Origin: Oscillospiraceae bacterium | GTDB lineage: Bacteria; Bacillota; Clostridia; Oscillospirales; QAMX01 | DNA: 64,000 nt | Reading direction: 5' to 3' | NCBI GenBank assembly: GCA_015067715.1 | Contig: SVLY01000006.1 | Coordinates: forward strand, 3,679 to 67,678 | In this document: positions 1 through 64,000 of the stretch, piece after piece | How positions within the stretch are numbered: the stretch's first letter is position 1 | Layout: every line of letters starts with the position of its first letter | Notes under the pieces: generated by a model | Seen by the model: the letters and a program-made list of their open reading frames with translations, nothing else | What the model was told of the DNA's origin: nothing | Databases searched by the model: none | Translations under genes and position numbers: made by a program

Positions 1-2262
1 TATCTCAAGGGAGTTTTTCTCCCGGAGAAGCTCTCCGGAAAAGCGGAGGACGAAGGGGGAAAGAGAGGCAATGCCGATATCCGTTCCGTTCAGCCGTACG
101 CCGGCGGTGTTTTCCACGGCGCCAAGGTCGAGCTCGTAAAAGTCTCCGCCCAAAAATTCTCCGTCAAGCTCAAATTCTCCGGAATAGGTGGCCTCGCCGG
201 AAAAATCTCTGCCGAAATACTTTTCCCATGGGCCGCACTCTGCCGGAATACCCTGGGGCGAGGGGACGTTGTCCTTGTGGGCGCCGGTGCGGTCTATGAA
301 GAGCTCTGCGGTCTTTGTGAGAGTAAAGCCGCACAGAACGGGGCGGACGTCCACGGGGGAGAGAGCGGGCTCAACTCCGTCCGGCGCTGTGTCGGAAAAG
401 AGTATTGCCGCAGTTTCGCCAAAGTCAAGGGTGAGAGAGGTGGCTTCAAAGGGTTCAACTCTGCCGTCCTCGATCCAAAGGCGGTATGCCGGGCGGTTCT
501 CGGCAAAGCGGATATCGCCCTTTTGCACACGGCAGTCTTCGTTGAAAACGAGGTAGAGCGTTGCGCCGTCGGGAAGATTTCGCTTTGAAAGGCGGAAATT
601 TTCGTTTTCCACGGCGGCAACGGGGGTGGCACGGGAGGAGAGGAAGGGGGCAAGCTTTTGGCTCACGTCTTCGGGAACGAGAGCGCCTTCGGGGATCAGC
701 ACCTTTTCGTAGGCGGCAAGCCCCATGGAGAGTCTGCCGTTGTTGATCTCTGCCCGGCGGACGAAATCGTCGTCGATAAGGTCAAAGGAACAGCCCTGTT
801 TTTCAAGCTCAACGCCCAGCGCGTGGAAGGCGTCGGCATTTTCGCCCCGGCAGACGTTTTCGCAGGGCATATAAAGTGCGTTTTTCACCTCTGCCGTGCC
901 AAGTCTTGCAAGATAGGCCAAACGGGAGAGGTATTTGTTTATGGCGTTCAGGTGTTCAAAGCCCGGGCGAACGTCCGTGAAAAGGGGACGGATCCTGGGC
1001 TGGGAATAGTGGAGGGAGTTGCAGTTGAAAACGTTTATGCCTCTCACCGCCTGAGCGCCGAAGACGTAGCGCATTATCTCCGGAGTGGTGCCTTCGCCGT
1101 AGCAGGCGAGGCTTTCGGTAAGGGCGAGACCCGTTCCCACCTGTGCCGCCGCAGAGGATGCAAACCTTGGGAAGAAGGGCACGGAATATTCGACCCTTTG
1201 GGTGCTGAGCCCCTCCGGGTAGATATGGCGGTAGATAACGTCCACCCCGGGAACGTCGAAGAGTCTGAGCGCCTCAAGGGGTCTTGCGTAACAGGGCAGG
1301 CGAAGTATCATGCTCTCAAGGTCGTGGTCGTTGTCCACGTGGCCGATGGCCATAATGCCGTTTTCGTGGCACCAATCCTGAATGGGCTTGAAAAAGTTTT
1401 GGTTGACAAGCTTTGAGACCAGCCTTCGCCTGTCGGCCATGGCAAGCTTTTCTTTTTCGGTAATCGCAGGCGCCCGGTAGGATATCTGGGGCAGGTAGTC
1501 CAGAATATCGTAGCCGTACTCCTCGAAAAACATATCCTCAAAGCCCCGGGTCCAGCCGTCCGGCTCGACGGCGGCTTCGTCGTCGAAAATATAGGTGTAA
1601 TAGGTTCCGAAATCCTCGCCGAGGAACTTTTTGTAGCGCTCGTGGGTTAGCTCCAGGAAAAGCCGGGTGGTCTCGGGATTCATAATGTCGGTGTCGAATT
1701 CCTCGTCGTGGTCAACACGGAAGGCCACGCGGATATAGCGGTATTCAAAGACCTTGGAAACGCCGTCGCAGACGATGGGACCGCGAATACGGGTGAACGT
1801 GCCGTCCTGGGCTTTGGTGAATGCCGCAAGAAAGCTCTCGTGGTTTTCCGGGGGAGTGTAGGTCATGCCCTTTGCAAGGGGTATCTCAATAGCCGCGGCA
1901 CGGTGACGGCCAAGCTCGGGGTGCATTTTGGCGATCTTTTTGCAGGCACTTCCCGAGGGCCAGCCGCCCTCGTCGTAAAGCCACGCCGCAAAGCCCATGG
2001 ACTTTGCCTTTTGGGTGAAATATTTGAAGATCTCAAAGTATTCGTCAGAGAGGTATTCGGGCTTCATGTCCGCGTCCACGGTCTGGGGACGGAAGGCTTT
2101 AGGCTCGGGAATAACGTAAACCGCGCCTATTCCGGCACTTTTCAGCATGGCAAGACCGCGGTCAATGCCCTCTTTGGTTATCTCCGTGTCCCATACCCAG
2201 GCATAAGCCGAAGCGTATTGGGCGGTGGGGTTTTTGAAAAGAGTACGGTCGAAAGCGTTCAT
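1..2262 (-). CDS. Large glycoside hydrolase, GH106 alpha-L-rhamnosidase-like (3' end runs off the window)
   Basis: Not in the ORF track, presumably because its stop lies outside the window. Manual translation from ATG 2262 (RBS GGGAG) gives MNAFDRTLFKNPTAQYASAYAWVWDTEIT...GIGAVYVIPEP...WLYDEGGWPSG, which resembles a GH106 N-terminal barrel. I did not check the whole frame. Confidence 0.7.
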   Translation of the reverse strand, partial: MNAFDRTLFKNPTAQYASAYAWVWDTEITKEGIDRGLAMLKSAGIGAVYVIPEPKAFRPQTVDADMKPEYLSDEYFEIFKYFTQKAKSMGFAAWLYDEGGWPSGSACKKIAKMHPELGRHRAAAIEIPLAKGMTYTPPENHESFLAAFTKAQDGTFTRIRGPIVCDGVSKVFEYRYIRVAFRVDHDEEFDTDIMNPETTRLFLELTHERYKKFLGEDFGTYYTYIFDDEAAVEPDGWTRGFEDMFFEEYGYDILDYLPQISYRAPAITEKEKLAMADRRRLVSKLVNQNFFKPIQDWCHENGIMAIGHVDNDHDLESMILRLPCYARPLEALRLFDVPGVDVIYRHIYPEGLSTQRVEYSVPFFPRFASSAAAQVGTGLALTESLACYGEGTTPEIMRYVFGAQAVRGINVFNCNSLHYSQPRIRPLFTDVRPGFEHLNAINKYLSRLAYLARLGTAEVKNALYMPCENVCRGENADAFHALGVELEKQGCSFDLIDDDFVRRAEINNGRLSMGLAAYEKVLIPEGALVPEDVSQKLAPFLSSRATPVAAVENENFRLSKRNLPDGATLYLVFNEDCRVQKGDIRFAENRPAYRLWIEDGRVEPFEATSLTLDFGETAAILFSDTAPDGVEPALSPVDVRPVLCGFTLTKTAELFIDRTGAHKDNVPSPQGIPAECGPWEKYFGRDFSGEATYSGEFELDGEFLGGDFYELDLGAVENTAGVRLNGTDIGIASLSPFVLRFSGELLREKNSLEI

Positions 2263-2372
2263 GGCATCTGATCTCCCGGGGGATGAAAAAATCTATGTTT
2301 CGCTCAAAGATATTGTACCACAAACCGGGTCCCGGTGCAAAGGGGAATTTGAAAAACGTGGGGGAGTTGAGC

Positions 2373-2520
2373 ATTTCAATGAAATCGCGCATAGCGCGAT
2401 GAAATCCTCACTCCGTTCGGATGAAATCTGCTTCGCAGATGAAATTAAATCCGTCCCTGCTCCCGACGGAGTCGGATTTCATCACGAAGTGATCTATTCC
2501 GTCCGCAAGGACGGATTTAG
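2373..2520. repeat. Array of short hairpins separated by (G)ATGAAAT(C) linkers
   Basis: Linkers at 2379, 2398, 2420 and 2438, plus an inverted GATTTCATC at 2475. Inserts are self-complementary (gcgc-ata-gcgc, tgc-ttc-gca). taaatccgtcc 2446-2456 pairs with ggacggattta 2509-2519. Confidence 0.75.
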
Positions 2521-2522
2521 CT

Positions 2523-2564
2523 GAAAAGAACCCACTTTTGTTAAAACAAAAGTGGGTTCTTTTC
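2523..2564. terminator. 20-bp perfect inverted repeat, terminator-like
   Basis: gaaaagaacccacttttgtt-aa-aacaaaagtgggttcttttc, directly downstream (minus strand) of the duplicated tRNA 3' end. Confidence 0.7.
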
Positions 2565-2595
2565 TTATGCGGGTAACAGGATTTGTGAACCTGCA
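2562..2595 (-). repeat. Duplicated 3' end of tRNA-Leu (att-like direct repeat)
   Basis: ttcttatgcgggtaacaggatttg 2562-2585 is identical to 2737-2760. The match continues as aacctgca after a 2-nt insertion. Confidence 0.85.
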
Positions 2596-2699
2596 TCCAG
2601 GCGGAAGTTTGGGATAAGACCTAAGTCTTGGGATAAGCGCCTGGATGCTGTTAAATCTCCTGCGGAGATTTAATAGGTTCTGCATCGGCAAACCTGAAT

Positions 2700-2742
2700 T
2701 AAGAATAAGACCCCCGGGACAAGCCCGGAGGTCTTATTCTTA
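2700..2742 (-). terminator. Hairpin directly downstream of tRNA-Leu
   Basis: taagaataagacccccggg-acaag-cccggaggtcttattctta. Confidence 0.65.
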
Positions 2743-2823
2743 TGCGGGTAACAGGATTTGAACCTGCACGGGTGAACCGATGGAACCTAAATCCATTGCG
2801 TCTGCCAATTCCGCCATACCCGC
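2743..2823 (-). tRNA. tRNA-Leu (anticodon TAG), CCA not encoded
   Basis: Reverse complement GCGGGTATGGCGGAATTGGCAGACGCAATGGATTTAGGTTCCATCGGTTCACCCGTGCAGGTTCAAATCCTGTTACCCGCA. Anticodon stem ATGGA/TCCAT, loop TT-TAG-GT, long variable arm, GGTTCAAATCC T-arm. Confidence 0.95.
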
Positions 2824-2864
2824 GTATTCGGTTGACGGCTTCTCCGTCAACCGAGCTTCCGTTA

Positions 2865-2893
2865 ATTATATAATTTTTCGGTCTCTTTGTCAA
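2865..2893 (-). promoter_or_regulatory. Sigma-A promoter of tRNA-Leu
   Basis: Minus strand TTGACA (2893-2888), 17 nt, TATAAT (2870-2865). Confidence 0.8.
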
Positions 2894-3384
2894 TAAAGGG
2901 AATAGATTATCTCGTAAAAGATATCCTGAAGAATGGGCATAACTGCGGCGCCTGCGATGGCGGCGATTATCACCATGATTATGCCGGTAACAACTGCAAT
3001 TGCCAGGGAGAGTAGGTAGAAAAGCAAAATGCCCCGGGCCATGTTGCGCTTGTTTATCTTGTGGCATCCGCCGCAGGCCCAGACGATGGTGAGAACAAAG
3101 CCCACAAGGGGAATGCAGAGCAGAAGAAAATTCCCAACGTACCCCCAGGCAGAAACGGGAGCGTAACGGCTGGTGGGGGCGGGACGGGGATCGGGATCGG
3201 CCGGAGGAGTGGGCTGGGGAATAGGCTGGGGTTGGGGCTGAGGTTGGGGCTGGGGTTCGGGTTCCGGTTCCGGCTGGGGCTGGGGAATGGCAACGGGCTG
3301 GACAACTTCGGCTTTTGTTCCGCATTCCGGGCAGAACAGATCGCCGTCTTCAAGCTTAGTGCCGCATTCAGCGCAGAATTTCAT
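2890..3384 (-). CDS. Zinc-ribbon membrane protein with a Pro-Gln/Pro-Glu linker
   Basis: N-terminal CAECG...FCPECG ribbon, (PQ/PE)n linker, two hydrophobic segments. Confidence 0.8.
   Translation of the reverse strand: MKFCAECGTKLEDGDLFCPECGTKAEVVQPVAIPQPQPEPEPEPQPQPQPQPQPIPQPTPPADPDPRPAPTSRYAPVSAWGYVGNFLLLCIPLVGFVLTIVWACGGCHKINKRNMARGILLFYLLSLAIAVVTGIIMVIIAAIAGAAVMPILQDIFYEIIYSLY
3211..3285 (-). repeat. Intragenic 6-nt tandem repeat encoding PQ/PE dipeptides
   Basis: ggctgg/ggttgg/ggttcc hexamer run. Confidence 0.7.
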
Positions 3385-3420
3385 TTTCTTTTGTGTCTCT
3401 CCTTCTTTTTTTTTCTGTTT

Positions 3421-4227
3421 TTATGCGTTCTTTGGATATACTCCGTAAAGGTGGACGATGTTCAGATCCTCCGGCATATCAAGCCCGTGGGAACCAAGGT
3501 CGCCGTCTATCTCGTGACAGCCGTGATCCATGGCAAAACCGATGAGGGTATCGTGGTGAGCCCAGCTCTTTTTTATCTGAGCCGCAAACTGGGCAAAGGC
3601 CATAACGTTTGCCCGAAGCTCGGCGATAGAGCGCACGCTCTCGGGTGCCCACCGGTGCATGGTGCCGTCGTAATTTCCGTTGTAAACGGCGATAAAATCG
3701 TATTTGTCCTCTTCAATAAGTCTTGAGGCACAGGCGTTTATCTCGGCGACGGTGTCAAAAATGTAATAGTCCATTTCCCGTTCGAGATAAATGTGCGCCA
3801 TGCTGGACGAGGTGTCTGCAACGATTGCGGCCTTTTTGCCGGCGCGTATGAGAGCGTCAAAGAGGGTGTCTATGGTGATAACGGGCTTTTCGTAGCGCGT
3901 GATGCCATGGACGGAGGGCTGAGCGCCGGTGTACATGGTGCCAAAGCACACCGGAGTGACCGAGGGCATCACGGTGCAAAATTCAATGTCCAGAGGTGCA
4001 GCGTCGTCGGCGGGGTCAAAATAGGAACGGTATTTGTCGTAGATCCACTCACCGATGGCGTCGGGGTTGTACATGAATATCCTGTCGGCTTTTCTTCCGG
4101 AGAGCTTTTCTGAAACGTAGTCGGTGAGCTTTTCACACTTCGGCGCGGCCTGGGCGGGAGCTTCAATGCCCATAACGTCCGCAAGGGCGGCGCAGAGAGT
4201 GTCCAGGGAGCGGCTGTTGAGTCTCAT
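3421..4227 (-). CDS. Alkaline phosphatase superfamily protein (phosphodiesterase/nucleotide pyrophosphatase-like)
   Basis: PDAIG, PSVTPVCFGTMYTG, DGTMH and DHGCH motifs. ATG 4227 follows a GAGGTG RBS. Confidence 0.75.
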   Translation of the reverse strand: MRLNSRSLDTLCAALADVMGIEAPAQAAPKCEKLTDYVSEKLSGRKADRIFMYNPDAIGEWIYDKYRSYFDPADDAAPLDIEFCTVMPSVTPVCFGTMYTGAQPSVHGITRYEKPVITIDTLFDALIRAGKKAAIVADTSSSMAHIYLEREMDYYIFDTVAEINACASRLIEEDKYDFIAVYNGNYDGTMHRWAPESVRSIAELRANVMAFAQFAAQIKKSWAHHDTLIGFAMDHGCHEIDGDLGSHGLDMPEDLNIVHLYGVYPKNA

Positions 4228-4290
4228 TGGGGTTATCACCTCGTTTTTTTGAATGGCGTGGTACGAATATATTATATCACATTTTTTTGC

Positions 4291-5229
4291 TTATGCAATA
4301 TTTAACATAAATTCTGCCACGGGAACCAGAAAATATCCCAAAAGCGCGCACACGGGAAAGGTGAGTATCCATGCCAAAACAAGGGAGAAAAGGGCGTTTT
4401 TTCTGCCGCCTTGCCCCGCCCCGGCCTGGGCGGCGGTCTTGACGTGGGTGGTGCTCACGGGAATGCCCAGCACGGTCGCGCCCAGCAGCACCGCCGTACC
4501 CCCGGCGTCTGCCGCCAGCCCCTCCGCCCGGGAGCTCACACCCAGGCTTCCTGCAAGGGAGAGCATCCTTTTTCCGCAGAGCGCCGTGCCCAAAGCAAGA
4601 ACCCCTCCGCACCAGAGCACAGCCTGCCACGAGAGCCTGCCGCCGGAGCACAGGGCGAAGATGCACATAAACTTCTGTCCGTCCTGAGCCCCGTGGAGCA
4701 CCGCGCTTGCCCCGGCAAAAGCAAGCTGAGCTCTTCCCAATGCCTTTTCGGAAAGGGTCTTCCTCCGGAAAAGCCGCTCTGCCAGCCTTCCCCCCAGCCA
4801 GCCCGCCCCAACGGATATTCCGGCCGTTGCGATCATTGCTGCCCAGCGGCCAAAGCCGCCTCCGTGGCCAAAATACATGGCCGCGCCACCAAGTGCCGCC
4901 ATAAGTCCGTGGCTTTCGCTTGTGGGCACGGAAAAAAGCCAGGCCGCCCCCGTCCACAAAAGCACCGCCAGCATTGCCCCGGTGAGTGCGGGAAGGTTTT
5001 CTTCCCCGGCGGGAAGGCCGCTTAGCTCTGACAGGGTTCGCGCCACAGCCGGAAAAAACAGCCCCGATACCACCGCCCCGGCAAAATTGCACAGGGCGGC
5101 AAAAAGAGAAGCCCTCCGGGGGCTGAGTACTCCCGAAGCAACACAGGCCGAAACGGAGTTTGGCGCATCCGTTCCGCCGTTTTCAATGATAACCCCCGTT
5201 GTGAGTATTGCGGGAAGTATGTTGTTCAT
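4291..5229 (-). CDS. Inorganic phosphate transporter, PiT family
   Basis: NGGTDAPNSV, PTSESH, HGAQDGQK and GIPVSTTH PiT signatures. Confidence 0.85.
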   Translation of the reverse strand: MNNILPAILTTGVIIENGGTDAPNSVSACVASGVLSPRRASLFAALCNFAGAVVSGLFFPAVARTLSELSGLPAGEENLPALTGAMLAVLLWTGAAWLFSVPTSESHGLMAALGGAAMYFGHGGGFGRWAAMIATAGISVGAGWLGGRLAERLFRRKTLSEKALGRAQLAFAGASAVLHGAQDGQKFMCIFALCSGGRLSWQAVLWCGGVLALGTALCGKRMLSLAGSLGVSSRAEGLAADAGGTAVLLGATVLGIPVSTTHVKTAAQAGAGQGGRKNALFSLVLAWILTFPVCALLGYFLVPVAEFMLNIA

Positions 5230-5335
5230 AAGTCGGTACCTCCGGAGTCAAAAAGAACTGTACATTTAAGCCGTAGTGATGTATAATATATATACTGTTG
5301 GTTTACGGTGACTTTGACCTTTGAGAGGACTTACA

Positions 5336-6178
5336 ATGATTAAAATTTTGCTCAACGTGCTCTACGGCTTTATAATCGGCGCGCTCATGCTTTTGCCGGG
5401 CGTCAGCGGCGGCACCACCGCCATAATCCTCGGCATTTACGACAAGATCGTCTCTGCCGTAAGCTCTTTCAGAAAGAACATCAAAAAGAACCTCATCTTT
5501 TTGGGAACGCTTGCTCTTGGCGGCGGCATTGGCGTTTTGCTTCTGGCAAAACCCCTTGAAACTCTCGTTGGTCTCTGGTACGGCCCGCTGTGCTGTCTGT
5601 TTGGAGGTCTGACTATGGGAAGTGTGCCTATGCTTTTGAAAAAGACCGGTGCAAAGCTGAACCTTAAGGATATTCTCAAGGTCGCTCTCTGGCTGGTCGT
5701 CGGCGCGGCGATCGTTGTGGGCATTGAGTTCATGCCCGAGGATATGCTCACCCTTGGGGACAGCGGCATTCTCCGCTTTGTTCTGCTTTTTGTGCTGGGC
5801 ATTATCTTTTCCGTGGGCTTCGTTCTGCCGGGCATCAGCCTTTCCTACCTTATGCTGGTCTTCGGTGTCTACACGCCTCTTTTGGCGGCAGTTTCCGGGC
5901 TGGATATCATGTTCCTTTTGCCCCTCGCCCTTGGTATTCTGGTTGGCACAGTTCTCACCACCAAGCTTTTGGAGACCTGCATGAACAAGCACCCCCTTCC
6001 CACCTACACGGTGATAACGGGATTTGTGGCGGGCTCGGTCGTGGCTCTGCTTATGAACGACATTATCCCCAACCTGCCCTGGACCGACGGCTGGTACAAT
6101 ATTCCCGTTTGCGTGGCGCTGTTTGCCGTGGGATTTGCGGGCGTGTTTTTCTACACCTCCCGCCACGGACTGGACTGA
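5336..6178 (+). CDS. DUF368 family membrane protein (putative undecaprenyl-phosphate translocase)
   Basis: LPGVSGGT and LPGISLS repeat motifs, multi-TM, RBS GAGGA. Confidence 0.85.
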   Translation: MIKILLNVLYGFIIGALMLLPGVSGGTTAIILGIYDKIVSAVSSFRKNIKKNLIFLGTLALGGGIGVLLLAKPLETLVGLWYGPLCCLFGGLTMGSVPMLLKKTGAKLNLKDILKVALWLVVGAAIVVGIEFMPEDMLTLGDSGILRFVLLFVLGIIFSVGFVLPGISLSYLMLVFGVYTPLLAAVSGLDIMFLLPLALGILVGTVLTTKLLETCMNKHPLPTYTVITGFVAGSVVALLMNDIIPNLPWTDGWYNIPVCVALFAVGFAGVFFYTSRHGLD

Positions 6179-6191
6179 TTTTGGTTCAAAT

Positions 6192-6232
6192 AAAGGTGTC
6201 TGCAGAAAAAGCGTTCTGCGGACACCTTTTTT
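6192..6232 (+). terminator. Rho-independent terminator
   Basis: aaaggtgtctgcagaa...ttctgcggacacc followed by a T tract. Confidence 0.75.
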
Positions 6233-6247
6233 GTTGCGTTTTTTCAC

Positions 6248-6276
6248 TTGATTGCAGGGGGATATAGTGGTATAAT
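6248..6276 (+). promoter_or_regulatory. Sigma-A promoter of the met operon
   Basis: TTGATT, 17 nt, TATAAT with extended TG. Confidence 0.7.
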
Positions 6277-6310
6277 CTAATTGTTTTACAGAGCGGAGGT
6301 ATATCGCCAG

Positions 6311-7189
6311 ATGAAAATTTCCGACCTTTTGAAAAAAGATACTCTTTCAATATCCTTTGAAGTTTTTCCGCCCAAAACGGAGACCCTGTTTGAAAGCGTA
6401 AAGTCCGCCACAGAGGAGATCGCAAAGCTTCGCCCGGCGTTTATGAGTGTAACCTACGGCGCCGGAGGCGGAACGAGCCAATACACTCTCGACATAGCAA
6501 AAAACATAAAAGACCGCTACGGCGTGCCCTCACTTGCCCACCTCACCTGTGTTTCTTCCACGCGCGAGACCGTGAGAGAGCGGATATGCGACATCAAAAA
6601 AGCGGGCATTCAGAATATTATGGCTCTCCGCGGAGACGTTCCCGCCCATCTTCAGAATGCGGACCGCTCCGGCTGGGACTACCGATATGCCATCGAGCTC
6701 GTACGGGACATAAAAGAGTGCGACGAGAGCTTTTGCATCGGCGGCGCCTGCTATCCGGAGATACACCCCGAAAGCGCCGACCAGAAGACGGACATTGCCC
6801 ACCTTAAGGAAAAAGTGGACGCGGGCTGTGATTTTCTCACCACCCAGATGTTCTTCGACAACAACCTGCTCTATAACTTCCTCTACAAGATCCGCCAGGC
6901 GGGTATAACCGTGCCGGTTATTCCGGGGATCATGCCCATAACCAACGCAAACCAGGTGGCAAGAGCCATATCCCTCTCCGGCTCCTTCGTGCCTCAGCGG
7001 TTCAAGAGCCTTGTGGACAGGTTCGGCTCCGACCCTGCTGCAATGAAGCAGGCGGGCATTGCCTACGCCACCGACCAGATAATCGACCTCTACGCCAACG
7101 GCATAACCAACGTCCACGTCTATTCCATGAACAAGCCGGACGTTGCCGCCAGCATTCAGAGAAATCTTTCGGATATTTTGGGGAAATGA
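6311..7189 (+). CDS. metF: Methylenetetrahydrofolate reductase
   Basis: SFEVFPPK, SVTYGAGG, AHLTC, ALRGD and TQMFFD motifs. RBS GGAGGT. Confidence 0.93.
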   Translation: MKISDLLKKDTLSISFEVFPPKTETLFESVKSATEEIAKLRPAFMSVTYGAGGGTSQYTLDIAKNIKDRYGVPSLAHLTCVSSTRETVRERICDIKKAGIQNIMALRGDVPAHLQNADRSGWDYRYAIELVRDIKECDESFCIGGACYPEIHPESADQKTDIAHLKEKVDAGCDFLTTQMFFDNNLLYNFLYKIRQAGITVPVIPGIMPITNANQVARAISLSGSFVPQRFKSLVDRFGSDPAAMKQAGIAYATDQIIDLYANGITNVHVYSMNKPDVAASIQRNLSDILGK

Positions 7190-7761
7190 ACGTGACAGTC
7201 CAAACCAAAACCTACGCTCTTCCTCCCGTTGACCGGGCAGAGGCTCTGCGTTATGCGGGCTGTCCCGGGGCAGACGGTGAGCTGGAAGAGATTCTTGAAA
7301 ATTCAATTGAGCTCATAAACGAAAAGCTCAGCCCCCGGGTGTGCTGGAGCACCCTTCCGGTCACTCTGACCGGGAAACGCTGTGACTTTGGGGCGTTTTC
7401 GGTGGACTCTGCAGACCTTGCGGAGAGTCTTTCGGGCTGTACCCGGGCGGTGGTCTTTGCCGCCACGGTGGGCGTTGATGCGGACAGGCTCATCATTCGC
7501 TACGGGAGGCTTTTGCCATCCCGGGGGGTCATGCTCTCCGCCGTTGCGGACGAGAGGATCGAGGCGCTCTGCGATGAGTTTTGCTCTGAGTTTGGCTCTG
7601 TACGTCCCCGTTTCAGCCCGGGCTACGGCGATCTGCCCCTTGAGACCCAGCAGGATATTTTTGCCCTGCTGAGTTGTGAAAAGCACATCGGTCTCACCTT
7701 GAACCAAAGCCTTCTCATGAGCCCGACAAAATCGGTCACCGCCATCTTCGGGCTGGAATGA
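7186..7761 (+). CDS. B12-dependent methionine synthase activation-domain protein
   Basis: RFSPGYGDLPL and MSPTKSVTA motifs, located between metF and metH. Confidence 0.85.
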   Translation: MNVTVQTKTYALPPVDRAEALRYAGCPGADGELEEILENSIELINEKLSPRVCWSTLPVTLTGKRCDFGAFSVDSADLAESLSGCTRAVVFAATVGVDADRLIIRYGRLLPSRGVMLSAVADERIEALCDEFCSEFGSVRPRFSPGYGDLPLETQQDIFALLSCEKHIGLTLNQSLLMSPTKSVTAIFGLE

Positions 7762-7797
7762 GCCCTTTCAAATTTAAGTAAAAACAGAGATGATAAA

Positions 7798-10185
7798 ATG
7801 AACTTCAGAGAGTTTTTGAAAAACAGCATAGTCTGCCTTGACGGAGGCATGGGTACTCTTTTGCAGGCAAAAGGGCTCATGCCCGGTGAGTATCCCGAAA
7901 AATGGAACGTCTCCCACCCCGAGGCGATAACCGGGATACACAGAGCCTATTTCGATGCCGGAAGCAACGTGGTTGCAACCAACACCTTTGGGGCAAACTC
8001 TTTGAAATTCAGCCTTGAGGAGCTTGAAAAAATAATTCCTGCCGCGGTGGAAAACGCCCTTGAGGCAAAGCGTACCTCGGAAAGCAATGGGGAAAAATTC
8101 GTCGCTCTGGACATCGGCCCCACGGGCAGGCTCATAAAGCCCCTGGGAGATCTGGATTTCGAGGCCGCCGTTGAGGCTTTTGCCGCCACGGTGCGCATTG
8201 GCGCGGCCTGCGGCGTGGATCTTGTTATCGTCGAGACAATGAACGACTGCCTTGAGACCAAGGCGGCCTTGCTGGCTGTGAAGGAAAACAGCGACCTGCC
8301 TGTCATCGTCACCAACGCCTACGGGGCGGACGGAAAGCTTATGACCGGGGCAACGCCCTCTGCCATGGTCGCCATGCTTGAGGGCATGGGCGCGGACGCT
8401 CTGGGTGCAAACTGCTCTCTGGGGCCGGACAAGCTCCGGGGAGTTGCGCTGGAGCTCGTCTCCCGGGCAAGCGTTCCCGTGGTGTTAAAGCCCAACGCGG
8501 GTCTTCCCAGAAGCGAGAACGGCAGGACCGTTTTCGATATTGCTCCCGCAGACTTTGCAGACGAGGTGGCAGACCTTGTGGAAAAGGGCGTGCGCGTGGT
8601 GGGCGGCTGCTGCGGCACCACTCCGGAATATATCCGCGAGCTTTCCCGCCGGATAAAAAGCCTTGCTCCCGTTCCGGTCACGGACAGGGATCTGACCGTG
8701 GTCTCTTCCTACACCCACGCCGTGACCTTCGGTTCGTCCCCTGTGCTTATCGGAGAACGCATTAACCCCACGGGTAAAAAACGCTTCAAACAGGCCCTTG
8801 TTGAAAACGACATGGACTATATCTTAAACGAGGGCGCCTCCCAGGAGGAAAAAGGCGTTCACGTTCTGGACGTTAACGTGGGTCTGCCGGGCATAGACGA
8901 AAAGGCCATGCTCACCTCTGCCGTGTTCGAGCTTCAGACGGTCACCGACCTGCCCCTTCAGATAGACACCGCAAACTTTGACGCCATGGAGGCCGCCCTG
9001 CGCATTTACAACGGCAAGGCCATGGTGAACTCCGTCAACGGCAAGGAAGAGAGCATGAGCGCCGTCTTCCCCCTGGTGAAAAAATACGGCGGGCTGGTGG
9101 TCGCTCTCACTCTGGACGAGAGCGGTATTCCCTCCACTGCCGAGGGACGCTTTGCCATTGCGAAGAAGATCCTTGCAACCGCAGAAAAATACGGTATTGC
9201 CAAAAAAGACATTATCTTCGACACCCTTGCCATGACCGTCAGCGCAGACAGCTCTGCCGCAGGCGTGACTCTTTCGGCAATGAAAATGATCGGTGAGCGC
9301 CTTGGGTGCAAAACCTCTCTTGGAGTGTCCAACGTGTCCTTTGGACTGCCAAACCGGGACGCGGTCAACGCTACCTTCTTTGCCCTTGCCCTGGAAAACG
9401 GAATGTCCGCCGCAATAATGAACCCCTATTCTCCGGATATGATGCGAACCTATTACACCTTCCGGGCGCTGAAGGGCATGGACGAAAACTGCGCTGAGTA
9501 CATCTCCGTTGCGGACAGCTTCGTCTCTGCTCCCGTTCAAAAGACCGCTTCCGAAAGCCCGGCAGAGGAGTTTTCCTCCGGCCTTCAGCGGGCGGTGGTA
9601 AAGGGCATGAAGGACCGCGCCGCAGAGCTCACGGGAGAGCTTCTTTCCCATAGGGCACCTCTGGACATTGTGAACGGCGAGATAATTCCGGCCCTTGACC
9701 GGGTTGGGGCGGGCTTTGAAAACAAGACCGTCTATCTGCCCCAGCTTCTCATGGCCGCCGAGGCCGCAAAAGCCGCCTTTGAGCGCATAAAGGCCGCAAT
9801 GAGCGCCTCCGCCTCCGGTAAGGGGAAAATAGTTATCGCCACGGTAAAGGGCGATATACACGATATCGGAAAAAATATCGTTAAGCTTCTGCTGGAAAAC
9901 TACGGCTTTGATGTCACGGATCTTGGCCGGGACGTTCCGCCCGAGGCGGTTATTGCCGCCGCAGAGAAAACGGGAGCAAAGCTCGTGGGGCTTTCCGCTC
10001 TTATGACCACCACAGTTCCCGCCATGGAGGAGACAATAAAGCTTCTCCACGAAAAGCTCCCCGGAGTTTTGGTGGTGGTTGGAGGCGCTGTGCTCACAGA
10101 GGACTACGCCGCCCAAATAGGCGCGGACAAATACGCCCGTGACGCCATGGAGACCGTGAGATACGCCGAGAGCATTTTCGGCTGA
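7798..10185 (+). CDS. metH: Cobalamin-dependent methionine synthase (Hcy-, folate- and B12-binding domains)
   Basis: LDGGMGT, GGCCGT, IGERINPTG and GDIHDIGKN (DxHxxG) motifs. Confidence 0.92.
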   Translation: MNFREFLKNSIVCLDGGMGTLLQAKGLMPGEYPEKWNVSHPEAITGIHRAYFDAGSNVVATNTFGANSLKFSLEELEKIIPAAVENALEAKRTSESNGEKFVALDIGPTGRLIKPLGDLDFEAAVEAFAATVRIGAACGVDLVIVETMNDCLETKAALLAVKENSDLPVIVTNAYGADGKLMTGATPSAMVAMLEGMGADALGANCSLGPDKLRGVALELVSRASVPVVLKPNAGLPRSENGRTVFDIAPADFADEVADLVEKGVRVVGGCCGTTPEYIRELSRRIKSLAPVPVTDRDLTVVSSYTHAVTFGSSPVLIGERINPTGKKRFKQALVENDMDYILNEGASQEEKGVHVLDVNVGLPGIDEKAMLTSAVFELQTVTDLPLQIDTANFDAMEAALRIYNGKAMVNSVNGKEESMSAVFPLVKKYGGLVVALTLDESGIPSTAEGRFAIAKKILATAEKYGIAKKDIIFDTLAMTVSADSSAAGVTLSAMKMIGERLGCKTSLGVSNVSFGLPNRDAVNATFFALALENGMSAAIMNPYSPDMMRTYYTFRALKGMDENCAEYISVADSFVSAPVQKTASESPAEEFSSGLQRAVVKGMKDRAAELTGELLSHRAPLDIVNGEIIPALDRVGAGFENKTVYLPQLLMAAEAAKAAFERIKAAMSASASGKGKIVIATVKGDIHDIGKNIVKLLLENYGFDVTDLGRDVPPEAVIAAAEKTGAKLVGLSALMTTTVPAMEETIKLLHEKLPGVLVVVGGAVLTEDYAAQIGADKYARDAMETVRYAESIFG

Positions 10186-10199
10186 AAACACAAAAAAAT

Positions 10200-10239
10200 A
10201 AAGATGCTGAAGGTGGAAAAAACTTCAGCATCTTTTTTT
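10200..10239. terminator. Bidirectional terminator between metH and murA
   Basis: aaagatgctgaag...cttcagcatcttt with A and T tracts. Confidence 0.8.
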
Positions 10240-10253
10240 ATTGGTTTGTTTTT

Positions 10254-11546
10254 TCAGCCGACCTCGGCGGCGTCGGTATCGTCCGGGATCTCGACCTTGG
10301 TAATGTCCGCGCCGATCCGGCGGAATTTTTCGACGATATCCTGATATCCGCGCTCGATATGGCTGATATTGTCGATCTCGGTGCGGCCCCTGGCGCAGAG
10401 ACCGGCAATTATCATGGCAACGCCGGCGCGAAGGTCACAGGCGGAAATGTTTGCGCCGGTGAGCTCGTTAACACAGCGAATGATGGCGGTCTTGCCGTCC
10501 ACGGTGATGTCCGCGCCCATGCGGCGAAGCTCGTCCACGTAGCGGAAGCGGTTATCGTAGACCCCGTCGGTGAGAATGCTGGTGCCCTCGGCAATGCAGA
10601 GACAGCTTGCTATCTGAGGCTGCATATCGGTGGGGTAACCGGGGTAGGGCAGAGCGGTAACGTGGGTAGCGCGAAGCTTTCTGTCAAGGGGACGGGTGAC
10701 GCGGATGTATTCGTCGCCCTCAGAGAAGTCAACGCCAAGTTCGGCAAATTTGGTGGTTATGCATTCAAGGTGCTTGGGAATGATGTTGTTGATAATAACG
10801 TCACCGCCGGTGGCGGCAACTGCGGCAATAAAGGTGCCGGCTTCGATCTGGTCGGGGATTATGGAGTAGGTTCCGCCGTGGAGCTTTCTGCCGCGGATCT
10901 TGATAAGGTCGGTGCCTGCTCCGCGAATGTCCGCGCCCATGGAGTTTAAGAAGTTTGCAACGTCCACGATGTGGGGCTCTTTGTTGGCGTTTTCGATAAC
11001 GGTCTGACCGGGGGCGCAGGCGGCGGCGATCATAACGTTGATGGTGGCGCCGACGGTGCGCTTGTCAAAATAAACGTGACCGGAGCGGATACCGTCCTCG
11101 GTGGTGGCGATTATTGAGCCGTTTTTAACGGAGACCTCAGCGCCCAGAGCCCGGAAGCCCTTAATGTGCTGGTCAATGGGTCTTTCGCCAAAGTCACAGC
11201 CGCCGGGAAGTCCGGCTTCTGCCCAGCCAAAGCGGCCGAGCATTGCGCCCACAAGGTAGTATGAAGCGCGCATTTTGCGCATAAGCTCACAGGGGGGAGC
11301 GATCTTCTGAATATTGGTGGAGTCTATTTCGACCTCGTAATCCCCAAGGCGGCGGACGACGGCGCCCATATGCTGGAGAATTGAGAGCCAGAGGTTAACG
11401 TCGCTGATGTTGGGCACGTTGTCGATGCGGCAAACGCCGTGGACAAGAAGTGCCGCAGGAAGAATGGCGACGGCGGCGTTTTTAGCGCCGGAAATGTCCA
11501 CGCGGCCATTCAGCGGGTTCCCTCCGTTAATGATATATTTATTCAA
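10254..11546 (-). CDS. murA: UDP-N-acetylglucosamine 1-carboxyvinyltransferase
   Basis: GAKNAAV, RASYY, LPGGCDFGERPIDQH and DLRAG motifs. Confidence 0.95.
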   Translation of the reverse strand: MNKYIINGGNPLNGRVDISGAKNAAVAILPAALLVHGVCRIDNVPNISDVNLWLSILQHMGAVVRRLGDYEVEIDSTNIQKIAPPCELMRKMRASYYLVGAMLGRFGWAEAGLPGGCDFGERPIDQHIKGFRALGAEVSVKNGSIIATTEDGIRSGHVYFDKRTVGATINVMIAAACAPGQTVIENANKEPHIVDVANFLNSMGADIRGAGTDLIKIRGRKLHGGTYSIIPDQIEAGTFIAAVAATGGDVIINNIIPKHLECITTKFAELGVDFSEGDEYIRVTRPLDRKLRATHVTALPYPGYPTDMQPQIASCLCIAEGTSILTDGVYDNRFRYVDELRRMGADITVDGKTAIIRCVNELTGANISACDLRAGVAMIIAGLCARGRTEIDNISHIERGYQDIVEKFRRIGADITKVEIPDDTDAAEVG

Positions 11547-11633
11547 CGGTTTTCCCTTCTTTCGGAAGTTGTTCTGTTACCGTTCGTATCCTTAAATGTT
11601 ACGAAAGTGTTACGGCCATATCACGCCGTGTAG

Positions 11634-11662
11634 ATTATACCATCTGATTTGGTTCTTGTCAA
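11634..11662 (-). promoter_or_regulatory. Sigma-A promoter of murA
   Basis: Minus strand TTGACA, 17 nt, TATAAT with extended TG. Confidence 0.8.
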
Positions 11663-11772
11663 TAGACCTGAGAATTATTTTGATTTTGTTCCGATATTTT
11701 CCCCTGCGTACTGGACAAACGGCAAAAAAAAGTGTATCATTATAGTACCCTTTTTTCGGAGGAAGATACACC

Positions 11773-12351
11773 GTGAAAAATAAAGGTACAAAGACGTCCC
11801 TGTGGACGCTGTTCATAACCTTTTTCAAGCTCTCGGCATTTACATTTGGGGGCGGATACGCCATGCTTCCCCTTTTGCACGAGGACTGTGTTGAGCGCAA
11901 AAAGTGGATAACCGACGAGGAAATGCTGGATATGCTGGCAATTTCCGAGTCCACCCCCGGCCCCTTCGTTGTAAACGCGGCCACCTTCGTGGGCTACCAC
12001 CAGGCCGGCGTTCTTGGGGCGGCGGCATCTACCTTTGGCGTGGCTCTTCCCTCGTACATTGCCATTATGATCATTTCCGTGCTGTTCACCCTTTTCCGGG
12101 ACAACGTCTGGGTGGACGCGGCCTTCCGGGGCATCCGGGCGGCGGTGGTTGTGCTTATTATCAACGCCGTTGTAAAGCTCTCAAAAAAGCTGAAATGGAA
12201 CGTTCTCTGGATAGCCGTTGCCCTTGGCGCATTTTGCGTGAGCCTGTTTTTGGACATCAACATCATCTTCGCCCTCATCGCCGCCGGTATCGTGGGCGTC
12301 GTGTGGACGGTCATTTCCGGCCGCCGCATGAACAAAAAGGCGGGAAAGTAA
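11773..12351 (+). CDS. Short-chain chromate transporter (CHR family)
   Basis: FTFGGGYAM and SESTPGP motifs. GTG start after GGAGG. Confidence 0.88.
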   Translation: MKNKGTKTSLWTLFITFFKLSAFTFGGGYAMLPLLHEDCVERKKWITDEEMLDMLAISESTPGPFVVNAATFVGYHQAGVLGAAASTFGVALPSYIAIMIISVLFTLFRDNVWVDAAFRGIRAAVVVLIINAVVKLSKKLKWNVLWIAVALGAFCVSLFLDINIIFALIAAGIVGVVWTVISGRRMNKKAGK

Positions 12352-12415
12352 ATAGCAGTATTTCAAGTAGATAAAACCCCGGAGGAAAGTGTAGTGCTCT
12401 TAACGGAGAAATTAT

Positions 12416-12450
12416 AAAAAACTGACAGGTCAAACCGACCTGCCAGTTTT
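12416..12450. terminator. Terminator-like hairpin inside the left end of the island
   Basis: aaaaactgacaggtc-aaacc-gacctgccagttttt. Confidence 0.65.
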
Positions 12451-12531
12451 TGCTTATTGGTGGGGTCTGGGCAACTGCCCGGTTAACCGCATCCGGTGGA
12501 CAGCCGGACGCTCTGCTTGCCATGCGCGCTA

Positions 12532-12563
12532 ATCGTAGGGCGGGGGCTTGCTCCCGCCGAAAT
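12532..12563 (+). repeat. GTAG-type REP, extragenic copy
   Basis: atcgtagggcgggggcttgctcccgccgaaat is the exact reverse complement of 13724-13755. Confidence 0.85.
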
Positions 12564-12580
12564 CCAACAGACTGTGAATG

Positions 12581-12609
12581 TTGATAATTGATTGTATCTG
12601 TGATATAAT
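12581..12609 (+). promoter_or_regulatory. Sigma-A promoter of the cargo gene
   Basis: TTGATA, 17 nt, TATAAT with extended TG. Confidence 0.65.
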
Positions 12610-12646
12610 CAATTCAAGAAAATTGACTTTGATAAGGTAAAAGAGT

Positions 12647-13264
12647 ATGAATGGAAGACATTTATTTCTTACATCTAGCGGGTTATCATGTGAAATGAAG
12701 AAGATGTTTTTTGATATTATCGGAAAGCGTCCCGAAGATGTAAAAGTGCTTTGCATCCCTACGGCTGGAATCGAAACAGATGGAGCCAGAGAAGGAATAG
12801 CAGTATGTTTACACGAGCTTTCGTTAATGGGGATTCATTATGAAAATATATTAGTATATAATCTGGAATTATTACTTTCAAAAGATTACAAGAGAACATA
12901 TTCGGCATATATTAAAGACCCTTTTCCGATCACCAGACTGTTGACTGTTGAGGAAATAGGGGCGTTTGATGCTGTTTTTGTCAGTGGTGGTGATAGTTCT
13001 ATACTGTGTCGTGAAATGGTACGCACAGGATTCGACGAAGTGATTGCAAAGGCAATTACGAATGGTCTTGTGTATGTTGGCATCAGTGCAGGAAGTATGT
13101 ATGCGGCAGGAAACTTAGACGAAGGATTACATATTATTGATAATCCGATAATTCCCCATTGGAATGGTACAAAAACATTTGAATTGCCATATGATAGAGA
13201 CGAGGTTAAGCTTATTGATGGACAAGCAGTTTATATTGAAGATGATTATATTGGTCTAATGTAA
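12647..13264 (+). CDS. Peptidase S51 / class I glutamine amidotransferase-like protein
   Basis: LFLTSSG, IPTA, FVSGGD, YVGISAGS (nucleophile elbow) and IIPHW motifs. Clearly AT-richer than the flanking genes. Confidence 0.8.
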   Translation: MNGRHLFLTSSGLSCEMKKMFFDIIGKRPEDVKVLCIPTAGIETDGAREGIAVCLHELSLMGIHYENILVYNLELLLSKDYKRTYSAYIKDPFPITRLLTVEEIGAFDAVFVSGGDSSILCREMVRTGFDEVIAKAITNGLVYVGISAGSMYAAGNLDEGLHIIDNPIIPHWNGTKTFELPYDRDEVKLIDGQAVYIEDDYIGLM

Positions 13265-13371
13265 ATGAAAAGAATTACCAAATCCAACATACCGAATAGT
13301 TTACCGTAGCATCCGTTGTGCTTGCTGCGGTTGCTAACTAAGAGAAAGCGGCGGGATCACGCCTACTTCTC

Positions 13372-13872
13372 TTATTCTTTTGAATATAGCTTGTCCAATT
13401 CCCATTGCTTTGGGTTATTCGCAATATATTCCGCAATCTCATGATAGTCTTCGCGACCGCGAATCACATGCTCATAAAACGAATTTTGAAACAGCTTATC
13501 AATAGGCTGCACCTTTTTACACTGTCTGGTTGTAAGAGATTTATACGCACAAACGATATCCATGATCTTAGGGCGGGGGCTTGCTCCCGCCGTTTCCTCC
13601 AACAATAGGATCGCATGAATATGGTTGGGCATGATCACATATTGGTCAACTTTCAGCGAAGGATATCTTTGCTCCAGCAATACCAACTGCTCCTGCGCAA
13701 TTTGACCGTATGCGGTATATTGAATTTCGGCGGGAGCAAGCCCCCGCCCTACGATACGGGATAACAGGCACCGTCTGCTTTGGGTGCAGATGGTAATAAA
13801 ATACGCACCGGCGGTGCTGTAATCATAGTGATCCAGGCGAGGGTGTTTTCTTTTCGGTAAGTTATTCTCCAT
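13372..13872 (-). CDS. REP-associated tyrosine transposase (RAYT, Y1/HUH superfamily)
   Basis: RKHPRL, YFITICT, IMPNHIH (HUH), FQNSFYEHVIR and YIANNP (catalytic Tyr). ATG at 13872. Confidence 0.88.
   Translation of the reverse strand: MENNLPKRKHPRLDHYDYSTAGAYFITICTQSRRCLLSRIVGRGLAPAEIQYTAYGQIAQEQLVLLEQRYPSLKVDQYVIMPNHIHAILLLEETAGASPRPKIMDIVCAYKSLTTRQCKKVQPIDKLFQNSFYEHVIRGREDYHEIAEYIANNPKQWELDKLYSKE
13569..13592 (+). repeat. REP copy inside the RAYT ORF
   Basis: tagggcgggggcttgctcccgccg; encodes AGASPRP on the minus strand. Confidence 0.85.
13724..13755 (-). repeat. REP copy inside the RAYT ORF, inverted relative to 13569-13592
   Basis: 32/32 identity to the extragenic REP; encodes IVGRGLAPAEI. 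Confidence 0.85.
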
Positions 13873-13968
13873 AAATATCACCAAGGCTATTATATAGCAA
13901 GATCCGCAGTTCACAATGCCGACTGCGGATTTTTCCATTAAGAACACGAAGTAAAACTCCGGGGTTTT

Positions 13969-14667
13969 TTATCTTATTGTATAGCCGTTCAGTTTCTTTC
14001 TCCGCTCCCGCCAGTCGGGGATGTATTTTTCGACCTCGGCGTGGAAGCTTTTTGAGTGGTTTGGATGGAGGAAATGGCAGAACTCGTGGACGATAACGTA
14101 TTCTGCGCACTCTGTTGGCACGGAGATAAGAGCCGTGTTCAGGGTGACGGTGTTTTTCGAGGGCATACAGCTTCCCCAACGGGAGGTCATCTTTTTGAAC
14201 CGGAGCTCCGGAAAGGGGAATAAACCGTTGAAAAGGGGGTATAGCCCAAGGCAGAGCCCGGTGAGCTCAAGCCTGCACTGTCCCGAAAGCCAGCTCTCCG
14301 CCGCGCATCTTACTGCCGCGGCAGAGCCGAATTCCGGCAGACCCAGCCAAAGCACGTCTCCGGAGAGTGAAAAAACGGGTCGCTCAGACCAGTGCGGATC
14401 AAGGGTTAGCTCACGGCCGTGGTAGAAAAGCTTTTCGGATACGGGGGCAGGGGAGCTTTGACCAAGTCGCAAAAGGGCGTTGCGGACGAAGTCCGACCTC
14501 TGTAAAAGCACGGCTCTGGCCTCGAAAAAGCTCATCCATGACGGATATGAAACGCATACGCGTCCGTCTTGACGGACGCGTATGTTTATGTTTTTCACTT
14601 TTTTGGGGGTGAATTCGCAGGCCGCAGAGATATCTCCAAAGCTTACCGTTTCGGTACGGGCGGTCAT
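13969..14667 (-). CDS. YgjP/DUF45 (SprT-like) zinc metallopeptidase
   Basis: KNINIRV, MTSRWGSC and YVIVHEFCH...NHS motifs. Confidence 0.85.
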   Translation of the reverse strand: MTARTETVSFGDISAACEFTPKKVKNINIRVRQDGRVCVSYPSWMSFFEARAVLLQRSDFVRNALLRLGQSSPAPVSEKLFYHGRELTLDPHWSERPVFSLSGDVLWLGLPEFGSAAAVRCAAESWLSGQCRLELTGLCLGLYPLFNGLFPFPELRFKKMTSRWGSCMPSKNTVTLNTALISVPTECAEYVIVHEFCHFLHPNHSKSFHAEVEKYIPDWRERRKKLNGYTIR

Positions 14668-16370
14668 AAGAGCTCCTCTGTGCGGCGGGCGGCGGAGGCG
14701 AGCTGTTCGGCGGCGGCGGCACGGATGGCCTCGGAAAAGCCCTCGCCGGCGTTGATGCGGGCGATCTCGGAGATTCGCCCTTCCCGGTCAAGCTCAGTGA
14801 CCTCGGTGACGGTACGGTCACCGACCGCACCCTTGCGGATGAGGAAGTGGGCAGATGCAGATGCCGCAAGCTGGCTCAAATGGGTAACGCAGAGCACCTG
14901 AGTATCCCGGGAGAGACGGGCGAGCCTGTCTGCCACGCGGGAGGCGGCAATACCGCTTATGCCGGTGTCGATCTCGTCGAAAATGAGTGTGCCCGGGGAG
15001 TTGTCCTCAGAGCCCCCTGCAGTGCAAAGTGCGAGCATGACCCGGGAAAGCTCACCGCCGGAGGCGCTTCGGGCAAGAGGCCGGAAGCCCTCGCCCCGGT
15101 TTGCGGCAAGGAAAAACTCCGCAACGTCGATACCGTCGTTGCCGAAGATGACCCGTCCGTCCCTCTGACGGGGGTCAAGCTGTACCCGGAACTTTGCCCC
15201 TGCCATGCAGAGGTATTCAAGCTCTCCGCAAACTGCGGCCTCAAGCTTTTTTGCGGCAGAGGCCCGGTTGGCGGACAGGTTCTTTGCGGCGGCAAGTGTG
15301 ATTTCGTACTGGGTGCGGTATTCCTCTTCAAGGGCTTTGGCCGCATCCTCGTAGTTTTCAAGGGAGGCAAGCTCGTCTTTTGCCCTGTCCAGATATTCAA
15401 TGGCAGACTCAATAGATCCGCCGTATTTTTTGCGGATGGAAGAAAGGGCGGCAAGACGGTCTTCGATGCGGTCTATGTCCCTTTCGGAGAAGTTCAGATT
15501 TTCAAGGGCGATGTCCACCCTTTCGGCGCAGTCCCGGACGGTCAGAGCGGCCTCCTCCAAAGCGGCGGCCGCGGCGGCCATCTCTTCGCCCAAAGCGTCG
15601 CCAACGGTGCGGACGAAGCCTGCGGCAGAGGCGAGCCTTTCGGAAACGGAGTTTTCCTCGTCCCCCAGCTCTCCTGCGGCGCATTTCAGTGCAGAGGCCA
15701 GCTTTTCGGAGTCCCGCATGAGCTTGCGGGATTTTTCCAGCTCCTCAAGCTCTCCGGGCATGAGTGCGGCGCTTTCCAGCTCGTTTATCTGAAATTCAAG
15801 TATGGAGGCTCTTCTCTCCCGCTCGCCTGCGTCCGAAAGCACGGCCTTCTGGCGCTTGCGGATGTCCTTGAGCTTTGCAAGCTCGGCGGAATAGGCGGAT
15901 TTCAGGTCTGTGTTTGCGGCGAAGCCGTCCAGAATGCCGATGTGAACGGCGGGGTCCAAAAGCACCCGGCTGTCGTGCTGGCCGTGGATGCTCACAAGAC
16001 AGGCGCCAAGCTCCTTGAGGGTTGCAAGCGAGATCGGCGAGCCGTTTGCCCGGCAGACGTTGCGCCCGTCGGCGTAGAGCCGCCGCTCCAGCGAAAGAGT
16101 GCCGTCCGGCGAGAGCTCGGCTCCGGCTTCGGCCAGTATCTTTTCCGCCTTTTCACCGGGAGCGGTGAACCAGCCGGAGACCGCGGCAAAACGCTCCCCC
16201 GACCGGATAAGGTCGCGGGAGGTGCGTTCGCCAAGCAACGCTCCGATGGAGTCGATTATAATTGACTTACCGGCGCCGGTCTCGCCCGTGAGCACGTTAA
16301 AGCCCTCGCGAAAGTCCACGTCGGTCTTTTGAATTACTGCTATGTTTTCAATGTGAAGAAGTCCGAGCAA
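14664..16370 (-). CDS. recN: DNA repair protein RecN
   Basis: TGETGAGKS Walker A, ASGGELSR, IFDEID and VTHL motifs. Confidence 0.95.
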   Translation of the reverse strand: MLGLLHIENIAVIQKTDVDFREGFNVLTGETGAGKSIIIDSIGALLGERTSRDLIRSGERFAAVSGWFTAPGEKAEKILAEAGAELSPDGTLSLERRLYADGRNVCRANGSPISLATLKELGACLVSIHGQHDSRVLLDPAVHIGILDGFAANTDLKSAYSAELAKLKDIRKRQKAVLSDAGERERRASILEFQINELESAALMPGELEELEKSRKLMRDSEKLASALKCAAGELGDEENSVSERLASAAGFVRTVGDALGEEMAAAAAALEEAALTVRDCAERVDIALENLNFSERDIDRIEDRLAALSSIRKKYGGSIESAIEYLDRAKDELASLENYEDAAKALEEEYRTQYEITLAAAKNLSANRASAAKKLEAAVCGELEYLCMAGAKFRVQLDPRQRDGRVIFGNDGIDVAEFFLAANRGEGFRPLARSASGGELSRVMLALCTAGGSEDNSPGTLIFDEIDTGISGIAASRVADRLARLSRDTQVLCVTHLSQLAASASAHFLIRKGAVGDRTVTEVTELDREGRISEIARINAGEGFSEAIRAAAAEQLASAARRTEELL

Positions 16371-16394
16371 GGTCTTTTTCCCCCGTGGGCAAAA

Positions 16395-16847
16395 TTACTT
16401 GAGCATTTTTTTGATCTCTTCGCAAAGCTGAGCCGCCCGCTCCTGGTCGCGGATGACGAAAAAGATGGTATCGTCTCCCGCAAGTGAGCCAACGACGTGG
16501 TTCATGTTCATGGCCTCAACGGCAATGGCAGAGGCGTTTGCAACGCCGGGAAGGGTCTTGATAACCAGCAGGTTTCCGGCGTAGTCCACGTTGACAACGC
16601 TCTCCCGGAAGATGTTGCGGAAGCGTGAGGTGGTGTCCCCCACAACGTCGCCGGAGGCGGTGGCATAGCGGTATTTTCCGGTCTGGTCAAGTACCTTGAT
16701 AATGCGGAGCTCTTTTATATCGCGGGAGACGGTGGCCTGGGTAACGTCAAAGCCCGCGGCGCGAAGTCTGTCTGAAAGCTCCTTCTGGGTCTCGATGGGG
16801 TGATCTTCAATAAGCTTGAGGATCAGGTTTTGGCGCTGAAACTTCAT
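16395..16847 (-). CDS. argR: Arginine repressor
   Basis: VTQATVSRDIKEL and GSLAGDDT motifs. Confidence 0.95.
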   Translation of the reverse strand: MKFQRQNLILKLIEDHPIETQKELSDRLRAAGFDVTQATVSRDIKELRIIKVLDQTGKYRYATASGDVVGDTTSRFRNIFRESVVNVDYAGNLLVIKTLPGVANASAIAVEAMNMNHVVGSLAGDDTIFFVIRDQERAAQLCEEIKKMLK

Positions 16848-16897
16848 TTTGGGTCTATCCTCCTGCCCCAGGGGGGCATAATGTTCTGTGTTGCGGG

Positions 16898-17686
16898 TCA
16901 GTTTTTGCCGAATGCCGCATTAACTGCGGCCTCGGGAGAGACGGGAGCAACCGTGTCGGCAAGGTACAAAAGGTATTCCCGGTTTCCGTCGCCCCCGGAG
17001 ATGGGGCTTGGGATCAGCCCGGAGACCCTGTACCCAAGGCTTTGGGCAAAGGCGATAACGCTGTGGAGCACCCGGACGTGGTCGGCGGGTCTTTTCACCA
17101 CCCCGTGCTTGTCAAGGGCGCTTTTTCCGGCCTCGAACTGGGGCTTTACAAGTGCGATCACCGCACCGGCATTTTCGCACACGGCACGCACGGCGGGCGC
17201 GTCCAGTATTTTTGTGAGAGAGATAAATGAAACGTCTATTGAGCACAGCTCCGCCCCGGCGGTCATCTCCGGGGAGAGGGTGCGCACGTCGGTCTTTTCA
17301 AGGTTTGTGACTCGGCTGTCTGATGAAAGAATCGGGGCGAGCTGATCCCTGCCCACGTCCACGGCAAAGACCCCTGATGCGCCCTTTTCCAGCCACACCT
17401 GGGTAAAGCCACCGGTGGATGCGCCGACGTCAAGGCAGACCTTTCCCCTTACCTCGGGGGAAAAGGCCTCCAGAGCGGCAAGGAGCTTGTACGCCCCACG
17501 GCCGACGTATTCTTTTTCGGGGGTGAGTTCAATACTCTGTTCCGGAGAGACCTTTGCGGAGGCTTTGGTTATCTTTTTACCGTCCACGAAAACTCTGCCG
17601 GAGGTTATCGCGTTCTGTGCCTTGGTGCGGCTGTCGCAAAGGCCGCGCTCAAGAAGCAAAACGTCAAGTCGCTTATCTGTTTCCAC
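16898..17686 (-). CDS. tlyA: TlyA family rRNA methyltransferase
   Basis: S4 domain KRLD, LDVGASTGGFT, DVSFIS and VKPQFE motifs. Likely GTG start at 17686 overlapping the dxs end. Confidence 0.9.
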   Translation of the reverse strand: METDKRLDVLLLERGLCDSRTKAQNAITSGRVFVDGKKITKASAKVSPEQSIELTPEKEYVGRGAYKLLAALEAFSPEVRGKVCLDVGASTGGFTQVWLEKGASGVFAVDVGRDQLAPILSSDSRVTNLEKTDVRTLSPEMTAGAELCSIDVSFISLTKILDAPAVRAVCENAGAVIALVKPQFEAGKSALDKHGVVKRPADHVRVLHSVIAFAQSLGYRVSGLIPSPISGGDGNREYLLYLADTVAPVSPEAAVNAAFGKN

Positions 17687-19535
17687 GGCAGATCTCCGTT
17701 GCCCTGCGGGCAATTCCCGGGGCGTCAAGCCCGGCCTCGGCCATGAGCCCCTCAACGCTGTCCGCAGAATAGTAGCGGTTTTGGGCGTTTTGGGCGTAGA
17801 CCTGTCTGTGGGGGAGCATGGAGGCGAGCCGCGCGGCCATACAGCCGGAGTCGGAAAGCTCCTCGCAGAAGAGAATGGGGCCGGAAGAGAGCCTGTCTAT
17901 ATCCTCTGCGGGCAGGGGAAGAATTTGGGTGAGCTTGATTACTGCGGCGGAGATACCCTGTTCATTAAGAAGCTCTGCGGCGGCAAGCACGTTGTCCGTA
18001 AGCCGCCCGGCGGTGACGAGGGTGAGCTCATCCCCTGTTTTAAGCACCGCGGCGGAGTCTTTTGAAGTGTCGCCATCAAATGCCGCTCCCGCACCCCGGG
18101 GGTAACGGATGGCGGCGGGGGAGGAGGGGTCGCTGTGGACGGTGTCCATAACGCTTTCAAGCTCGGCGGAGTTTGCCGGCATGTATATTTTCATGCCGGG
18201 CACCAGCGAGAGCATTCCAACGTCGTAGAGTCCCTGGTGGGTCTCACCGTCCCCGGCGACGAAGCCTGCCCGGTCTATGCAGAACACAACGGGGAGATTC
18301 ATAATGCCCACGTCGTGCATTATCTGGTCGAAGGAGCGCTGGATAAAGGTGGAGTATATGGCGCAGAAGGGACGTATGCCGCCGGCGGAAAGACCTGCCG
18401 ACATGGTTACGGCGTGTTCCTCGGCAATGCCCACGTCGAAGTATCTGTTGGGATATTTTTTTGCAAAGCCGTCAAGCCCGGCGCCCTTTTGCATGGCGGC
18501 GGTTATGGCAGCGATCTTTTTATCTTTTTTGGCAAGCTCACAGAGCTTGTTACCAAAGACTGAGCTCATTGACTCTCCCGAAGAGGGGGGACATACGCCG
18601 GTTTTGGGATCGAAGGAGGACACGGCGTGGAACTTTTCCGGGTCGGCCATGCTGGGGCCCCAGCCCTTGCCCTTTTGGGTCACGGCGTGGATAACGACGG
18701 GGCGGTCGTAGGTCTTTATCTCGTTGAATATCTGAATAAGGGCAGAGATATCGTGACCGTCCACGGGGCCAACGTATTTAAAGCCCAGGCACTCGAAAAA
18801 CGCGCTGGGGATAATGGAGTATTTAATGCTGTTCTTAATACGTGTAAAGGCGGAATCCAGCATTTCTCCGGCGGGAAGAGCCCGCATAACGGAGTGATAG
18901 GTGTTTTTTGCGTCCAGATATTCCTTGTTCAGGCGCATTTTGGACAGCACCGAGGAAAAGGAACCCACGGTGTTGCCTATGGCCATGCCGTTGTCGTTGA
19001 AGACCACAACAACGGGAAGACGGGACGCACCTGCGTCGTTGAGAGCCTCGGTGACCATGCCCCCGGCAAGGGCGCCGTCCCCCAAAAAGGCGATAAAGCG
19101 CCGGTGGGGGTCACCGCCGGAGAGCCTGTGGGCACGGGCGAGACCCACCGCGGCAGAGACGGAGGTCGATCCGTGACCCGCCACGAAGGCGTCGGTATTG
19201 CTCTCGGCAGGCTTTGGAAAGCCCTCGAGACCGCCTTTTTTACGCAGGGAGGAAAAGCCGGAAAACCTTCCGGTGAGGAGCTTGTGGGTGTAACACTGGT
19301 GGCCAACGTCGAAGATAAGCCTGTCCCGGGAGGTGTCGAAACAGTATTCAAGTGCAACGGAAAGCTCAACCGCCCCCAGGTTCGATGCAAGGTGGCCTCC
19401 GGTTTTGGAGAGGCTTTCGATAAGAAAGCTTCTGATCTCGGTGCAAAGGGCGCGGAGCTCAGAAACGCTGTAGGAATGGAGCTTTTTATTTATATCCGGC
19501 GAAGAAAGCCGGGGGTATTTACGGTCTTGTGACAT
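17673..19535 (-). CDS. dxs: 1-deoxy-D-xylulose-5-phosphate synthase
   Basis: GGHLASNLG, DVGHQ, GDGA and DVGIAEEH motifs. Confidence 0.95.
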   Translation of the reverse strand: MSQDRKYPRLSSPDINKKLHSYSVSELRALCTEIRSFLIESLSKTGGHLASNLGAVELSVALEYCFDTSRDRLIFDVGHQCYTHKLLTGRFSGFSSLRKKGGLEGFPKPAESNTDAFVAGHGSTSVSAAVGLARAHRLSGGDPHRRFIAFLGDGALAGGMVTEALNDAGASRLPVVVVFNDNGMAIGNTVGSFSSVLSKMRLNKEYLDAKNTYHSVMRALPAGEMLDSAFTRIKNSIKYSIIPSAFFECLGFKYVGPVDGHDISALIQIFNEIKTYDRPVVIHAVTQKGKGWGPSMADPEKFHAVSSFDPKTGVCPPSSGESMSSVFGNKLCELAKKDKKIAAITAAMQKGAGLDGFAKKYPNRYFDVGIAEEHAVTMSAGLSAGGIRPFCAIYSTFIQRSFDQIMHDVGIMNLPVVFCIDRAGFVAGDGETHQGLYDVGMLSLVPGMKIYMPANSAELESVMDTVHSDPSSPAAIRYPRGAGAAFDGDTSKDSAAVLKTGDELTLVTAGRLTDNVLAAAELLNEQGISAAVIKLTQILPLPAEDIDRLSSGPILFCEELSDSGCMAARLASMLPHRQVYAQNAQNRYYSADSVEGLMAEAGLDAPGIARRATEICRGNR

Positions 19536-19706
19536 GGAATTATCTCCGTTCAGGTGTGAAAGGGCAGGGGGCATTTCCCTACCCGGTTATTGTATCACAC
19601 CGGGAGTTCAAATGCAAGTGTGTTCTGTATATATATACGCTTTTTGTATAAATGTCCCGTCTCCGGAGGGATTTTTCGGCAATACGGAGAACTTGTTTTG
19701 AAGCTG

Positions 19707-19735
19707 TTGACAACGGCACCCGATAATATTATAAT
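19707..19735 (+). promoter_or_regulatory. Perfect consensus sigma-A promoter heading the redox cluster
   Basis: TTGACA 19707-19712, 17 nt, TATAAT 19730-19735. Confidence 0.85.
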
Positions 19736-19771
19736 AATGTAGAATGGCGTAAAATGGAGGTCGAGTGCCTT

Positions 19772-20617
19772 ATGATCTGCGACAAGATAAATCTCAACGA
19801 AGAGTTCCCCGGATTACCCATGAATAAACGGCCGGCTATACTGGAATGCTGCTGCCGTTCTCCGCTGTTTTCTCCCGCTGAAAAGTATCCCGCAATGATC
19901 GTTTGCCCCGGCGGCGGATACTGGGGCACCGCTCCCCACGAGGGCGAGCCCGTTGCTCTGGCAATGCTGGGAGAGGGTATTCAGAGCTTCGTTCTCTGGT
20001 ACACCGTTCCCGATTCCTCCTGGCCCCAGTACCATCTTGAGCTTGCCGCCGCAGTGCTCTGGATAAGACGTAACGCCGGGCGCCTGGGTGTGGACGAAAA
20101 CGCCATCTCCGTTCTGGGCTTTTCTGCCGGATGCCATCTGGCCGGAAGCTATTCCGTCAACTGGGGAGACCCCATTTTTTACGAAACTCTGGGCGCAGAG
20201 CGTGAAGAGCTGAGAGTGAACGGCATGGTGCTTTGCTACGGCGTGCTCTACTCCGACGGGCCCTACGTCCATAAGGGAAGCATGGACAATCTCTTTAAGG
20301 GAAACGCCACTCCCGAGCTTCTGAAGAAAATGTCCGTTCCGGACAATATCACCCCCGAGACTCCTCCCGCGTTCATCTGGCACACCGCCGAGGACAACGG
20401 AGTTCCCGTTGAAAACAGCCTGGGGGTCGCCGCGGCTATGAGCGCGGCAAAGCGCCCCTTCGAGCTCCACGTCTATCCCCACGGGGGTCACGGTCTGTCC
20501 CTTGGATCCTGGCTTGTACAGCATCCGGACAACCGCGCCAACGGCAACAAGACCGTTGCAAAATGGATCCGCGACTGCGCCGATTGGGTCAAGAGCACCT
20601 TTGGATACGATTTTTAA
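19772..20617 (+). CDS. Alpha/beta hydrolase (esterase)
   Basis: CPGGGY oxyanion motif, GFSAG nucleophile, D..VP and GGHG motifs. Confidence 0.85.
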   Translation: MICDKINLNEEFPGLPMNKRPAILECCCRSPLFSPAEKYPAMIVCPGGGYWGTAPHEGEPVALAMLGEGIQSFVLWYTVPDSSWPQYHLELAAAVLWIRRNAGRLGVDENAISVLGFSAGCHLAGSYSVNWGDPIFYETLGAEREELRVNGMVLCYGVLYSDGPYVHKGSMDNLFKGNATPELLKKMSVPDNITPETPPAFIWHTAEDNGVPVENSLGVAAAMSAAKRPFELHVYPHGGHGLSLGSWLVQHPDNRANGNKTVAKWIRDCADWVKSTFGYDF

Positions 20618-20634
20618 AGGCAGGACCGTTTTAT

Positions 20635-22065
20635 TTGGATAACCGATTTACATTAAGAAAATTTGATACCAAGGTCCAGCACCTTAAATACAAGGTACTG
20701 CGACAGGTGGCAAGACACGCCTGGGACGGGGATCTGCTGGAGCACGTTGCGGACATCCCCATGGAGATCGTTCCGGGAAAGATACCCACGATGCGCTGCT
20801 GTGTTTACAAGGAGCGGGCGATACTTGCCCAGAGGGTAAAGCTTGCAATGGGCGGCCACAGGGACGATGACCGGGTCATCCACGTTATCGATATCGCCTG
20901 TGACGAGTGTCCCGCCGCGGGCTACGACGTTACCGACTCCTGCAGGGGCTGTCTTGCTCACCGATGTGAGGACGTTTGCAAGAGGGGAGCCATCTCCTTC
21001 GACCACAACCACGTCGCCCATATCGACAAATCAAAGTGCGTGGAGTGCGGAGCCTGCGCAAAGGTATGTCCCTTTGCGGCCATCGTAAACCGCAAGCGCC
21101 CCTGTCAGAACGCCTGTAAGATAAAGGCCATATCTATAAACAGCGAGGGTTCCGCCACGGTGGACTATTCAAAGTGCATCTCCTGCGGCGCCTGCGTTTA
21201 CCAGTGCCCCTTTGGGGCAATAACCGAAAAGTCCTACATTCTGGACGCCATCGACCTTTTGAAAAACGGTGATAAGAAGACATACGCCGTTATCGCCCCG
21301 TCCTTTGCAAGCCAGTTCACCCACGCCAGATCCGGCCAGGTGATCGCCGGGCTGAAAAAGCTGGGGTTTGCGGGAGTAGTCGAGGCCGCCCTCGGGGCGG
21401 ACATGGTTGCCCTTGCAGAGGCAAGAGAGCTGGCGGAAAAGGGCTTTCTCACAAGCTCCTGCTGTCCGGCGTTTGTGGAATATATCGAAAAGACCCACCC
21501 GGCGCTGCTTTCCCGGGTATCTTCCAATCTTTCGCCCATGGCGCTTATCTCTAAGCACCTGAAGGAAAAAGAACCGGATTGCTCCGTGGTTTTCATCGGT
21601 CCGTGTACCGCCAAAAAGGGCGAGGTGAAAAAGCCGGAGGTCAGACCCTGGGTGGACGTTGCACTCACCTTTGAAGAGCTTCAGGCTCTGTTTGACAGCC
21701 GGGATATCGACATACGCACCCTTGAAGACGCCGTTCTGGACGATGCTTCGTACTACGGGCGGATATTTGCCCGCAGCGGCGGACTTTCCGATGCCGTTAG
21801 ACGAGCTCTGGAAGAGCAGGGTATTGAATTCGACTTTAAGCCCGTGGTCTGCGACGGTATTGAAGAGTGCCGCGTGGCGCTTATAAAGGCCGGCCATGAC
21901 CATCTTGACGGAAACTTCATCGAGGGCATGGCCTGTGTGGGCGGATGCATCGGCGGAGCGGGATGTCTTACCCACGGAGAAAAGAACCGGGCCGGTGTGG
22001 ACAAATACGGCCGCGAGGCCCACGAAAAAAACATGACGGACGCCGCAGGCGCCCTGAACACATAG
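20635..22065 (+). CDS. Monomeric [FeFe]-hydrogenase with ferredoxin domains (group B-like)
   Basis: H-cluster motifs TSSCCPAF, GPCTAKKGE and EGMACVGGCIGGAG, plus CxxCxxCxxxCP motifs. Start uncertain (TTG 20635). Confidence 0.85.
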   Translation: MDNRFTLRKFDTKVQHLKYKVLRQVARHAWDGDLLEHVADIPMEIVPGKIPTMRCCVYKERAILAQRVKLAMGGHRDDDRVIHVIDIACDECPAAGYDVTDSCRGCLAHRCEDVCKRGAISFDHNHVAHIDKSKCVECGACAKVCPFAAIVNRKRPCQNACKIKAISINSEGSATVDYSKCISCGACVYQCPFGAITEKSYILDAIDLLKNGDKKTYAVIAPSFASQFTHARSGQVIAGLKKLGFAGVVEAALGADMVALAEARELAEKGFLTSSCCPAFVEYIEKTHPALLSRVSSNLSPMALISKHLKEKEPDCSVVFIGPCTAKKGEVKKPEVRPWVDVALTFEELQALFDSRDIDIRTLEDAVLDDASYYGRIFARSGGLSDAVRRALEEQGIEFDFKPVVCDGIEECRVALIKAGHDHLDGNFIEGMACVGGCIGGAGCLTHGEKNRAGVDKYGREAHEKNMTDAAGALNT

Positions 22066-22095
22066 ATCACTGACAACAAAGGGAAGGAAATATAT

Positions 22096-23040
22096 ATGAA
22101 CAAAATCACAATCATAGGCACGGGAAGCGTCGGCTCCACCATTGCCTACACACTCACCGTAACCGGTCTTGCATCGGAGATCGTCATGATCGACATCAAC
22201 GGCGCAAAGGCCATGGGCGAGGCTCTGGACATCCGCCAGGGTACCCCCTTCTGCAACTCCTGCACCATCTATGCCGGCAGCTACGCCGACGCCGCAGGCT
22301 CTGACATCGTCATTCTCACCTCCGGTGTTGCACGTAAGCCCGGCCAGAGCAGACTTGACCTTGCCCAGACCAACGTCAACATCACCAAGACCATCATCCC
22401 CTGGATAACCAAGTACGCCCCCGACGCCACCTACGTTATCGTTTCCAACCCCGTGGACATTCTCACCTACACCTTCTGCAAATACTCCGGTCTTCCCGAA
22501 GAGCGCATCATCGGCTCCGGCACCATTCTGGACACCGCCCGTCTACGCTCCCGCCTTTCCGAGTACTATTCCATAAACCAGCAGAACGTCCACGCCTATG
22601 TTCTGGGCGAGCACGGCGATTCCTCCTTCATTCCCTGGTCCGTTGCCAATATCTCCAACGTTCCCATCGACGCCTACCGCGACTCTCTCATCCACACCGA
22701 CGCCGTTTACCCCGAGCTTATCACTGAAGAGGTTGAGGAATACGTCCGCAAGTCCGGCGCCCGTGTTATCGAGCGCAAGGGAGCCACCTTCTACGCAGTT
22801 TCCATCTCCGTATGCCACCTGTGCAAATGTCTGCTCAGCGGCATAGACACTACCCTCACCGTTTCAACCATGCTCCACGGCGAGTACGGCATTGAGGACA
22901 TCTGCCTCAGCCTTGTGAACGTGGTCGGCAAAAAGGGCGCCCACAGCAAGCTTCTGCTTCCCCTTACCGACAGCGAGCTTGCCGCTCTCCACAAGAGCGC
23001 AGAAAGCCTGAGAAACGTTATCAACAATATCTCCATCTGA
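22096..23040 (+). CDS. LDH/MDH-family dehydrogenase, probably malate dehydrogenase
   Basis: IIGTGSVG, SNPVD, LDTAR and GEHGDS motifs. Specificity loop GVARKPGQSR has Arg (MDH) rather than Gln (LDH). Adjacent to fumC. Confidence 0.75.
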   Translation: MNKITIIGTGSVGSTIAYTLTVTGLASEIVMIDINGAKAMGEALDIRQGTPFCNSCTIYAGSYADAAGSDIVILTSGVARKPGQSRLDLAQTNVNITKTIIPWITKYAPDATYVIVSNPVDILTYTFCKYSGLPEERIIGSGTILDTARLRSRLSEYYSINQQNVHAYVLGEHGDSSFIPWSVANISNVPIDAYRDSLIHTDAVYPELITEEVEEYVRKSGARVIERKGATFYAVSISVCHLCKCLLSGIDTTLTVSTMLHGEYGIEDICLSLVNVVGKKGAHSKLLLPLTDSELAALHKSAESLRNVINNISI

Positions 23041-23073
23041 GACGACCGAGTATAAGAAAGGAAGATATATCAA

Positions 23074-24450
<1,377 letters not shown>

Positions 24451-24472
24451 TTAACAGAGGAGAACCGAAAAG

Positions 24473-25261
24473 ATGAAACTTAGCTATTTCCCGGGATGCA
24501 CCCTGAAAAACAAAGCCGCAGACCTTGACCGCTACGCAAGGCTTTGCGCCGAGGCTCTGGGTGTTACTCTGGAAGAGATCGAAGAGTGGCAGTGCTGCGG
24601 AGGCGTGTTCACCACCTCCACGGACGAGGTCGCAACAAAGCTTGCCTCCGTCCGGGCTCTTGCAGACGCCAAAAAGCAGGGCAGACCTCTTGTCAGCGTT
24701 TGCTCTGCCTGCCACAACGTTATAAAGCAGACCAACCACGCCATGCAGACCAACGCCGAATTTGCGGACAAGGTCAACCGTTACATGGCTCCCGAGAGCT
24801 ACGACGGCTCTGCCGAGGTCGTCCACTATCTGGAGATGCTCCGGGATATCGTTGGCCTTGACAAGCTCGCCGCCGCAGTCAAAAACCCCCTTAAGGGCAA
24901 AAAGATCGCCGCCTACTACGGCTGTCTTCTGCTGAGACCGGGCTCCGTTATGGCAATGGACGATCCCGAAAACCCCAGGATCATGGAGGATATCATCACC
25001 GCCATCGGCGCCGAGCCTGTTATCTACCCCTACCGCAACGAGTGCTGCGGAGGCTACGTGGTTATGGAAAGCCCTGAGCTTGCGGGCAAAATGAGCAAAA
25101 AGGTCACCCAAAGTGCTCATGAGAAGGGCGCAGACCTCATCGTCACCGCTTGTCCCCTCTGCCGCTACAATCTTGTGAAGAACGGCTCTGACACTCCCGT
25201 TGTCTATTTCACAGAGCTTCTTGCCCAGGCTCTCGGTCTGAAGGAGGGCGAAGATGAGTAA
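24473..25261 (+). CDS. hdrB: Heterodisulfide reductase subunit B-like
   Basis: Two CCG domains: FPGC..WQCCGG..CSAC and YYGC..NECCGG..ACPLC. Confidence 0.9.
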   Translation: MKLSYFPGCTLKNKAADLDRYARLCAEALGVTLEEIEEWQCCGGVFTTSTDEVATKLASVRALADAKKQGRPLVSVCSACHNVIKQTNHAMQTNAEFADKVNRYMAPESYDGSAEVVHYLEMLRDIVGLDKLAAAVKNPLKGKKIAAYYGCLLLRPGSVMAMDDPENPRIMEDIITAIGAEPVIYPYRNECCGGYVVMESPELAGKMSKKVTQSAHEKGADLIVTACPLCRYNLVKNGSDTPVVYFTELLAQALGLKEGEDE

Positions 25262-25646
25262 TCCCATGGAAAACGTCCGCGAAGAGATAATCCGCCGAAG
25301 CGGAGTTGACCCCAAAAAGTGCATGCGCTGCGGCAAGTGCTCCGGCACCTGTCCGGCTTACGACGAGATGGAGTACCATCCCCACCAGTTTGTCTACATG
25401 GTGGAGTCCGGGGATATAGAACCCCTGATGAAGTCCGAATCCGTCTACCGCTGTCTTACCTGCTTTGCCTGTGTGGAGAGATGTCCCCGGGGCGTTGAGC
25501 CTGCAAAGCTTATCGAGGCAGTCCGCCTTGAGGTCATCCGTGCCTCCGGCGCAAACCATATGACCCCCGACCACGTGCCCGCCCTGCTGGACGACGAGAT
25601 CCCCCAGCAGGCTCTGGTAAGTGCGTTCAGAAAATATACCAAGTAA
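25254..25646 (+). CDS. hdrC: Heterodisulfide reductase subunit C-like
   Basis: CMRCGKCSGTCP and CLTCFACVERCP motifs. Confidence 0.9.
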   Translation: MSNPMENVREEIIRRSGVDPKKCMRCGKCSGTCPAYDEMEYHPHQFVYMVESGDIEPLMKSESVYRCLTCFACVERCPRGVEPAKLIEAVRLEVIRASGANHMTPDHVPALLDDEIPQQALVSAFRKYTK

Positions 25647-25661
25647 GGAGGAAAAGACTTT

Positions 25662-27656
25662 ATGCAGAGAATAGGTGTTTTTGTCTGCTGGTGCGGAAGC
25701 AATATTGCCGGAACAGTTGACGTTCAGGCTGTATCCGAGGCCCTTAAGACCGAGCCCGGCGTTGTCTTTTCCACCAACTATCAGTATATGTGCTCCCAGG
25801 CAGGTCAGGACATAATCAAAAATGCCATTGCCGAGCATAAGCTCACGGGCATCGTCGTCTGCTCCTGCTCACCCCGTATGCACGAGGCGACCTTCCGCAA
25901 GACCGCCGCGGCGGCAGGTCTCAACCCCTATATGGTGGAGATCGCCAACATCCGCGAGCAGTGCTCCTGGGTACATAAGGATATGCCCATCGGCACCGAA
26001 AAGGCCATCATCCTTGGCAGAGCGGCAATTGCAAAGGTAAACCTCAACACCCCCCTGACTCCCGGCGAAAGCCCCGTTACAAAGCGCGCTTTGGTCATCG
26101 GCGGCGGTATTGCCGGCATCCAGACCGCTCTGGATATTGCCGACGCGGGCTTTGAGGTGGACATCGTTGAGAAAAAGCCCACCATCGGCGGCAAAATGGC
26201 TCAGCTGGACAAGACCTTCCCCACGCTGGACTGTGCCGCGTGTATCCTCACTCCCAAAATGGTGGACGTTGCCCAGCACGAAAAGATCCGCATCTTCTCC
26301 TACAGCGAGGTTGAGGCTGTTTCGGGCTTCGTTGGCAATTTTGACGTTAAGATAAAGAAAAAGGCCCGCTTCGTGGACGAGACCAAGTGCACCGGCTGCG
26401 GCCTCTGCACCGAAAAGTGCCCCCAGAAAAAGGTTCCCAACGAGTTTAACCTGGGCATGGACAACCGCCGTGCGGTCTACATTCCCTTTGCCCAGGCAGT
26501 TCCCAAGGTTGCCACCATCGACGCGGACTACTGCAGTATGCTGAAAAACGGCAAGTGCGGCGTATGCGCCAAGGTGTGCACCGCCGGCGCCATAGACTAC
26601 AAACAGCAGGATCAGACCATTGAAGAAAAGTACGGCGCCATCGTCGTTGCCACGGGCTTTAACCCCATCAGCATGGACAAGTTCGATGAATATGCCTACA
26701 GCCAGTCCAAAGATGTTATAACCTCCCTTGAGTTCGAGCGTCTCACCAACGCCGCAGGTCCCACCGCGGGCAAGCTCCTGCGCCCCTCCGACGGAAAGCA
26801 TCCCCACACCATCGTGTTCGTCCAGTGCGTGGGCTCCAGATGCGACTCCTGCAGTGAAAAGGGCAAGGAATACTGCTCGAAGATCTGCTGTATGTACACC
26901 GCAAAGCACGCCATGCTCACCCGGGACAAGTATCCGGACACCGAAGTCTACGTGTTCTACATCGACGTTCGTACCCCCGGCAAGGCCTTCGACGAGTTCT
27001 ATCGCCGCGCCGTTGAGGAATACGGCGTTCACTATATCAAGGGCATGGTGGGCAAGGTCGCTCCCGAGGGCGACAAGCTCATGGTCCGTGCCAGCGATCT
27101 GCTTGCAAACAAGCAGCTGAACATCGAGGCTGACCTTGTGGTTCTTGCCGCCGCCATCGAGCCCGACAAGAGCGCCCGTCCCCTTGCAACCATGCTCACC
27201 GCCAGCATGGACACCAACGATTTCTTCACCGAGGCTCACCCCAAGCTCCGCCCCGTGGAAAGCCCCACCGCAGGTGTTTTCCTCTCCGGCGCGTGCCAGG
27301 GTCCCAAGGACATTCCCGAGACAGTCTCCCAGGCGGGAGCCGCCGCGGCAAAGGTCATCGGTCTGCTTGCCAAGGATAAGCTCACCGGCAACCCCTGCGT
27401 TGCATCTTCCGACGAGCTTATGTGCAACGGCTGTTCCTCCTGCGCCAACGTCTGCCCCTACGGCGCCATCACTTACGAAAACAAGGAATTCCGTATGCCG
27501 GACAGAACCGTTGCCATCCGCCGGGTCGCAAAGGTAAACCCCGCCGTTTGCCAGGGCTGTGGCGCGTGTACGGTGGCCTGTCCCTCCGGAGCCATGGACC
27601 TTAAGGGATTTGCAAGCTCACAGATCATTGCGGAGGTGGATGCAATATGCCGGTAA
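25662..27656 (+). CDS. hdrA: Heterodisulfide reductase subunit A (bifurcating FAD/FeS subunit)
   Basis: RIGVFVCWCG, CSPRMHE, NIREQCSWVH, GGGIAG, KTFPTLDC and CQGPKDIP motifs. Confidence 0.93.
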   Translation: MQRIGVFVCWCGSNIAGTVDVQAVSEALKTEPGVVFSTNYQYMCSQAGQDIIKNAIAEHKLTGIVVCSCSPRMHEATFRKTAAAAGLNPYMVEIANIREQCSWVHKDMPIGTEKAIILGRAAIAKVNLNTPLTPGESPVTKRALVIGGGIAGIQTALDIADAGFEVDIVEKKPTIGGKMAQLDKTFPTLDCAACILTPKMVDVAQHEKIRIFSYSEVEAVSGFVGNFDVKIKKKARFVDETKCTGCGLCTEKCPQKKVPNEFNLGMDNRRAVYIPFAQAVPKVATIDADYCSMLKNGKCGVCAKVCTAGAIDYKQQDQTIEEKYGAIVVATGFNPISMDKFDEYAYSQSKDVITSLEFERLTNAAGPTAGKLLRPSDGKHPHTIVFVQCVGSRCDSCSEKGKEYCSKICCMYTAKHAMLTRDKYPDTEVYVFYIDVRTPGKAFDEFYRRAVEEYGVHYIKGMVGKVAPEGDKLMVRASDLLANKQLNIEADLVVLAAAIEPDKSARPLATMLTASMDTNDFFTEAHPKLRPVESPTAGVFLSGACQGPKDIPETVSQAGAAAAKVIGLLAKDKLTGNPCVASSDELMCNGCSSCANVCPYGAITYENKEFRMPDRTVAIRRVAKVNPAVCQGCGACTVACPSGAMDLKGFASSQIIAEVDAICR

Positions 27657-28081
27657 ACGAATACAAGCCCCTTATCGTTGCCTTCTGCTGTAACTGGTGC
27701 TCCTACGCCGGTGCGGACCTTGCGGGCAACAACAGACTTAACTATCCCGCGGACGTAAAGATCATCCGCGTTCCCTGTTCCTGCCGGGTCAACCCCATGT
27801 TCATCCTTCGCGCCTTCCAGCGCGGAGCGGACGGTGTTATCATTTGCGGCTGTCACCCCGGAGACTGCCACTATACCTCCGGCAACTATTACACCCGCCG
27901 CAGAATGGCTCTGCTGTTCTCCATGCTGGACTATCTGGGCATCGAACGTGAGCGCACCAGAGTGGAGTGGGTCTCTGCCGCGGAAGGCGCAAAGTTTGCC
28001 GCCACAATGAACGATTTCGCCAAAACGGTTGCCGCCCTTGGTGAAAACAAAAGACTGGAGGATCTCAGATGCAAAAAATAA
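27647..28081 (+). CDS. flxD: MvhD-like [2Fe-2S] protein (FlxD)
   Basis: FCCNWCSYAGAD, RVPCS and GCHPGDCHY motifs. Confidence 0.88.
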   Translation: MPVNEYKPLIVAFCCNWCSYAGADLAGNNRLNYPADVKIIRVPCSCRVNPMFILRAFQRGADGVIICGCHPGDCHYTSGNYYTRRRMALLFSMLDYLGIERERTRVEWVSAAEGAKFAATMNDFAKTVAALGENKRLEDLRCKK

Positions 28082-29058
28082 CACGGGATGCCCTTGTCAA
28101 TAAGGCTCTGGCCCTTCTGGATAACGGAACTGTGGACCGTGTTCTGGGCTGGAAAAAGGGCGAGCTCGCCTACGACGTTACCCCCGCCGTCTTTACAGAC
28201 GGCAAGAGCATCGGGGAGGGCTTTGTCTGGAACGATTTTTGCGGAGCAAACTTCTCCAAATACCTCATTGCCGAGACCAAAAAGACCGGAAGCAAGGTGC
28301 TTGTTTTCCTCAAGCCCTGCGACACCTACAGCTTCAACCAGCTCCTCACCGAGCACCGTTTCGACCGTGAAAAGGTCTATGCCGTGGGCATTCCCTGCGA
28401 GGGGATGACCGACGTTCACAAGCTCCGCGCCGCTGTGGGCGAGGGCATCTGCAACGTCGAAGCCGATGGCGATATGCTTGCCGTTTCCACCGTCTACACC
28501 GACGAGCCCGTAAACGTGCCTGCCGCCGAGGTCATGCTGGAGAGATGCCTTGTGTGCAAGAGCAAAAAGCACGTGGCTTACGACGAGCTTCTGGGAGAGG
28601 AGGGCGAGGTCGCCGAATCTGCCCGTTTCGATCAGGTGGCCGAGCTCGAGGCTCTCACCCCCGACGAAAGATTTGCCTTCTGGCAGAACGAGCTTTCCCG
28701 CTGTATCCGCTGCAACGCCTGCCGTGACGTTTGCCCGGCCTGCACCTGTGAAAAGTGCGTTTTCAACAACCCCTCTTCCGGAGTTGAAAACAAGGCGGCG
28801 GCCAACAGCTTTGAAGAAAAGATGTTCCACATCATCCGCGCGTTCCACGTTGCGGGCAGATGCACCGACTGCGGCGAGTGCAGCCGCGTATGCCCCCAGA
28901 GAATTCCCCTGCACCTGCTGAACAGAAAATTCATCAGCGATATCGACAATTTCTACGGCGAATATCAGGCCGGAGCAGAGGTCGGTTCCCGTGCGCCCCT
29001 TGTGAACTACGATCAGGACGACCTGGAGCCCTCCGAAGTTTTCGGCGGAAGGGAGTGA
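28069..29058 (+). CDS. flxC: 4Fe-4S protein, FlxC-like
   Basis: CIRCNACRDVCPACTC and GRCTDCGECSRVCP motifs; position within the hdr-flx cluster. Confidence 0.75.
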   Translation: MQKITRDALVNKALALLDNGTVDRVLGWKKGELAYDVTPAVFTDGKSIGEGFVWNDFCGANFSKYLIAETKKTGSKVLVFLKPCDTYSFNQLLTEHRFDREKVYAVGIPCEGMTDVHKLRAAVGEGICNVEADGDMLAVSTVYTDEPVNVPAAEVMLERCLVCKSKKHVAYDELLGEEGEVAESARFDQVAELEALTPDERFAFWQNELSRCIRCNACRDVCPACTCEKCVFNNPSSGVENKAAANSFEEKMFHIIRAFHVAGRCTDCGECSRVCPQRIPLHLLNRKFISDIDNFYGEYQAGAEVGSRAPLVNYDQDDLEPSEVFGGRE

Positions 29059-29065
29059 GGCAGAT

Positions 29066-30091
29066 ATGCGTAAATGTTCCCTTTCTGAAATGAACAAGGT
29101 CTTTGCCCGGATCGCCTCGGCACAAAAGCTCTATCTCCCCGTGGACGGAGAGGCCGGAGCGGAATATAAGCTCTGGGAAGAGGGCACGGAGTGGAGCAAC
29201 GCTCTCAACACCGTGAAAAGCCCCAAGGACTTTTTCTTCCCCCAGCTTGAAAACCTTATGGAGTTCAAGGTCACAGGCAAAAGCATTGAGGTCATCGACA
29301 CCCGCAAGGCAAGCGAGGATTTCGTTGTTTTCGGCGTTCGCGCCTGCGACGTGAAGAGCTTCGAGGTGCTGGATCGGGTCTTCCTCGTTGACCCGGTGGA
29401 CAGCTATTACGCTACCCGCAGGGAGCACGGCACCATCGTCTCTCTGGCCTGCACCCGTCCCACCGAGACCTGCTTCTGCCGGACCTTTGGCATAGACGCA
29501 ACGGAGCCCCAGGGCGACGTTGTCACATGGAAGACCGAAACCCAGCTCTTTTTCGAGGCAAAGACCCAAAAGGGTCAGGCCTTTATGAGCCTTATCGAAG
29601 ATCTCACCGAAGAGTGCGACGGTTCTGAGGTTGAGGCTCAGAAGGAAAAGACCGGGAAGATCCTGGCCCGTCTGCCCCTGGCAAACCTCTCTGCCGATGC
29701 CTTTGGCGCCGACAAGACCGACAAATTCTTTAACGCACCCGAATGGAAGACCCTTTCCGAGGCCTGTCTTGGATGCGGCACCTGCACCTTCGTGTGTCCC
29801 ACCTGCCAGTGCTACGACATTAAGGACTTCAGCACAGGCTCCGGCGTCGTGCGCTTCCGTTGCTGGGACTCCTGTATGTACTCCGACTTCACCAAAATGG
29901 CCCACGGAAACCCCAGACTTACCCAGCTTGAGCGTTTCCGCCAGCGCTTTATGCACAAGCTTGTTTACTATCCCACCAATAACGACGGTATGTTCAGCTG
30001 TGTGGGCTGCGGACGCTGTCTGTCCAGCTGCCCCATCTCCATGAACATCGTCAAAGTAATGAAGACCTTAGGAGATAAAGCAGATGACTGA
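29066..30091 (+). CDS. flxB: 4Fe-4S dicluster protein, AsrA-like (FlxB)
   Basis: CLGCGTCTFVCPTCQC, RCWDSC, RFRQRFMHK and CVGCGRC motifs. Confidence 0.8.
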   Translation: MRKCSLSEMNKVFARIASAQKLYLPVDGEAGAEYKLWEEGTEWSNALNTVKSPKDFFFPQLENLMEFKVTGKSIEVIDTRKASEDFVVFGVRACDVKSFEVLDRVFLVDPVDSYYATRREHGTIVSLACTRPTETCFCRTFGIDATEPQGDVVTWKTETQLFFEAKTQKGQAFMSLIEDLTEECDGSEVEAQKEKTGKILARLPLANLSADAFGADKTDKFFNAPEWKTLSEACLGCGTCTFVCPTCQCYDIKDFSTGSGVVRFRCWDSCMYSDFTKMAHGNPRLTQLERFRQRFMHKLVYYPTNNDGMFSCVGCGRCLSSCPISMNIVKVMKTLGDKADD

Positions 30092-30917
30092 CCGCAATGA
30101 AATGCTTATTCCGGTGGTCGGCGTTATCACCGACGTCCGTATGGACACCCCCGACGTAAAGACCTTCCGCGTTGTCACTCCCGACGGTGTCAAGCCCTTT
30201 GCCCACATGCCGGGACAGTGTGCAATGCTCTCCATTCCCGGAGTTGGCGAGGCGATGTTCTCCATAACCTCTTCTCCCACCAACACCGAGTTCATGGAAT
30301 TTTCCATTAAAAAGTGCGGATGTGTTACCGAATGGCTCCATCAGGCCGAACCCGGCCAGCAGATTACCGTCCGCGGCCCCTACGGAAAGCCCTTCCCCGT
30401 TGAGGAGGACCTCAAGGGCAAGGATCTGCTCTTCATCGCAGGCGGTATCGGCCTTGCGCCCCTTCGCTCCGTTATCAACTACGTTCGCCACTACCGCGAA
30501 AACTACGGCAAGGTTCAGATAGTTTACGGCGCCCGCTCCAAGGACGATCTTGTGGACTACAGCGAGATCATCAACGAGTGGATGACCGACGACGGCATTG
30601 AAGTGAACCTCACCATCGACCGCGAGCAGGAAGGCTGGGACGGACACGTTGGCTTTATTCCCAACTTCGTCAAAGAGCTTTCTCCCGACCTTAACAAGAC
30701 CGTTCTCATGTGCGGCCCTCCCATTATGATCAAGTTCACCCTTCAGGGACTTATGGAACTGGGCTTTAAGAAGACTCAGGTGTACACCACCATGGAGCTT
30801 CGCATGAAGTGCGGCATTGGCAAGTGCGGCAGATGCAATATCGGCTCAAAGTACGTCTGCAAGGACGGTCCCGTTTTCCGCTTCGACGAGCTGGACGAGC
30901 TTCCGGACGAGTATTGA
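30084..30917 (+). CDS. flxA: FAD/NAD(P)-binding oxidoreductase, AsrB/PyrK-like (FlxA)
   Basis: RGPYG, AGGIGLAP, CGPPIM and MKCGIGKCGRC motifs. Confidence 0.85.
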   Translation: MTDRNEMLIPVVGVITDVRMDTPDVKTFRVVTPDGVKPFAHMPGQCAMLSIPGVGEAMFSITSSPTNTEFMEFSIKKCGCVTEWLHQAEPGQQITVRGPYGKPFPVEEDLKGKDLLFIAGGIGLAPLRSVINYVRHYRENYGKVQIVYGARSKDDLVDYSEIINEWMTDDGIEVNLTIDREQEGWDGHVGFIPNFVKELSPDLNKTVLMCGPPIMIKFTLQGLMELGFKKTQVYTTMELRMKCGIGKCGRCNIGSKYVCKDGPVFRFDELDELPDEY

Positions 30918-30940
30918 TTTTTGTCACAAGGAGAATTCAC

Positions 30941-31615
30941 ATGGAAAATATGGTTAACATTTTTCTGTTCGGAAAGAAATATTCCGTTCCGGACAATCTG
31001 ACTATAATGTGCGCAATGGAATACGCGGGCTATCAGCTGGTTCGCGGATGCGGATGCCGCAACGGCTTCTGCGGCGCCTGCGCCACCATTTACCGCATTA
31101 AGGGCGACCGCGAGCTTCACGCCTGTCTGGCCTGCCAGACCAAGGTGGAGAACGATATGTACATTGCCACCCTTCCCTTCTTCCCCCTTATCAAGCAGGT
31201 CTACGACATGAACACCGTCAGCCCCACCCAGGCCGTTATGATGCAGCTCTACCCCGAGATCTACGCCTGCATCGGTTGCAACGCCTGCACCAAGGCCTGC
31301 ACCCAGGAGCTCAAGGTCATGCAGTACATCGCCTACGCCCAGCGCGGAGACTTTGAAAAGTGCGCCGAGGAGAGCTTTGACTGCGTTATGTGCGGCGTCT
31401 GCTCTTCCCGTTGCCCCGCCGGAATTTCCCATCCCCAGGTGGCAATGCTTGCCCGCAGAATAAACGGCAAGTATCTTGCTCCCGACTGCGGCCATCTTGA
31501 AGACCGGGTCCGCGAGATCAAGGACGGCACCTTCACCGAGCTTATCGAGGCGCTTATGCAGAAGCCCGTTGAAGAGATGAAAGAGCTCTACAACACCCGC
31601 GAGATCGAGAAATAA
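30941..31615 (+). CDS. Fumarate reductase/succinate dehydrogenase-like iron-sulfur subunit
   Basis: GCRNGFCGAC...C [2Fe-2S] motif plus two CxxCxxCxxxC motifs. ATG 30941 follows AGGAG. Confidence 0.75.
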   Translation: MENMVNIFLFGKKYSVPDNLTIMCAMEYAGYQLVRGCGCRNGFCGACATIYRIKGDRELHACLACQTKVENDMYIATLPFFPLIKQVYDMNTVSPTQAVMMQLYPEIYACIGCNACTKACTQELKVMQYIAYAQRGDFEKCAEESFDCVMCGVCSSRCPAGISHPQVAMLARRINGKYLAPDCGHLEDRVREIKDGTFTELIEALMQKPVEEMKELYNTREIEK

Positions 31616-31633
31616 AAGGAGGAGAAGGCTAAT

Positions 31634-33238
31634 ATGTATTCCGAAAAATTTCAGCAGTCCCTCAAGCTTGTTGAAGAGGCCAGAGAGCGCAATATCGCCT
31701 ACGAGCCCGACCGCATGACTGCAAAGCAGAAGGAAGACCTTCTTGCCGCCTACCATCCCGACTACAAGCAGGATCAGTTCGAGATCCTTAAAATAGGTCC
31801 CAACAAGGGCGAAAAAGTCCCCTGTGAGCTGGCCGAGATGCTCCAGGCTCACAGCCGCATTTCGAATATCAGCGTTGACCTTGAAAACCCCGACTACGAC
31901 GTTGACGTTCTCGTCATCGGCGGCGGCGGCGCAGGCTCTTCTGCCGCCATCGAAGCCCACGAGGCCGGCGCAAACGTTATGATCGTCACCAAGCTCCGTA
32001 TTGGCGACGCCAACACCATGATGGCCGAGGGCGGCATTCAGGCCGCCGACAAGCCCAACGACAGCCCTGCCATCCACTTTGTGGACGCTTTCGGCGGAGG
32101 TCACTTTGCCGCAAAGCGCGAGCTTCTCTCAAAGCTGGTCTGCGACGCTCCCGAAGCGATCCTCTGGCTTTCCGAGCTGGGTGTTGAGTTCGACAAGATG
32201 CCCGACGGCACCATGGTCACCACCCACGGCGGCGGCACCTCCAGAAAGCGCATGCACGCCGCAAAGGACTATTCCGGCGCCGAGATCATGCGCACCCTTC
32301 GCGACGAGGTTCTGAACCGTCAGATCCCCGTGGTGGACTTCACCGCCGCTATCGAGCTCATTCTCGACGACAAGGGCAATGCCGCAGGCGCAGTTCTTAT
32401 GAACATGGAGACCCGTGACCTGCTGGTCGCCAGAGCAAAGACCGTTATCATCGCCACCGGCGGTGCGGGACGTATGCATTACCAGGGCTTCCCCACCTCC
32501 AACCACTACGGCGCAACTGCGGACGGCCTTGTGCTGGGCTACAGAGCCGGCGCAAAGCTTCTCTACGCCGACACTCTTCAGTACCATCCCACCGGCGCAG
32601 CCTACCCCGAGCAGATCTTCGGCGCTCTTGTCACCGAAAAGGTCCGCTCCCTTGGTGCAAAGCTTGTGAACGTGAACGGCGAGGTCTTCATGCATCCCCT
32701 TGAGACCCGTGACGTTTCCGCCGCATCCATCATCCGCGAGTGCAGCACCCGCGGCAACGGCGTGGACACCGGCGACGGTCAGGGCGTCTGGCTGGACACT
32801 CCCATGATCGAGCGCATCGGCGGCGAAGGCACTATTATGAAGCGCATTCCCGCCATGTGGAGAATGTTTGAGAAATACGGCATAGACATCCGCTACGAGC
32901 CCATTCTCGTCTATCCCACTCTCCATTATCAGAACGGCGGTCTGGACATCACTCCCGACTGCATGACCACCGGCGTTGAGAACCTCTTCGTGGCCGGCGA
33001 GGCCGTTGGAGGCATCCACGGCAGAAACCGCCTTATGGGCAACTCCCTGCTGGACATCATCGTCTTTGGCCGTCAGGCCGGCAAGAGCGCCGCCGCCGTT
33101 GCGGCAAACACCTGTGTCGGCAAGCTCAGCCTTGACCACGTTGCCGCCTTCGAGGCCGAGATCGCCTCTTCCGGCATCGAGACCGAAGCTGTCTCTCCCA
33201 AGCTTTTGCCCAACTACACCGGCAAGGCAAGCATCTGA
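31634..33238 (+). CDS. Soluble fumarate reductase-like flavoprotein (FrdA/TfrA-like)
   Basis: GGGGAG, MAEGG, QYHPT, TRD, LHYQNGG and HGRNRLMGNSL dicarboxylate-site motifs. Confidence 0.82.
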   Translation: MYSEKFQQSLKLVEEARERNIAYEPDRMTAKQKEDLLAAYHPDYKQDQFEILKIGPNKGEKVPCELAEMLQAHSRISNISVDLENPDYDVDVLVIGGGGAGSSAAIEAHEAGANVMIVTKLRIGDANTMMAEGGIQAADKPNDSPAIHFVDAFGGGHFAAKRELLSKLVCDAPEAILWLSELGVEFDKMPDGTMVTTHGGGTSRKRMHAAKDYSGAEIMRTLRDEVLNRQIPVVDFTAAIELILDDKGNAAGAVLMNMETRDLLVARAKTVIIATGGAGRMHYQGFPTSNHYGATADGLVLGYRAGAKLLYADTLQYHPTGAAYPEQIFGALVTEKVRSLGAKLVNVNGEVFMHPLETRDVSAASIIRECSTRGNGVDTGDGQGVWLDTPMIERIGGEGTIMKRIPAMWRMFEKYGIDIRYEPILVYPTLHYQNGGLDITPDCMTTGVENLFVAGEAVGGIHGRNRLMGNSLLDIIVFGRQAGKSAAAVAANTCVGKLSLDHVAAFEAEIASSGIETEAVSPKLLPNYTGKASI

Positions 33239-33251
33239 GTATATAACCGTT

Positions 33252-33281
33252 AACCGGCACAGCAAATTTGCTGTGCCGGTT
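33252..33281 (+). terminator. 30-bp perfect palindrome closing the redox cluster
   Basis: aaccggcacagcaaa|tttgctgtgccggtt. Confidence 0.65.
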
Positions 33282-33326
33282 CTTCAAATCCGGTAATACG
33301 AAGGCTTATTAAAAGGAGGATTAACA

Positions 33327-34910
33327 ATGCAAAACCGGGCTTTCAAACTGTGTGTGATCTGCGGTGTTCTTTTTTCTCTGCTGGTTTTAGCCGGTTGCAA
33401 GGGCTCTCTCAGGGCGGTAAAGCCGGTCTCGGAGCAGTATGAATACACTCAAAGGGAAAAGACCTGCTTTTTCCCCTCTTTCACCAACGAAAACGAAAAG
33501 ACGGAAATTCTGAGCGTTTCCACGGATGAGGGCTATTTCGTCTGTATGACAACGGACGAAGCCCGGGCAGATTTATTCGTCAATTCTCAGCGCACCTTGC
33601 TGCGTTTTCTTCGGGCGAACGGGGTGGAGCTGCGGGAGCTGAACTACTTTTGCGTAAATTACGACGATAACTTCAGCGAAAGCGGAAAAGATAACGCCTA
33701 TATTGCCCTTTCTTCCGCAGAGACCTGGCGGCAGGTGCTTGTGACCCTGCAGGCGCTCTGGGGAGACTTTACCGATTACGGCTACGTCTATGCAATGGCA
33801 AACGCCGTTGCAGCTCAGCTTGGGTGGGAAACGGATGCTGTGATTTTGCCAGAGCAGGGGGCAATGGATGAATTCTTCTGCCAAAACCCAAAAGCGCTGA
33901 ACCTTTTGTACCCCGCTTTTACGGAGCTCTATGCAACGGAGGAGACCGTTTGGTATTCAAAATCGCTGAGTCTTTCGCTTTTTGAAGAAGTTGACCTGGC
34001 TGACGCGCTGAAAAAGCCGGTGGAAACACAGCTGGATGAGTTTGAAAAACTTCTTTTGGGCTATTCCGGGGAGATAGGAGCCCAATTTTCGCCCCAGACC
34101 TTTGGCTATGGGTACCGGGGGACTTATCTGCCCCTTTGCATTCAGACGACCTACGCCACGCATATTGTAGACCGGGGCTACGAGGATTATTTTGCTGAAA
34201 CCTATGGGGATATTTTCAGCGATTACGTAACCGTATACCAAACTGCGGAGAACCTCGACCGTGAGACCGTTGAAGCGGTCAGGCGTTTTGGTCTGGAGGA
34301 CAGGGCGGGAAACGTCAACGTAAACTGGCTTTCCGAATACAGTGCGGAGACGAAATATGCAAAGCGCTGGGTCAACCTGTATTATTTCGGAATGGGGGAG
34401 ATCTACGTCACGTCGGTCTTTTCCCATAGCCATGAATATTACCACCACGTTGCCCGCCTGATCAACCCGGATTCGGCTGTGACCGGGTCGTGGCAAAACC
34501 AGGCCTTTTGCGAGATCGGCCGCTCCTATTCCCCTTATGCTCAGCTCGCCGCGGAATACCAGTGCACCCAGGATCCGAAATCGGCGGAGCTTTTCAATTC
34601 CTTCGCCGGACACGATTTCCGGCCGGGGAGGGACGATTATTATGAAGCAATGGATATCTCCTGTTATGCTCTGGACGAGCTTCGCCTCAGTCTTGACCAA
34701 AGCGGCAGCGGCCCGTCCATCAATTCAATCACCCACTACCTGATCGGAATATACGGAGAGGACGCAGTAATTGACCTGATGCTGTATCCGGATACGGTCT
34801 TTGAGGTCACCGGCAAAACCTGGGAGACTTTAGAGGCCGAATGGAAACAGCAGCTTGGGGAAAAATACGCCGGAAAAGAAATTCCGGACTGGCTCTGGGA
34901 GTTGCGATAA
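33327..34910 (+). CDS. Hypothetical lipoprotein with HExxH motif
   Basis: AGGAGG RBS, lipobox LAGC, SHEYYH motif. Confidence 0.65.
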   Translation: MQNRAFKLCVICGVLFSLLVLAGCKGSLRAVKPVSEQYEYTQREKTCFFPSFTNENEKTEILSVSTDEGYFVCMTTDEARADLFVNSQRTLLRFLRANGVELRELNYFCVNYDDNFSESGKDNAYIALSSAETWRQVLVTLQALWGDFTDYGYVYAMANAVAAQLGWETDAVILPEQGAMDEFFCQNPKALNLLYPAFTELYATEETVWYSKSLSLSLFEEVDLADALKKPVETQLDEFEKLLLGYSGEIGAQFSPQTFGYGYRGTYLPLCIQTTYATHIVDRGYEDYFAETYGDIFSDYVTVYQTAENLDRETVEAVRRFGLEDRAGNVNVNWLSEYSAETKYAKRWVNLYYFGMGEIYVTSVFSHSHEYYHHVARLINPDSAVTGSWQNQAFCEIGRSYSPYAQLAAEYQCTQDPKSAELFNSFAGHDFRPGRDDYYEAMDISCYALDELRLSLDQSGSGPSINSITHYLIGIYGEDAVIDLMLYPDTVFEVTGKTWETLEAEWKQQLGEKYAGKEIPDWLWELR

Positions 34911-34929
34911 ATAAAGCCCGGGTTTCAAA

Positions 34930-34964
34930 AACCCTCCCTGCGGCAATTTGCCCCAGGGAGGGTT
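34930..34964. terminator. Hairpin between convergent genes
   Basis: aaccctccctg...cagggagggtt. Confidence 0.65.
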
Positions 34965-34983
34965 ATGTTTCAGGCTATTGTTT

Positions 34984-36042
34984 TCAACACTTGCCAAGGC
35001 CGAGACCGCGAAGGTCGGCGATGGTGTTGTTCTTTTCGGCTTCGTAGGTCTTCCAGATAACGCGGAGGCCCTGGAGGGTGTCTCTGCCGTTGGTGAGGGG
35101 AGTTTCGCCGGTGCGCACGCAGTGGGCAAAGTGGGCGATCTCGAACTGAGTCTGCTTTGAGACCTCGCCCTCGCGGCTCCAGACGATGGAGTAACGCTTG
35201 CTGTCGCTGTCGGTGTGGCCGGGCTTGTGGGTGCCCTGGCTGTTGTAAACGCGGACTTCGCCGGCATCGTGGTCGTATTCCAGCATGGCCTTTTCAGTCT
35301 GGATCTGGAAATCGTAGCCCATTTTTGTGCCTCTTGCGCCCCAGGTTGCGCCGTGGTAGCCAAGAGCGCCGCTTTCGAAGCTCATAGAGAGAACGCTGGT
35401 GCCCTCGCGCATCATCCAGGGAGTTCCGACCTTGGTGCCAAAGTGGCAGCCCTTGACAGGCTCGCCCAGGAACCAGAGCATGAGGTCAACGTAGTGACAG
35501 CCGTGGCTGAAAAGCTGGCCGCCGCCAATGCGGGAGGTGATGAGCCAATGGGGCTTGTCGTCGGTGAGCTCGGCGCCGGTGAGCTGTTCGGTCCATACGG
35601 ACATCTGGATGACCTTGCCGTATTCGCCGCTGTCCACCATTTCCTTGAGCTTTCTGATCCCGGGCCAGAAGCGAACGGGGTAGGCGCACATAAGGGTAAC
35701 GCCCTTTTCCTCGCAGGTCTCAATAAGGCTGAGGCACTCTTCTTCGGTATTGCAAAGGGGCTTTTCCATGAGAATGTGCTTATTCTTTCTTGCGAAGAAC
35801 ATACCGCACTCGTAATGGAGGTCGTGGGGCAGAGCGATGAGAACAGCGTCCACCTTGTCCACCAGATCTTCGTAGTTGGTGGTGATGTAGGGGTTGTTGA
35901 GCACGTCGGCAACTGCCTGGGCGTGTTCGGGAATAATGTCGCATACGGCGACGATCTCAACGTCCTCCACCATGTTCACCGCGCTTGCGTGGGTGGCCAT
36001 CATGTTACCGCAGCCGATAAGGCCGATCTTGAGCTTTTCCAT
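34984..36042 (-). CDS. Gfo/Idh/MocA family oxidoreductase
   Basis: IGLIGCG, HILMEKP and GGGQLFSHGCH motifs. Confidence 0.9.
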   Translation of the reverse strand: MEKLKIGLIGCGNMMATHASAVNMVEDVEIVAVCDIIPEHAQAVADVLNNPYITTNYEDLVDKVDAVLIALPHDLHYECGMFFARKNKHILMEKPLCNTEEECLSLIETCEEKGVTLMCAYPVRFWPGIRKLKEMVDSGEYGKVIQMSVWTEQLTGAELTDDKPHWLITSRIGGGQLFSHGCHYVDLMLWFLGEPVKGCHFGTKVGTPWMMREGTSVLSMSFESGALGYHGATWGARGTKMGYDFQIQTEKAMLEYDHDAGEVRVYNSQGTHKPGHTDSDSKRYSIVWSREGEVSKQTQFEIAHFAHCVRTGETPLTNGRDTLQGLRVIWKTYEAEKNNTIADLRGLGLGKC

Positions 36043-36060
36043 GGGAATATGTCCCCTTTC

Positions 36061-36089
36061 TTGACATTTGTTTTAGCTTTTGCTATAAT
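36061..36089 (+). promoter_or_regulatory. Sigma-A promoter of the AraC regulator
   Basis: TTGACA, 17 nt, TATAAT with extended TG. Confidence 0.8.
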
Positions 36090-36174
36090 CAGTTTACCAC
36101 AATGAGTTAAAAAAGTATTTGTATAATCGGATAAAAATTTTGCACCATCGGCACGGGAAAGGAGGGGAGAAAAA

Positions 36175-37050
36175 ATGAGCCAAAACCAGGATTACGTCCG
36201 CACGGACCTTAAGGGCTTTCTTTCGGTGGGCTCCATTGCCTCGGTCTGGACGATCGAGACCGGTGGACAGATTGCCGCCGGAGAGTCCCACGATTTTCCG
36301 GAGCTGGTCTACGTTCGCCGTGGGCCCTACAGCGTTAAGATAGACGGCGAGCCCCTCGTCCTCCGGCCCGGCCAGCTTATGATATACGCCCCAAATTCCT
36401 ACCATCAGGGTCACCTGCCCTGCGATGCGACCCTGTGCATTGTGGGCTTTGAGGCTCAGCTTCCTCTGACAGCCCCGATCTACAACACCCCCATAATGCT
36501 CTCGGAGAAACAGCGGGATGCCATGGAGGAGATAATCTCTCTTGGCAGCGGGCTTTTCCGCCCGGCGCCCTTGGGTCTCGGCTTGCGGGGGATGATACCC
36601 TGCGAGGGGGTTGCGGACTACGGTTTTCAACAGCTTAAAAACCGCCTTGAGCTCTTTCTGATCGATATTTACAGCTCTCTCTCCCAAAGCTCAAAGCCCA
36701 GCCTTGGGGCAAACCGGGAAAACTTCCGCAACGAACAGCTTTCCCGGGTGCAGGACTATATGCTTGAAAACATTTCCCGGGAGCTCAGCCTTTCCCTTAT
36801 CGCCTCGGAGTGTTCCATGAGCGTGCCCCAGCTTAAGCTCCTCTTCCGTGAGACCTGCGGATGCGGACCCATCGCGTGGTTCATAGACCAGAAGCTTGCC
36901 GCCGCAAAGGCTATGATCCGCGAGACCTCTCTGAGCTTCACCCAGATATCCGAAAGGCTTGGTTTTGGCTCGGTGCACTATTTTTCCCGTCAGTTCAAGG
37001 CTAAGACCGGCATGACACCCTCCGAATACGCCCGAAAGGTGGGTAAATAA
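36175..37050 (+). CDS. AraC family transcriptional regulator
   Basis: N-terminal cupin (ESHDFPE) and C-terminal LGF.S..YFSRQFK..TGMTPSEY. Confidence 0.92.
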   Translation: MSQNQDYVRTDLKGFLSVGSIASVWTIETGGQIAAGESHDFPELVYVRRGPYSVKIDGEPLVLRPGQLMIYAPNSYHQGHLPCDATLCIVGFEAQLPLTAPIYNTPIMLSEKQRDAMEEIISLGSGLFRPAPLGLGLRGMIPCEGVADYGFQQLKNRLELFLIDIYSSLSQSSKPSLGANRENFRNEQLSRVQDYMLENISRELSLSLIASECSMSVPQLKLLFRETCGCGPIAWFIDQKLAAAKAMIRETSLSFTQISERLGFGSVHYFSRQFKAKTGMTPSEYARKVGK

Positions 37051-37089
37051 AAAAGGCTCCAAAGCAGATATTGCTTTGGAGCCTTTTTT
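37049..37089. terminator. Bidirectional terminator
   Basis: aaaaaaggctccaaagca...tgctttggagcctttttt. Confidence 0.85.
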
Positions 37090-37091
37090 GA

Positions 37092-37688
37092 TCAGTTCAG
37101 AATATAGCCCGAAAGTTCAACTGCAACGGGAACCATGACAACTCCGGGACAGAGGGCCTCCAGGGAGCACATTCCCCCCAGCATGGCGTAGACGGCGGCG
37201 CTGTTGTTGTCCGTCAGCACCCAGCCCTCGTCGGTGAGGCGGAGGTTGATTTCCACCGTGGAGCCGACGCGGCTGTTGCCCGGGCGGCAGAGAAGCTGGG
37301 CAAGTCTTCTGTTGCTGTTGTCGGCATAGGATGCCCCCTCGGATTCAAGCTCTTCTATCAGCCTGGCACTGAGCTCGGCCATGTCGGTGTTGGTGATATC
37401 AACGGTGACCGTGGCTCTTTCGCCGTCGATGCTGTGGGAGACGATCTTATAGGAAAGGCCGGAGCAGATCTTTTTTGCAATGCTGTCGGTGCTGTCCAAA
37501 TTGGCAAACTCCCTTCCCCAGTGGGCCTCCATTTTTTCGGTGTCGTAAGCCTTGACTGCGGCAATGGCGTCTTCAACGGTCTCTCTGGGATCCGGCACGG
37601 CGGTGCAGGAGGTGAGGCACAAAAGGCTTATGCTGATAAGAAGAACCGATGCGGCAATGGCGGCGGTGTTTCTGAGTGTCTTTTTCAT
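37092..37688 (-). CDS. Hypothetical lipoprotein (DUF4878/NTF2-like)
   Basis: Lipobox LTSC, P.ETV and GERATVTVDITN patterns, RBS AGGAG. Confidence 0.6.
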   Translation of the reverse strand: MKKTLRNTAAIAASVLLISISLLCLTSCTAVPDPRETVEDAIAAVKAYDTEKMEAHWGREFANLDSTDSIAKKICSGLSYKIVSHSIDGERATVTVDITNTDMAELSARLIEELESEGASYADNSNRRLAQLLCRPGNSRVGSTVEINLRLTDEGWVLTDNNSAAVYAMLGGMCSLEALCPGVVMVPVAVELSGYILN

Positions 37689-37814
37689 ATTTGTATCTCC
37701 TTTGTATTTCCTGATCACAGCAGTATTGTAGCATTTGTTCTGTCCCTAAAACGGGACAGTGAAAAAGCTTTTCCTGATGTATCTCTATGCGGAAACCAAA
37801 GGCCATATGAAAAG

Positions 37815-37845
37815 ATCCCCATGAGGTTTTTCTCCTCATGGGGAT
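37815..37845 (-). terminator. Hairpin downstream of the alpha-galactosidase
   Basis: atccccatgagg...cctcatggggat. Confidence 0.6.
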
Positions 37846-37853
37846 AAATAATG

Positions 37854-39680
37854 TCAGAGTGCCTTGTATTTCAGAATAAGGCTGTTTTTGGCCTTGGGAA
37901 TCGTAAGACAGATACCCTCGATCAGCTCGGCGCCGGAAAGGGTGAGCTTTGTTTCGGCAAAGACCTCGTCCACGACGGTGACGGAATAGGTCTTTTTGGG
38001 GTCAACGGCGGAAAGTGAGAAGGTCATCTGAGGGATATCGCTCTGCTCTCTTCTGAAGGCGTAGAGGGCGCCGCTGTCCTCAAGGGCCAGCTGGTAGGCG
38101 CTCCACACGGTCTCGTCAACGGTGGCAGGAGTGAGGGGGTAAAAATCTCCGTCCCAATAGGTGCGCATTTCGTCCACCTCTTTGAGCACCCTTCGCCCCT
38201 GTTCAAAGTCAAAGTCGGGGTCGAAAATATGGAAGTTTGCCGCCATGCCGTGGGTGGCGGTGGAGCGGACGGTGTAGGCGTCGATATCCCACACGGCGCA
38301 GTCGTGGTAGGGCAGGTAACGGGACAGGCCGAGAATCTGGTTGTGGTTCCAGACGGTGACACGGCGCTCTTCGTTTTCGGGGAAACAGCCGGTGTCGCTT
38401 CGCCAGAGGGTCACCGAGCGCATGGACGTTTCAAGGTCCAGTCTTCTGCCGCCGGAGGCGCAGTTGTCTATCCAGAGGTCTGGGAAGGCGGAGAGGATCT
38501 CGTCCCACATGGTGTAGAGACCCTCGATATATTTCAGCTCGGTAATGCCGACCCTTCCGGGCTTGTCGTTTTTGCGCCAGTAGGGCAGGGGATCAATGTT
38601 GAAATCCTGGCGGTAGATGTCGATTCCGTTGTTCCGGATCATGGAGATGAGAGTGTCCGTAAGGTATCGCCTGGCGGCAGGGTCGGAGAGGTTGTAGACT
38701 CTGGTGGGGTCATCGGGGGTGAGGGTCAGGAGTTTGTCGGTCTGGGGATAGAGGTCACTGCCCTCGTAGACCCGCTCGGGCTCAAACCACACCACGAATT
38801 TCATTCCCTTTTCGTGGACGTAGTCCGAAACAGGCTTCAGACCGTTTGGAAAGCCGGGGCTGAAGCGGAAATTGCCAACGCCGTGGGGGAAGCCCTTGTA
38901 AAACCATGCGGCGTCCAGCCAGAGGGTATCGATATACGAGAGATTAACTGCGGCATCGGCGGTCTTTATCTGACCGGCTTCGGTTGCCCACTTACCCTCA
39001 ACGGAGGAACCGTCCAGAGCCTGGAAATATCTGTCGAAGCACTGTATGGCTATGGGGAGTTTGAACTTGTCGCCAAGGCGTGTGTAGGGGGAGAAATCGC
39101 TTTTAACAGTTCGGCGGAAGGTGCGCAGGTTTTCGTCCCTCTCACAGCCGAAAACGGCCAGAACCGAAGGGAATCTGACAGCCTCGCCGGGCTCAAGGTA
39201 AAAATCGCAGTCTGCGACTCCGACGGAGACGTTTACACCGCCGGGAAGGGGAGTGATATCCTTTTTCCACTGGCCTGTCCAGCCAATGCCAAAGGCAACT
39301 GCGCCGCCCTCCCAGTCCAGGTCAAAATAGGGAAAGCCCGTTCTGTCAGAGGAGCGTCCGCCGGTGGGCTGTTCGGTATAGGCCTTTGTGAGCTCAAAGT
39401 CCAGGGGTAAAAAGCTCGTGGCTCCGCAATCGTCCCCCTGAAGGGTGTGGTAACAGAGGTTTTTCCCTGTGGAAAGAGTGAGATCCAGGGTTTTGGCATT
39501 GGTAACCCGGGGTGAGTTTTCGCTTCCGCAGTTTTTAAGGCGCAAAAGCGCAAACTGTGCTCTGGGAGATACGTTTTTGTGCTCTAAGGTGGCAACAAGT
39601 CCGCCCTCCAAAGCGTTCTCGCCGGGGAGAAGAGTGTACTTAGTACCGTTTACAACGATACTTCCGCAAAGCTTATCCAT
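37854..39680 (-). CDS. Alpha-galactosidase-like glycoside hydrolase (GH36)
   Basis: WLDAAW, FPNGLKP, WFEPERV, YRQDFN, CASGGRR and WRSD motifs. Confidence 0.85.
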   Translation of the reverse strand: MDKLCGSIVVNGTKYTLLPGENALEGGLVATLEHKNVSPRAQFALLRLKNCGSENSPRVTNAKTLDLTLSTGKNLCYHTLQGDDCGATSFLPLDFELTKAYTEQPTGGRSSDRTGFPYFDLDWEGGAVAFGIGWTGQWKKDITPLPGGVNVSVGVADCDFYLEPGEAVRFPSVLAVFGCERDENLRTFRRTVKSDFSPYTRLGDKFKLPIAIQCFDRYFQALDGSSVEGKWATEAGQIKTADAAVNLSYIDTLWLDAAWFYKGFPHGVGNFRFSPGFPNGLKPVSDYVHEKGMKFVVWFEPERVYEGSDLYPQTDKLLTLTPDDPTRVYNLSDPAARRYLTDTLISMIRNNGIDIYRQDFNIDPLPYWRKNDKPGRVGITELKYIEGLYTMWDEILSAFPDLWIDNCASGGRRLDLETSMRSVTLWRSDTGCFPENEERRVTVWNHNQILGLSRYLPYHDCAVWDIDAYTVRSTATHGMAANFHIFDPDFDFEQGRRVLKEVDEMRTYWDGDFYPLTPATVDETVWSAYQLALEDSGALYAFRREQSDIPQMTFSLSAVDPKKTYSVTVVDEVFAETKLTLSGAELIEGICLTIPKAKNSLILKYKAL

Positions 39681-39751
39681 AATTTTTATTACCTCACAGC
39701 AGGTACAGGTTTTTGTTTAGTATAGCACAGGCTGAAATGAAAGTAAAGCCG

Positions 39752-40789
39752 TTATTTTTCAAACACGGGGGAATAGGCTTCGTCAACGGAGTCTTTAACG
39801 GGCTCGATCCCGCCCACAAAGACCATTCTTTTGTCCCGGGTTATCAGTATGGCGCAAACGCCGTGCTCCCGGCAGAATTCAAGAGCATCTTCCTCGCCCA
39901 TAACGAACAGGGCTGTGGAAAGAGCGTCCGCTCTGATTCCGGAGGGGTCGACGACCGTTGCGGACAAAAGATCGCTCTCTGCCGGGTGGCCGGTTTTGGG
40001 GTCGAGAATATGGTGGTAGAGCTTTCCGTCGTGGGTGAAATACCGCTCGTAAGCCCCGGATGTGGAAACGCAGACGCTCTCCACCTGGATGACCGCGGCA
40101 AAACCGTCGGACAGGGGATCCCGAAGGGCGACCTTCCATTTTACCCCGCCGGGCTTAGTGCCCACGGCACAGACCATGCCCCCGAAGCTTCCAAAGGCGC
40201 TCTCCACCCCGTTTTCCCGGGCAAGGGCGGCAAATCTGTCTGCGGCATAGCCCTTGGCAATGCCCCCAAGGTCGATTTGAACTCCGTTCAGCTCAGGCTC
40301 ACCGGAAGGGGAAAAGCATATCTTGCCGTAACCGGCGCTCTCAAGTGCGAGAGAAATATCCTCCTCATCCGGCACTGTCGCCGCACCGCCGCCTCCAAAC
40401 CCCCAAAGCCGGGAAAGGGAAAGCAGAGTGGGGTCAAAGGCGCCCTGGGTCTCGCGGGAGACGGCAATTGCACGGGCAATAAGCTCGTCCAGCTCGGCGT
40501 CCCGGACGCTTTCGCCGCTGTTCAGACGGTAAAGGGAGCTTTTTTCACTGTGAGCAGAGCAGAGAGCCTCAAGTCGAACGGTCTCTTCGTTGGCAAGGGA
40601 TAGGAATTTTTCTCCGTTGTCCCCGTAGGCCTTGAGCTCAACGTAGGTGTCCATTGCAAGAAAGCCAAGCTCCGCGGGGGTTTGGGCTCCGCAGGCGGAA
40701 AGGAGCAAAAGCAGAGCCAAAAGAAAAACACATCTCACGCTCCCACCTCTGTGGGAGCGAAAGATGTGTTTGAGTTTGTTTCCGGACAT
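39752..40789 (-). CDS. apbE: FAD:protein FMN transferase (lipoprotein)
   Basis: LSAC lipobox, AMDT, DLGGIAKGY, STSGAYERY, HHILDP and ADALSTA motifs. Confidence 0.9.
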   Translation of the reverse strand: MSGNKLKHIFRSHRGGSVRCVFLLALLLLLSACGAQTPAELGFLAMDTYVELKAYGDNGEKFLSLANEETVRLEALCSAHSEKSSLYRLNSGESVRDAELDELIARAIAVSRETQGAFDPTLLSLSRLWGFGGGGAATVPDEEDISLALESAGYGKICFSPSGEPELNGVQIDLGGIAKGYAADRFAALARENGVESAFGSFGGMVCAVGTKPGGVKWKVALRDPLSDGFAAVIQVESVCVSTSGAYERYFTHDGKLYHHILDPKTGHPAESDLLSATVVDPSGIRADALSTALFVMGEEDALEFCREHGVCAILITRDKRMVFVGGIEPVKDSVDEAYSPVFEK

Positions 40790-40802
40790 AGGGTGATTCC
40801 CC

Positions 40803-41678
40803 CTATTTGTATTTATTCTTTTCCGCCTCCAGCATAGCCTCACGAAGCTTTATGTAGGATGTGTGGCGGGATTGGGCAACCTCGCCCCGGGAGATGGCGG
40901 CGGTAACCGCACAGCCCTCGTCGGTGCTGTGGCCGCAGTCCTTCCATCGGCAGTTGCAAAGGTGGGGTCGGAATTCCGGGAAGGTATTGGGAAGCTCTTC
41001 GTAGTCTGAAAAGCCCATTTCGATAACGTCAAAGGCGGAATAGCCCGGGGAGTCCGCAAGGTAGCCGCCGGAGGGAAGCCTGTGCAGGCGGATGCGCCTT
41101 GTGGTCTGCTTTCCCCGGCCGATCTTTTCGCTGAGCTCGCCAACGTCCTCTTCAACGCCAATGTCAAGGGCGTTGAGCAGGCTGGATTTTCCAACGCCGG
41201 AGTTGCCCGTGAGCAGGCATATTCCGTCGCCCAGAGCCGCTTTGAGCCGGTCGAGCCCTTCTCCGCTTACGGTGCTCACGGGGAAAACGTCGTAAAGGGG
41301 GGAGTAGAGCCTCACGAGTTCTTCGCCGGAGGCAAGGTCGGTTTTGTTTATGCAGATCATGGGGCGTATGCCCTTGTATTCTGCCAGAGCCGTGAGAGAG
41401 TCTATGAACTGCTCGGGGGTCTGGGGAGGAGCGGCAGATGCCACAATGAGCAGGCTGGTTATATTTGCCGCCGGAGGGCGGACAAGGTCGTTTTTCCGGG
41501 GCTCGATAGAGGCGATAACGTAGCCGCCCTGGGCCTTGTCCAAAAGCACCCTGTCCCCGGCGAGGGGCTGGATGCCGCTTTTGCGGAATTTGCCCCGGCA
41601 GCTGCAGTTTATGGAGCCGGTCTCTGTTTCGACCGTGAAGGAAGAACCGGAGACCGAAACAACAAGTCCCTCTACCAT
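40803..41678 (-). CDS. rsgA: Ribosome small subunit-dependent GTPase A
   Basis: NKTD, GNSGVGKS, DSPG motifs and a C-terminal Zn finger. Confidence 0.93.
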   Translation of the reverse strand: MVEGLVVSVSGSSFTVETETGSINCSCRGKFRKSGIQPLAGDRVLLDKAQGGYVIASIEPRKNDLVRPPAANITSLLIVASAAPPQTPEQFIDSLTALAEYKGIRPMICINKTDLASGEELVRLYSPLYDVFPVSTVSGEGLDRLKAALGDGICLLTGNSGVGKSSLLNALDIGVEEDVGELSEKIGRGKQTTRRIRLHRLPSGGYLADSPGYSAFDVIEMGFSDYEELPNTFPEFRPHLCNCRWKDCGHSTDEGCAVTAAISRGEVAQSRHTSYIKLREAMLEAEKNKYK

Positions 41679-43681
41679 CAGTTCACCTTGACGTACTGGG
41701 AGGTCCAGAACACGGAGTCAATATAGACCTCGATGAGCTTCACTCCGTAGCCGGCGACCTCAAGGGTGACGGCCTTTTCGCCCTTTTCCATGGTCTCTGC
41801 AAAGACTCTCACACCGTCGGCGTAGACCTCAAAGTAGAACCTGTCGGGGTAGTAGGAGGATGTGGGGAGCTCAACGGTGATATAGCCCGTGGTGGTGATA
41901 TCCGGGTCGTAGGTCCACTGACCCTGAGCGTAATAGTCGTTGCCGGAGGTGGTCTCCGCAGTGGTGGCCTCAATGCAGACCACCAGGTTGACGGAGGTTC
42001 CCTTGGGAACAAAATTGTTTGCCGGGGAGCTCTGGCTGATGACCGTGCCAACGTCGTGGTCCTCGCTTACGGCGTATTCAATGTCGCCGATGTTGAGGCC
42101 TGCGGCATAGAGCATGTTTCGCGCGTCGTCAAGGTTGCGGCCCATAAGATTGGGCACCTCAACGGTCTCAAGGTCGTTACCGGAGCTTATCTGGAAGATA
42201 ACGGTGGAGCCTTCAACAATGGTGTCTCCGGCAATGGGGGTGGTGCTTACGATATAGTATTTCTCCACTGAGGAGGAGGAGATGAACTCGAACTGAATGG
42301 TGACGGACTTGTCCATCAGAGCTTTAAGGTCGCTGTTGGCGGTGGTGTAAAGCCAGTTGTGGTAGTCCGGCATCTGGGCGGTGCGTGGGCCGAGGCTGAG
42401 AGTGAGCTTGATGGTACTGCCTTCCTTGGCGGTGCTTCCGCCGACCTTATCCTGGCGGATGATAACTCCCGCGTCGTGGGCGGCGCTGTATTCTTCGCCG
42501 TCGATAACGAAGTCAAAGTTCAGCGTCTCGTCGTTTACAACGCTGTCCCAGGTCCGTCCTACGAGGAAGGGCACGGGGACGTCGTCCGACCCGGCTTCGG
42601 GGCTGAGGATGGTGATCCACAGGGTGATGGCCACGGCGGCAAGGAGCATGAGCGCCGCAAGGGTGGCAACAATGGGGAAGAAGTTGATCTTCTTTCTCTC
42701 ACCGGAGATCTTTTCGGTCTTTTCCCTCTTGCGGGAGTGGGCCTTTTCGGCGGCGGCAAGGTTTGCCGCAGAGGAAACGCTGTAGGGCTCGAACTTGATC
42801 GTGTCCCCGTTGGTGCTGTGAACGTAGTTTCCCTTGGGAACGAAGCCCACGGGATCCTTGCGGAAGCCCTCGATCTCGTCGATCATCTCTCCGGCGTCGT
42901 GGTAGCGGGTGTTAAGATCGCCGCACATGGCCTTGAGGGTGATGATCTCCAAAGATTCGGGAATATTGGGGTTCACCTTTCCGGGAGGCTCGGGAACGGA
43001 GTTGATGTGCTGCATTGCAACTGCAAGGGGGCTGTCCCCGGTGAAGGGCAGGCGGCCGGTGAGCATTTCGTAGAGCATGACGCCGACGGAATAGATGTCC
43101 GCCCGGCCGTCGATATTCTCGCCCCGGGCCTGTTCGGGGGCAATATAGTGAACGGTGCCAAAGGCCGCGCCCTTTGTCTGGGTGATATCCTTTGCCTCCA
43201 TAACGCGGGCAATGCCAAAGTCCATCACCTTGACCGTGCCGTCGCGGAGGATCATGATGTTCTGAGGCTTGATGTCCCGGTGAACGATCTTTTTCAGATG
43301 GGCGTGCTCAAGGGCCTTGAGTATCTGCAGGGTGAAGTGCAGAGCCTCCTTGATGGAGAGTACCTCGCGCTGGTTGATATACTGCTTGAGGGTAATGCCG
43401 TCCACGATCTCCATGACGAAATACTCGTTCTGGGAGGAAGAGCTTACGTCGAAGACCTTGATTATATTGTTGTGGTTCAGCCTTGCCATGGCCTCGCTTT
43501 CGGCGTGGAATCTGCGGCGCAGATCCTCGTCGCTTCGGAGCTCCTCCTTGAGGACCTTGACGGCAACGAGCCTGTTGAGCTTGCGGTCCCGGGCGCGGTA
43601 GACAACGGCCATGCCGCCTGTGCCGATGACCTCGTCGATCTCGTATCTGTTATCTAAAACCTTGTTAAGATAGTTTTCCAT
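41678..43681 (-). CDS. pknB: PASTA-domain Ser/Thr kinase (Stk1/PrkC)
   Basis: IGTGGMA, HRDIKPQN and DFGIA motifs, TM segment, PASTA repeats. Confidence 0.93.
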   Translation of the reverse strand: MENYLNKVLDNRYEIDEVIGTGGMAVVYRARDRKLNRLVAVKVLKEELRSDEDLRRRFHAESEAMARLNHNNIIKVFDVSSSSQNEYFVMEIVDGITLKQYINQREVLSIKEALHFTLQILKALEHAHLKKIVHRDIKPQNIMILRDGTVKVMDFGIARVMEAKDITQTKGAAFGTVHYIAPEQARGENIDGRADIYSVGVMLYEMLTGRLPFTGDSPLAVAMQHINSVPEPPGKVNPNIPESLEIITLKAMCGDLNTRYHDAGEMIDEIEGFRKDPVGFVPKGNYVHSTNGDTIKFEPYSVSSAANLAAAEKAHSRKREKTEKISGERKKINFFPIVATLAALMLLAAVAITLWITILSPEAGSDDVPVPFLVGRTWDSVVNDETLNFDFVIDGEEYSAAHDAGVIIRQDKVGGSTAKEGSTIKLTLSLGPRTAQMPDYHNWLYTTANSDLKALMDKSVTIQFEFISSSSVEKYYIVSTTPIAGDTIVEGSTVIFQISSGNDLETVEVPNLMGRNLDDARNMLYAAGLNIGDIEYAVSEDHDVGTVISQSSPANNFVPKGTSVNLVVCIEATTAETTSGNDYYAQGQWTYDPDITTTGYITVELPTSSYYPDRFYFEVYADGVRVFAETMEKGEKAVTLEVAGYGVKLIEVYIDSVFWTSQYVKVN

Positions 43682-43695
43682 ATTTCCTCCGGTCT

Positions 43696-44430
43696 TCAGA
43701 ACACCAACAGTGTGACGGTGATATTGTCCGGACCGCCGCGGTCGTTTGCCATGGCCACAAGCCGTCTGACAGTTTCCTGGGGGGTCCGTCCGGACATGAC
43801 CTCTGCCATAAGGTCACTGTCCTCAACCATGTTGGAAAGTCCGTCCGTACAGAGCAGAAGCACGTCGCCCTTTTGGGGGCGAACCTCGTAAAACTGGGGT
43901 GAAATGCTCTTTTCCGTTCCAACGGCACGGGTGATGTAGTTTCGGGAGGGGTGATGCTTGGCTTCCTCGGGGGTGAGCTCGCCCCGGCGGAGCATCTCCT
44001 GGGCAACGGAGTGGTCGGTGGTTATCTGCATGACCCCGTCGCGGTTGATAAGGTAGGCTCTGCTGTCACCCACGTTCATAACGCAGACGTCGTTTTTATC
44101 TGCGCAGGCCGCAACAACGGTTGAGCCCATGCCGGAAAAAAGCTCGTCCTCAAGGGATTTGTCGTAGGTGTAGGTGTTGGCGGTGCGGATGGCCTCGTTC
44201 ATGATGGCCTTCATGTAGGAAATGCTCATTTTGGGGAGCATGCGCTTTTTGACCTCGGAGACGAAAATGGTGAGAGTCATGTCCGAGGCAACGTTGCCGG
44301 ACTTTGCACCGCCCATTCCGTCGCATACCACGCAGAGCGCCTGCTCGTCGCTGTGGATAACGTTGATATAATAGTTGTCCTGATTGTCTTTTCTTCGTTT
44401 ACCGGTATCGGTAAGTCCTGCGGCGATCAT
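43696..44430 (-). CDS. PP2C-type Ser/Thr phosphatase (Stp1/PrpC)
   Basis: NQD, DGMGG, NVGDSR, CTDGL and GGPDNIT motifs. Confidence 0.92.
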   Translation of the reverse strand: MIAAGLTDTGKRRKDNQDNYYINVIHSDEQALCVVCDGMGGAKSGNVASDMTLTIFVSEVKKRMLPKMSISYMKAIMNEAIRTANTYTYDKSLEDELFSGMGSTVVAACADKNDVCVMNVGDSRAYLINRDGVMQITTDHSVAQEMLRRGELTPEEAKHHPSRNYITRAVGTEKSISPQFYEVRPQKGDVLLLCTDGLSNMVEDSDLMAEVMSGRTPQETVRRLVAMANDRGGPDNITVTLLVF

Positions 44431-44469
44431 CGTTTATCGGTTCCCTTCTTTCTCTGTGTGGTCAGGGGT

Positions 44470-45518
44470 TCAATTTGCGCTTTTGCGCCTTCTCAGCTGG
44501 CCCAAGCCCCGTCTATGTCTTTGCCCAGCCTTCGGCGGAGGGTGACGTTGACGCGGCCTTTTTCCAGCGCTTCGGTAAAGGCGGCAAGGTCTGTGGGTGT
44601 GGAGGGGTGGAACGGGCTTTCTGCGATCTCGTTTAAGCGGATAAGGTTAACGTGGGCGTCCTTTCCTCTCAAAAGCCGCACAAGCTCTCTTGCGCAGGCG
44701 GGAGTGTCGTTAAGCCCGGCGATCATTGCGTATTCGTAGCTCACCCGGCGGCCGGTGGCCTTTTGGTAAGCGGTTGCGGTGTCGATAAGCTCCTGCACCT
44801 GCCAGCTTTTGTTCACGGGCATTATCTTCGTGCGGATATCGTCAAAGGGGGCGTGCAGGGAGACGGAAAGGGTTATGCCAAGCTGTTCCTTCTCCAGCAT
44901 TTTTATCTTCGGTACGAGGCCGCTGGTGGAAAGCGAGATATGTCTCTGACCGATATTGAAGCTCTCAGGAGAGGAGACCGTGCGGATGAAATGCACCGAG
45001 GCCTCGTAGTTGTCAAGAGGCTCTCCCGTGCCCATCATAACTACACCGTCCACACGCTGACCGGTCTCTTTCTGAGCCGCGGCGATCTCGCCCAGCATTT
45101 CCGATGGGTTCAGCCCCCGGAGAAGCCCGTCCAGCCCGGAGGCGCAAAAGGCACAGCCCATTCTGCAGCCCACCTGGGTGGAGATGCAAAGGGTGTTTCC
45201 GTGGTTGTAGCGCATGAACACCCCTTCAACGAAGCTTCCGTCCCCAAGGGCAAAGAGGTATTTCTCCGTTCCGTCGGATGAGACCTGCTTCGACGCCACC
45301 GTCACCTTGGGAACGGCAAAGCGCCTGGAAAGCTCATCCCGGAGGGTAAGGGGGAGGTTCGTAAGGTCGGGAATGTCCCGGCCGGAAAGAATTCCCTGCC
45401 TTATCTGTGAGATGCGGAATTTGGGCAGCTTCAGCTCCGCCAGAGCAGCTTCCAGCTCAGGTCCCGTCATGGAGAGAATATCCAGTTTTTGGGGGTCTCC
45501 GGGAACGGGCAGAAGCAT
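44470..45518 (-). pseudogene. rlmN: 23S rRNA (A2503) methyltransferase RlmN, frameshifted at the C-terminus (possible assembly error)
   Basis: CRMGCAFC and MGTGEP motifs. ORF ends DIDGAWAS*; restoring one base gives the conserved DIDGACGQLR. Confidence 0.8.
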
Positions 45519-45547
45519 TGTTTTCTCCTTGAATACTTGTTTTTTTC

Positions 45548-46861
45548 TCAGGCCTTGCGGCGGAGCTTTGAAATAAAGAAGCCGTCGGTGCCGTGAACGT
45601 GGGGGAGCAGGGTGAGGTATCCCTTTTCGGCGCGGAAGGGAGCTTCCATGTCTTCAAAGAGGGGCTCAAGGCAAAATTCGGGGTTGTTTTTCAAAAACTC
45701 AAAGAGCACGTCCTCGTTTTCCCGTCTGAGGACGGTGCAGGTGGAATAGACCACGGTTCCGCCGGGGCGGACGTAGGTGGAAAGGGCTGTGAGAAGCTTA
45801 AGCTGAAGAGCGGGAAGCTCTGCGGCCTCGGCAAGGTCGCGGTAGCGTATGTCCGGCTTTTTGCGGATTATGCCAAGCCCGGAGCAGGGAAGGTCTGCGA
45901 TGACCTTGTCCGCTCTGCCGGCAAGCGCCGGATCGGGGAGGGAAGCGTCGCGAATGGCGGTCTCCACACAGGTCACCCCAAGGCGTTTTGCGTTTTGCTC
46001 TATGAGCTCAAGCTTGTCTTCGTAGATGTCGAAGGCAAGGAGCTTCGCCTTGTTTTGGCTCAGCTCTGCGGCGCAGAGGGTCTTTCCGCCGGGAGCGGCG
46101 GCACCGTCGATTATAAGCTCTCCCGGTTGGGGGTCGAGAGCCTTCACCGCAAGCCAGGAGGATGCGTCCTGAACGCTGAAAAGTCCGGCGGAATACTCTG
46201 CCAGACCCGTGGGGCTCACGCCGCCAAGAGAGTTCAGCTTAAGGCAATCTCCGATCCATTTTTCGGCGCCGTATCCGGCAAGCTTTTGGCAGAGCTCATC
46301 TGCGTTTGTCCGAAGGGTGTTTGCCCGGAGGGTGACCGGGGGAATGCTGTTGTTTGCTTTCAGAAGAGCTTCAACGTCGGAAACGCTCCCGGAGAACAGG
46401 GACACAAGCTCTTCGGGATGGGAATAGGTCACGGAAAGCCGCTCGGTCTCCGTGGAAAACTCAAGGCTTTCACGGGGGTCTTCGGCAATGCGGCGGAGAA
46501 TGGCGTTCACCATTCCGGCGGCCTTGAAGTTTCCGGTTATCTTTGTGTGCTTGACTGCCTCGTTCACAGCGGCAGAGGAGGGGATCTTGTCGCAGAAGAT
46601 AAGCTGATACGCCCCGACCCGGAGAATATTTCTCACCTTGGGGTGGAGCTTCGAGAGCTTAAGCTTACAGTGCCGGGAAATTCTGCGGTCGAGGTATATC
46701 TTGTTCTGCAGAACGCCGTAATACAGGCGCGAGGCAAGGGCGGCGTCCCTGGGGTCAAGGTCGTAGCCCTGAAGAAAATCGTTGAGAAGGGCGTCGGAAT
46801 AGGCGCTTCGCCTTTCCTGTTCGCCCAGCGCGTTCACCGCGCAAAGTCTTGCGTCCGTCAT
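45548..46861 (-). CDS. rsmB: 16S rRNA m5C967 methyltransferase
   Basis: NusB-like N-terminus, VQD, AAPGGKT, DLPCSG and YSTCT motifs. Confidence 0.92.
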   Translation of the reverse strand: MTDARLCAVNALGEQERRSAYSDALLNDFLQGYDLDPRDAALASRLYYGVLQNKIYLDRRISRHCKLKLSKLHPKVRNILRVGAYQLIFCDKIPSSAAVNEAVKHTKITGNFKAAGMVNAILRRIAEDPRESLEFSTETERLSVTYSHPEELVSLFSGSVSDVEALLKANNSIPPVTLRANTLRTNADELCQKLAGYGAEKWIGDCLKLNSLGGVSPTGLAEYSAGLFSVQDASSWLAVKALDPQPGELIIDGAAAPGGKTLCAAELSQNKAKLLAFDIYEDKLELIEQNAKRLGVTCVETAIRDASLPDPALAGRADKVIADLPCSGLGIIRKKPDIRYRDLAEAAELPALQLKLLTALSTYVRPGGTVVYSTCTVLRRENEDVLFEFLKNNPEFCLEPLFEDMEAPFRAEKGYLTLLPHVHGTDGFFISKLRRKA

Positions 46862-47814
46862 CCCAGAATATCTCCTGCGGCGATCTGTCGGCCGTTGATA
46901 AGGTCGGCAACGGCGGTCTCCTTTTTACCCTCGGGAGAGAGGCGTAAAAGCTCAACGGCGCCCGCTCCGCAGATAACGGCGGCGGTCTTTTTGGTGGGGA
47001 AGAAGACCGTGCCGGGCTGGCCGGCGGGAACTTCGCCGGAAAAGAGCTTCATGGCGTTTATGCGAAGCTGTTTTCCGTTTCGGATAGTTGTGGCTCCGGG
47101 GTTGGGAGTGACGGCGCGGAAGGTGTTATAGACCGCACGGGCATCGGCTGAAAAATTCAACCTTGCCTCGGTCTTTTCGATCATTGCCGCGTGAGTGGCA
47201 AGAGCGTGGTCCTGGGGGGTGGCAGATGCCTCTCCGGCAAAGATGCTGTCAATGCCACGGGCAAGAAACTCTCTGCCAAGGTCTGCCAGACGTGCGGAAA
47301 GGTCGCCGTAGGTCTCGTCCGGGAGGATCTCGGTCTCCAGATCGGAAATAACGTCCCCCTCGTCCACGCCCAGAGAGAGGTATTGCAATGACAGGCCGGT
47401 GGTCTTATCCCCGTTCATAATGGCGCGCTGAATTGGGGCGGCGCCGCGGTAGCGGGGGAGAATGGAGCCGTGGAGGTTGATGCACCCGAGTCTGGGATAG
47501 TCCAGCACGTACTGGGGCAGAATTCTGCCGTATGCCACCACGACGATAAGGTCGGGACGGGTCTCGTCCAGAATATACTGCCCGGCGCCGTCCTTGAAGG
47601 TGGTGGGCTGGTAGATAAGGCTTTCGTCCACGCCGTGTTCAAGGGCGCAGGTCTTAACAGGGGGGAAGGTGAGCTTCATGCCCCTGTTTTTTGCGCTGTC
47701 CGGACGGCAGACGACGCCGGTTATATTGTAGCCGTTTTCAAGCAGATGGGCAAGCTGAACGGAGGCAAAGTCCGGTGTGCCCATGAAGAGAATACGGGGA
47801 GATTTATCGGTCAT
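46858..47814 (-). CDS. fmt: Methionyl-tRNA formyltransferase
   Basis: FMGTPDFA and NLHGSILPRYRGAAP motifs. Confidence 0.95.
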   Translation of the reverse strand: MTDKSPRILFMGTPDFASVQLAHLLENGYNITGVVCRPDSAKNRGMKLTFPPVKTCALEHGVDESLIYQPTTFKDGAGQYILDETRPDLIVVVAYGRILPQYVLDYPRLGCINLHGSILPRYRGAAPIQRAIMNGDKTTGLSLQYLSLGVDEGDVISDLETEILPDETYGDLSARLADLGREFLARGIDSIFAGEASATPQDHALATHAAMIEKTEARLNFSADARAVYNTFRAVTPNPGATTIRNGKQLRINAMKLFSGEVPAGQPGTVFFPTKKTAAVICGAGAVELLRLSPEGKKETAVADLINGRQIAAGDILG

Positions 47815-47859
47815 TGAGAAAAGAACGCCCCTTTCGGTGGTTTTTGGGGGAGAAAAAGC

Positions 47860-48366
47860 TTACTTCAGCTTGGCTTTTGCCTTTTTGGTCTGCTGTTCCC
47901 GGCGGACAGCCTCTTCGTCCAGGAATTCGTAGACCTTGGAATCGAAGAGAATACCGTCCAGGTGGTCGTTTTCGTGGACGAAGCACTCGGCGATAAGTCC
48001 GTCGGCGGAGTCCTCGAAAAACTCGCCGTGCTCGTCCTGGGCGCGGATCTTTACCCATGCGGGGCGCTTCACTCTGCCCCAGACGTCGGGCAGGCTGAGG
48101 CAACCCTCAACACAGTCCTGCTCACCGACGGTCTCAAGGATCTCGGGGTTGATATACTCTTTAAGCACGCCGTTGTTGTTGATAACGAAAATACGTCTCA
48201 CAGTTCCTATCTGGGGTGCGGCAAGGCCCACACCGTTTTCTTCAAGAAGGGTGGCTTTCATATCCTCGATAAGTCTGTGAAGACGGCGGTCAAACTTTGT
48301 AACGGGGTGGCAGACGGCGTTAAGGCACTCGTCCTCGCCCTTGACGATAACTTTTTTGACAGACAT
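47860..48366 (-). CDS. def: Peptide deformylase
   Basis: GVGLAAPQ, EGCLS and HENDHLDG motifs. Confidence 0.95.
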   Translation of the reverse strand: MSVKKVIVKGEDECLNAVCHPVTKFDRRLHRLIEDMKATLLEENGVGLAAPQIGTVRRIFVINNNGVLKEYINPEILETVGEQDCVEGCLSLPDVWGRVKRPAWVKIRAQDEHGEFFEDSADGLIAECFVHENDHLDGILFDSKVYEFLDEEAVRREQQTKKAKAKLK

Positions 48367-48396
48367 AGTATTTCCTTTCGAAACTTGCAAAATGCT

Positions 48397-50823
48397 CTAT
48401 TCAAACGGATTGAATACGGCGGAAATGCCGATACCGTTGTATATTCTCTGTGACATAAACCCCCGCAGTACGGCGGACACAGCGTCACGGACGGGCTTTG
48501 TGTCGGTCGTTTTGGCAATAACCCGGTAGCGAAGCTTGTTGTTCACCCGGAAGACCGGTGCCGGAGAGGGTGGGAAGACGGTGCTTCCTGCAAGCCGGGC
48601 TGAAAGCTCTTCCGAAACGTGAGCCGCGGCGGCGTAGAGTCTGGAATTTTCCAGACCCGTGAGCTCAAGCACCAAAAGCTCGCAGAAGGGGGGGTACATA
48701 AAGGCTTTGCGAAATTCGCTTTCGCTTTTGAAAAAGCTTTGGTAATCCTGGGCGGCGGCGGCGCGAAGCACGGGATCGCCGGGGGCAAAGGTCTGGATAA
48801 CGGCGCGGCCGCCAAAGCTTCCGCGTCCCGCGCGGCCAACGGCCTGGGTTATCATTGAGAAGGTCCTCTCCGATGCCCGGAAATCCGGCACGTTCAAAAG
48901 CTGGTCCGCATCCAGAACGCCCACGAGGGTGACGTTTGGAAAGTCCAGACCCTTTGCTATCATCTGCGTGCCCAAAAGCATGGGCACGTTTTCGTCTCTG
49001 AACCGGGAGAGAAGCTTTTCGTGGCTCTCCTTTCCGGCGGTGGTGTCCGCATCCATGCGGATTATCCCGAGCCCCGGGAAAAGCTTTGAAAGCTCTGCCT
49101 CGGCTTTTTGTGTGCCGCCGCCTTCGCGGGTGAGGTCGGTACTGCGGCAGGTGGGACAGTTCTCGGTGAGTCTTTCGGAGTGACCGCAGTAGTGGCACAT
49201 CATTCTGTTGTTTGCTGAGTGGTAGGTGAGAGATACCGAACAGTTGGGGCATTTCACCGTGTTTCCGCAGCTCCGGCACAAAAGGCTTCGGCTGTTGCCA
49301 CGGCGGTTTAAAAACAGTATGGCCTGCTGTCCGGCGTCGAAGGTGCGCTCAAGCTCGGAAGCCAGAACGGAGCCTATCATGCCCCCGTTGCCACGGCGAA
49401 GCTCTTCGCCCATGTCGGAGAATATGACCCGGGGCAGGGTCGCCTCTCCGTAGCGGTCAGAGAGGGTGAAGAGGCTGTATTTCCCTGAGACCGCGGAGTA
49501 CATCGTCTCCACAGAGGGGGTCGCGGAGCCCATGAGCAAAAGTGCGTTGTGGGCAACGGCGCGGTATTTTGCAATGTCCCGGGCGTGGTATTTCGGGGAT
49601 TGCTCTGAGCGGTAGGTGTATTCCTGCTCCTCGTCCATAACGATGAGGCCGATATTGTCCAGAGGGGCAAAAACTGCGCTTCTGGTGCCGACAACGACCC
49701 TTGCCTTTCCCGAGCGAATGCGCTTCCACTCGTCCAGCCGTTCGCCAACGCTGAGGGCGGAGTGGACGATGGCCACTTCATCGCCGAAATAGGACGTGAA
49801 TCTGTTCAGAAGCTGGGGTGTGAGGCTTATTTCCGGCACCATGACGATGGCGGTCTTTCCCCGGGAAAGTACCCGGCGGATAAGGCTGACGTAAACGAAG
49901 GTCTTTCCGCTTCCGGTAACCCCGTGGAGAAGCGCGGCCCTGGGGCTTTGGGTCAGACAGAGCTCGTCAAGCCCGGAAAGGGCTTCCTGCTGGGCCCGGG
50001 ACAGAACCGGATCAGGAAGGAGCTCATGGGGGATACTTCGTTTTGAGATGAAGCGTGATACTTCTGCCTCTCTCATGGCAAGCACGCCGGAGCGCACCAG
50101 ACTTTTCACGGTCTGGGTGGAGGCGCCGGTGTAATAGCTGACCTCGCGGAGGGAATACTCGTTTCCGTCCCGGAGAAAGTCCACCACCTCGCTCTGCTTT
50201 GCCCCAAGGCGCGTACCCTCCGGCACGGAGACCAGACGGACGTAGCTGACGGTCTTGTCGCCAACGTTCCGGAGCTCGTGCCTGTCGGAGAGGACCAGCT
50301 TTTTCTTCACAAGGGAATCAAGCTTTTTGGGCGTGTCCTCTTCGGGAAAGGCCTTCGCCAGCTCTGCGGCAGAGACGTCTGCGGCCTTTTGGCACAAAAA
50401 CTCATATATCGGGCGGAGCTTGCTCTTTGGGGACAGGGGAGCGGGAGCCTCTTCCGGGGGAACGGCGCGGTAGTTGATCTCGGTGTGAAAATCAAGTCCC
50501 ACGGGTATCATGGCTTTGACAGCGTCGTAGCAGGTGCAAAAGCACCTGTCGCGCATCCAAAGGCAGAGTTTGATGTCCTTTTCGCTGAGCACCGGCTCGT
50601 TGTCCAATGGGCGGAGCACGGTCTTGAGCTTGTGTCCGGCGGGGTCGGGTTCGGAATTGCCGGCTTCAAGAACAATTGCCTGAACGTGGCGGTTTCCGCC
50701 CCCAAAGGGCACCAGCACCCGCATTCCGGGCAGAAGCTCCATTCCGGCGGGCACGAGATAAGTGTAGGGTCTGTCGTAGGCATAGCTGTCCGCGCGAACG
50801 GCGACTTTTACAGTTCTGCTCAT
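48397..50823 (-). CDS. priA: Primosomal protein N'
   Basis: GVTGSGKT, DEEQE, Cys-rich Zn region and GTQMIAKGLDF motifs. Confidence 0.95.
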   Translation of the reverse strand: MSRTVKVAVRADSYAYDRPYTYLVPAGMELLPGMRVLVPFGGGNRHVQAIVLEAGNSEPDPAGHKLKTVLRPLDNEPVLSEKDIKLCLWMRDRCFCTCYDAVKAMIPVGLDFHTEINYRAVPPEEAPAPLSPKSKLRPIYEFLCQKAADVSAAELAKAFPEEDTPKKLDSLVKKKLVLSDRHELRNVGDKTVSYVRLVSVPEGTRLGAKQSEVVDFLRDGNEYSLREVSYYTGASTQTVKSLVRSGVLAMREAEVSRFISKRSIPHELLPDPVLSRAQQEALSGLDELCLTQSPRAALLHGVTGSGKTFVYVSLIRRVLSRGKTAIVMVPEISLTPQLLNRFTSYFGDEVAIVHSALSVGERLDEWKRIRSGKARVVVGTRSAVFAPLDNIGLIVMDEEQEYTYRSEQSPKYHARDIAKYRAVAHNALLLMGSATPSVETMYSAVSGKYSLFTLSDRYGEATLPRVIFSDMGEELRRGNGGMIGSVLASELERTFDAGQQAILFLNRRGNSRSLLCRSCGNTVKCPNCSVSLTYHSANNRMMCHYCGHSERLTENCPTCRSTDLTREGGGTQKAEAELSKLFPGLGIIRMDADTTAGKESHEKLLSRFRDENVPMLLGTQMIAKGLDFPNVTLVGVLDADQLLNVPDFRASERTFSMITQAVGRAGRGSFGGRAVIQTFAPGDPVLRAAAAQDYQSFFKSESEFRKAFMYPPFCELLVLELTGLENSRLYAAAAHVSEELSARLAGSTVFPPSPAPVFRVNNKLRYRVIAKTTDTKPVRDAVSAVLRGFMSQRIYNGIGISAVFNPFE

Positions 50824-50873
50824 TTGTCCCTTGACCCCTCACTTACTGATTATTTGTTGCGGCGCGGAAAAGC

Positions 50874-51206
50874 TCAGGCGTTTTCTTCCTCTGCCTCTTG
50901 GGCGGTTTCTTCGGCAGCTTCCTCTTCGGGAGCTTCTTCACCGGCATCCTGGGCGGTTTCAAGAGCTTCAACGGATTCTTCGCCCATGAGCTTTTCCATA
51001 TCGGCCTTCTGCTCTTCAGTGAGGTTATAAATGTACTTGCCTTCGGCGATCTCGCAAACGGCCAGTCTTACGGGCTTGTCGGTGAGCTTAATGCCCTGGG
51101 CGGCGGCCTCTTCGGAGATCTCCCGGGCGCGCTTTGCGGTTACGTTTACAAGAAGGTAGCGGTTGCCGATCTTCTCGATAAGGGAGTCAAGAGTGGGATA
51201 AAGCAT
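50874..51206 (-). CDS. rpoZ: RNA polymerase omega subunit with an acidic C-terminal tail
   Basis: MLYP, NRYLLV..AKRAR and KPV..A..EI motifs. Confidence 0.9.
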   Translation of the reverse strand: MLYPTLDSLIEKIGNRYLLVNVTAKRAREISEEAAAQGIKLTDKPVRLAVCEIAEGKYIYNLTEEQKADMEKLMGEESVEALETAQDAGEEAPEEEAAEETAQEAEEENA

Positions 51207-51236
51207 GGTTGTATATTTCCTTTCAGATGATATGGG

Positions 51237-51813
51237 TTATGCCAGTTTTTCTTTGATGATGTCCATGATCTTGCCGGAGGCGTTTTCAACGGAGTCGTTG
51301 CAGATAACGTAGTTGAACTCGCCGGAGCGCAGACATTCGGACTCGGCAATGCGAAGGCGCTTTTCAATGCTTTCGGGGCTGTCGGTGCCGGCCGGAAAGA
51401 CGGCGGCGAAGCTCCTCGAATGAGGGGGGAGTGATGAAAACGGAGACCGCTTCGGGGAAAATGGAGCGCATATTTGCCGCGCCGACCACCTCGATGTCGA
51501 AAACGACGATGTCTCCGGCGGAGATATGCTCGTGGATGGGAGCAAGGGGAGTGCCGTAGAAATTGCCGGCGAACTCTGCAAACTCTGCAAAGCCGTTGAC
51601 CTCAACCAGCTTTGCAAAATCCTCCCGGGTAACAAAGCTGTAGTGGACTCCGTCGATCTCGCTGGGGCGGGGAGCTCTGGTCGTCATGGAGACGGAAAGA
51701 TAGAGCTCTCTGCCAAGTTCGGTGCGGAGCTTTTCCCGGAGCGCTTCGATAACTGTGCCCTTGCCGACACCCGAAGGACCGGAAACGATCAGGAGAAGAC
51801 CTTTTTTACTCAT
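51237..51813 (-). pseudogene. gmk: Guanylate kinase split by a frameshift near 51390 (probable assembly error)
   Basis: GPSGVGKGT, TTRAPR and YGT in one frame. GTDSPESIEKRL...YVICND continues in another frame. Confidence 0.85.
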
Positions 51814-52099
51814 TGTCGACCACCTCTTCATCTTCTTCGTCATCTGTGCCGTCGTCCCAGTTTGACGCGCGGTTTGCCACGGTCTCGGGCTGGAGCGCCG
51901 AGAGAATGACGTGGTCGCTGTCTGTGACGATAACGGCTCTTGTGCGGCGTCCGCAGGTACCGTCTATGAGCATGCTCTTTTCACGGGCTTCCTGAATTAT
52001 CCGCTTTATTGGGGCGGATTCGGGGCTTACGATGGCAATTATTCTGCCAACGGAGACCATGTTTCCAAATCCGATGTTAACAAGTCTGACTTCGTTCAT
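51806..52099 (-). CDS. remA: DUF370 / RemA family protein
   Basis: [15 protein letters not shown] and [15 protein letters not shown] motifs. Confidence 0.9.
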
Positions 52100-52122
52100 A
52101 TTTCTCTGTCACCTTTCGCCTT

Positions 52123-53001
52123 TTACTCAAGGTTCTGGATCTGCTCGCGGATCTTTTCCAGCTCACATTTCATCTCAAGCACAAGGCCGGTGACCTCGAG
52201 GTCGTTTGCCTTGGAGCCGATGGTGTTGATCTCGCGGTTGATCTCCTGAACCAGGAAGTCCAGCTTTCTGCCAACGGCGCCGCCGGCAGAGAGTATCTCG
52301 GAGAGCTGAGCCAGATGGCTTGAAAGGCGAACGGTCTCCTCGTCGGTGGCGGTGCGGTCTGCAAAGATCGCCGCCTCGGCGAGGATTCGCTGCTCGGTAA
52401 CGCCGCTCTCACCCAGCACCTCGGTCATTTTTGCGGTGAGTCTGGCGCGGTATTCCGCAACGATCACGGGCATTCTGGCCTGGACAGTGTCCTTCATTGC
52501 GCCGATGGCGCCGCCCTTTTCGATGATGTCGGCGGCAAGCCTTGCGCCCTCTTCGCCGCGCATTTTGTTGTAGGCTTCAAGGGCGGAATTCAGCTCGGAA
52601 AGCACCTGGGCCAAAAGCTCGTCCCTGTCCTCTTCGATCTTTGCAACGGTGAAAACGTCGGGCAGAGTGGCAATGCGCATGGCGGAAATATCATTTTTCA
52701 GCTCAAATTTGTCGGAGAGAGCGGTGATGTTTTCGATGTACATTGCGGCGGCCTGTTCGTTTACGGAAACGGAAACGTCGCCTGCGGCGTATTCAATGCC
52801 GATGAAAACGTCCACCTTGCCGCGGGTAACGCCGGAGGCCTTGATGGCTGCCTTGACGGGCTCTTCGAGGTACATGTAGATCTTGGGACAGCGGACAGAA
52901 CAGTCCAGAAAGCGGTTGTTCACGGATTTCAGCTCAACGGTGAGGGTCTTGTTTCCGTAAACCCCCTGGCTTCTGCCGTAGCCGGTCATGCTTTTGACCA
53001 T
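52123..53001 (-). CDS. yicC: YicC/YloC family endoribonuclease
   Basis: SMTGYG, GRKLDFLVQE.NRE.NTIGSK and KIREQIQNLE motifs. Confidence 0.92.
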   Translation of the reverse strand: MVKSMTGYGRSQGVYGNKTLTVELKSVNNRFLDCSVRCPKIYMYLEEPVKAAIKASGVTRGKVDVFIGIEYAAGDVSVSVNEQAAAMYIENITALSDKFELKNDISAMRIATLPDVFTVAKIEEDRDELLAQVLSELNSALEAYNKMRGEEGARLAADIIEKGGAIGAMKDTVQARMPVIVAEYRARLTAKMTEVLGESGVTEQRILAEAAIFADRTATDEETVRLSSHLAQLSEILSAGGAVGRKLDFLVQEINREINTIGSKANDLEVTGLVLEMKCELEKIREQIQNLE

Positions 53002-53047
53002 AGCGGTTTTATCATTCCTTTCAGTTGCGCTTTTGTTGGGGAATTAA

Positions 53048-55813
53048 TCAATAGTCGGAGGAGCGGCGGTATTGCATTTCCTGCCAGTCCTCGCGGCTGA
53101 TAAGCAGTTTTCGGGACTTTGCGCCCTCGGAGGGGCCAACGATACCGCAGGCTTCCATTTGATCCACTATTCTTGCGGCGCGGGCAAAGCCCACCTTCAG
53201 CTTGCGCTGGAGCATGGTTGCAGAGCACTGGTTGGTGCTCAGACAGAAGCTTACGGCCTCTTCGAAAAGCTCGTCACGCTCCTCGTCGGGATCCTCGTCG
53301 CCGTCGGAGCCGCCGCCGTCTGCGGCGCGGTCGATCTGGCGCATGATCTCTTCGCTGTAGGTGACCTCAACGCCGTTCTTGATAAAGGCCACAACGCTTT
53401 CGATCTCCGGAGAGGATACGAAACAGCCCTGAACACGTCTGGGCTTGGTTGCGCCGATGGGGAGGAACAGCATATCGCCCCGGCCAAGGAGTGTCTCGGC
53501 GCCGTTGCGGTCGAGGATAATACGGGATTCAAGGGAGCTTGCAACGGAGAATGCGATACGGGAGGGGATGTTTGCCTTCATGGTGCCCTTGATAACGTCC
53601 GCGGAGGGGCGCTGGGTGGCGACCACCAGGTTCATGCCGGCGGCGCGCGCCTTTTGGGCAAGGCGGCAGATAGAGGCTTCGACTTCCTTGGGGCTGGTCA
53701 TCATAAGGTCGGCAAGCTCGTCGATAACGATGATTATGCGGGGCAGCTTTTCAAGATGCTGAGCCTCGGGGTTACCCTCGTTTTCGGCGTTCATGCGGTC
53801 GACGGCTTCGTTGTACTCCGCAAAATTGCGGAAACCAAAGCCGTTGAAGCGCTTATAGCGCTCTTCCATTTCCATGACCGCCCATTGCAGAGCGCCGGCG
53901 GCTTTTTTATAGTCGGTGACAACGGGGATGAGCAGGTGGGGAATGCCGTTGTAGGAGGCAAATTCCACCATCTTGGGGTCGATGAGGATGAGCCGCAGAT
54001 CCTCGGGGCTGGATTTGTAGATAAGGCTGATGAGAAGGGAGTTGATGCAGACGGATTTACCGGAGTTTGTGGTACCGCCCACAAGAACGTGGGGCAGACG
54101 GGAGATATCGCCCACAACGGGACGGCCGCTTATGTCCTTGCCAAGGGCAAAGGTGGCGCCGGACTTGGCGTCGGCAAACTCGCTTGCCTCGATAACGTCA
54201 CGGAGGAAGACTGTCTCAACGTTGCGGTTGGGAACCTCGATGCCAACGGCGAATTTTTCGGGAATGTCGGAAACGCGGACGGACTGAGCTCCCATTGCAA
54301 GGGCGATGTCCTCGGAAAGGCCGGAGATTCGGGCGATCTTAATGCCGCTTCCCAGCTGGATCTCGTATCTGGTGACGGCAGGGCCGCGGGTCACGCCGAC
54401 GATACGGGCTTCAACGCCGAAGCTTGCCAAAGTGGCGATGAGCTTTTCCTGGTTGGCTCTGGTTTCGGCCTCGGTGAGCTCGCGGCTGGGGGGAGGAGCG
54501 CTTTTTAGCAGCTCAAGAGGCGGGAAAACGTATCCCCTGAGGGGATCGGTGATCTCGGATGCGGCCTGGGCGACGGCCATTTCAAGCTCCTCGGCGGACA
54601 TTGTGGGCCGGGGGCGGCTGGAGTCCGTGCCGGGATTGTCGGGATCCTCAACCATTGCGCTGTCGTCGGGGTCGGGGGTGCTTTCAAAGGGGAAGGCGAT
54701 CACCTCGCCGGTGCCGGGGTCAACGCTGTCGCCGTAGTCGGGACGCTCCTCCCATGGGGGAAGCTCGTCGGCATCGTCCGAAATGCCGGTCTCGGCCTCC
54801 ACGGAGGCCAGCAGACGGGAGAAGGGAGTTTCGCCCGGGTCGGTCTCGGGTTCGGGCTCGGGAGTTTCGGGAACCTTGACCTTGCCCTCTCCGGCGGGAG
54901 TGGCGTGGACGGTGTAGAAATTGTCGGATTCAGGCTCGGGCTCGCTTACGGCAACGGGAGCGGCGGTCTTTTTGGCAACGGAGTCCGGCGTGGGGAAGAC
55001 GGGCTCGTCGGGCTTTTCGTTTGCGGGAGTTGCCATGGGCATATCGCTGTCCAGGGCAAAGTCGATGCGCCGGGTCTTTGCATCGGTGCGGGCGCGAAGC
55101 TCTGCGCGCTGGATCGCCTCGGCGTCGGCCATTTTTCTGGCTTCGGCCTCGGCGGCCTCCTGCTCTGCGAGAATTCTTTTACGCTCGGCCCGTTCAGCCT
55201 TGCGGGTGACGCGCATCTCGTGGGCCTTTTCGCCGGTCTTTTCCATTTTGTCCGAGGCCTTGTTCATGATCAGCGAGAGGGGAATGCGGAGTATGACCAG
55301 GGCAAGCCCTGCGGCAAGGACGAAGAGCAGTATTGCCGCGCCGACTCCGGAGAGCGCCCAGGAGAGGATCTCGGTCAGACCGCCGGCAATAAGGCCGCCG
55401 CTGGTGTATTCGGCACCGTCGGCACAGAGCTTGCCAAGAGTGCTCCAGGTGTAGTTGTTTTTGGGAAAGACGGCGGTGAAAAGGTGGCCGATGGAGCCCA
55501 CCAGCAGGGGCAGACAGCCTACAGCCCCCAGCCAAAGGGCACGCAGGTTTTTGTTCAGCCGCATGAGCACGTGCCCGGCGATCACGGCGAACACAAGGGG
55601 CAGGGCAAACAGGCCGGGGCCCAGAAGCCAGGCGAAAAATTTGTTTATAAAGGCCAGCACCTTCGCGTTGGGGGCAAAAAAGCCCACCACCATCAGCACG
55701 GCCAGCAGAAGAAAGACGACAACAGCCCCCTGGCGCCATTTGCGCACGGTATCCCCGTGTTTTGCTCCGCTGGGAAGGGCGCGTTTTTCTTCGGATTTCT
55801 TTGTTTTAGCCAA
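53048..55813 (-). CDS. ftsK: DNA translocase FtsK/SpoIIIE
   Basis: N-terminal TMs, Pro/acidic linker, GTTNSGKS, IDELADLM, ATQRPS and gamma domain LQRKLKVGFARA. Confidence 0.93.
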   Translation of the reverse strand: MAKTKKSEEKRALPSGAKHGDTVRKWRQGAVVVFLLLAVLMVVGFFAPNAKVLAFINKFFAWLLGPGLFALPLVFAVIAGHVLMRLNKNLRALWLGAVGCLPLLVGSIGHLFTAVFPKNNYTWSTLGKLCADGAEYTSGGLIAGGLTEILSWALSGVGAAILLFVLAAGLALVILRIPLSLIMNKASDKMEKTGEKAHEMRVTRKAERAERKRILAEQEAAEAEARKMADAEAIQRAELRARTDAKTRRIDFALDSDMPMATPANEKPDEPVFPTPDSVAKKTAAPVAVSEPEPESDNFYTVHATPAGEGKVKVPETPEPEPETDPGETPFSRLLASVEAETGISDDADELPPWEERPDYGDSVDPGTGEVIAFPFESTPDPDDSAMVEDPDNPGTDSSRPRPTMSAEELEMAVAQAASEITDPLRGYVFPPLELLKSAPPPSRELTEAETRANQEKLIATLASFGVEARIVGVTRGPAVTRYEIQLGSGIKIARISGLSEDIALAMGAQSVRVSDIPEKFAVGIEVPNRNVETVFLRDVIEASEFADAKSGATFALGKDISGRPVVGDISRLPHVLVGGTTNSGKSVCINSLLISLIYKSSPEDLRLILIDPKMVEFASYNGIPHLLIPVVTDYKKAAGALQWAVMEMEERYKRFNGFGFRNFAEYNEAVDRMNAENEGNPEAQHLEKLPRIIIVIDELADLMMTSPKEVEASICRLAQKARAAGMNLVVATQRPSADVIKGTMKANIPSRIAFSVASSLESRIILDRNGAETLLGRGDMLFLPIGATKPRRVQGCFVSSPEIESVVAFIKNGVEVTYSEEIMRQIDRAADGGGSDGDEDPDEERDELFEEAVSFCLSTNQCSATMLQRKLKVGFARAARIVDQMEACGIVGPSEGAKSRKLLISREDWQEMQYRRSSDY

Positions 55814-56055
55814 GAGAGATTACCTCCGTGATATGTGAAAAAAAGGTGATTGCAGACGGGAAAAATCCTGCCGGGTCTTTTAGACAAGACTTCAATATAT
55901 TATACCACACAAGCAACCAAATTGGAAGTACTAAATTAGGGTGAAAGAGTTAAAAAACCATTCGGAAAGGGCAGAAAAAAGCTGTCTGTTCAGTGGATGA
56001 GCAGACAGCTTCGGAGAAAAAACAGATTTTAAGCCAAAGGTGGGGGGAGGGGCGC

Positions 56056-56616
56056 TCAGTCGAACTGGTCATAGCCCCCGCGATATACCCAGAGCCTTCT
56101 TCCCAGAGCGTAAAGCCCGGTTCGGAGACCTGTGGCGGCAAGCAGCGTTGCAAGCACCGAAAGCTCCTCAAAGCGCAGAACGTTCCGCAAAAACAGAAAG
56201 GGCATGTAGGCTATAAGACCGTTCACCCAGGAGGCGTCGGACTTTGTGTACATGATGTAGAGCACCACGGCCGGCAGGGCGTAGACAAGGGTGACGCCAA
56301 GGTCGGAAAAGAAATACTCCCTGGTGGGTATCTTTTCTTTTTTGGTTATCTTAACGCCCATGCGCCATGCAATTAAGCAGGTAAAGAACAGGTAAAAAAT
56401 ATAGCCCGTGAGACAGAGGATAAGGCTTTCGTCCACGGGGGCACGCTCGAGCAACGGGCGGAGCCAGAACCCAAAGGAGAACATTCCAAGCAGGCTTCCG
56501 CAGACGGAAAAGAAAACGGTTATGACAAAAAGCAGTATGCAGCGGAGGATGGTTCTTTTTGTTTTTGTGTCCGACAGACCTGTTTTGGCTTTTTTGATAA
56601 CGTCTTTTACTTTCAT
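56056..56616 (-). CDS. Hypothetical multi-pass membrane protein
   Basis: ATG after GGAGG; about four hydrophobic segments. Confidence 0.6.
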   Translation of the reverse strand: MKVKDVIKKAKTGLSDTKTKRTILRCILLFVITVFFSVCGSLLGMFSFGFWLRPLLERAPVDESLILCLTGYIFYLFFTCLIAWRMGVKITKKEKIPTREYFFSDLGVTLVYALPAVVLYIMYTKSDASWVNGLIAYMPFLFLRNVLRFEELSVLATLLAATGLRTGLYALGRRLWVYRGGYDQFD

Positions 56617-56690
56617 AGCAGCCCTCCGGAGATGATTATTTCCTGTTCTTATAATAGCACAATGTGCTCCGATATTCAAGAGCGCATCCG

Positions 56691-56719
56691 TTTACAAAAA
56701 GTTTTTTTCGTGGTATAAT
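56691..56719 (+). promoter_or_regulatory. Sigma-A promoter of xth-MATE
   Basis: TTTACA, 17 nt, TATAAT with extended TG. Confidence 0.7.
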
Positions 56720-56745
56720 TCCGTTGAGAGAATAAGAGGAAAGGG

Positions 56746-57510
56746 ATGAGCCAAAACTTGCGACTTATATCCTGGAACGTCAACGGCCTTCGGTCCTGTG
56801 TGGGCAAGGGTCTTGGCGAATTCATAGAAAGAGAAGCTCCGGACGTTTTCTGCCTTCAGGAGACGAAGCTTCAGCCGGAGCAGAACCCCTTTGAGCCCGA
56901 GGGCTATTTCCGATGGTTTAACAGCGCCGAGAAAAAGGGCTATTCCGGCACGGCGGTGTTTTCGAAGACGGAGCCTGAAAACGTCACCTTCGGTCTGGGA
57001 ATTCCGGAGCTGGACACCGAAGGGCGTGTGATCACGGCTGAATTTGAGAGCTTTTATCTTGTGTCCTGCTACACCCCCAACGCCCAGCGGGAGCTGACCC
57101 GTCTGCCCTTCCGCATGGTCTGGGAGGATGCCTTCCGGGGATACGTTACGGCCCTTGCTGAGAAAAAGCCAACCCTCATCTGCGGCGATCTGAACGTTGC
57201 CCACGAGGAGATAGACCTTAAAAACCCGAAATCCAACCGGGGCAACGCCGGCTTTACGGATCAGGAGCGGGAAAAGTTTTCTGCCCTGCTGGCCTCCGGC
57301 TTTACGGACAGCTTCCGCCATCTTCACCCCGAGGAGGAAAAATATTCCTGGTGGAGCTATATGTTCAAGGCCAGGGAGAAAAACGTGGGATGGAGAATAG
57401 ACTATTTCCTCGTATCCACCTGCGCCCGGGACAGGATAGTTTCTGCGGACATCCTGACCGAGGTCACGGGTTCGGACCATGCGCCTGTAGTGCTGGAATT
57501 TGAAGCTTAA
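56746..57510 (+). CDS. xth: Exodeoxyribonuclease III
   Basis: SWNVNG, LQETK, GDLNVAH, GWRIDY and SDHAP motifs. Confidence 0.95.
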   Translation: MSQNLRLISWNVNGLRSCVGKGLGEFIEREAPDVFCLQETKLQPEQNPFEPEGYFRWFNSAEKKGYSGTAVFSKTEPENVTFGLGIPELDTEGRVITAEFESFYLVSCYTPNAQRELTRLPFRMVWEDAFRGYVTALAEKKPTLICGDLNVAHEEIDLKNPKSNRGNAGFTDQEREKFSALLASGFTDSFRHLHPEEEKYSWWSYMFKAREKNVGWRIDYFLVSTCARDRIVSADILTEVTGSDHAPVVLEFEA

Positions 57511-57525
57511 GGAGTTCATTTTACT

Positions 57526-58902
57526 GTGGCAAGAGTAACAGATATGACCGTGGGAAATCCCACGAAGCTTCTTGTGGGCTTTGCCCTGCCCATGATGTTC
57601 GGCAACCTTTTCCAGCAGATGTACAGCCTTGTGGACACCCTCGTGGTGGGCAGGGGCGTTGGCGTTAACGGTCTTTCCGCCGTTGGCTCTGCGGGATGGC
57701 TGGACTGGTTTTTCCTGGGAAACATAATGGGACTTATGCAGGGCTTTATGGTGCTCATCTCCCAGCGCTTCGGCGCGGAGGATCTCAAGGGCATGAGAAA
57801 GGCCGTTGCAATGTCCATATACCTGGCAATTGCGGCAACCGTGCTGTTTACAACGGTCGCCCTTCTCACCGCCCGCCCCATTCTTGAGATACTCAAGACT
57901 CCGGACGCCACCATCGACATGTCCCACAGCTACATACGCATTGTCTTCATGGGCATTCCCATTATCGTTATCTACAACCTGCTGGCCTCCATCCTCCGTG
58001 CACTTGGAAACAGCAAGGTTCCCCTTGTGGCGATCATTATCGCATCCGTTATGAACATCGGCCTTGACGTTCTCTTTGTCATCGGCTTTAAGTGGGGTGT
58101 CGTTGGCGCTGCCGCCGCAACCGTTACCTCTCAGCTTTTCTCTGCGGTATTCTGCTTTATTGCCGTGCTGAGAGTCCCTCAGCTGAAAATGGAAGCCGAA
58201 GACTTCAGGCCCGACTGGCCGGTCATGGGCAGGCTTCTCAAGCTGGGTCTGCCCCTTATGTTCAACAGCTTCGTCATCTCCGTGGGCGGACTTGTGGTTC
58301 AGTATATCGTCAACGGCTTCGGTCCGGTCTTCGTGGCGGCTGTCACTGCGGCAAACCGGGTTTGCGGACTTATGGAGCAGGCCGGCGTTTCCGTTGCAAC
58401 GGCGGCAGGTACCTTCACCGGCCAGAACTACGGCGCCAAAAAGTTTGACCGCATTCGCCAGGGCGTGAACAGGGCAATGATGATCTCCGTTTCCATCGCC
58501 TGGATTCTGGGCGCCATCGTTGCGGTGTTTGCCCGGCCCATCATCAGGTTCTTCGTTGAGGACGAGCCCGAAGTGGTGGAGCAGGTGGTGGATATGGCTC
58601 ACCCCTATATGCTCATCATCTGCGGATTTCTCTGGATGCTCTACCTGCTCTACGTTTACCGCACCTCTCTCCAGGGGATGGGTGACTCCATTACGCCCTT
58701 TGTTTCGGGCATTATCGAGCTGATCTTCCGTATCGGCATAGTGCTTGCCCTGACCCGTTTCGTGGGTGAATACGGCGTGTATTTTGCAGAGGTCTCTGCC
58801 TGGGCGGGCGCGGCAGTACTGCTGGTCACGGTGTATTACTTCAAACTTAATAAGCTCTGTCCCCGGGGGAAAAAATCTCCGGAAGCTGGAATTGAAGCCT
58901 GA
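57526..58902 (+). CDS. MATE family efflux transporter
   Basis: DMTVGNP, QQMYSLVD, NIGLD and GQNYGA motifs; 12-TM pattern. Confidence 0.92.
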   Translation: MARVTDMTVGNPTKLLVGFALPMMFGNLFQQMYSLVDTLVVGRGVGVNGLSAVGSAGWLDWFFLGNIMGLMQGFMVLISQRFGAEDLKGMRKAVAMSIYLAIAATVLFTTVALLTARPILEILKTPDATIDMSHSYIRIVFMGIPIIVIYNLLASILRALGNSKVPLVAIIIASVMNIGLDVLFVIGFKWGVVGAAAATVTSQLFSAVFCFIAVLRVPQLKMEAEDFRPDWPVMGRLLKLGLPLMFNSFVISVGGLVVQYIVNGFGPVFVAAVTAANRVCGLMEQAGVSVATAAGTFTGQNYGAKKFDRIRQGVNRAMMISVSIAWILGAIVAVFARPIIRFFVEDEPEVVEQVVDMAHPYMLIICGFLWMLYLLYVYRTSLQGMGDSITPFVSGIIELIFRIGIVLALTRFVGEYGVYFAEVSAWAGAAVLLVTVYYFKLNKLCPRGKKSPEAGIEA

Positions 58903-58914
58903 AGATTTAGTTGA

Positions 58915-58963
58915 AATAACCCACCTGTTTCCCTGTGTTGCCCGGGAGAACAGGTGGGTTATT
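58915..58963 (+). terminator. Terminator hairpin after the MATE gene
   Basis: aataacccacctgtt...aacaggtgggttatt. Confidence 0.7.
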
Positions 58964-59077
58964 GTGTTGAAAACAGAGGTTACTGCGGAAAATGATGGAA
59001 CTGTAAAGTTAAGACACTTTTCACGTGGGTCTTAAGGTGTAAAGCAAAAGAACAGACCGCGTAAAGTGTTTTGCACC

Positions 59078-59349
59078 GTTTCCACAAAGTTTTCCACAGT
59101 TTTCCACAGTGTGAATATGTGGATAATTTCGGTTCAGGCCGGTATAAACAGAGTCAGATAAAACGGTCTTGTGTTATGGGTCGTCATTTTATTTGGCGGT
59201 AAAGGGCTGTTTGTCGGATAATGTCAGTAAATATCGAATAATATGCCATAAGAAATTTTTATGGCGCAATAAGCCCCGTGTGAATAAATACAGAGTATGC
59301 ATTCTGTATATCCTGTGGAAAACTCTGTTCAAACCGTGAGTTTTCCACA
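59078..59349. promoter_or_regulatory. DnaA-box cluster
   Basis: Perfect TGTGGATAA 59118-59126. One-mismatch boxes TTTTCCACA (59090, 59100, 59341), TGTGGAAAA (59314) and TGTGAATAA (59279). GTTTCCACA at 59078. Confidence 0.7.
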
Positions 59350-59391
59350 ATTGCCCCAGGTGTGCGAGGCCTTCCATGTGGGAAGTCTCGC

Positions 59392-59494
59392 AGTTTTATT
59401 CGCCTTAAGGCGAGTTGTATTGCTTCGCAGTTATATTCGGCTAAAAGCCGAGTGTTATTCGCTTTGCGAGTTTAGGAGCGAATAAAATATCACT
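59392..59494. repeat. Array of short hairpins separated by AGTnnTATT linkers
   Basis: Linkers at 59392, 59413, 59429 and 59451, each followed by a palindromic insert. A complementary tail closes the array. Confidence 0.75.
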
Positions 59495-59518
59495 ATTAAT
59501 ATACTTTTTAAGACAGTA

Positions 59519-59551
59519 AAACGGATGTGCAGAAATTCTACACATCCGTTT
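59519..59551. terminator. Hairpin, terminator-like
   Basis: aaacggatgtg...cacatccgttt. Confidence 0.55.
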
Positions 59552-59647
59552 AATATTTGTCTCATACCATAACAAGTAACATTTAGGCATCCAAATGTCA
59601 CTTGTCAGGGAGACCTAAAACCCTTTTCCAAACAAATATCACCTATT

Positions 59648-60391
59648 CGATAAATTGGAATTTGTCACTCTGTGTAGTTTTTGTGGAAAGGGCATTTTTC
59701 CTGTCTGCATTGATTGTTCAAGTGTGAACGAGTGCAGATCACAGAGTTCAGCTTCATATCGATATGTATTTTTTCGCTCGTGAATTTGATAGCTTCTATG
59801 ATAGCAAGATAGGAATCTCTTTTACAGCAACGGGGGCCACCATTTTTGCCTATCGCATCTAATGCTCTTGCTGTCATCTGGTTGGATAATCCCCAGGCTT
59901 CACCTGCCAAAGGAGTGGCTTTCAAGGCAATGGAGATAAACATTCCCGTGCTGATGCCTGCACCGCACGCGCCCCAAAATCCGCACGCGCCGCCGGGGAC
60001 TTGCTTTCCTCTTTTCTGAATTTCTCCAAGTGCGAACGCGAGATCAATTTCACCGCCTGCGTTTTTGTAAGCCGTCAGAAGCGCTGAGCCGACCATCGTA
60101 TGATGCTCGGGGCCGTGCATATGGCAAGACGGCATACTCATCATTTCTTCTAAAATCTCAATCGGATCATTGGATTTACTGTTCAGACAAATTGCAATAA
60201 TACTGTCCATTCCGCTTGTATGGCATTCATCGCAGACGAAATGACCGTTGACACATCTTGTTTTACTGTATTGTTTTTTGTGGCAAAGCACACATTCCAT
60301 TTCCTCGTCTGCATTGAGGTATTCAAGCGGAGCTTTGCAAATCAAGCATTCTTCATTCATATATATTCACCCTACAAATTCCAATTTATCG
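59648..60391. mobile_element. Single-gene cassette bounded by perfect 18-bp inverted repeats
   Basis: cgataaattggaatttgt 59648-59665 and acaaattccaatttatcg 60374-60391. Confidence 0.65.
59665..60360 (-). CDS. DUF5714-like cysteine-rich protein
   Basis: CLIC..CVLC..C..GHFVCDEC, MHGPEHH, VPGGACGFWGACG and GPRCCKRD motifs. AT-richer than its neighbours. Confidence 0.75.
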   Translation of the reverse strand: MNEECLICKAPLEYLNADEEMECVLCHKKQYSKTRCVNGHFVCDECHTSGMDSIIAICLNSKSNDPIEILEEMMSMPSCHMHGPEHHTMVGSALLTAYKNAGGEIDLAFALGEIQKRGKQVPGGACGFWGACGAGISTGMFISIALKATPLAGEAWGLSNQMTARALDAIGKNGGPRCCKRDSYLAIIEAIKFTSEKIHIDMKLNSVICTRSHLNNQCRQEKCPFHKNYTE

Positions 60392-60440
60392 GTTAGTTGT
60401 ATTATAGCACAACTTGACTATCAAAGAAAGAGAATATTAC

Positions 60441-60475
60441 AAACACCCTTAGTTTTTAAAAAACTAAGGGTGTTT
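60441..60475. terminator. 17-bp perfect inverted repeat downstream of the zinc peptidase
   Basis: aaacacccttagttttt-a-aaaaactaagggtgttt. Confidence 0.65.
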
Positions 60476-60537
60476 TCGTGTCTTGTTGTACTGTCCTTTA
60501 GAGTACAACGCCTATTGGCGGTGTTTTTTGATTACTC

Positions 60538-61248
60538 TTATCTTCTGCGTTTTGACGATCGGGATACGATGAGCAGCAGCCGCAAAAACTGCATAAGGCT
60601 TACGGCAAGTGCGGCGACGTAGGTCATTGCGGCGGCGGAGAGGGTCTTGCGGGCGGGGTCTATCTCGTCGGGGGCAAGAATGCCGCTGTCGCTTATGGCG
60701 GCAAGCGCCCGGCGGGAGGCGTTGAACTCAACGGGCAGGGTGACAAGCTGGAAAACGACCGCAAGAGCAAAAAACGCAACTCCGGCGTAGGCGATATAGC
60801 TGAATATCTCTCCCAGATAGGAAAGACCTATGCCCACCAGAATAAGGGGCATTGCCAGCTTTGAGCCGATGTTTGTGATTGGAATAAGGGCGGCGCGGAG
60901 CTTGATCGGGCCGTAGCCCTCGGCGTACTGCACAGCGTGACCCGCTTCGTGGCAGGCAACGCCGATGGCCGCAACGGAGGTGGAGTTTATAACGCTGTCG
61001 GAAAGACGGATGACGTTTGTGCGTGGGTCGTAATGGTCGGAGAGCTTTCCGGGGACGTGCTCTATACGGACGTCGTAGACCCCGTTTTGTCTCAAGACCT
61101 CTCTGGCGGCGTCGGCGGCGGTCATTCCCCGGCGGGAATAGACCTTTGAGTACCTCTCGAAGGAAGAGTTCACCCTTGCGCTGGCGATCAGTGAAAAGAT
61201 CACGAAGGGCAGAACCAGAATAATATAGGTCCAGTCTACGTAAAACAA
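60538..61248 (-). CDS. Membrane zinc metallopeptidase (YugP family)
   Basis: LSDHYDP, HEAGHAVQ, TLPVEFNASRRA and AAAMTYVA motifs. Confidence 0.9.
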   Translation of the reverse strand: MFYVDWTYIILVLPFVIFSLIASARVNSSFERYSKVYSRRGMTAADAAREVLRQNGVYDVRIEHVPGKLSDHYDPRTNVIRLSDSVINSTSVAAIGVACHEAGHAVQYAEGYGPIKLRAALIPITNIGSKLAMPLILVGIGLSYLGEIFSYIAYAGVAFFALAVVFQLVTLPVEFNASRRALAAISDSGILAPDEIDPARKTLSAAAMTYVAALAVSLMQFLRLLLIVSRSSKRRR

Positions 61249-61365
61249 GTCGGTTCACCTTTTCTTAACTTACTGTACTTAGATTATACCACCATAAAGT
61301 GAACTAAACAAGAATAAACTGAATACAAATTATTCCATTTGTCCGATCCCTGGGGAAAAATGCTT

Positions 61366-61986
61366 TCAGAACACCTTTACGGCCAAAAGCCGGCCTTCGC
61401 CCACCGTGACTTTTGCTGTTTTCCCGGGGAGTACGCGGTTGCTTATGCCGTATTGGTATTCGCAGGTTATCTCGCCTCCGTTCAAGGGGTATTCGGCGTT
61501 TTCGATGGTGATATCCCGGGCGGTTCCGGAGATATTCAGAAGGGAAAAAAAGGAAAACTCACCGCCCACGTAAACGGGCTTTTTTGAGACGATCTCCATC
61601 AGGGAATAATCGTCTGCCAGGGTGGCTTTTTTGCCAAGGGAGTCAAGATACAGAAGAATTGAGACGTTTCCAAGACTGTGGTCCAGCCGTTCTCCAACGA
61701 CCCCGATAAGCAGAAACTCCTCAAAGCCCCGTCTGAGCGCCTCTTTCACCCCGAAGACCGTGTCCGTATCGTCCTTTTGACAGGGTAGCACGATGGTCTC
61801 GGTTTCAAGATCGGGATTTGGGTGGGAGTCGAAATCCCCCACGATAAGGTCGGGGGTTATGCCAAGGGCGGCCCGGTGCTTAAGTCCGCTGTCACAGCAG
61901 ATCACAAAGTCCTCGGGAGAGAGAAGTTTTTTAATGCGGTCACAGGCGTTTATGCCCGCTCCGCCGACGATAACACAGCGCTGCAT
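61366..61986 (-). CDS. thiN: Thiamine diphosphokinase
   Basis: CDSG, VGDFDS, KDDTDT, RLDH and GISN motifs. Confidence 0.9.
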   Translation of the reverse strand: MQRCVIVGGAGINACDRIKKLLSPEDFVICCDSGLKHRAALGITPDLIVGDFDSHPNPDLETETIVLPCQKDDTDTVFGVKEALRRGFEEFLLIGVVGERLDHSLGNVSILLYLDSLGKKATLADDYSLMEIVSKKPVYVGGEFSFFSLLNISGTARDITIENAEYPLNGGEITCEYQYGISNRVLPGKTAKVTVGEGRLLAVKVF

Positions 61987-61996
61987 TATTCTCACC

Positions 61997-63301
61997 TCAC
62001 AGTATATCGATATATTCCCCGTTCAGCGCCTTGTTCATGCTTCGCACGGCGCAGAACTTGCCGCACATTGAGCAGGTATCCTCGTGCTCGGGCTTGCGTT
62101 CGTCGCGTATGCGCTTTGCGGTCTCGGGGTCAAGGGCGCAGGCCCACTGTTCCTCCCAATCCAGTCTGCGGCGTGCGGAAGCCATGCGGTCGTCCGTGTC
62201 CTGCGCGTGGGGGATCTTTTTGGCGATGTCTGCGGCATGGGCGGCGATCTTTGAGGCGATGATCCCTTGCTTTACGTCATCCACGTTGGGCAGGGCAAGG
62301 TGCTCTGCCGGGGTCACGTAGCAAAGAAATGCGGCGCCGCTTGCCGCGGCAATGGCTCCGCCGATAGCCGAGGTAATGTGGTCGTATCCCGGGGCGATAT
62401 CGGTTACGATGGGCCCCAGCACGTAAAAGGGCGCGCCCATGCAGATGGTCTGCTGAAGCTTCATATTGGCCTCTATCTGATCCATGGGCATATGTCCGGG
62501 TCCCTCGACCATGACCTGAACGTCCTTCTCCCAGGCGCGTTTTGTCAGCTCCCCAAGGCGAACCAGCTCTTCTATCTGGCATACGTCGCTTCCGTCGGCA
62601 AGACAGCCCGGCCGGCAGGCATCGCCCAGAGAGACCGTCACGTCGTACTCCCGGCAGATATCCAGTATTTCGTCGAAATACTCGTAGAAGGGATTTTCCT
62701 TCCCGGTCATGGTCATCCATGCGAAGACCAGCGAGCCGCCACGGGAGACGATGTTCATTTTTCTTCCCTGCTTTTTTATCTGTTCGATCGTCCTGCGGGT
62801 AATACCGCAGTGGAGGGTAACGAAGTCAACTCCGTCCTCTGCGTGAAGTCTTATTACGTCGATAAAGTCCTTCGCGGTAAGAGTTGCAAGGTCTCTTTTG
62901 TAGTGGATAACGCTGTCGTAGACCGGAACTGTGCCGATCATTGCCGGACATTCACTTGTGAGCCTCCTGCGGAAGGGCTGGGTGTCGCCGTGGCTTGACA
63001 GATCCATAATTGCCTCGGCACCCATGTTAACCGCCGCCATGACCTTTTCCATCTCGGTATCATAGTCCCTGCAGTCCCGGGAAACGCCGAGATTTACGTT
63101 TATCTTGGTGCGGAGCATGGAACCCACACCGTTGGGATCAATACAGGTGTGGCGCTTGTTTGCGCATATGGCCACCTGCCCACAGGCGACGAGTGAACGT
63201 ATCTCTTCTTCGGTTCTGTATTCTTTTAAGGCGACCGCCTTCATTTCCGGGGTGATAATGCCGCGCTTTGCGGCGTCCATCTGGGTAGTGTAGTTTCTCA
63301 C
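61997..63301 (-). CDS. thiC: Phosphomethylpyrimidine synthase
   Basis: [27 protein letters not shown] and CSMCGKFC motifs. Confidence 0.95.
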
Positions 63302-63326
63302 CTTAATTTATCCTTTCATTTGGAAT

Positions 63327-64000
63327 TTACTTTGAAAACCGGCCGGTAAGGTCAAAAGCGTGGTTCATAGGTCCGGAGCCCTGTCCCAGATCCAACATAT
63401 CGGCAAGAGCACCGGAGATATATTCCTTTGCCCTCTTTACGGACGTTTCGAGGTCACAGCCCTTTGCAAGGTTTGCGGCAATTGCGCTTGACAGCGTGCA
63501 GCCCGTGCCGTGGGTGTTGGGATTGTCGATGCGCCTGCCGCAAAACCAGGTGAATTCTCCCTTTGCGTACAAAAGGTCGTTAGCGTCGTTTACGCTGTGA
63601 CCTCCTTTGAGCAAAACGGCGCAGTGATATTTTTCTGCGATGATCCCGGCCGCGGAGCGCATATCGGTGTCATCCCTGACATTAATTCCGGATAAAAGCT
63701 CTGCCTCGGGAATATTGGGAGTAACAAGAGTTGAAATCGGCAGGAGATATTCTTTCAGCGCGTCGACCGCATCATCTTTTATCAAGGCAGAACCGCTGGT
63801 TGAGATCATCACCGGATCCAGAACGATATTTTTTGCATGATGGTACAGGAGCCGGTCTGCTGTTGTTATGATCAGATCGGATGATGAGACCATGCCGATT
63901 TTTACTGCATCCGGGAAGATATCCTCAAACACCGCATCGAGCTGATGTTTCAAAAATTCGGGCGTTGATTCCTGAATTGCCCGTACACCGGTCGTGTTCT
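63327..64000 (-). CDS. thiD: Hydroxymethylpyrimidine/phosphomethylpyrimidine kinase (5' end outside the window)
   Basis: NTTGV, VKIGM, DPVM, TPNIPEA, LKGGH and HGTGCT motifs. Confidence 0.92.
   Translation of the reverse strand, partial: NTTGVRAIQESTPEFLKHQLDAVFEDIFPDAVKIGMVSSSDLIITTADRLLYHHAKNIVLDPVMISTSGSALIKDDAVDALKEYLLPISTLVTPNIPEAELLSGINVRDDTDMRSAAGIIAEKYHCAVLLKGGHSVNDANDLLYAKGEFTWFCGRRIDNPNTHGTGCTLSSAIAANLAKGCDLETSVKRAKEYISGALADMLDLGQGSGPMNHAFDLTGRFSK

Follow-up and report, generated by a model that had tools for sequence, protein, structure and literature searches.

A RAYT gene and its REP hairpins within a small family of inverted-repeat-bounded cassettes in rumen and gut Oscillospirales

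The stretch of DNA analysed here (the window; 64,000 nt of contig SVLY01000006.1 from an Oscillospiraceae bacterium) holds, at positions 12385-13956, a member of a family of small cassettes that are bounded by terminal inverted repeats and occur in rumen and gut Oscillospirales. The island lies between the 3' ends of a convergent chromate-transporter gene and YgjP-type peptidase gene, and its G+C content of 0.33-0.49 sets it apart from the flanks (0.52-0.61). It carries a cargo ORF, a RAYT-like gene and several REP hairpins (Table 1).

Table 1. Features of the cassette and its immediate flanks, in window positions.
Feature	Position	Strand	Remark
Chromate-transporter gene	11773-12351	+	Stop codon faces island
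Left arm: A-run and GC-rich half-stem, locus-specific	12369-12384	.	Pairs with 13957-13974
Left linker, 9 nt, arm to repeat	12385-12393	.	No complementarity to right linker
Left terminal inverted repeat, 19-mer	12394-12412	+	Family-wide conservation
Bidirectional terminator-like hairpin, inward-facing	12417-12451	.	Hairpin at same position in other members
Module spacer, ~80 nt, conserved	12452-12531	+	80% copy on own contig C4
REP copy 1: GTAG tag, 8-bp stem, 4-nt loop	12532-12559	+	
13-nt direct repeat, copy 1	12560-12572	+	Copy 2 at 13280-13292
Promoter-like site TTGATA, 17 nt, TATAAT, with TG	12581-12609	+	Ahead of cargo ORF
Cargo ORF: S51-family peptidase, 205 aa	12647-13264	+	PF03575, E 2.7e-15; G+C ~0.36
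13-nt direct repeat, copy 2	13280-13292	+	
Degenerate hairpin 3' of cargo ORF	13304-13330	.	Perfect hairpin in G623 twin
Decayed REP remnant, CTAC tag	13349-13366	-	
RAYT-like Y1 (HUH) gene, 165 aa	13372-13869	-	Start ATG at 13869
REP copy 2, within RAYT frame, just past HUH motif	13565-13592	+	Codes TAGASPRPK
REP copy 3, within RAYT frame, before HUH motif	13728-13755	-	Codes VGRGLAPAE
Promoter-like site for RAYT gene	13889-13916	-	
Hairpin adjoining right repeat	13894-13938	.	Same place in G623, G498, G048, G008
Right terminal inverted repeat, 19-mer	13929-13947	-	16/19 versus left
Right linker, 9 nt	13948-13956	.	
Right arm: half-stem and T-run	13957-13974	.	Last bases overlap peptidase-gene stop codon
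YgjP-type peptidase gene	13969-14667	-	Stop codon faces island

The borders of the island are well defined. The outer arms form a perfect 12-nt inverted repeat (12373-12384 and 13957-13968), and their complementarity reaches 12369-12384 and 13957-13974 once a 2-nt gap is allowed. Just inside the arms, the 19-mers at 12394-12412 and 13929-13947 match at 16 of 19 positions when inverted. Combined, arms and 19-mers make up an inverted repeat of ~41 nt, with a score that neither the 2000 shuffles nor the 1684 control pairs taken from the window at equal spacing ever reached. The original prediction had placed complementary hairpin arms around the island, with 19-bp inverted repeats matching at 16/19 just inside them; the arms are present where it put them, and the repeats proved to be beyond chance. 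The two hairpins that it described at 12416-12450 and 13902-13930 were also found, the former as a bidirectional terminator-like stem at 12417-12451 and the latter at 13894-13938. The island borders show no clean direct duplication of the target, as had likewise been said. The original prediction made no mention of the S51-peptidase ORF in the island, or of the location of two of the three REP copies within the RAYT frame. The hairpin at 12417-12451 would block read-through out of the chromate-transporter gene.

The terminal repeat has a 19-mer core, spans ~27 nt in total and is conserved from copy to copy across the family. A degenerate 19-mer scan of 185,579 species genomes returned 68 matches, with ~70 estimated by chance; seven of these have the same conserved module after the repeat and two more share another continuation. 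A sample of 401 genomes of the order had the module in 4, whereas 20 of the 251 Faecousia genomes carried it. Its spacer of ~80 nt is conserved in G009, L116, L126, L165, L167 and the G623 twin (described below), and an Rfam search of the module gave no match, with nothing close to any gathering score. Downstream sequence of 300 nt or more was available for 33 elements; among these, an arm and a repeat were found at both ends in 12 (the window, L126, L204, L237, L210, L217, L219, L223, L233, L235, L236 and L239), while two further elements (L203 and L228) have arms without a detected repeat pair. The partner end was not found for 19 of the 33, many of which have at most 1.5 kb of sequence or run into a contig end, and L202 is ambiguous, its best partner end being itself a complete palindrome. 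With a flank-only query, no more than 5 of 500 shuffles did as well as the real sequence for 13 of 41 ends.

Complete elements measure 0.36-1.64 kb, and each sits between its own locus-specific arms, made up of an A-run, a GC-rich arm of 9-18 nt and a T-run; the arm sequence of the window differs from that at every other family member. The linkers are A/T-rich and 3-9 nt long, and the shared trinucleotide that can be read in most of them is indistinguishable from chance. It had been proposed that the 19-mers be sought as paired ends elsewhere, perhaps around other cargo. Such pairs do occur in other genomes, each between a different pair of terminator-like arms that are complementary to each other, and the cargo differs among members. 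The same search over the window's own genome returned no second pair, only chance matches of 12-14 nt and a decayed solo module (on contig C4). The terminal repeat also contains a small hairpin, which shows apparent compensating changes in G009. Integron attC sites, dif/Xer sites and Tn3-type ends were considered as identities for the ends and set aside, as the layout does not appear to match theirs.

The most informative relative is a near-twin in G623, a Faecousia genome from another bacterial family, which lies at a different site, within different arms and between other converging genes. Its RAYT half is 86% identical to that of the window over 684 nt and its module 80% identical over 256 nt, as against only 66-68% for murA between the same two genomes, and the homology ends exactly at the terminal repeats. 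In place of the S51 peptidase ORF, the twin has an HAD hydrolase ORF; homology breaks off at the cargo start codon and returns ~30 nt past the cargo stop. The 13-nt direct repeats that bracket the promoter and cargo ORF of the window do so in the twin as well, and the promoter-like site at 12581-12609 is conserved in both L165 and the twin. The presence of this twin at another site with a swapped cargo therefore indicates that the unit moves whole, with RAYT and REP carried horizontally. The suggestion that such islands offer a route for the horizontal spread of RAYTs is thus borne out in this instance, since RAYT and REP have together crossed from one bacterial family to another. Intact cassettes that share a cargo were also found at differing sites in different genomes: an XRE-type two-gene cargo is 82-87% identical across G054, G053, G573 and G633, where the arms differ, and a DUF559 cargo is common to G052, G573 and G529. 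The left end of the cassette may act as an expression platform (terminator, ~80-nt module, REP and promoter) for an exchangeable ORF, with the right end holding the hairpin, promoter and RAYT. In metagenomes, pieces of the island were recovered at 100% identity in four of four runs, with the right junction bridged in two.

The RAYT-like protein contains both Y1 motifs, MPNHIHAI (HUH) and SFYEHVIR (catalytic tyrosine), which aligned with 14 of 14 homologues. It scored 62.6 bits (E 3.7e-17) against the RAYT profile NF047646, below the family cut-off of 80, and 19.4 bits against PF01797, below the cut-off of 23. An alternative GTG frame of the gene, extending to 13947, would overrun the terminal repeat. 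The 21-nt core of the GTAG-tagged REP has 70 copies in the genome at three or fewer mismatches, 65 of which are exact. Around the RAYT gene, one REP lies 812 nt past the 3' end, the decayed one 6 nt past it and two inside the gene, copy 3 being inverted with respect to copy 2; within the island, no REP was found upstream of the gene. At least ten cassettes have a cognate REP 14 nt inside one repeat or right after the module (the window, its own C4 copy, L165, L203, L216, L217, L219, L223, L233 and L235).

RAYT genes of the same group were observed to have their own in-frame pair of GTAG-tagged REP hairpins, one on either side of the HUH motif, with a stem sequence particular to each RAYT paralogue. 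It follows that the conserved motifs VGxG and xAPT of these proteins are the GTAG tag in translation. The main texts searched contained no description of REP pairs inside RAYT genes; the available part of one paper does note REPs that overlap gene ends and REPs within other genes (PMC3733652).

As to what moves the cassette, we consider a separate enzyme acting in trans, with RAYT and REP as passengers, to be the most likely answer, at about an even chance. The original prediction of a non-autonomous vehicle mobilised in trans holds as far as its bounding by terminal inverted repeats, and it gains from the finding that a RAYT homologue (E <= 1e-25) is missing from 12 of the 20 Faecousia genomes with the module (metagenome bins, which may be incomplete), which favours mobilisation in trans. 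Its other half, the mobilising transposase, was not found. A DDE transposase, sought between paired ends, occurred neither in cassette cargo nor in five whole genomes; more broadly, no transposase other than RAYT was seen in any cassette (the L129 ORF behind the repeat, judged by reading alone, shows no evident one), nor did those five genomes contain a larger element that shares these ends, results that count against movement in trans. The same five genomes, all cassette-rich, had 7-11 repeat-like sites each in a pattern scan, versus 1-4 for a control pattern, and their same-contig repeat pairs were only cassettes already known.

A less probable, though still credible, explanation is that RAYT is the cassette's own transposase, the copies with RAYT being autonomous and those without it dependent elements comparable to REPINs or MITEs. 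Arms and repeats in single-stranded DNA would then pair as one long stem, and the HUH enzyme would cut and rejoin at the base of that stem, integrating into exposed hairpin loops with no target duplication; no direct target duplication is in fact evident. RAYT is the sole DNA-processing gene found in any cassette, and at least ten cassettes have the cognate REP near one end. The family repeat adjoins a RAYT gene in 6 of 31 RAYT loci (the window, G623, G498, G693, G048 and G008), at ~80-130 nt upstream of the RAYT start in five of the six and with just the far-end repeat found in G693, so RAYT may be part of the element and not just a passenger. The order of repeat, hairpin, -10 box and RAYT is constant across two bacterial families, in genes that are only 33.5% (by tblastn) to 39% identical; the window shares it with G048, G008 and G623. 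Furthermore, the module occurs in 3 of 8 Faecousia genomes with a close RAYT (at least 69% identity), versus 17 of 243 others, counts that are uncorrected for relatedness. Set against this, the 12 module-positive bins without a RAYT match include G573, which holds three cassettes, and in G009, a genome that is 97% complete, the module is present while RAYT gives no match even at E <= 1e-10. RAYT orthologues at 81-83% identity lack the repeat and have only REPs as flanks, and the repeat is unlike the REP in sequence. The Y1 enzymes studied so far use subterminal hairpins and are not known to use terminal repeats, which also counts against RAYT as the transposase. The statement in the original prediction that RAYT/HUH enzymes use no terminal inverted repeats was nevertheless too strong, as RAYT-like genes flanked by such repeats ("TIRtrons") are described in the available part of PMC3733652.

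A fuller and more speculative version, to which we give a rather low probability, is a RAYT-driven active single-strand transposon. Its enzyme would read the repeat stem and enter the loops of folded terminators, excision would restore the terminator, and the in-frame REP pair, co-varying between paralogues, would be both its own recognition site and the seed of dispersed REPs and REPINs.

The make-up of the arms bears on where the cassettes land. Terminator context was counted over the 12 paired elements and L203 (n = 13). In 13 of 13, an ORF of at least 80 aa directed into the cassette ends within ~90 nt of an arm, and in nine such ends lie on both sides, converging; an A-run and a T-run are present at the arms of all 13, and arm-duplex energies range from -12 to -34 kcal/mol. 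Probably a bidirectional intrinsic terminator was there first and the cassette entered its loop, so that the arms would be the two half-stems of this terminator, a reading that remains at the level of inference because no empty site has been seen. An inward-facing hairpin at each cassette end may compensate for the split terminator; the left one is terminator-like, and in the right one a T-run is missing from the strand facing the peptidase gene. Cassettes in terminator loops had no description in the main texts searched.

Empty sites were sought in several ways. In G001, of the same genus, the flanking genes lie 291 nt apart without the island, and neither this genome nor G002, the other one of the genus, has a RAYT match (E <= 1e-10), in keeping with an insertion relative to these kin. 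No rejoined hairpin was found in this spacer, which is a weak test because the spacer is unalignable at 78% identity. The G002 locus has another neighbour gene here and no empty site, and a metagenome scan with the YgjP protein gave a best identity of at most 39%. Flank identity did not exceed 71% among relatives of G051, and at the G623 locus the closest left flank, with 78% identity, was non-syntenic. For Logan contigs from four runs, none of the 15 joints listed, out of 68, skips from 12384 to 13957; one contig ends at 12367, and these contigs are no evidence either way.

It is unlikely that the arms were instead produced by integration itself, through inverted duplication of ~15-20 nt of one flank where there was no older hairpin. 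Such an origin would suit the near-perfect arms of most members, given that the repeats just inside are imperfect, and it is contradicted by no empty site. The window's left arm also mirrors AGATAA, with which the peptidase gene ends (last codon plus stop); this fits a long ancestral stem and, just as well, inverted copying of the right flank. Yet the arms have the make-up and location of an intrinsic terminator in 13 of 13 elements, nine of them between converging genes, and a pre-existing terminator accounts for such arms at converging gene ends at no cost. To our knowledge, long inverted duplications of the target are not the product of any transposition mechanism. That the repeats arose by chance or evolved locally in an ordinary acquired island unrelated to mobility is highly improbable: the ends are unique within the window's own genome and the exact-pattern scan gave a match count about equal to chance expectation, but this reading is already contradicted by at least 12 other elements with the same paired repeats around other cargo and by the G623 twin, which stops exactly at the repeats.

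Several known mobile elements share part of this architecture. Mobile insertion cassettes and MITEs (the latter as summarised in PMC3733652) have terminal inverted repeats, mostly transposase-less copies, and passenger genes. The cassettes resemble them in having shared terminal repeats at different sites, passenger genes, sizes from 0.36 kb and, in most copies, no transposase, and differ in that the search yielded no parent insertion sequence ending in the same repeats, the target is structured and there is no clear target duplication. Hairpins are also targets for IS1397 and ISKpn1, which integrate in the loops of REP palindromes with a DDE transposase of their own, and for group IIC introns, which have their own reverse transcriptase and integrate beside terminators, after the stem and not in the loop; IS1397 targets a conserved REP, unlike the locus-specific terminators of the cassettes. 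With the IS200/IS605 group, the cassette shares the Y1 HUH enzyme class, a hairpin near each end and the lack of an obvious target duplication, whereas it has terminal inverted repeats and its inner hairpins vary between ends and copies, in contrast to that group, where such repeats are lacking and both ends bear like hairpins on one strand. No conserved target tetranucleotide in the style of IS200/IS605 was seen at the cassettes.

The closest published parallel is the TIRtron or TIRYT, a RAYT-like Y1 gene flanked by terminal inverted repeats (Di Nocera et al. 2013, PMC3733652). The Y1 gene of the window is likewise placed, and REPs inside palindromes are reported there too. In the available part of that paper, TIRtron repeats mostly share GGGGWSAS and form within-genome repeat families; the motif is absent from the cassette repeats, and those of the window are not multiplied in its own genome. 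The cassette repeats also bound cassettes without RAYT and lie within locus-specific half-stems, and there is exchange of cargo ORFs between cassettes. Both REPtrons and REPINs (PMC2817692, PMC6006769, PMC5581495, in the parts available) are alike in having a GTAG-tagged REP, here in 70 copies, with an associated RAYT gene that has no near-identical duplicate. They differ from the unit in the window, which is bounded, occurs at different sites, is 86% identical across families and has two of its three REPs within the gene.

In the available parts of PMC5581495 and PMC6006769, RAYT-REP systems appear as single-copy entities that pass vertically and do not transpose as a unit, with horizontal transfer inferred only from patchy distribution. 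As the bounded unit in the window carries RAYT and REP across families, it offers a concrete vehicle that is open to testing. The cassettes behave as a plug-in expression platform, the ORF being swapped exactly between promoter and terminator, and they are a possible way of adding a gene at a terminator common to two genes. The in-frame REP pair bears on the co-evolution of REP families with their enzymes. If the cassette is indeed mobilised in trans, it would be a between-lineage route for RAYT-REP systems; if the RAYT-driven system is true, it would connect the "domesticated" RAYTs with an ancestor-like form that is still mobile, and would explain how RAYTs spread from lineage to lineage as well as how new REP families originate.

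The island occupies most of a 1617-nt spacer on which a chromate-transporter gene and a YgjP-type metallopeptidase gene converge, and the G+C content is 0.33–0.49 over most of this spacer compared with 0.52–0.61 in the flanks. Its outermost parts form a perfect inverted repeat, which reaches 12369–12384 and 13957–13974 if a 2-nt gap is allowed. The score of the ∼41-nt inverted repeat made up of these arms and the inverted 19-mers was equalled neither in 2000 shuffles nor by any of 1684 control pairs taken from the window at equal spacing. Every detail of the arms, 19-mers and hairpins in the original prediction was recovered in the window sequence.

Features of the island and its converging neighbours (window coordinates)
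Feature	Position	Strand	Remark
Chromate-transporter gene	11773–12351	+	left flank
Outer arms	12373–12384 / 13957–13968		perfect 12-nt inverted repeat
Inverted 19-mers	12394–12412 / 13929–13947		16/19 match; 9 non-matching bases between each and its arm
Bidirectional terminator-like hairpin	12417–12451		next to left 19-mer, on its inner side
REP	12532–12559		inside island
13-nt direct repeat	12560–12572 / 13280–13292		brackets promoter and cargo ORF
Strong promoter-like site	12581–12609		precedes S51-peptidase ORF
S51-peptidase ORF	12647–13264	+	cargo
RAYT-like ORF	13372–13869	-	with own promoter-like site
REPs within RAYT frame	13565–13592 / 13728–13755		mutually inverted, 135 nt apart, flanking HUH motif
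Hairpin	13894–13938		at RAYT-like ORF's end of island
YgjP-type metallopeptidase gene	13969–14667	-	right flank

A twin of this cassette lies on contig C66 of the Faecousia genome G623, where 1.64 kb are enclosed by other arms and other converging genes. The two are 86% identical over 684 nt in the RAYT half and 80% over 256 nt in the module, the conserved stretch on the inner side of the left repeat. Their homology begins at the left repeat, breaks at the cargo start codon, returns about 30 nt past the stop codon of the cargo and runs up to the right repeat, and the sole difference in layout is the ORF, a HAD hydrolase replacing the S51 peptidase. By comparison, murA is only 66–68% identical between the two genomes, which are in different families (the genome set comprised 35 genomes of the window's family and more than 300 of the genus of G623). 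Neither of the two same-genus genomes yielded a RAYT match at E ≤ 1e-10, and the orthologous spacer in one of them (G001) is 291 nt long with no island. On a plain reading of these sequences, the whole cassette, including RAYT and REP, was transferred horizontally; the identity of the twin at another site, set against that of murA, upholds the proposal that RAYTs spread on a vehicle. In these cassettes the REP is usually extended at its 3′ side by the 13-nt direct repeat. In the twin, too, this direct repeat stands on either side of promoter and cargo (L237, near 1050 and 1830), and it may mark a point of cargo exchange.

Other cassettes also carry shared cargo between differing arms. A two-gene cargo (XRE-type regulator and small ORF) is 82–87% identical in four genomes (G054, G053, G573 and G633) with different arms, a DUF559 cargo is common to three other cassettes, and further cargo comprises DUF4417, a PNPOx-like protein, a GNAT acetyltransferase, kinase-like proteins and a HAD hydrolase. 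G+C is lower than in the flanks in all cassettes. Paired ends enclose varying cargo, one of the two possible contents named in the original prediction; the other, a DDE transposase, was found in none of the cassettes.

A genome-wide search of the window's own genome (G000) returned no further copy of the ends, only chance matches of 12–14 nt. The expectation that the 19-mers recur as paired ends held in other genomes but not in this one. A solo decayed left platform at C4:9680–9850 of G000, with repeat remnant, terminator hairpin, module and REP, is 80% identical to 12418–12560 and has neither cargo nor recognisable arms. Scanning a degenerate 19-mer through 185,579 species (one genome per species) gave 68 single matches, approximately our chance estimate of 70. 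Seven of these (L116, L117, L126, L132, L160, L165 and L167, in Oscillospiraceae, Faecousia and Limivicinus) continue into the hairpin-plus-module that follows the repeat in the window. By BLAST, 4 of 401 genomes in a sample of the order and 20 of 251 Faecousia genomes contain the module. Two more of the 68 matches, in Eubacteriales bins (L125 and L129), have the exact 19-mer, a different conserved continuation common to both and an ORF of 162 aa; they may represent a second cassette subfamily. In G009 (C18, L200, about 150–190), the repeat region forms an 11-bp hairpin without mismatches, both sides of which are changed relative to the family consensus; this hints that part of the repeat may fold by itself.

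Partner ends were sought as the best inverted match downstream of every left end, and 33 elements had the 300 nt or more of sequence that this required. Twelve (the window, L126, L204, L210, L217, L219, L223, L233, L235, L236, L237 and L239) have an inverted repeat-like motif with sequence directly outside complementary to the left flank, and two have complementary flanks only (L203, 18/18; L228). No partner end was found for the other 19, most of which have ≤1.5 kb of sequence or stop at a contig end; assignment was ambiguous for L202. With a flank-only query, no more than 5 of 500 shuffles did as well as the real sequence at 13 of 41 ends; the right partner was also recovered for L217, L223, L235 and one window end, but at 7–42 of 500 shuffles.

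The RAYT-like protein has both the HUH and the tyrosine motif; it matches NF047646 at E 3.7e-17, yet under the curated cut-off, and scores slightly under that of PF01797. The genome has four weaker paralogue matches on other contigs, namely C101, C45 (with an in-frame stop) and C53 (one full, one partial), and a decayed internal RAYT fragment (C54:7666–7755, L003) keeps one REP but has lost the HUH region. The REP consists of a GTAG tag, an 8-bp stem and a 4-nt loop, and its 21-nt core has 70 copies at ≤3 mismatches (65 exact) in the 2.69-Mb assembly, frequently at contig ends or in arrays. Within these arrays the copies share one orientation and stand 236–680 nt apart (C26:25720–26778, C30:5828–7088 and many contig ends), with a few recurring left and right flanks variously combined and other palindromic repeats interleaved, an arrangement in which the REP looks like a joint between modules. 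In metagenome runs X2, X16, X17 and X19, contig depth sums were 650–3000 in the REP-holding bins (12470–12636 and 13472–13805) and 1–20 elsewhere; many organisms in these gut metagenomes must therefore contribute to the very high abundance of this REP.

Two of the three island REPs lie inside the RAYT frame. In 10 of 15 RAYT homologues (34–100% identical), none of 300 codon shuffles matched the inverted pair found at these two positions; one further homologue stood at 5 of 300, and in four the pair was absent. An internal GTAG-tagged REP-like pair is present in the window, L019, L031, L032, L033, L035, L037, L038, L041 and L048. The stem-loop sequence is particular to each paralogue, with both copies in one gene matching each other, and the VGxG and xAPT motifs of the family are the GTAG tag translated. 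Two paralogues in the window's genome have further copies of their internal unit beyond the gene itself (four copies each in total). Full-text searches and the paper passages yielded no description of REP pairs inside RAYT genes; passages of PMC3733652 report REPs overlapping RAYT gene ends and REPs within other genes.

Because the window's genome, the cassette cargo and five cassette-rich genomes yielded no further transposase bounded by these ends, we rate as about even the reading that RAYT is a passenger and the cassette is moved in trans by some separate enzyme, and RAYT-driven movement as less likely than that. No cassette was seen to carry a DNA-processing gene other than RAYT, the family repeat adjoins it in 6 of 31 RAYT loci examined, and its cognate REP is a regular component of the opposite end in many cassettes. 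Repeat, hairpin, -10 box and RAYT follow one another in this order even in G048, whose RAYT protein is just 34–39% identical to the window's (33.5% by tblastn). However, 12 of the 20 module-positive Faecousia genomes, including one with three cassettes, lack a RAYT homologue (E ≤ 1e-25), and among these possibly incomplete bins homologues are no commoner with the module (8/20) than overall (108/251). Orthologues 81–83% identical also exist with REPs but without the family repeat. Close RAYTs (≥69% identity) are somewhat commoner among module-positive Faecousia genomes, the module being held by 3 of 8 genomes with one and 17 of 243 others, a comparison that ignores kinship and draws on bins that may be incomplete.

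As to the site, each locus has arms of its own, in contrast to the conserved repeat. In all 13 elements checked, an A-run precedes the left arm, a T-run follows the right arm, and a long ORF directed into the cassette stops no more than about 90 nt from an arm, at both sides in nine. This anatomy is what would be expected of a cassette that occupies the loop of an intrinsic terminator acting in both directions. Because the unoccupied site with rejoined hairpin, foreseen in the original prediction, was not found in same-genus genomes, metagenome contigs or relatives at other cassette loci, we infer from the anatomy across loci that integration into a pre-existing terminator would account for the arms; that they are an inverted duplication of the target seems improbable.

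Cassettes with passenger genes and insertion sequences targeting palindrome loops are already known. Passages of PMC3733652 describe "TIRtrons", which like the window cassette hold a RAYT-like gene within terminal repeats, and also REPs inside palindromes. According to PMC6006769 and PMC5581495, REPtrons do not transpose as units, and the case for their horizontal transfer rests solely on patchiness. What is new here is a combination of four features: one repeat family bounding RAYT-carrying and RAYT-less cargo cassettes alike, terminator-like half-stems that enclose each complete copy and differ from locus to locus, exact exchange of the ORF on a conserved platform, and direct evidence of transfer between families.

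Follow-up and report, generated by a model that had tools for sequence, protein, structure and literature searches.

In the window, that is, the whole 64-kb stretch of DNA analysed, a low-GC segment carrying a single peptidase gene is lodged between an extragenic REP hairpin and the 3′ end of a RAYT gene (Table 1). The GC content of this insert is 35.9%, compared to 54.7% for chrA, 54.2% for ygjP, 45.3% for the RAYT gene and 54.6% for the genome, in which the insert is present as a single copy.

Table 1. Features of the REP, S51 and RAYT region, in coordinates of the window
Feature	Position	Strand	Remarks
Composite repeat ending in the REP	12418-12560	+	chrA terminator hairpin, second hairpin type and REP
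Extragenic REP	12535-12560	+	GTAG head and imperfect GC-rich hairpin; exact 21-nt core
Left copy of the direct repeat	12560-12572	+	10/10 over the 10-mer, 12/13 over the 13-mer
S51 module	12570-13279	+	710 bp (720 bp with one repeat copy); 35.9% GC
Sigma-70-type promoter	12581-12609	+	TTGATA-17-TATAAT with upstream TG; 11/12 matches
5′ palindromic motif copy of the module	12612-12640	+	degenerate; from alignments of left against reverse-complemented right flanks of S51 loci
S51 (PepE-like) peptidase gene	12647-13264	+	205 aa; Pfam PF03575
Dual-reading region	13275-13300	+	module 3′ motif and REPIN foot 1; includes the right repeat copy 13280-13292
Right part of the decayed REPIN	13280-13366	+	foot-1-like 19-mer (13280-13298), spacer of ~50 nt, foot-2-like GAGAAAG, degenerate REP(-)
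RAYT (TnpA-REP-like Y1 HUH protein)	13372-13872	-	166 aa from ATG; 45.3% GC
RAYT-internal REP	13568-13594	+	encodes the loop after the HUH motif (TAGASPRP)
RAYT-internal REP	13728-13753	-	encodes VGRGLAPAE; followed on the coding strand by foot 1, aaattcaatataccgcata

The product of the inserted gene scores 57 bits against Pfam PF03575 (cut-off 23.9), and its relatives in the PDB are peptidase DR_1070 and Peptidase E, with E about 1e-9. The putative nucleophilic serine lies in the segment GISAGS, which aligns with GCSAGS of peptidase DR_1070. The Pfam score together with this GxSxG-type serine turn places the predicted protein in peptidase family S51. The promoter of the module is overlapped by a palindrome of 13+13 nt (12586-12614), and the 5′ motif belongs to a family whose consensus is roughly cagTTCGAyAAAyyGGrATTTG. 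No pair of terminal inverted repeats joins 12570-12600 with 13250-13279; neither a hairpin nor a REP was found at the right end of the insert (13250-13279) or inside its left end, the sole hairpin being that of the resident REP outside it, and no recombinase gene stands beside the insert at this locus.

The REP family, the RAYT gene and the interrupted doublet

The REP core GGGCGGGGGCTTGCTCCCGCC occurs in the window at 12538-12558 (+), 13571-13591 (+) and 13729-13749 (-), that is three times, against none in 100 shuffles. The genome contains 65 exact copies, or 70 when up to 2 mismatches are allowed, and these GTAG-headed hairpins are both scattered over the genome and found adjoining their cognate RAYT gene. 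With the same tolerance of mismatches, 8 copies were found in each of two other genera of the family, and none in either of two congeners, whose genomes are 88% and 92% complete. The extragenic REP closes a composite repeat, a paralogue of which on contig C4 (9680-9821) shows 80% identity, rising to 92% over 65 nt, and diverges directly after ...CCCGCCGA. A terminator-like stem was located at 12417-12451, and an Rfam scan of 11500-14100 returned nothing credible.

The RAYT protein scores 62.6 bits against NCBIfam REP_Tyr_transpos (cut-off 80) and 19.4 bits against Pfam Y1_Tnp (cut-off 23). Its HIH and FYEH motifs are conserved across an alignment of 33 RAYT homologues, and it belongs to a Clostridia family in which, over the same 33 homologues, an inverted pair of the cognate REP supplies the coding sequence of two variable loops. 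Both REPs of the pair stand in frame inside the RAYT open reading frame, a feature of TnpA-REP subclass 2.4, which the gene resembles in this respect. The extragenic REP together with its foot pairs with the RAYT-internal segment 13715-13755 as a 41-nt inverted repeat at 93%.

The first-pass annotation had described the insert as lying between two copies of a 10-mer within a REP doublet similar to that inside the RAYT gene, and this description is borne out at each point. The REP runs into AAATCCAACA at 12560-12569, and the second AAATCCAACA is located at 13280-13289, past the S51 gene. The right copy continues as aaatccaacataccgaata, which matches the foot of the RAYT-internal REP, aaattcaatataccgcata, at 16/19; the match is real, since a local alignment of 13265-13371 with the RAYT interior gave a score of 15, which was reached by 3/1000 shuffles. 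The unit is closed, as had been stated, by a degenerate inverted REP at 13349-13366, of which 13349-13363 is 87% identical to the REP. On removal of the 720 bp, a doublet is obtained whose layout is the same as that of the intragenic one, namely REP(+), foot 1, spacer, foot 2 and REP(-), the extragenic REP(-) being decayed. Foot 1 reads AAATCCAACA and then taccgaata in the window and aaattcaatataccgcata in RAYT, and foot 2 reads gagaaag and gaggaaa, respectively.

On contig C54 the RAYT interior has a second copy outside the gene, alike in layout, in which 78 nt between foot 1 and foot 2 are deleted and a REP comes last. The right flank of the insert (13280-13372) is collinear with this copy, with a score of 18 vs 8.6 +/- 1.5 that was reached by 0/2000 shuffles. 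Taken alone, the spacer of the window doublet shows no significant likeness to either the RAYT interior or the C54 copy (361 and 466 of 2000 shuffles). The target that received the insert was a REP doublet, or REPIN. Beyond the right repeat, the sequence is most plausibly chromosomal, and the doublet, to judge from its feet and layout, looks like a decayed copy of the RAYT-internal REP-spacer-REP segment.

Throughout the 64-kb window AAATCCAACA is restricted to its two copies, for an expected chance count of 0.18, and two copies were reached in 2/100 shuffles. The repeat can be extended to 13 nt at 12/13 (12560-12572 and 13280-13292), its copies being 720 bp apart. It coincides exactly with the two ends of the low-GC segment, with the insertion point 1 base past the foot of the REP hairpin, and to the right of it the sequence carries on the REPIN foot at 8/9. 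The left copy begins with 6-7 bases (AAATCC) that form the foot of 6 of the 65 exact REP copies, five of them elsewhere, and the full 10-mer follows only one of the 65; because AAATCC is a recurrent REP foot, the 10-mer repeat is less improbable than 4^-10 suggests. When 25 distinct S51 loci were examined for a repeat between the upstream and the 3′ flank, only the window locus showed one, apart from repeats of unrelated sequence in loci L053 and L055. Since a comparable repeat is nearly confined to the window locus, it marks this particular event and is no general feature of the module.

Foreign origin and spread of the S51 unit

The S51 module is of foreign origin. In the congener G001, the gene order murA-chrA-ygjP-recN is kept, and chrA and ygjP are separated by 291 bp without REP, S51 or RAYT between them. 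In its own family the S51 protein is matched in 10/35 genomes (G000 included), the best match outside G000 having 44% identity at partial coverage. A large protein collection yielded 521 relatives among 627 candidates, many of them exactly 205 aa long and 68-92% identical. In species genomes 40 S51 loci were found, 39 of which have 60-79% identity and come from Faecalimonas, Ruminococcus, Faecalibacterium, Collinsella, Prevotella, Blautia, Lachnospiraceae and other hosts. The similarity of the module to S51 loci of other bacteria at the DNA level extends over 12601-13277 at most. The earlier proposal that an AT-rich gene with its own promoter was inserted at the 3′ foot of the REP is thus upheld by the foreign GC content, the promoter, the homologues in other gut bacteria and the state of G001, which is without the segment.

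Metagenome contigs from 4 runs of 4 studies (sheep gut, feces, unlabelled and bovine gut) have the REP-S51-RAYT side joined with 0-4 differences. The presence of the same junctions in 4 runs indicates that the insertion is stable in the sampled populations. The Logan contigs all break inside the REP and so give no information on empty alleles. Apparent joints from 12559 to 13728 in the run contigs, considered as an empty site, proved to be other REP copies with unrelated letters between. As regards a donor, 12520-13400 was unmatched in plasmids and phages, viral contigs contained neither a relative nor an exact match to the promoter, and a metagenome scan gave nothing closer than 78%.

One S51 variant is represented by 87 loci with at least 99.84% identity over the whole gene, set in 17 upstream and 16 downstream groups of contexts. 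Upstream, 81 of these loci have a flank of 150 nt; 47 follow the majority flank throughout and 34 diverge, 27 of the latter breaking 17-29 nt before the ATG. Downstream, where 73 have such a flank, 26 follow the majority and 47 diverge, the break falling 25-33 nt after the stop in 35 of them. The breakpoints coincide with a small palindrome, AAAT-N4-RTTTG, which is located in the 5′ untranslated region and, in the main clade, a second time past the stop codon in inverted, extended form (CAAATTCCARTTTRTCGAAYAG). The neighbours of the unit include large serine recombinases, TnpV, Mob_Pre and an IS91-type Y2 transposase with a tyrosine recombinase, as well as a group II intron RT and XRE regulators. 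The S51 unit therefore spreads as a sharply bounded module of 0.68 kb. No related account of an S51 peptidase as cargo of mobile elements was found in a limited search of the literature.

Pairing of the 5′ and 3′ motifs in RNA was considered and rejected, the mean pairing score being 8.1 within a locus, 7.4 across loci and 6.3 after shuffling, so that pairing within a locus is no better than pairing across loci. As there is no locus-specific covariation, the motif is a shared sequence site and not a co-evolving RNA stem. It may be a recombination site; alternatively, it could be a regulatory site, and the breakpoints could cluster there merely through selection that keeps the motif.

Possible routes of insertion

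It is proposed, tentatively but ahead of the other explanations, that the module entered by a crossover between its own 3′ palindromic motif and a look-alike REPIN foot, either through short homology or by a recombinase. Before the insertion, a REPIN that was a decayed copy of the in-frame REP-spacer-REP segment would have stood just 3′ of the RAYT gene. The 720-bp AT-rich module (promoter, 5′ motif, S51 gene and 3′ motif), a cargo unit found on many mobile elements of gut bacteria, would then have been integrated 1 base beyond the foot of the REP hairpin, when one crossover joined a circular or episomal form of it to the chromosome. The exchange would have taken place inside the stretch of 10-13 bp common to the 3′ motif of the module and the REPIN foot, either as illegitimate recombination over short homology or under a recombinase that used a pseudo-site. 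The circular intermediate, the crossover and the enzyme are what we infer from the arrangement. The 720-bp circle would be expected to have the junction ...GAATTACC AAATCCAACA GACTGTG..., and the uninterrupted site would read REP, one AAATCCAACA, TACCGAATAG..., degenerate REP. The part of the REP would be merely to supply a RAYT-derived foot resembling the motif of the module, and RAYT would not be the catalyst.

A single crossover of a circle within a shared stretch would leave this stretch on both sides of the insert, hence the direct repeat. Moreover, a crossover between the 3′ motif and a look-alike foot would explain both likenesses of 13275-13300, which in an alignment lines up, in register, with the 3′ motifs that other S51 loci carry. 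The right flank scored against the 3′ motif of locus L035 at a level reached by 4/1000 shuffles, and the RAYT-interior foot matches the same motif at 16/20, with a score reached by 19/1000 shuffles. Several observations speak against this explanation. The 3′-motif likeness is individually significant against L035 alone, since for the 10 other S51 loci tested 114-894 of 1000 shuffles reached the score, and the similarity of the doublet spacer is insignificant by itself. The repeat may be partly background, as its left copy starts with 6-7 bases that are a common REP foot; the motif copies do not covary and could be a regulatory site under selection; and neither an empty site, a donor or a circular junction nor a recombinase gene adjoining the insert was found.

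It appears unlikely that the repeat is older than the insertion or due to chance. In that event a donor 13-mer would have flanked the promoter and the gene, the fragment would have been joined to the REP foot through AAATCC microhomology, and the true right junction would lie past 13300. The common occurrence of AAATCC as a REP foot (6/65) and the divergence of the C4 paralogue of the left composite repeat right after CCCGCCGA agree with this course, as does the S51 3′ motif, which runs through CGAATAG in register with loci L035, L032, L047 and L046. It is opposed by the right flank, which stays collinear with the RAYT-interior REPIN copy down to the degenerate REP, and by the other S51 loci tested, which have no comparable direct repeat upstream of the promoter; the 16/19 match to the RAYT foot would also become a coincidence at the level of 3/1000 shuffles.

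A true target-site duplication of 10 bp, produced by capture at a break or by transposition in trans, is rather improbable. A staggered double-strand break with 10-nt overhangs at the REP foot, caused perhaps by hairpin extrusion, fork stalling or nicking by RAYT, would have received a linear foreign fragment that was ligated and filled in; alternatively, an unknown transposase would have acted. Such an origin would be in keeping with the clean direct repeat of 10 bp that exactly borders the low-GC segment, with the resumption of the REPIN foot at 8/9 on its right and with an insertion only 1 base past the hairpin foot, but the insert ends without terminal inverted repeats, is single-copy in the genome, and its in-register likeness at 13275-13300 to the S51 3′ motif would be left as a coincidence. 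A DDE transposon or MITE was rejected for the same lack of terminal inverted repeats and the single copy, even though a duplication is present.

Similarly improbable is an extension of site-specific recombination to the unit as a whole, according to which it would be a minimal gene cassette of gut Firmicutes, moving as a circle of ~0.7 kb by recombination at a core of 13-14 bp (AAAT-N4-RTTTG) under a recombinase supplied in trans by its carriers, with RAYT-derived REPIN feet as secondary attachment sites. Of the marks of an att-type site, a core repeat is present at the window locus and the breakpoints of the 87-copy variant cluster at AAAT-N4-RTTTG; no recombinase is present at the locus, and no circular form was observed. 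An integron cassette proper was dismissed, the neighbours being chrA and RAYT, the promoter being the insert's own and near consensus, and the borders having no attC-type core.

In IS200/IS605 elements, the 'peel and paste' insertion by HUH enzymes leaves no target duplication. The insert does not have this anatomy, as it carries no subterminal hairpins at its two ends and its target is not free of duplication. Capture by RAYT itself, in which the Y1 HUH protein would cleave single-stranded DNA at the REP foot and join the module to it, making REPs docking sites for cassettes, is therefore very improbable. In its favour, the insertion adjoins the foot of a REP that is cognate to the RAYT, with ~100 bp separating it from the 3′ end of that gene, and a GTAG guide-like tetranucleotide stands 5′ of the hairpin, as in the TnpA-REP substrates of PMC6006769. 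Against it stand the duplication of 10 bp (12/13) and the right repeat copy, which is not preceded by a REP or hairpin, although an HUH exchange at two sites would place one at each junction.

The distribution of the parts points the same way. A RAYT homologue was found in 0/120 other S51 loci (596 kb), and this junction is present at only 1/65 REPs. The 5 closest RAYT loci (57-63% protein identity, the same REP with 0-2 mismatches, loci of roughly 3.5 kb), to which the first-pass annotation had looked for variable cargo, carry REPs inside the open reading frame only, and all 5 are without cargo and without an extragenic REP within ~1.5 kb. A general capture at REP feet was discarded as well: REP foot sides below 40% GC number three including that of the window, the others being on contigs C1 and C48 (one on C2 reaches 40.4%), and the low-GC sides elsewhere are ordinary neighbouring genes, not cassettes. 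The interpretation first offered for this locus is accordingly retained as far as a foreign, self-promoted insertion in a REPIN is concerned, and its generalisation to REP sites as cassette-capture points or to RAYT-linked capture finds no support.

Relation to known systems and significance

REPINs, according to the work attributed to Bertels and Rainey, are said to be REP doublets mobilised as a unit. The window resembles them in its two inverted REPs with a short spacer beside a RAYT gene, and differs from them in that the feet of the doublet match RAYT coding sequence, a gene interrupts it and one arm is decayed. REPs are reported as insertion targets of IS elements by Tobes and Pareja (2006; PMC1525189) and, for elements of the IS110/IS621 type, in PMC11208160 and PMC12288879. 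As in those cases, foreign DNA lies at or in a REP that served as the landing place; unlike those elements, the insert of the window is a 720-bp single gene without transposase, bridge or seek RNA, terminal repeats or a REP-targeting enzyme.

In-frame REPs inside tnpA-REP genes are likewise already known, being given as a feature of subclass 2.4 in the available text of Quentin et al. 2018 (PMC6006769). The RAYT gene of the window, with its in-frame inverted REP pair and its dispersed GTAG-headed REPs, is like the subclass 2.4 genes, or REPtrons, of that text, from which it differs, as far as the text is available, in that a cargo gene sits within its extragenic doublet, itself a copy of the REP pair in the gene. 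What is added here is modestly new, and consists of a transposase-less cargo gene with its own promoter inside a REPIN with a clean repeat scar, of a REPIN that copies the intragenic pair of RAYT, and of the S51 unit as a bounded module.

The core motif of integrons is GTTRRRY. The S51 unit shares with integron cassettes the format of a single gene of ~0.7 kb and the presence in many contexts; on either side its breakpoints lie at a short palindrome, which is imperfect, and its borders are marked by a short direct repeat. Unlike such cassettes, it is accompanied by neither an integrase nor attI nor a GTTRRRY core, the module of the window is equipped with a promoter, and the hosts of S51 units are mainly mobile elements of Firmicutes with serine recombinase, TnpV, Mob or IS91-type genes.

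It is unusual to find a bare cargo gene lodged in a REP doublet and bounded by a clean repeat scar, and the locus represents a precisely datable insertion event in an uncultured Clostridia lineage of the gut or rumen. If the crossover at a look-alike foot is correct, the landing place was set by chance likeness of sequence and not by the REP enzyme; if the unit were a minimal cassette, two otherwise separate systems, the repeat and the cassette, would become linked. Two side results may outweigh the original claim of capture. The extragenic doublets of the window and of contig C54 copy the intragenic pair, which suggests that the intragenic pair is the source of mobile REPINs. The S51 unit of 0.68 kb, near-identical across bacterial phyla and with its breakpoints on one palindrome, points to an undescribed shuffling of single genes among the mobile elements of gut bacteria.

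The S51 peptidase unit and its flanking motifs

The 0.68-kb unit carrying the S51 peptidase gene was recovered from other bacteria in 87 copies at least 99.84% identical (loci L036-L043 and L101-L180), the record titles of which include Faecalibacterium, Ruminococcus, Blautia, Collinsella, Prevotella and others. The surroundings of these copies form 17 context groups on the upstream side and 16 on the downstream side, and the breakpoints were focused on the palindrome AAAT-N4-RTTTG. In four copies (L158, L156, L147 and L042) the 5' motif was taaattggaatttgac in place of taaatcggagtttgac; the former is the 3' motif in reverse complement, and this hints that the two motif copies of the unit exchange with each other. 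The palindrome at the S51 promoter of the window (see the table), a similar one being present at the equivalent place in the fetched locus L033, has a position that could be described as operator-like.

Elsewhere in the window, in a comparison with the loci L003 and L005, murA is followed by a single chromate-transporter half-gene (11773-12351), and the same arrangement was observed in the congener; other genera of the family contain two such half-genes in tandem.

Features located in the window and in the source genome
Feature	Position	Remark
Palindrome of 13+13 nt, AATTGATTGTATC / GATATAATCAATT	window 12586-12614	overlaps the S51 promoter spacer and -10 box
Extragenic copy of the RAYT interior	contig C54, about 7660-7755	source genome, outside the window
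Composite REP array (example)	contig C26, 25720-26778	source genome
Composite REP array (example)	contig C30, 2668-7088	source genome

REP copies and RAYT-like genes in the source genome

The copy on C54 consists of foot 1 (AAATTCAATATACTGCATACGG), an internal deletion of 78 nt, foot 2 and an intact REP, only CCG remaining of the first REP. The presence of this extragenic copy suggests that the intragenic REP pair of the RAYT gene is itself copied to other places. Genome-wide, the REP is mostly part of composite, BIME-like arrays that also contain two or more further hairpin types (GGGGCGTCCCTACGGGC... on the upstream side, GGGGATTCCCTACAGGC or TGTGAAGGCACA... on the downstream side), and many contigs end in such arrays. 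Five further RAYT-like matches (36-46% identity) were located on contigs C101, C45 and C53, one of them with an in-frame TAG. Since their variable loops differ, several REP/RAYT systems coexist in this genome.

Distribution of the REP and of its enzyme

Neither of the two congeners searched (G001 and G002) yielded the exact REP of the window. It was found in other genera of the family (G016 and G017) and, in three further families, within the RAYT genes (L073-L075), the encoded proteins being 57-59% identical. In L075 the open reading frame contains three in-frame REP copies, two of them in tandem in the second loop, where they encode a repeated peptide (AQCRAGACSRRDD...). Thus, either the conservation of the REP sequence greatly exceeds that of its enzyme, or the REP and RAYT move horizontally as a pair.

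Follow-up and report, generated by a model that had tools for sequence, protein, structure and literature searches.

The locus described here raises the question of how a gut bacterium might reduce fumarate to succinate in its cytoplasm, and of whether the hydrogenase encoded beside the reductase genes takes part. It lies in the window, by which we mean the whole 64-kb stretch of Oscillospiraceae DNA that was analyzed, and the genome from which it comes is 92% complete. The DNA runs that contain the stretch are animal gut metagenomes.

Gene order and transcription signals

The ORF listing, Pfam, and NCBIfam place 13 co-directional genes on the + strand between 19772 and 33238, in the order esterase, hyd, mdh, fumC, hdrB, hdrC, hdrA, flxD, flxC, flxB, flxA, frdB, and frdA. 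The spacings are, in order, +17, +30, +33, +22, -8, +15, -10, -13, +7, -8, +23, and +18 nt, so that no gap exceeds 33 nt, as a first-pass annotation of this DNA had stated. The title given to the cluster in that annotation named 12 genes; the thirteenth, first in order, is an alpha/beta-hydrolase esterase that went unnamed there. The features are as follows.

19696..19713, + strand: candidate inverted repeat resembling a Rex operator, which overlaps the -35 hexamer and has two mismatches to the Rex consensus
19707..19735, + strand: sigma-70-type promoter, TTGACA-N17-TATAAT
19772..20617, + strand: alpha/beta-hydrolase esterase, outside the pathway (Pfam BD-FAE, 2.9e-15)
20635..22065, + strand: group B monomeric [FeFe] hydrogenase, hyd (TIGR04105, 567.6 bits against a 450-bit cut-off)
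22096..23040, + strand: NAD dehydrogenase of the LDH family, interpreted as malate dehydrogenase, mdh (Pfam Ldh_1_N, Ldh_1_C)
23074..24450, + strand: class II fumarate hydratase, FumC (TIGR00979, 710.2 bits against a 664.75-bit cut-off)
24473..25261, + strand: HdrB-like subunit (Pfam CCG twice, both Cys motifs complete)
25254..25646, + strand: HdrC-like 2x[4Fe-4S] subunit (Fer4 families; TIGR03290 under cut-off)
25662..27656, + strand: HdrA flavoprotein, candidate bifurcation site (NCBIfam HdrA2, 795 bits, under the 1100-bit cut-off)
27647..28081, + strand: FlxD, MvhD-type (Pfam FlpD, 3.4e-55)
28069..29058, + strand: FlxC iron-sulfur subunit (Fer4 families)
29066..30091, + strand: FlxB iron-sulfur subunit (Pfam Fer4_22)
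30084..30917, + strand: FlxA, NAD(P)H- and FAD-binding with a [2Fe-2S] domain (Pfam NAD_binding_1, FAD_binding_6, DHODB_Fe-S_bind)
30941..31615, + strand: FrdB-like iron-sulfur subunit, 224 aa (weak Fer2, Fer4, dhsB, and TfrB matches)
31634..33238, + strand: FrdA-like flavoprotein, 534 aa (Pfam FAD_binding_2, 1.8e-65)
33252..33281, + strand: closing hairpin with 15-nt arms

The 13 genes may form a single transcript. The perfect promoter reported at the head of the block is present, matching at 12 of 12 positions. Of seven promoter-like sites between 19400 and 33500, where shuffles lead one to expect 5.9, it is the sole perfect one; judged by its position, however, it belongs to the esterase gene, whose ATG at 19772 has a GGAGG 11 nt ahead of it. 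The closing palindrome was also correctly noted. Its fold has an energy of -28.3 kcal/mol (z = -6.6, with 0 of 200 shuffles equally stable); it is likely an intrinsic terminator with a weak T-tract on its 3' side, and it is missing from the terminator-scan output. The Rex-like repeat is the sole match in the 64 kb, where 0.14 would be expected and at least one match arises in 12 of 100 shuffles. The genome encodes one Rex, and the repeat is a lead only, a candidate operator. Among the 44 other window ORFs of at least 90 aa, Pfam identifies no Sdh/Frd membrane anchor, Dsr, or Mcr, in agreement with the earlier observation that anchor, Dsr, and methanogenesis genes are absent from the window.

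The esterase scores 147 bits against the NCBIfam lp_1002 arylesterase, below the 300-bit cut-off, and occurs in none of 80 related loci. In a same-genus genome (locus L110) it lies about 4.3 kb further away from hyd, with rex, a sensory-type hydrogenase gene (hydS), and a PP2C phosphatase gene in between. Because those genes separate the two there, the 13-gene unit is a lineage-specific fusion; hyd directly follows the esterase in the present genome through loss of this regulatory segment of ~4.3 kb, which we count against the pathway reading favored below.

Subunits and their conservation

Pfam and NCBIfam confirm the annotated composition of the module, FlxABCD-HdrABC together with an anchor-less FrdBA, although FrdA, HdrA, HdrB, and HdrC all fall short of the curated cut-offs that NCBIfam sets for the named families closest to them, which we also count against that reading. 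The alignment of HdrB with its methanogen counterpart (8rvv_B, E = 8.5e-38) runs from end to end, and all 10 Cys of its CCG motifs are invariant in 49 sequences. HdrC has two CxxCxxCxxxCP motifs, both invariant. The HdrA2 match spans residues 3-662 of the 664 in HdrA, which is conserved more strongly than any other protein of the locus, at 80-92% identity across 80 loci. The nearest solved relative of FlxC by sequence is FdhB of Fdh-Hdr complexes (8rvu_E, 1e-21), and that of FlxB is the sulfhydrogenase beta subunit (9nez_B, 2.6e-39).

The FrdA model (pLDDT 94.6) finds its top fold match in FrdA of the E. coli quinol:fumarate reductase FrdABCD (1kf6_A, E = 1.4e-36, TMq 0.72, 32% identity), with which it has in common the catalytic His/Arg set, invariant here in 46 sequences. 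Unlike the E. coli protein, FrdA of the window carries Asn in place of the covalent-FAD His, lacks the Succ_DH_flav_C domain, and has an 88-aa N-terminal extension; FrdBA also differs from the E. coli enzyme in having no membrane anchor subunits. FrdB, which from the ATG at 30941 has the modal ortholog length, contains one [2Fe-2S]-type motif and, in a further departure from E. coli, two 4-Cys [4Fe-4S]-type motifs, their Cys invariant in 49 sequences. Its similarity to SdhB/FrdB is marginal, and its model (pLDDT 57.6) is too poor for fold comparison. A natural FrdB-FrdA fusion is found in P0125.

Methanogen TfrAB is likewise soluble and anchor-less, and of the NCBIfam families TfrA matches FrdA best, but at only 332 bits against a 718-bit cut-off. 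TfrB combines in one chain the cluster types that are here split over FrdB and HdrB, the CCG module being a separate protein within a full HdrABC set. To our knowledge, no CoM or CoB metabolism is to be expected in Clostridia.

The dehydrogenase encoded by mdh is the only LDH/MDH-family gene product of the genome. It scores above the L-LDH cut-offs of NCBIfam and below those for MDH; all 49 sequences (the window and 48 orthologs) have Arg at the position that sets substrate specificity, which is the one feature that argues for malate as its probable substrate.

Of 399 genomes sampled from the class, 99 have FrdA orthologs, and the nine-gene core hdrBCA-flxDCBA-frdBA is common there: each of 20 class-level loci carries it to the extent that its DNA reaches (two end inside the core), and in every one of 53 loci with enough DNA, hdr-flx is followed by frdA. 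A fumarase gene adjoins the core in 56 of 61 loci, and mdh, linked in 41 of 52, is its usual partner. The usual last gene is a succinate-exporter-like Asp-Al_Ex permease, directly 3' of frdA in 36 of 48 relatives' loci by tblastn (Pfam-confirmed in 23 of 27 scanned) and missing from the window's locus. The description of the module as unusually complete thus applies to the hydrogenase, which is uncommon (7 of 52 loci), but not to mdh, and the exporter gene is absent from the locus, which likewise counts against the pathway reading.

Proposed route from oxaloacetate to succinate

We favor, with moderate confidence, the reading that the block encodes a quinone-free route by which oxaloacetate is reduced to succinate in the cytoplasm and in which FrdBA is fed by a bifurcating Hdr-Flx set, with ferredoxin passing to Rnf or the hydrogenase. 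Oxaloacetate would be supplied by a GTP-dependent PEP carboxykinase whose gene lies elsewhere in the genome (533 bits). It would be converted to malate by the LDH-like malate dehydrogenase, dehydrated to fumarate by FumC, and reduced to succinate by FrdBA, which is anchor-less, carries a non-covalent FAD, and has no quinol site. This sequence of steps, already proposed in the first-pass annotation, fits the gene families and the conserved synteny. Frd, Hdr, and Flx would form a physical complex, in which high-potential electrons would run from NADH through FlxA, FlxBCD, the HdrA flavin, HdrC, HdrB, FrdB, and the FrdA FAD to fumarate, while the other electron of each pair would pass from HdrA to ferredoxin. 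Overall, 2 NADH + fumarate + oxidized ferredoxin would yield 2 NAD+ + succinate + reduced ferredoxin, at about -49 kJ/mol as estimated from standard potentials. The reduced ferredoxin could then be used by Rnf, conserving energy, or by the co-encoded hydrogenase, releasing H2. The genome encodes RnfC (406 bits) and has a PFOR fragment at a contig end; MenA was not found in it at 92% completeness.

FlxABCD-HdrABC of Desulfovibrio vulgaris, reportedly described by Ramos and colleagues in 2015, shares all seven subunit types and their domain content with the window. In sulfate reducers DsrC is the proposed acceptor, and the cluster is linked to the oxidation of ethanol; in contrast, the window has no Dsr gene, and FrdBA is the invariable neighbor here. 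Another parallel is seen in tubeworm symbionts and Chromatiaceae, where flxABCD-hdrABC is interspersed with korABCD and tfrAB, and a Flx-Hdr complex is proposed to hand electrons directly to a TfrA-like fumarate reductase (PMC6315080). That cluster belongs to the reverse TCA cycle of autotrophic Gammaproteobacteria, with 2-oxoglutarate:ferredoxin oxidoreductase, whereas the branch in the window is fermentative and includes mdh, fumC, and a hydrogenase gene.

The clostridial precedent given in the first-pass annotation is correct: in the 'succinate operon' of Pseudoclostridium thermosuccinogenes (Koendjbiharie et al. 2020, PMC7282089), seven genes for Flx-Hdr and two for a fumarate reductase are joined by fumarate hydratase, an architecture that, as described, matches the window. 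NADH-dependent fumarate reduction was hypothesized there to be coupled to ferredoxin reduction, a proposal that dates from 2019 (a Preprints.org paper cited in PMC7282089). When CO2 is low the operon rises about 4-fold, and succinate formation is abolished by the addition of H2. That genome also has the GTP-PEPCK route, Rnf, and hydrogenases. The last gene of the operon is for a putative succinate transporter, which most relatives of the window also have in that place and the window itself lacks; the window adds an upstream mdh, a group B hydrogenase gene, and the unrelated esterase. The design is thus already proposed in print, and the hydrogenase gene is an attachment at the window's locus.

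Three other accounts of the core have to be weighed. It is unlikely that the enzyme is a plain soluble NADH:fumarate reductase in which Hdr-Flx is an electron relay only and ferredoxin is not reduced. By the standard potentials, electron transfer from NADH to fumarate is strongly exergonic alone, and our literature searches returned no biochemical evidence for bifurcation or NADH:fumarate activity of a Flx-Hdr-Frd complex; nine genes, however, are a costly outlay for a reaction that elsewhere takes only a soluble single-subunit enzyme, and the highly conserved HdrA matches bifurcating HdrA models nearly full length, ferredoxin-type domains included. It is quite improbable that Flx-Hdr reduces an unspecified disulfide at HdrB, with FrdBA a separate thiol:fumarate reductase of the methanogen TfrAB kind. 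CCG sites of methanogen HdrB bind heterodisulfide, and the two intact sites here would be equally suited to a thiol/disulfide substrate, which we count against the favored reading; TfrA as the best NCBIfam match of FrdA also speaks for the thiol account. However, HdrB is the sole CCG protein of the locus, the TfrA score is far under its cut-off, and since FrdB has no CCG domain, FrdBA is without the thiol-oxidizing module found in TfrB. Least credible, and very improbable indeed, is operation in reverse, with succinate oxidized to fumarate at the expense of reduced ferredoxin (confurcation to NAD+), as syntrophic growth by oxidation of propionate or succinate would require. Flavin-based bifurcation is reversible in principle, but the Asn at the covalent-FAD His position points to non-covalent FAD, which is typical of fumarate-reducing rather than succinate-oxidizing enzymes. 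Also against it are the presence of GTP-PEPCK, the failure to find methylmalonyl-CoA mutase in the 92% complete genome, the exporter-type permease of relatives, and the gut origin of the DNA.

Linkage of the hydrogenase

The annotated [FeFe] hydrogenase belongs to group B, a type that elsewhere reoxidizes ferredoxin, specifically ferredoxin derived from PFOR (PMC12578642). Like the gut-bacterial enzymes of that paper, which are there tied to PFOR, hyd is monomeric and is expected to be a ferredoxin-dependent H2 producer; the available part of the paper makes no mention of gene linkage to a fumarate-reductase cluster. The start codon of hyd is TTG. Its translation contains the H-cluster Cys motifs, and the genome encodes the HydG maturase (893 bits).

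Linkage of hyd to the core is uncommon but recurrent. The gene is upstream on the same strand in seven of 52 loci and is not at the locus in the other 45 close relatives; linkage is also seen in a same-genus genome (G292) and in one of about 15 class-level loci. It is therefore tenable, if somewhat doubtful, that the core works as described while the hydrogenase is a bystander, a general ferredoxin-dependent H2-evolving enzyme kept as a neighbor by inherited order, with the ferredoxin of the complex going mainly to Rnf, for which RnfC is present. Its absence from most close relatives, which also counts against the favored reading, and from about 14 of 15 class-level loci argues for this. The loci with same-strand linkage all lie in a single clade of 21 rows, so that one event could account for the linkage, and since hyd is the only match in the genome above the TIGR04105 cut-off, it must also serve PFOR-derived ferredoxin. 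Against a bystander role stand a second arrangement, seen in four of nine rows of a separate clade, where hyd is on the opposite strand and 3-5 kb downstream, and the sensory-type hydrogenase genes near the cluster in nine of 80 loci, three of them without a group B hyd. The effect of H2 on P. thermosuccinogenes (PMC7282089) points the same way.

Layout and possible co-transcription of the thirteen-gene cluster

The first-pass annotation had described 13 co-directional, closely spaced genes, and this layout holds: neighbours overlap by at most 13 nt or stand no more than 33 nt apart. The 12 genes that it named are all present, in the order hyd, mdh, fumC, hdrB, hdrC, hdrA, flxD, flxC, flxB, flxA, frdB and frdA; its title omitted the first of the 13, which encodes an alpha/beta-hydrolase esterase. 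The features of the region are as follows.

Features of the cluster and its surroundings
19707-19735: promoter, TTGACA-N17-TATAAT, 12/12 match to the sigma-70 consensus
19772-33238, + strand: the 13 genes, esterase to frdA
20635-22065, + strand: group B [FeFe] hydrogenase gene (hyd), TTG start; TIGR04105, 567.6 bits vs a cut-off of 450
22096-23040, + strand: LDH-family dehydrogenase gene (mdh); over the L-LDH and under the MDH cut-offs (NCBIfam)
23074-24450, + strand: class II fumarate hydratase gene (fumC); TIGR00979, 710.2 vs a cut-off of 664.75
24473-33238, + strand: hdrABC and flxABCD, contiguous with a two-gene, anchor-less frdBA
30941, ATG start of frdB: 224 aa; three cluster motifs, one of [2Fe-2S] type and two of the four-Cys [4Fe-4S] type; no CCG domain
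33252-33281: palindrome with 15-nt arms, -28.3 kcal/mol, z = -6.6
33327-34910, + strand: predicted lipoprotein gene, 527 aa, signal peptide ending LAGC
39752-40843, - strand: ApbE-family flavin transferase gene, 6.5 kb downstream of the cluster

The single perfect promoter and the closing palindrome that had been claimed for the cluster are both found. Among the seven promoter-like sites between 19400 and 33500, a region whose shuffles give 5.9 such sites, only that at 19707-19735 is perfect. The hairpin at 33252-33281 has a weak T-tract and is not listed by the terminator scan, and no Rfam family was matched in 19000-35000. Pfam on 44 other ORFs of the window gave housekeeping genes only, with no Sdh/Frd membrane anchor, Dsr or Mcr gene among them, which agrees with the absence of anchor, Dsr and methanogenesis genes first reported. 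The ApbE-family product may serve Rnf flavinylation.

The 13 genes may form a single transcript. The window stretch is present in two metatranscriptome runs, both of one study, in which contigs span the joints est-hyd, hyd-mdh and mdh-fum. Coverage is flat, at a depth of about 3-11, and continues unchanged over the intergenic DNA upstream of the promoter and past the hairpin, so that DNA carry-over into these RNA libraries is possible.

Proteins of the core and of the carbon branch

All seven subunits of FlxABCD-HdrABC carry the expected domains by Pfam and NCBIfam, namely NAD, FAD and 2Fe-2S domains in FlxA, Fe-S domains in FlxB and FlxC, MvhD in FlxD, FAD and Fe-S domains in HdrA, two CCG motifs in HdrB and two [4Fe-4S] motifs in HdrC. 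The two CCG motifs of HdrB and the two cluster motifs of HdrC are intact and show no variation across 49 sequences, and HdrB aligns end to end with the solved methanogen HdrB 8rvv_B (8.5e-38). The Hdr subunits score under the NCBIfam cut-offs (HdrA2, 795 vs 1100; HdrB, 150 vs 345; HdrC, 64 vs 160), which belong to models built on methanogen enzymes.

FrdA is a 534-aa protein whose model is confident throughout (pLDDT 94.6, pTM 0.93); among solved structures it is closest to 1kf6_A, the FrdA of E. coli (E = 1.4e-36, TMq 0.72). It shares the flavoprotein fold and catalytic His/Arg residues of the membrane-bound SQR/QFR enzymes, and these residues do not vary among 46 sequences. In contrast to those enzymes, no anchor subunit is encoded among the window ORFs scanned, FrdA lacks the Succ_DH_flav_C domain (Pfam), and the covalent-FAD His44 of E. 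coli FrdA is replaced by Asn. The nearest named family is TfrA, at 332.5 bits vs a 718-bit cut-off. The likeness of FrdB to SdhB is marginal and its predicted structure is poor (pLDDT 57.6, pTM 0.41). FrdA also carries a conserved 88-aa N-terminal extension, and in a natural fusion of 727 aa (P0125, from a representative library) an FrdB-like Fe-S domain is joined to an FrdA-like flavoprotein; as the join falls inside the extension, the latter may be a contact site for FrdB. Some FrdA matches contain internal TAA/TGA stops; recoding was rejected by position alone, as the stops fall where the alignment ends at the C-terminus.

The hydrogenase translation keeps the H-cluster Cys motifs, and the source genome encodes a HydG maturase (893 bits). 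The mdh product misses both MDH models (NF004863, 277.2 vs 283; TIGR01763, 225 vs 352) and exceeds the cut-offs of the L-LDH models (347 vs 339; 329 vs 304). Its substrate-specificity position, which is Gln in lactate dehydrogenases and Arg in malate-type enzymes, is Arg in the window protein and its 48 orthologs (49/49), and mdh is the sole LDH/MDH-family gene of the genome. We read its product as an LDH-like malate dehydrogenase.

Linkage in relatives and the proposed mechanism

Relatives were collected by a scan for HdrA with one genome per species, which found at least 659 relatives. The best 80 loci, with HdrA 80-92% identical, come almost entirely from MAGs of gut or rumen Clostridia; Petroclostridium sp. 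X23 (L041) is also among them. Genes were counted by tblastn with the window proteins among loci with enough DNA, and a further 20 loci from 20 genomes were sampled at the level of the class.

Neighbouring genes in related loci
Best 80 loci, frdA downstream of hdr-flx: 53/53
Best 80 loci, fumC adjacent: 56/61
Best 80 loci, mdh adjacent: 41/52
Best 80 loci, group B hyd adjacent upstream, same strand: 7/52
Best 80 loci, esterase homolog: 0/80
Best 80 loci, lipoprotein homolog: 0/80
Class-level loci, fumC adjacent: 10/18
Class-level loci, mdh adjacent: 12/18
Class-level loci, permease after frdA: 10/20
Class-level loci, rex beside frdA: 3/20
Class-level loci, hyd adjacent: 1 of ~15

In 20/20 class-level loci the nine-gene core hdrBCA-flxDCBA-frdBA is contiguous over the DNA available, which in two of them ends within the core. 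An FrdA ortholog occurs in 76/301 genomes drawn evenly from the order (42/152 genera) and in 99/399 scored genomes of the class (55/217 genera); about one in four of the Clostridia species sampled has the Frd-Hdr-Flx set. Across the many class families represented (L001-L080 and the class-level loci L114-L133) conservation is unusually high, at 80-92% identity for HdrA and 62-89% for FrdA, from either very strong purifying selection or horizontal spread of the cluster. Hydrogenase and mdh had been placed together in one unit with the core; in the survey, mdh kept this linkage in most loci while the same-strand hydrogenase did so in only the few counted in the table. Four further loci have hyd on the opposite strand, 3-5 kb downstream. 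In a tree of HdrA plus FrdA with 51 rows, the same-strand hyd-linked rows all fall inside one clade of 21, interspersed with unlinked sisters, and the opposite-strand cases fall within another clade, which has 9 rows. Neither the esterase nor the lipoprotein encoded downstream is taken as part of the module, given their counts among the 80 loci.

An Asp-Al_Ex permease directly follows frdA in 36/48 related loci (tblastn), and Pfam confirms it in 23/27 loci picked from these 48, a scan that left out most minus-strand and very short ORFs. This trailing putative succinate transporter is not at the window locus, where the hairpin and the lipoprotein gene come after frdA; the genome's Asp-Al_Ex permease is on another contig. 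The lipoprotein gene, at the position held by the permease in relatives, matches no Pfam or NCBIfam family.

The cluster belongs to a type that is widespread and already described, though still unproven, and the window is a real and tidy example of it. According to PMC7282089, the 'succinate operon' of Pseudoclostridium thermosuccinogenes consists of fumarate hydratase, Flx-Hdr, fumarate reductase and a putative transporter, and the same source, citing a 2019 preprint, states the ferredoxin-coupling hypothesis. In architecture as described, the window shares with that operon fumC and a contiguous hdrABC-flxABCD-frdBA, and differs in having no trailing transporter at the locus. Elsewhere, a Flx-Hdr-Kor-Tfr complex is proposed for tubeworm symbionts in PMC6315080, and a STRING link of HdrA to Sdh/Frd in Ruminococcus champanellensis is listed, uninterpreted, in a 2024 preprint (bioRxiv 10.1101/2024.09.26.615249). 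PMC5861303 and PMC9044749, the latter a source for CRISPRi in P. thermosuccinogenes, give nothing further on a Frd-Hdr-Flx enzyme.

The published mechanism is the reading with the best support. NADH would enter at FlxA and each electron pair would be split at the HdrA flavin, with one electron passing through HdrC, HdrB, FrdB and the FrdA FAD to fumarate and the other to ferredoxin, which, once reduced, would feed Rnf or the hydrogenase. What is shown for the cluster is which proteins it encodes, their cofactor motifs and catalytic residues, how strictly the genes are linked and what the rest of the genome contains; we infer the Frd-Hdr-Flx complex, NADH as its donor, bifurcation, the coupling to the hydrogenase and the single transcript. 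The source assembly (2.69 Mb, 92% complete) encodes RnfC, HydG and a GTP-dependent PEPCK, with a PFOR fragment at a contig end, and has no match to ATP-PEPCK, MenA or methylmalonyl-CoA mutase, a gene content consistent with quinone-free formation of succinate as an end product.

Several rival explanations draw on the same genes. In one, electrons would move by a thiol shuttle of the TfrAB kind; FrdA has TfrA as its nearest named family, yet falls below the TfrA cut-off, and its CCG motifs sit on a protein of their own, HdrB, whereas TfrB fuses the Fe-S subunit to CCG domains. In another, the hydrogenase would be a bystander beside the core, a view favoured by its rare linkage, which on the same strand is confined to one clade. 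Group B hydrogenases are shown to reoxidise PFOR-derived ferredoxin (PMC12578642). More [FeFe]-hydrogenase-like genes, of 587 aa and 461 aa beside a 601-aa ORF, lie elsewhere in the genome (G000:C65:3178-10434); since they may encode a multimeric NADH-linked hydrogenase, the genome would have other routes to H2. The other two rivals are a non-bifurcating NADH:fumarate reductase and operation of the complex in reverse. In the literature we found no biochemical test for any member of this cluster type, including NADH- and fumarate-dependent ferredoxin reduction. As the sole Flx-Hdr context with an obvious high-potential acceptor, the cluster is a good system for tests of Flx-Hdr bifurcation; P. 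thermosuccinogenes, Petroclostridium sp. X23 and Ruminococcus champanellensis are cultured carriers.

If the published mechanism is true, many gut and rumen Clostridia form succinate without quinones and either gain energy via reduced ferredoxin and Rnf or vent NADH as H2. Models of how succinate, propionate precursors and hydrogen flow through guts and rumens would then be affected.

A regulatory segment missing from the window

Three features set the window apart: a group B hydrogenase gene joined to the cluster, the lack of the exporter at the locus, and a deletion by which the unit came under a consensus promoter. In a locus of a same-genus genome (L110 of G292) the order is esterase, rex, a sensory-type [FeFe] hydrogenase gene (hydS; Fe_hyd_lg_C plus PF04060), a SpoIIE/PP2C phosphatase gene, group B hyd, mdh and the rest. 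The rex-hydS-PP2C segment of about 4.3 kb is missing from the window between esterase and hyd (blastn; window 20502-20656 vs L110:14417-18864), so the perfect promoter is the esterase's own and the 13-gene unit a lineage-specific fusion. Loss of the segment leaves the succinate cluster behind the consensus promoter of the esterase. DNA metagenome contigs of other studies span the est-hyd joint, so it does not stem from an error in a single assembly.

In 9/80 loci the cluster has a sensory-type (group C-like) [FeFe] hydrogenase gene no more than 10 kb away, often with a PP2C phosphatase gene, and group B hydrogenase is absent in three of these nine. Some are downstream of the cluster (L006:3273-4958, L072:2036-4892 and in L003, L029 and L066). 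With rex within 10 kb in 11/80 loci, this gene content is a hint that the succinate branch may be regulated in response to H2 and NADH. The hydrogenase linkage, the regulatory neighbours of relatives and the promoter-rewiring deletion are thus the detail that the window adds to an idea already in print.

We consider it rather unlikely that all of these elements hold together in a joint reading, in which Frd-Hdr-Flx would provide gut Clostridia with their missing 'fumarate respiration', free of quinones, forming one unit with the group B hydrogenase in which NADH electrons are pulled uphill to ferredoxin and on to H2 or Rnf. In relatives, an H2-sensing hydrogenase with a PP2C phosphatase, together with the NADH sensor Rex, would govern this whole unit, with the succinate:H2 ratio set by ambient H2, and the window lineage would have lost that control through the 4.3-kb deletion and now be driven by the consensus promoter.

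An inverted repeat at 19696-19713 overlaps the -35 hexamer and resembles a Rex operator, with two mismatches to the consensus. It is the only match in the 64 kb, and at least one match arises in 12/100 shuffles; we regard it as a candidate Rex operator, a lead and not a finding. Three of the related loci (L027, L033 and L041) have similar Rex-like sites upstream of the gene that opens the cluster.
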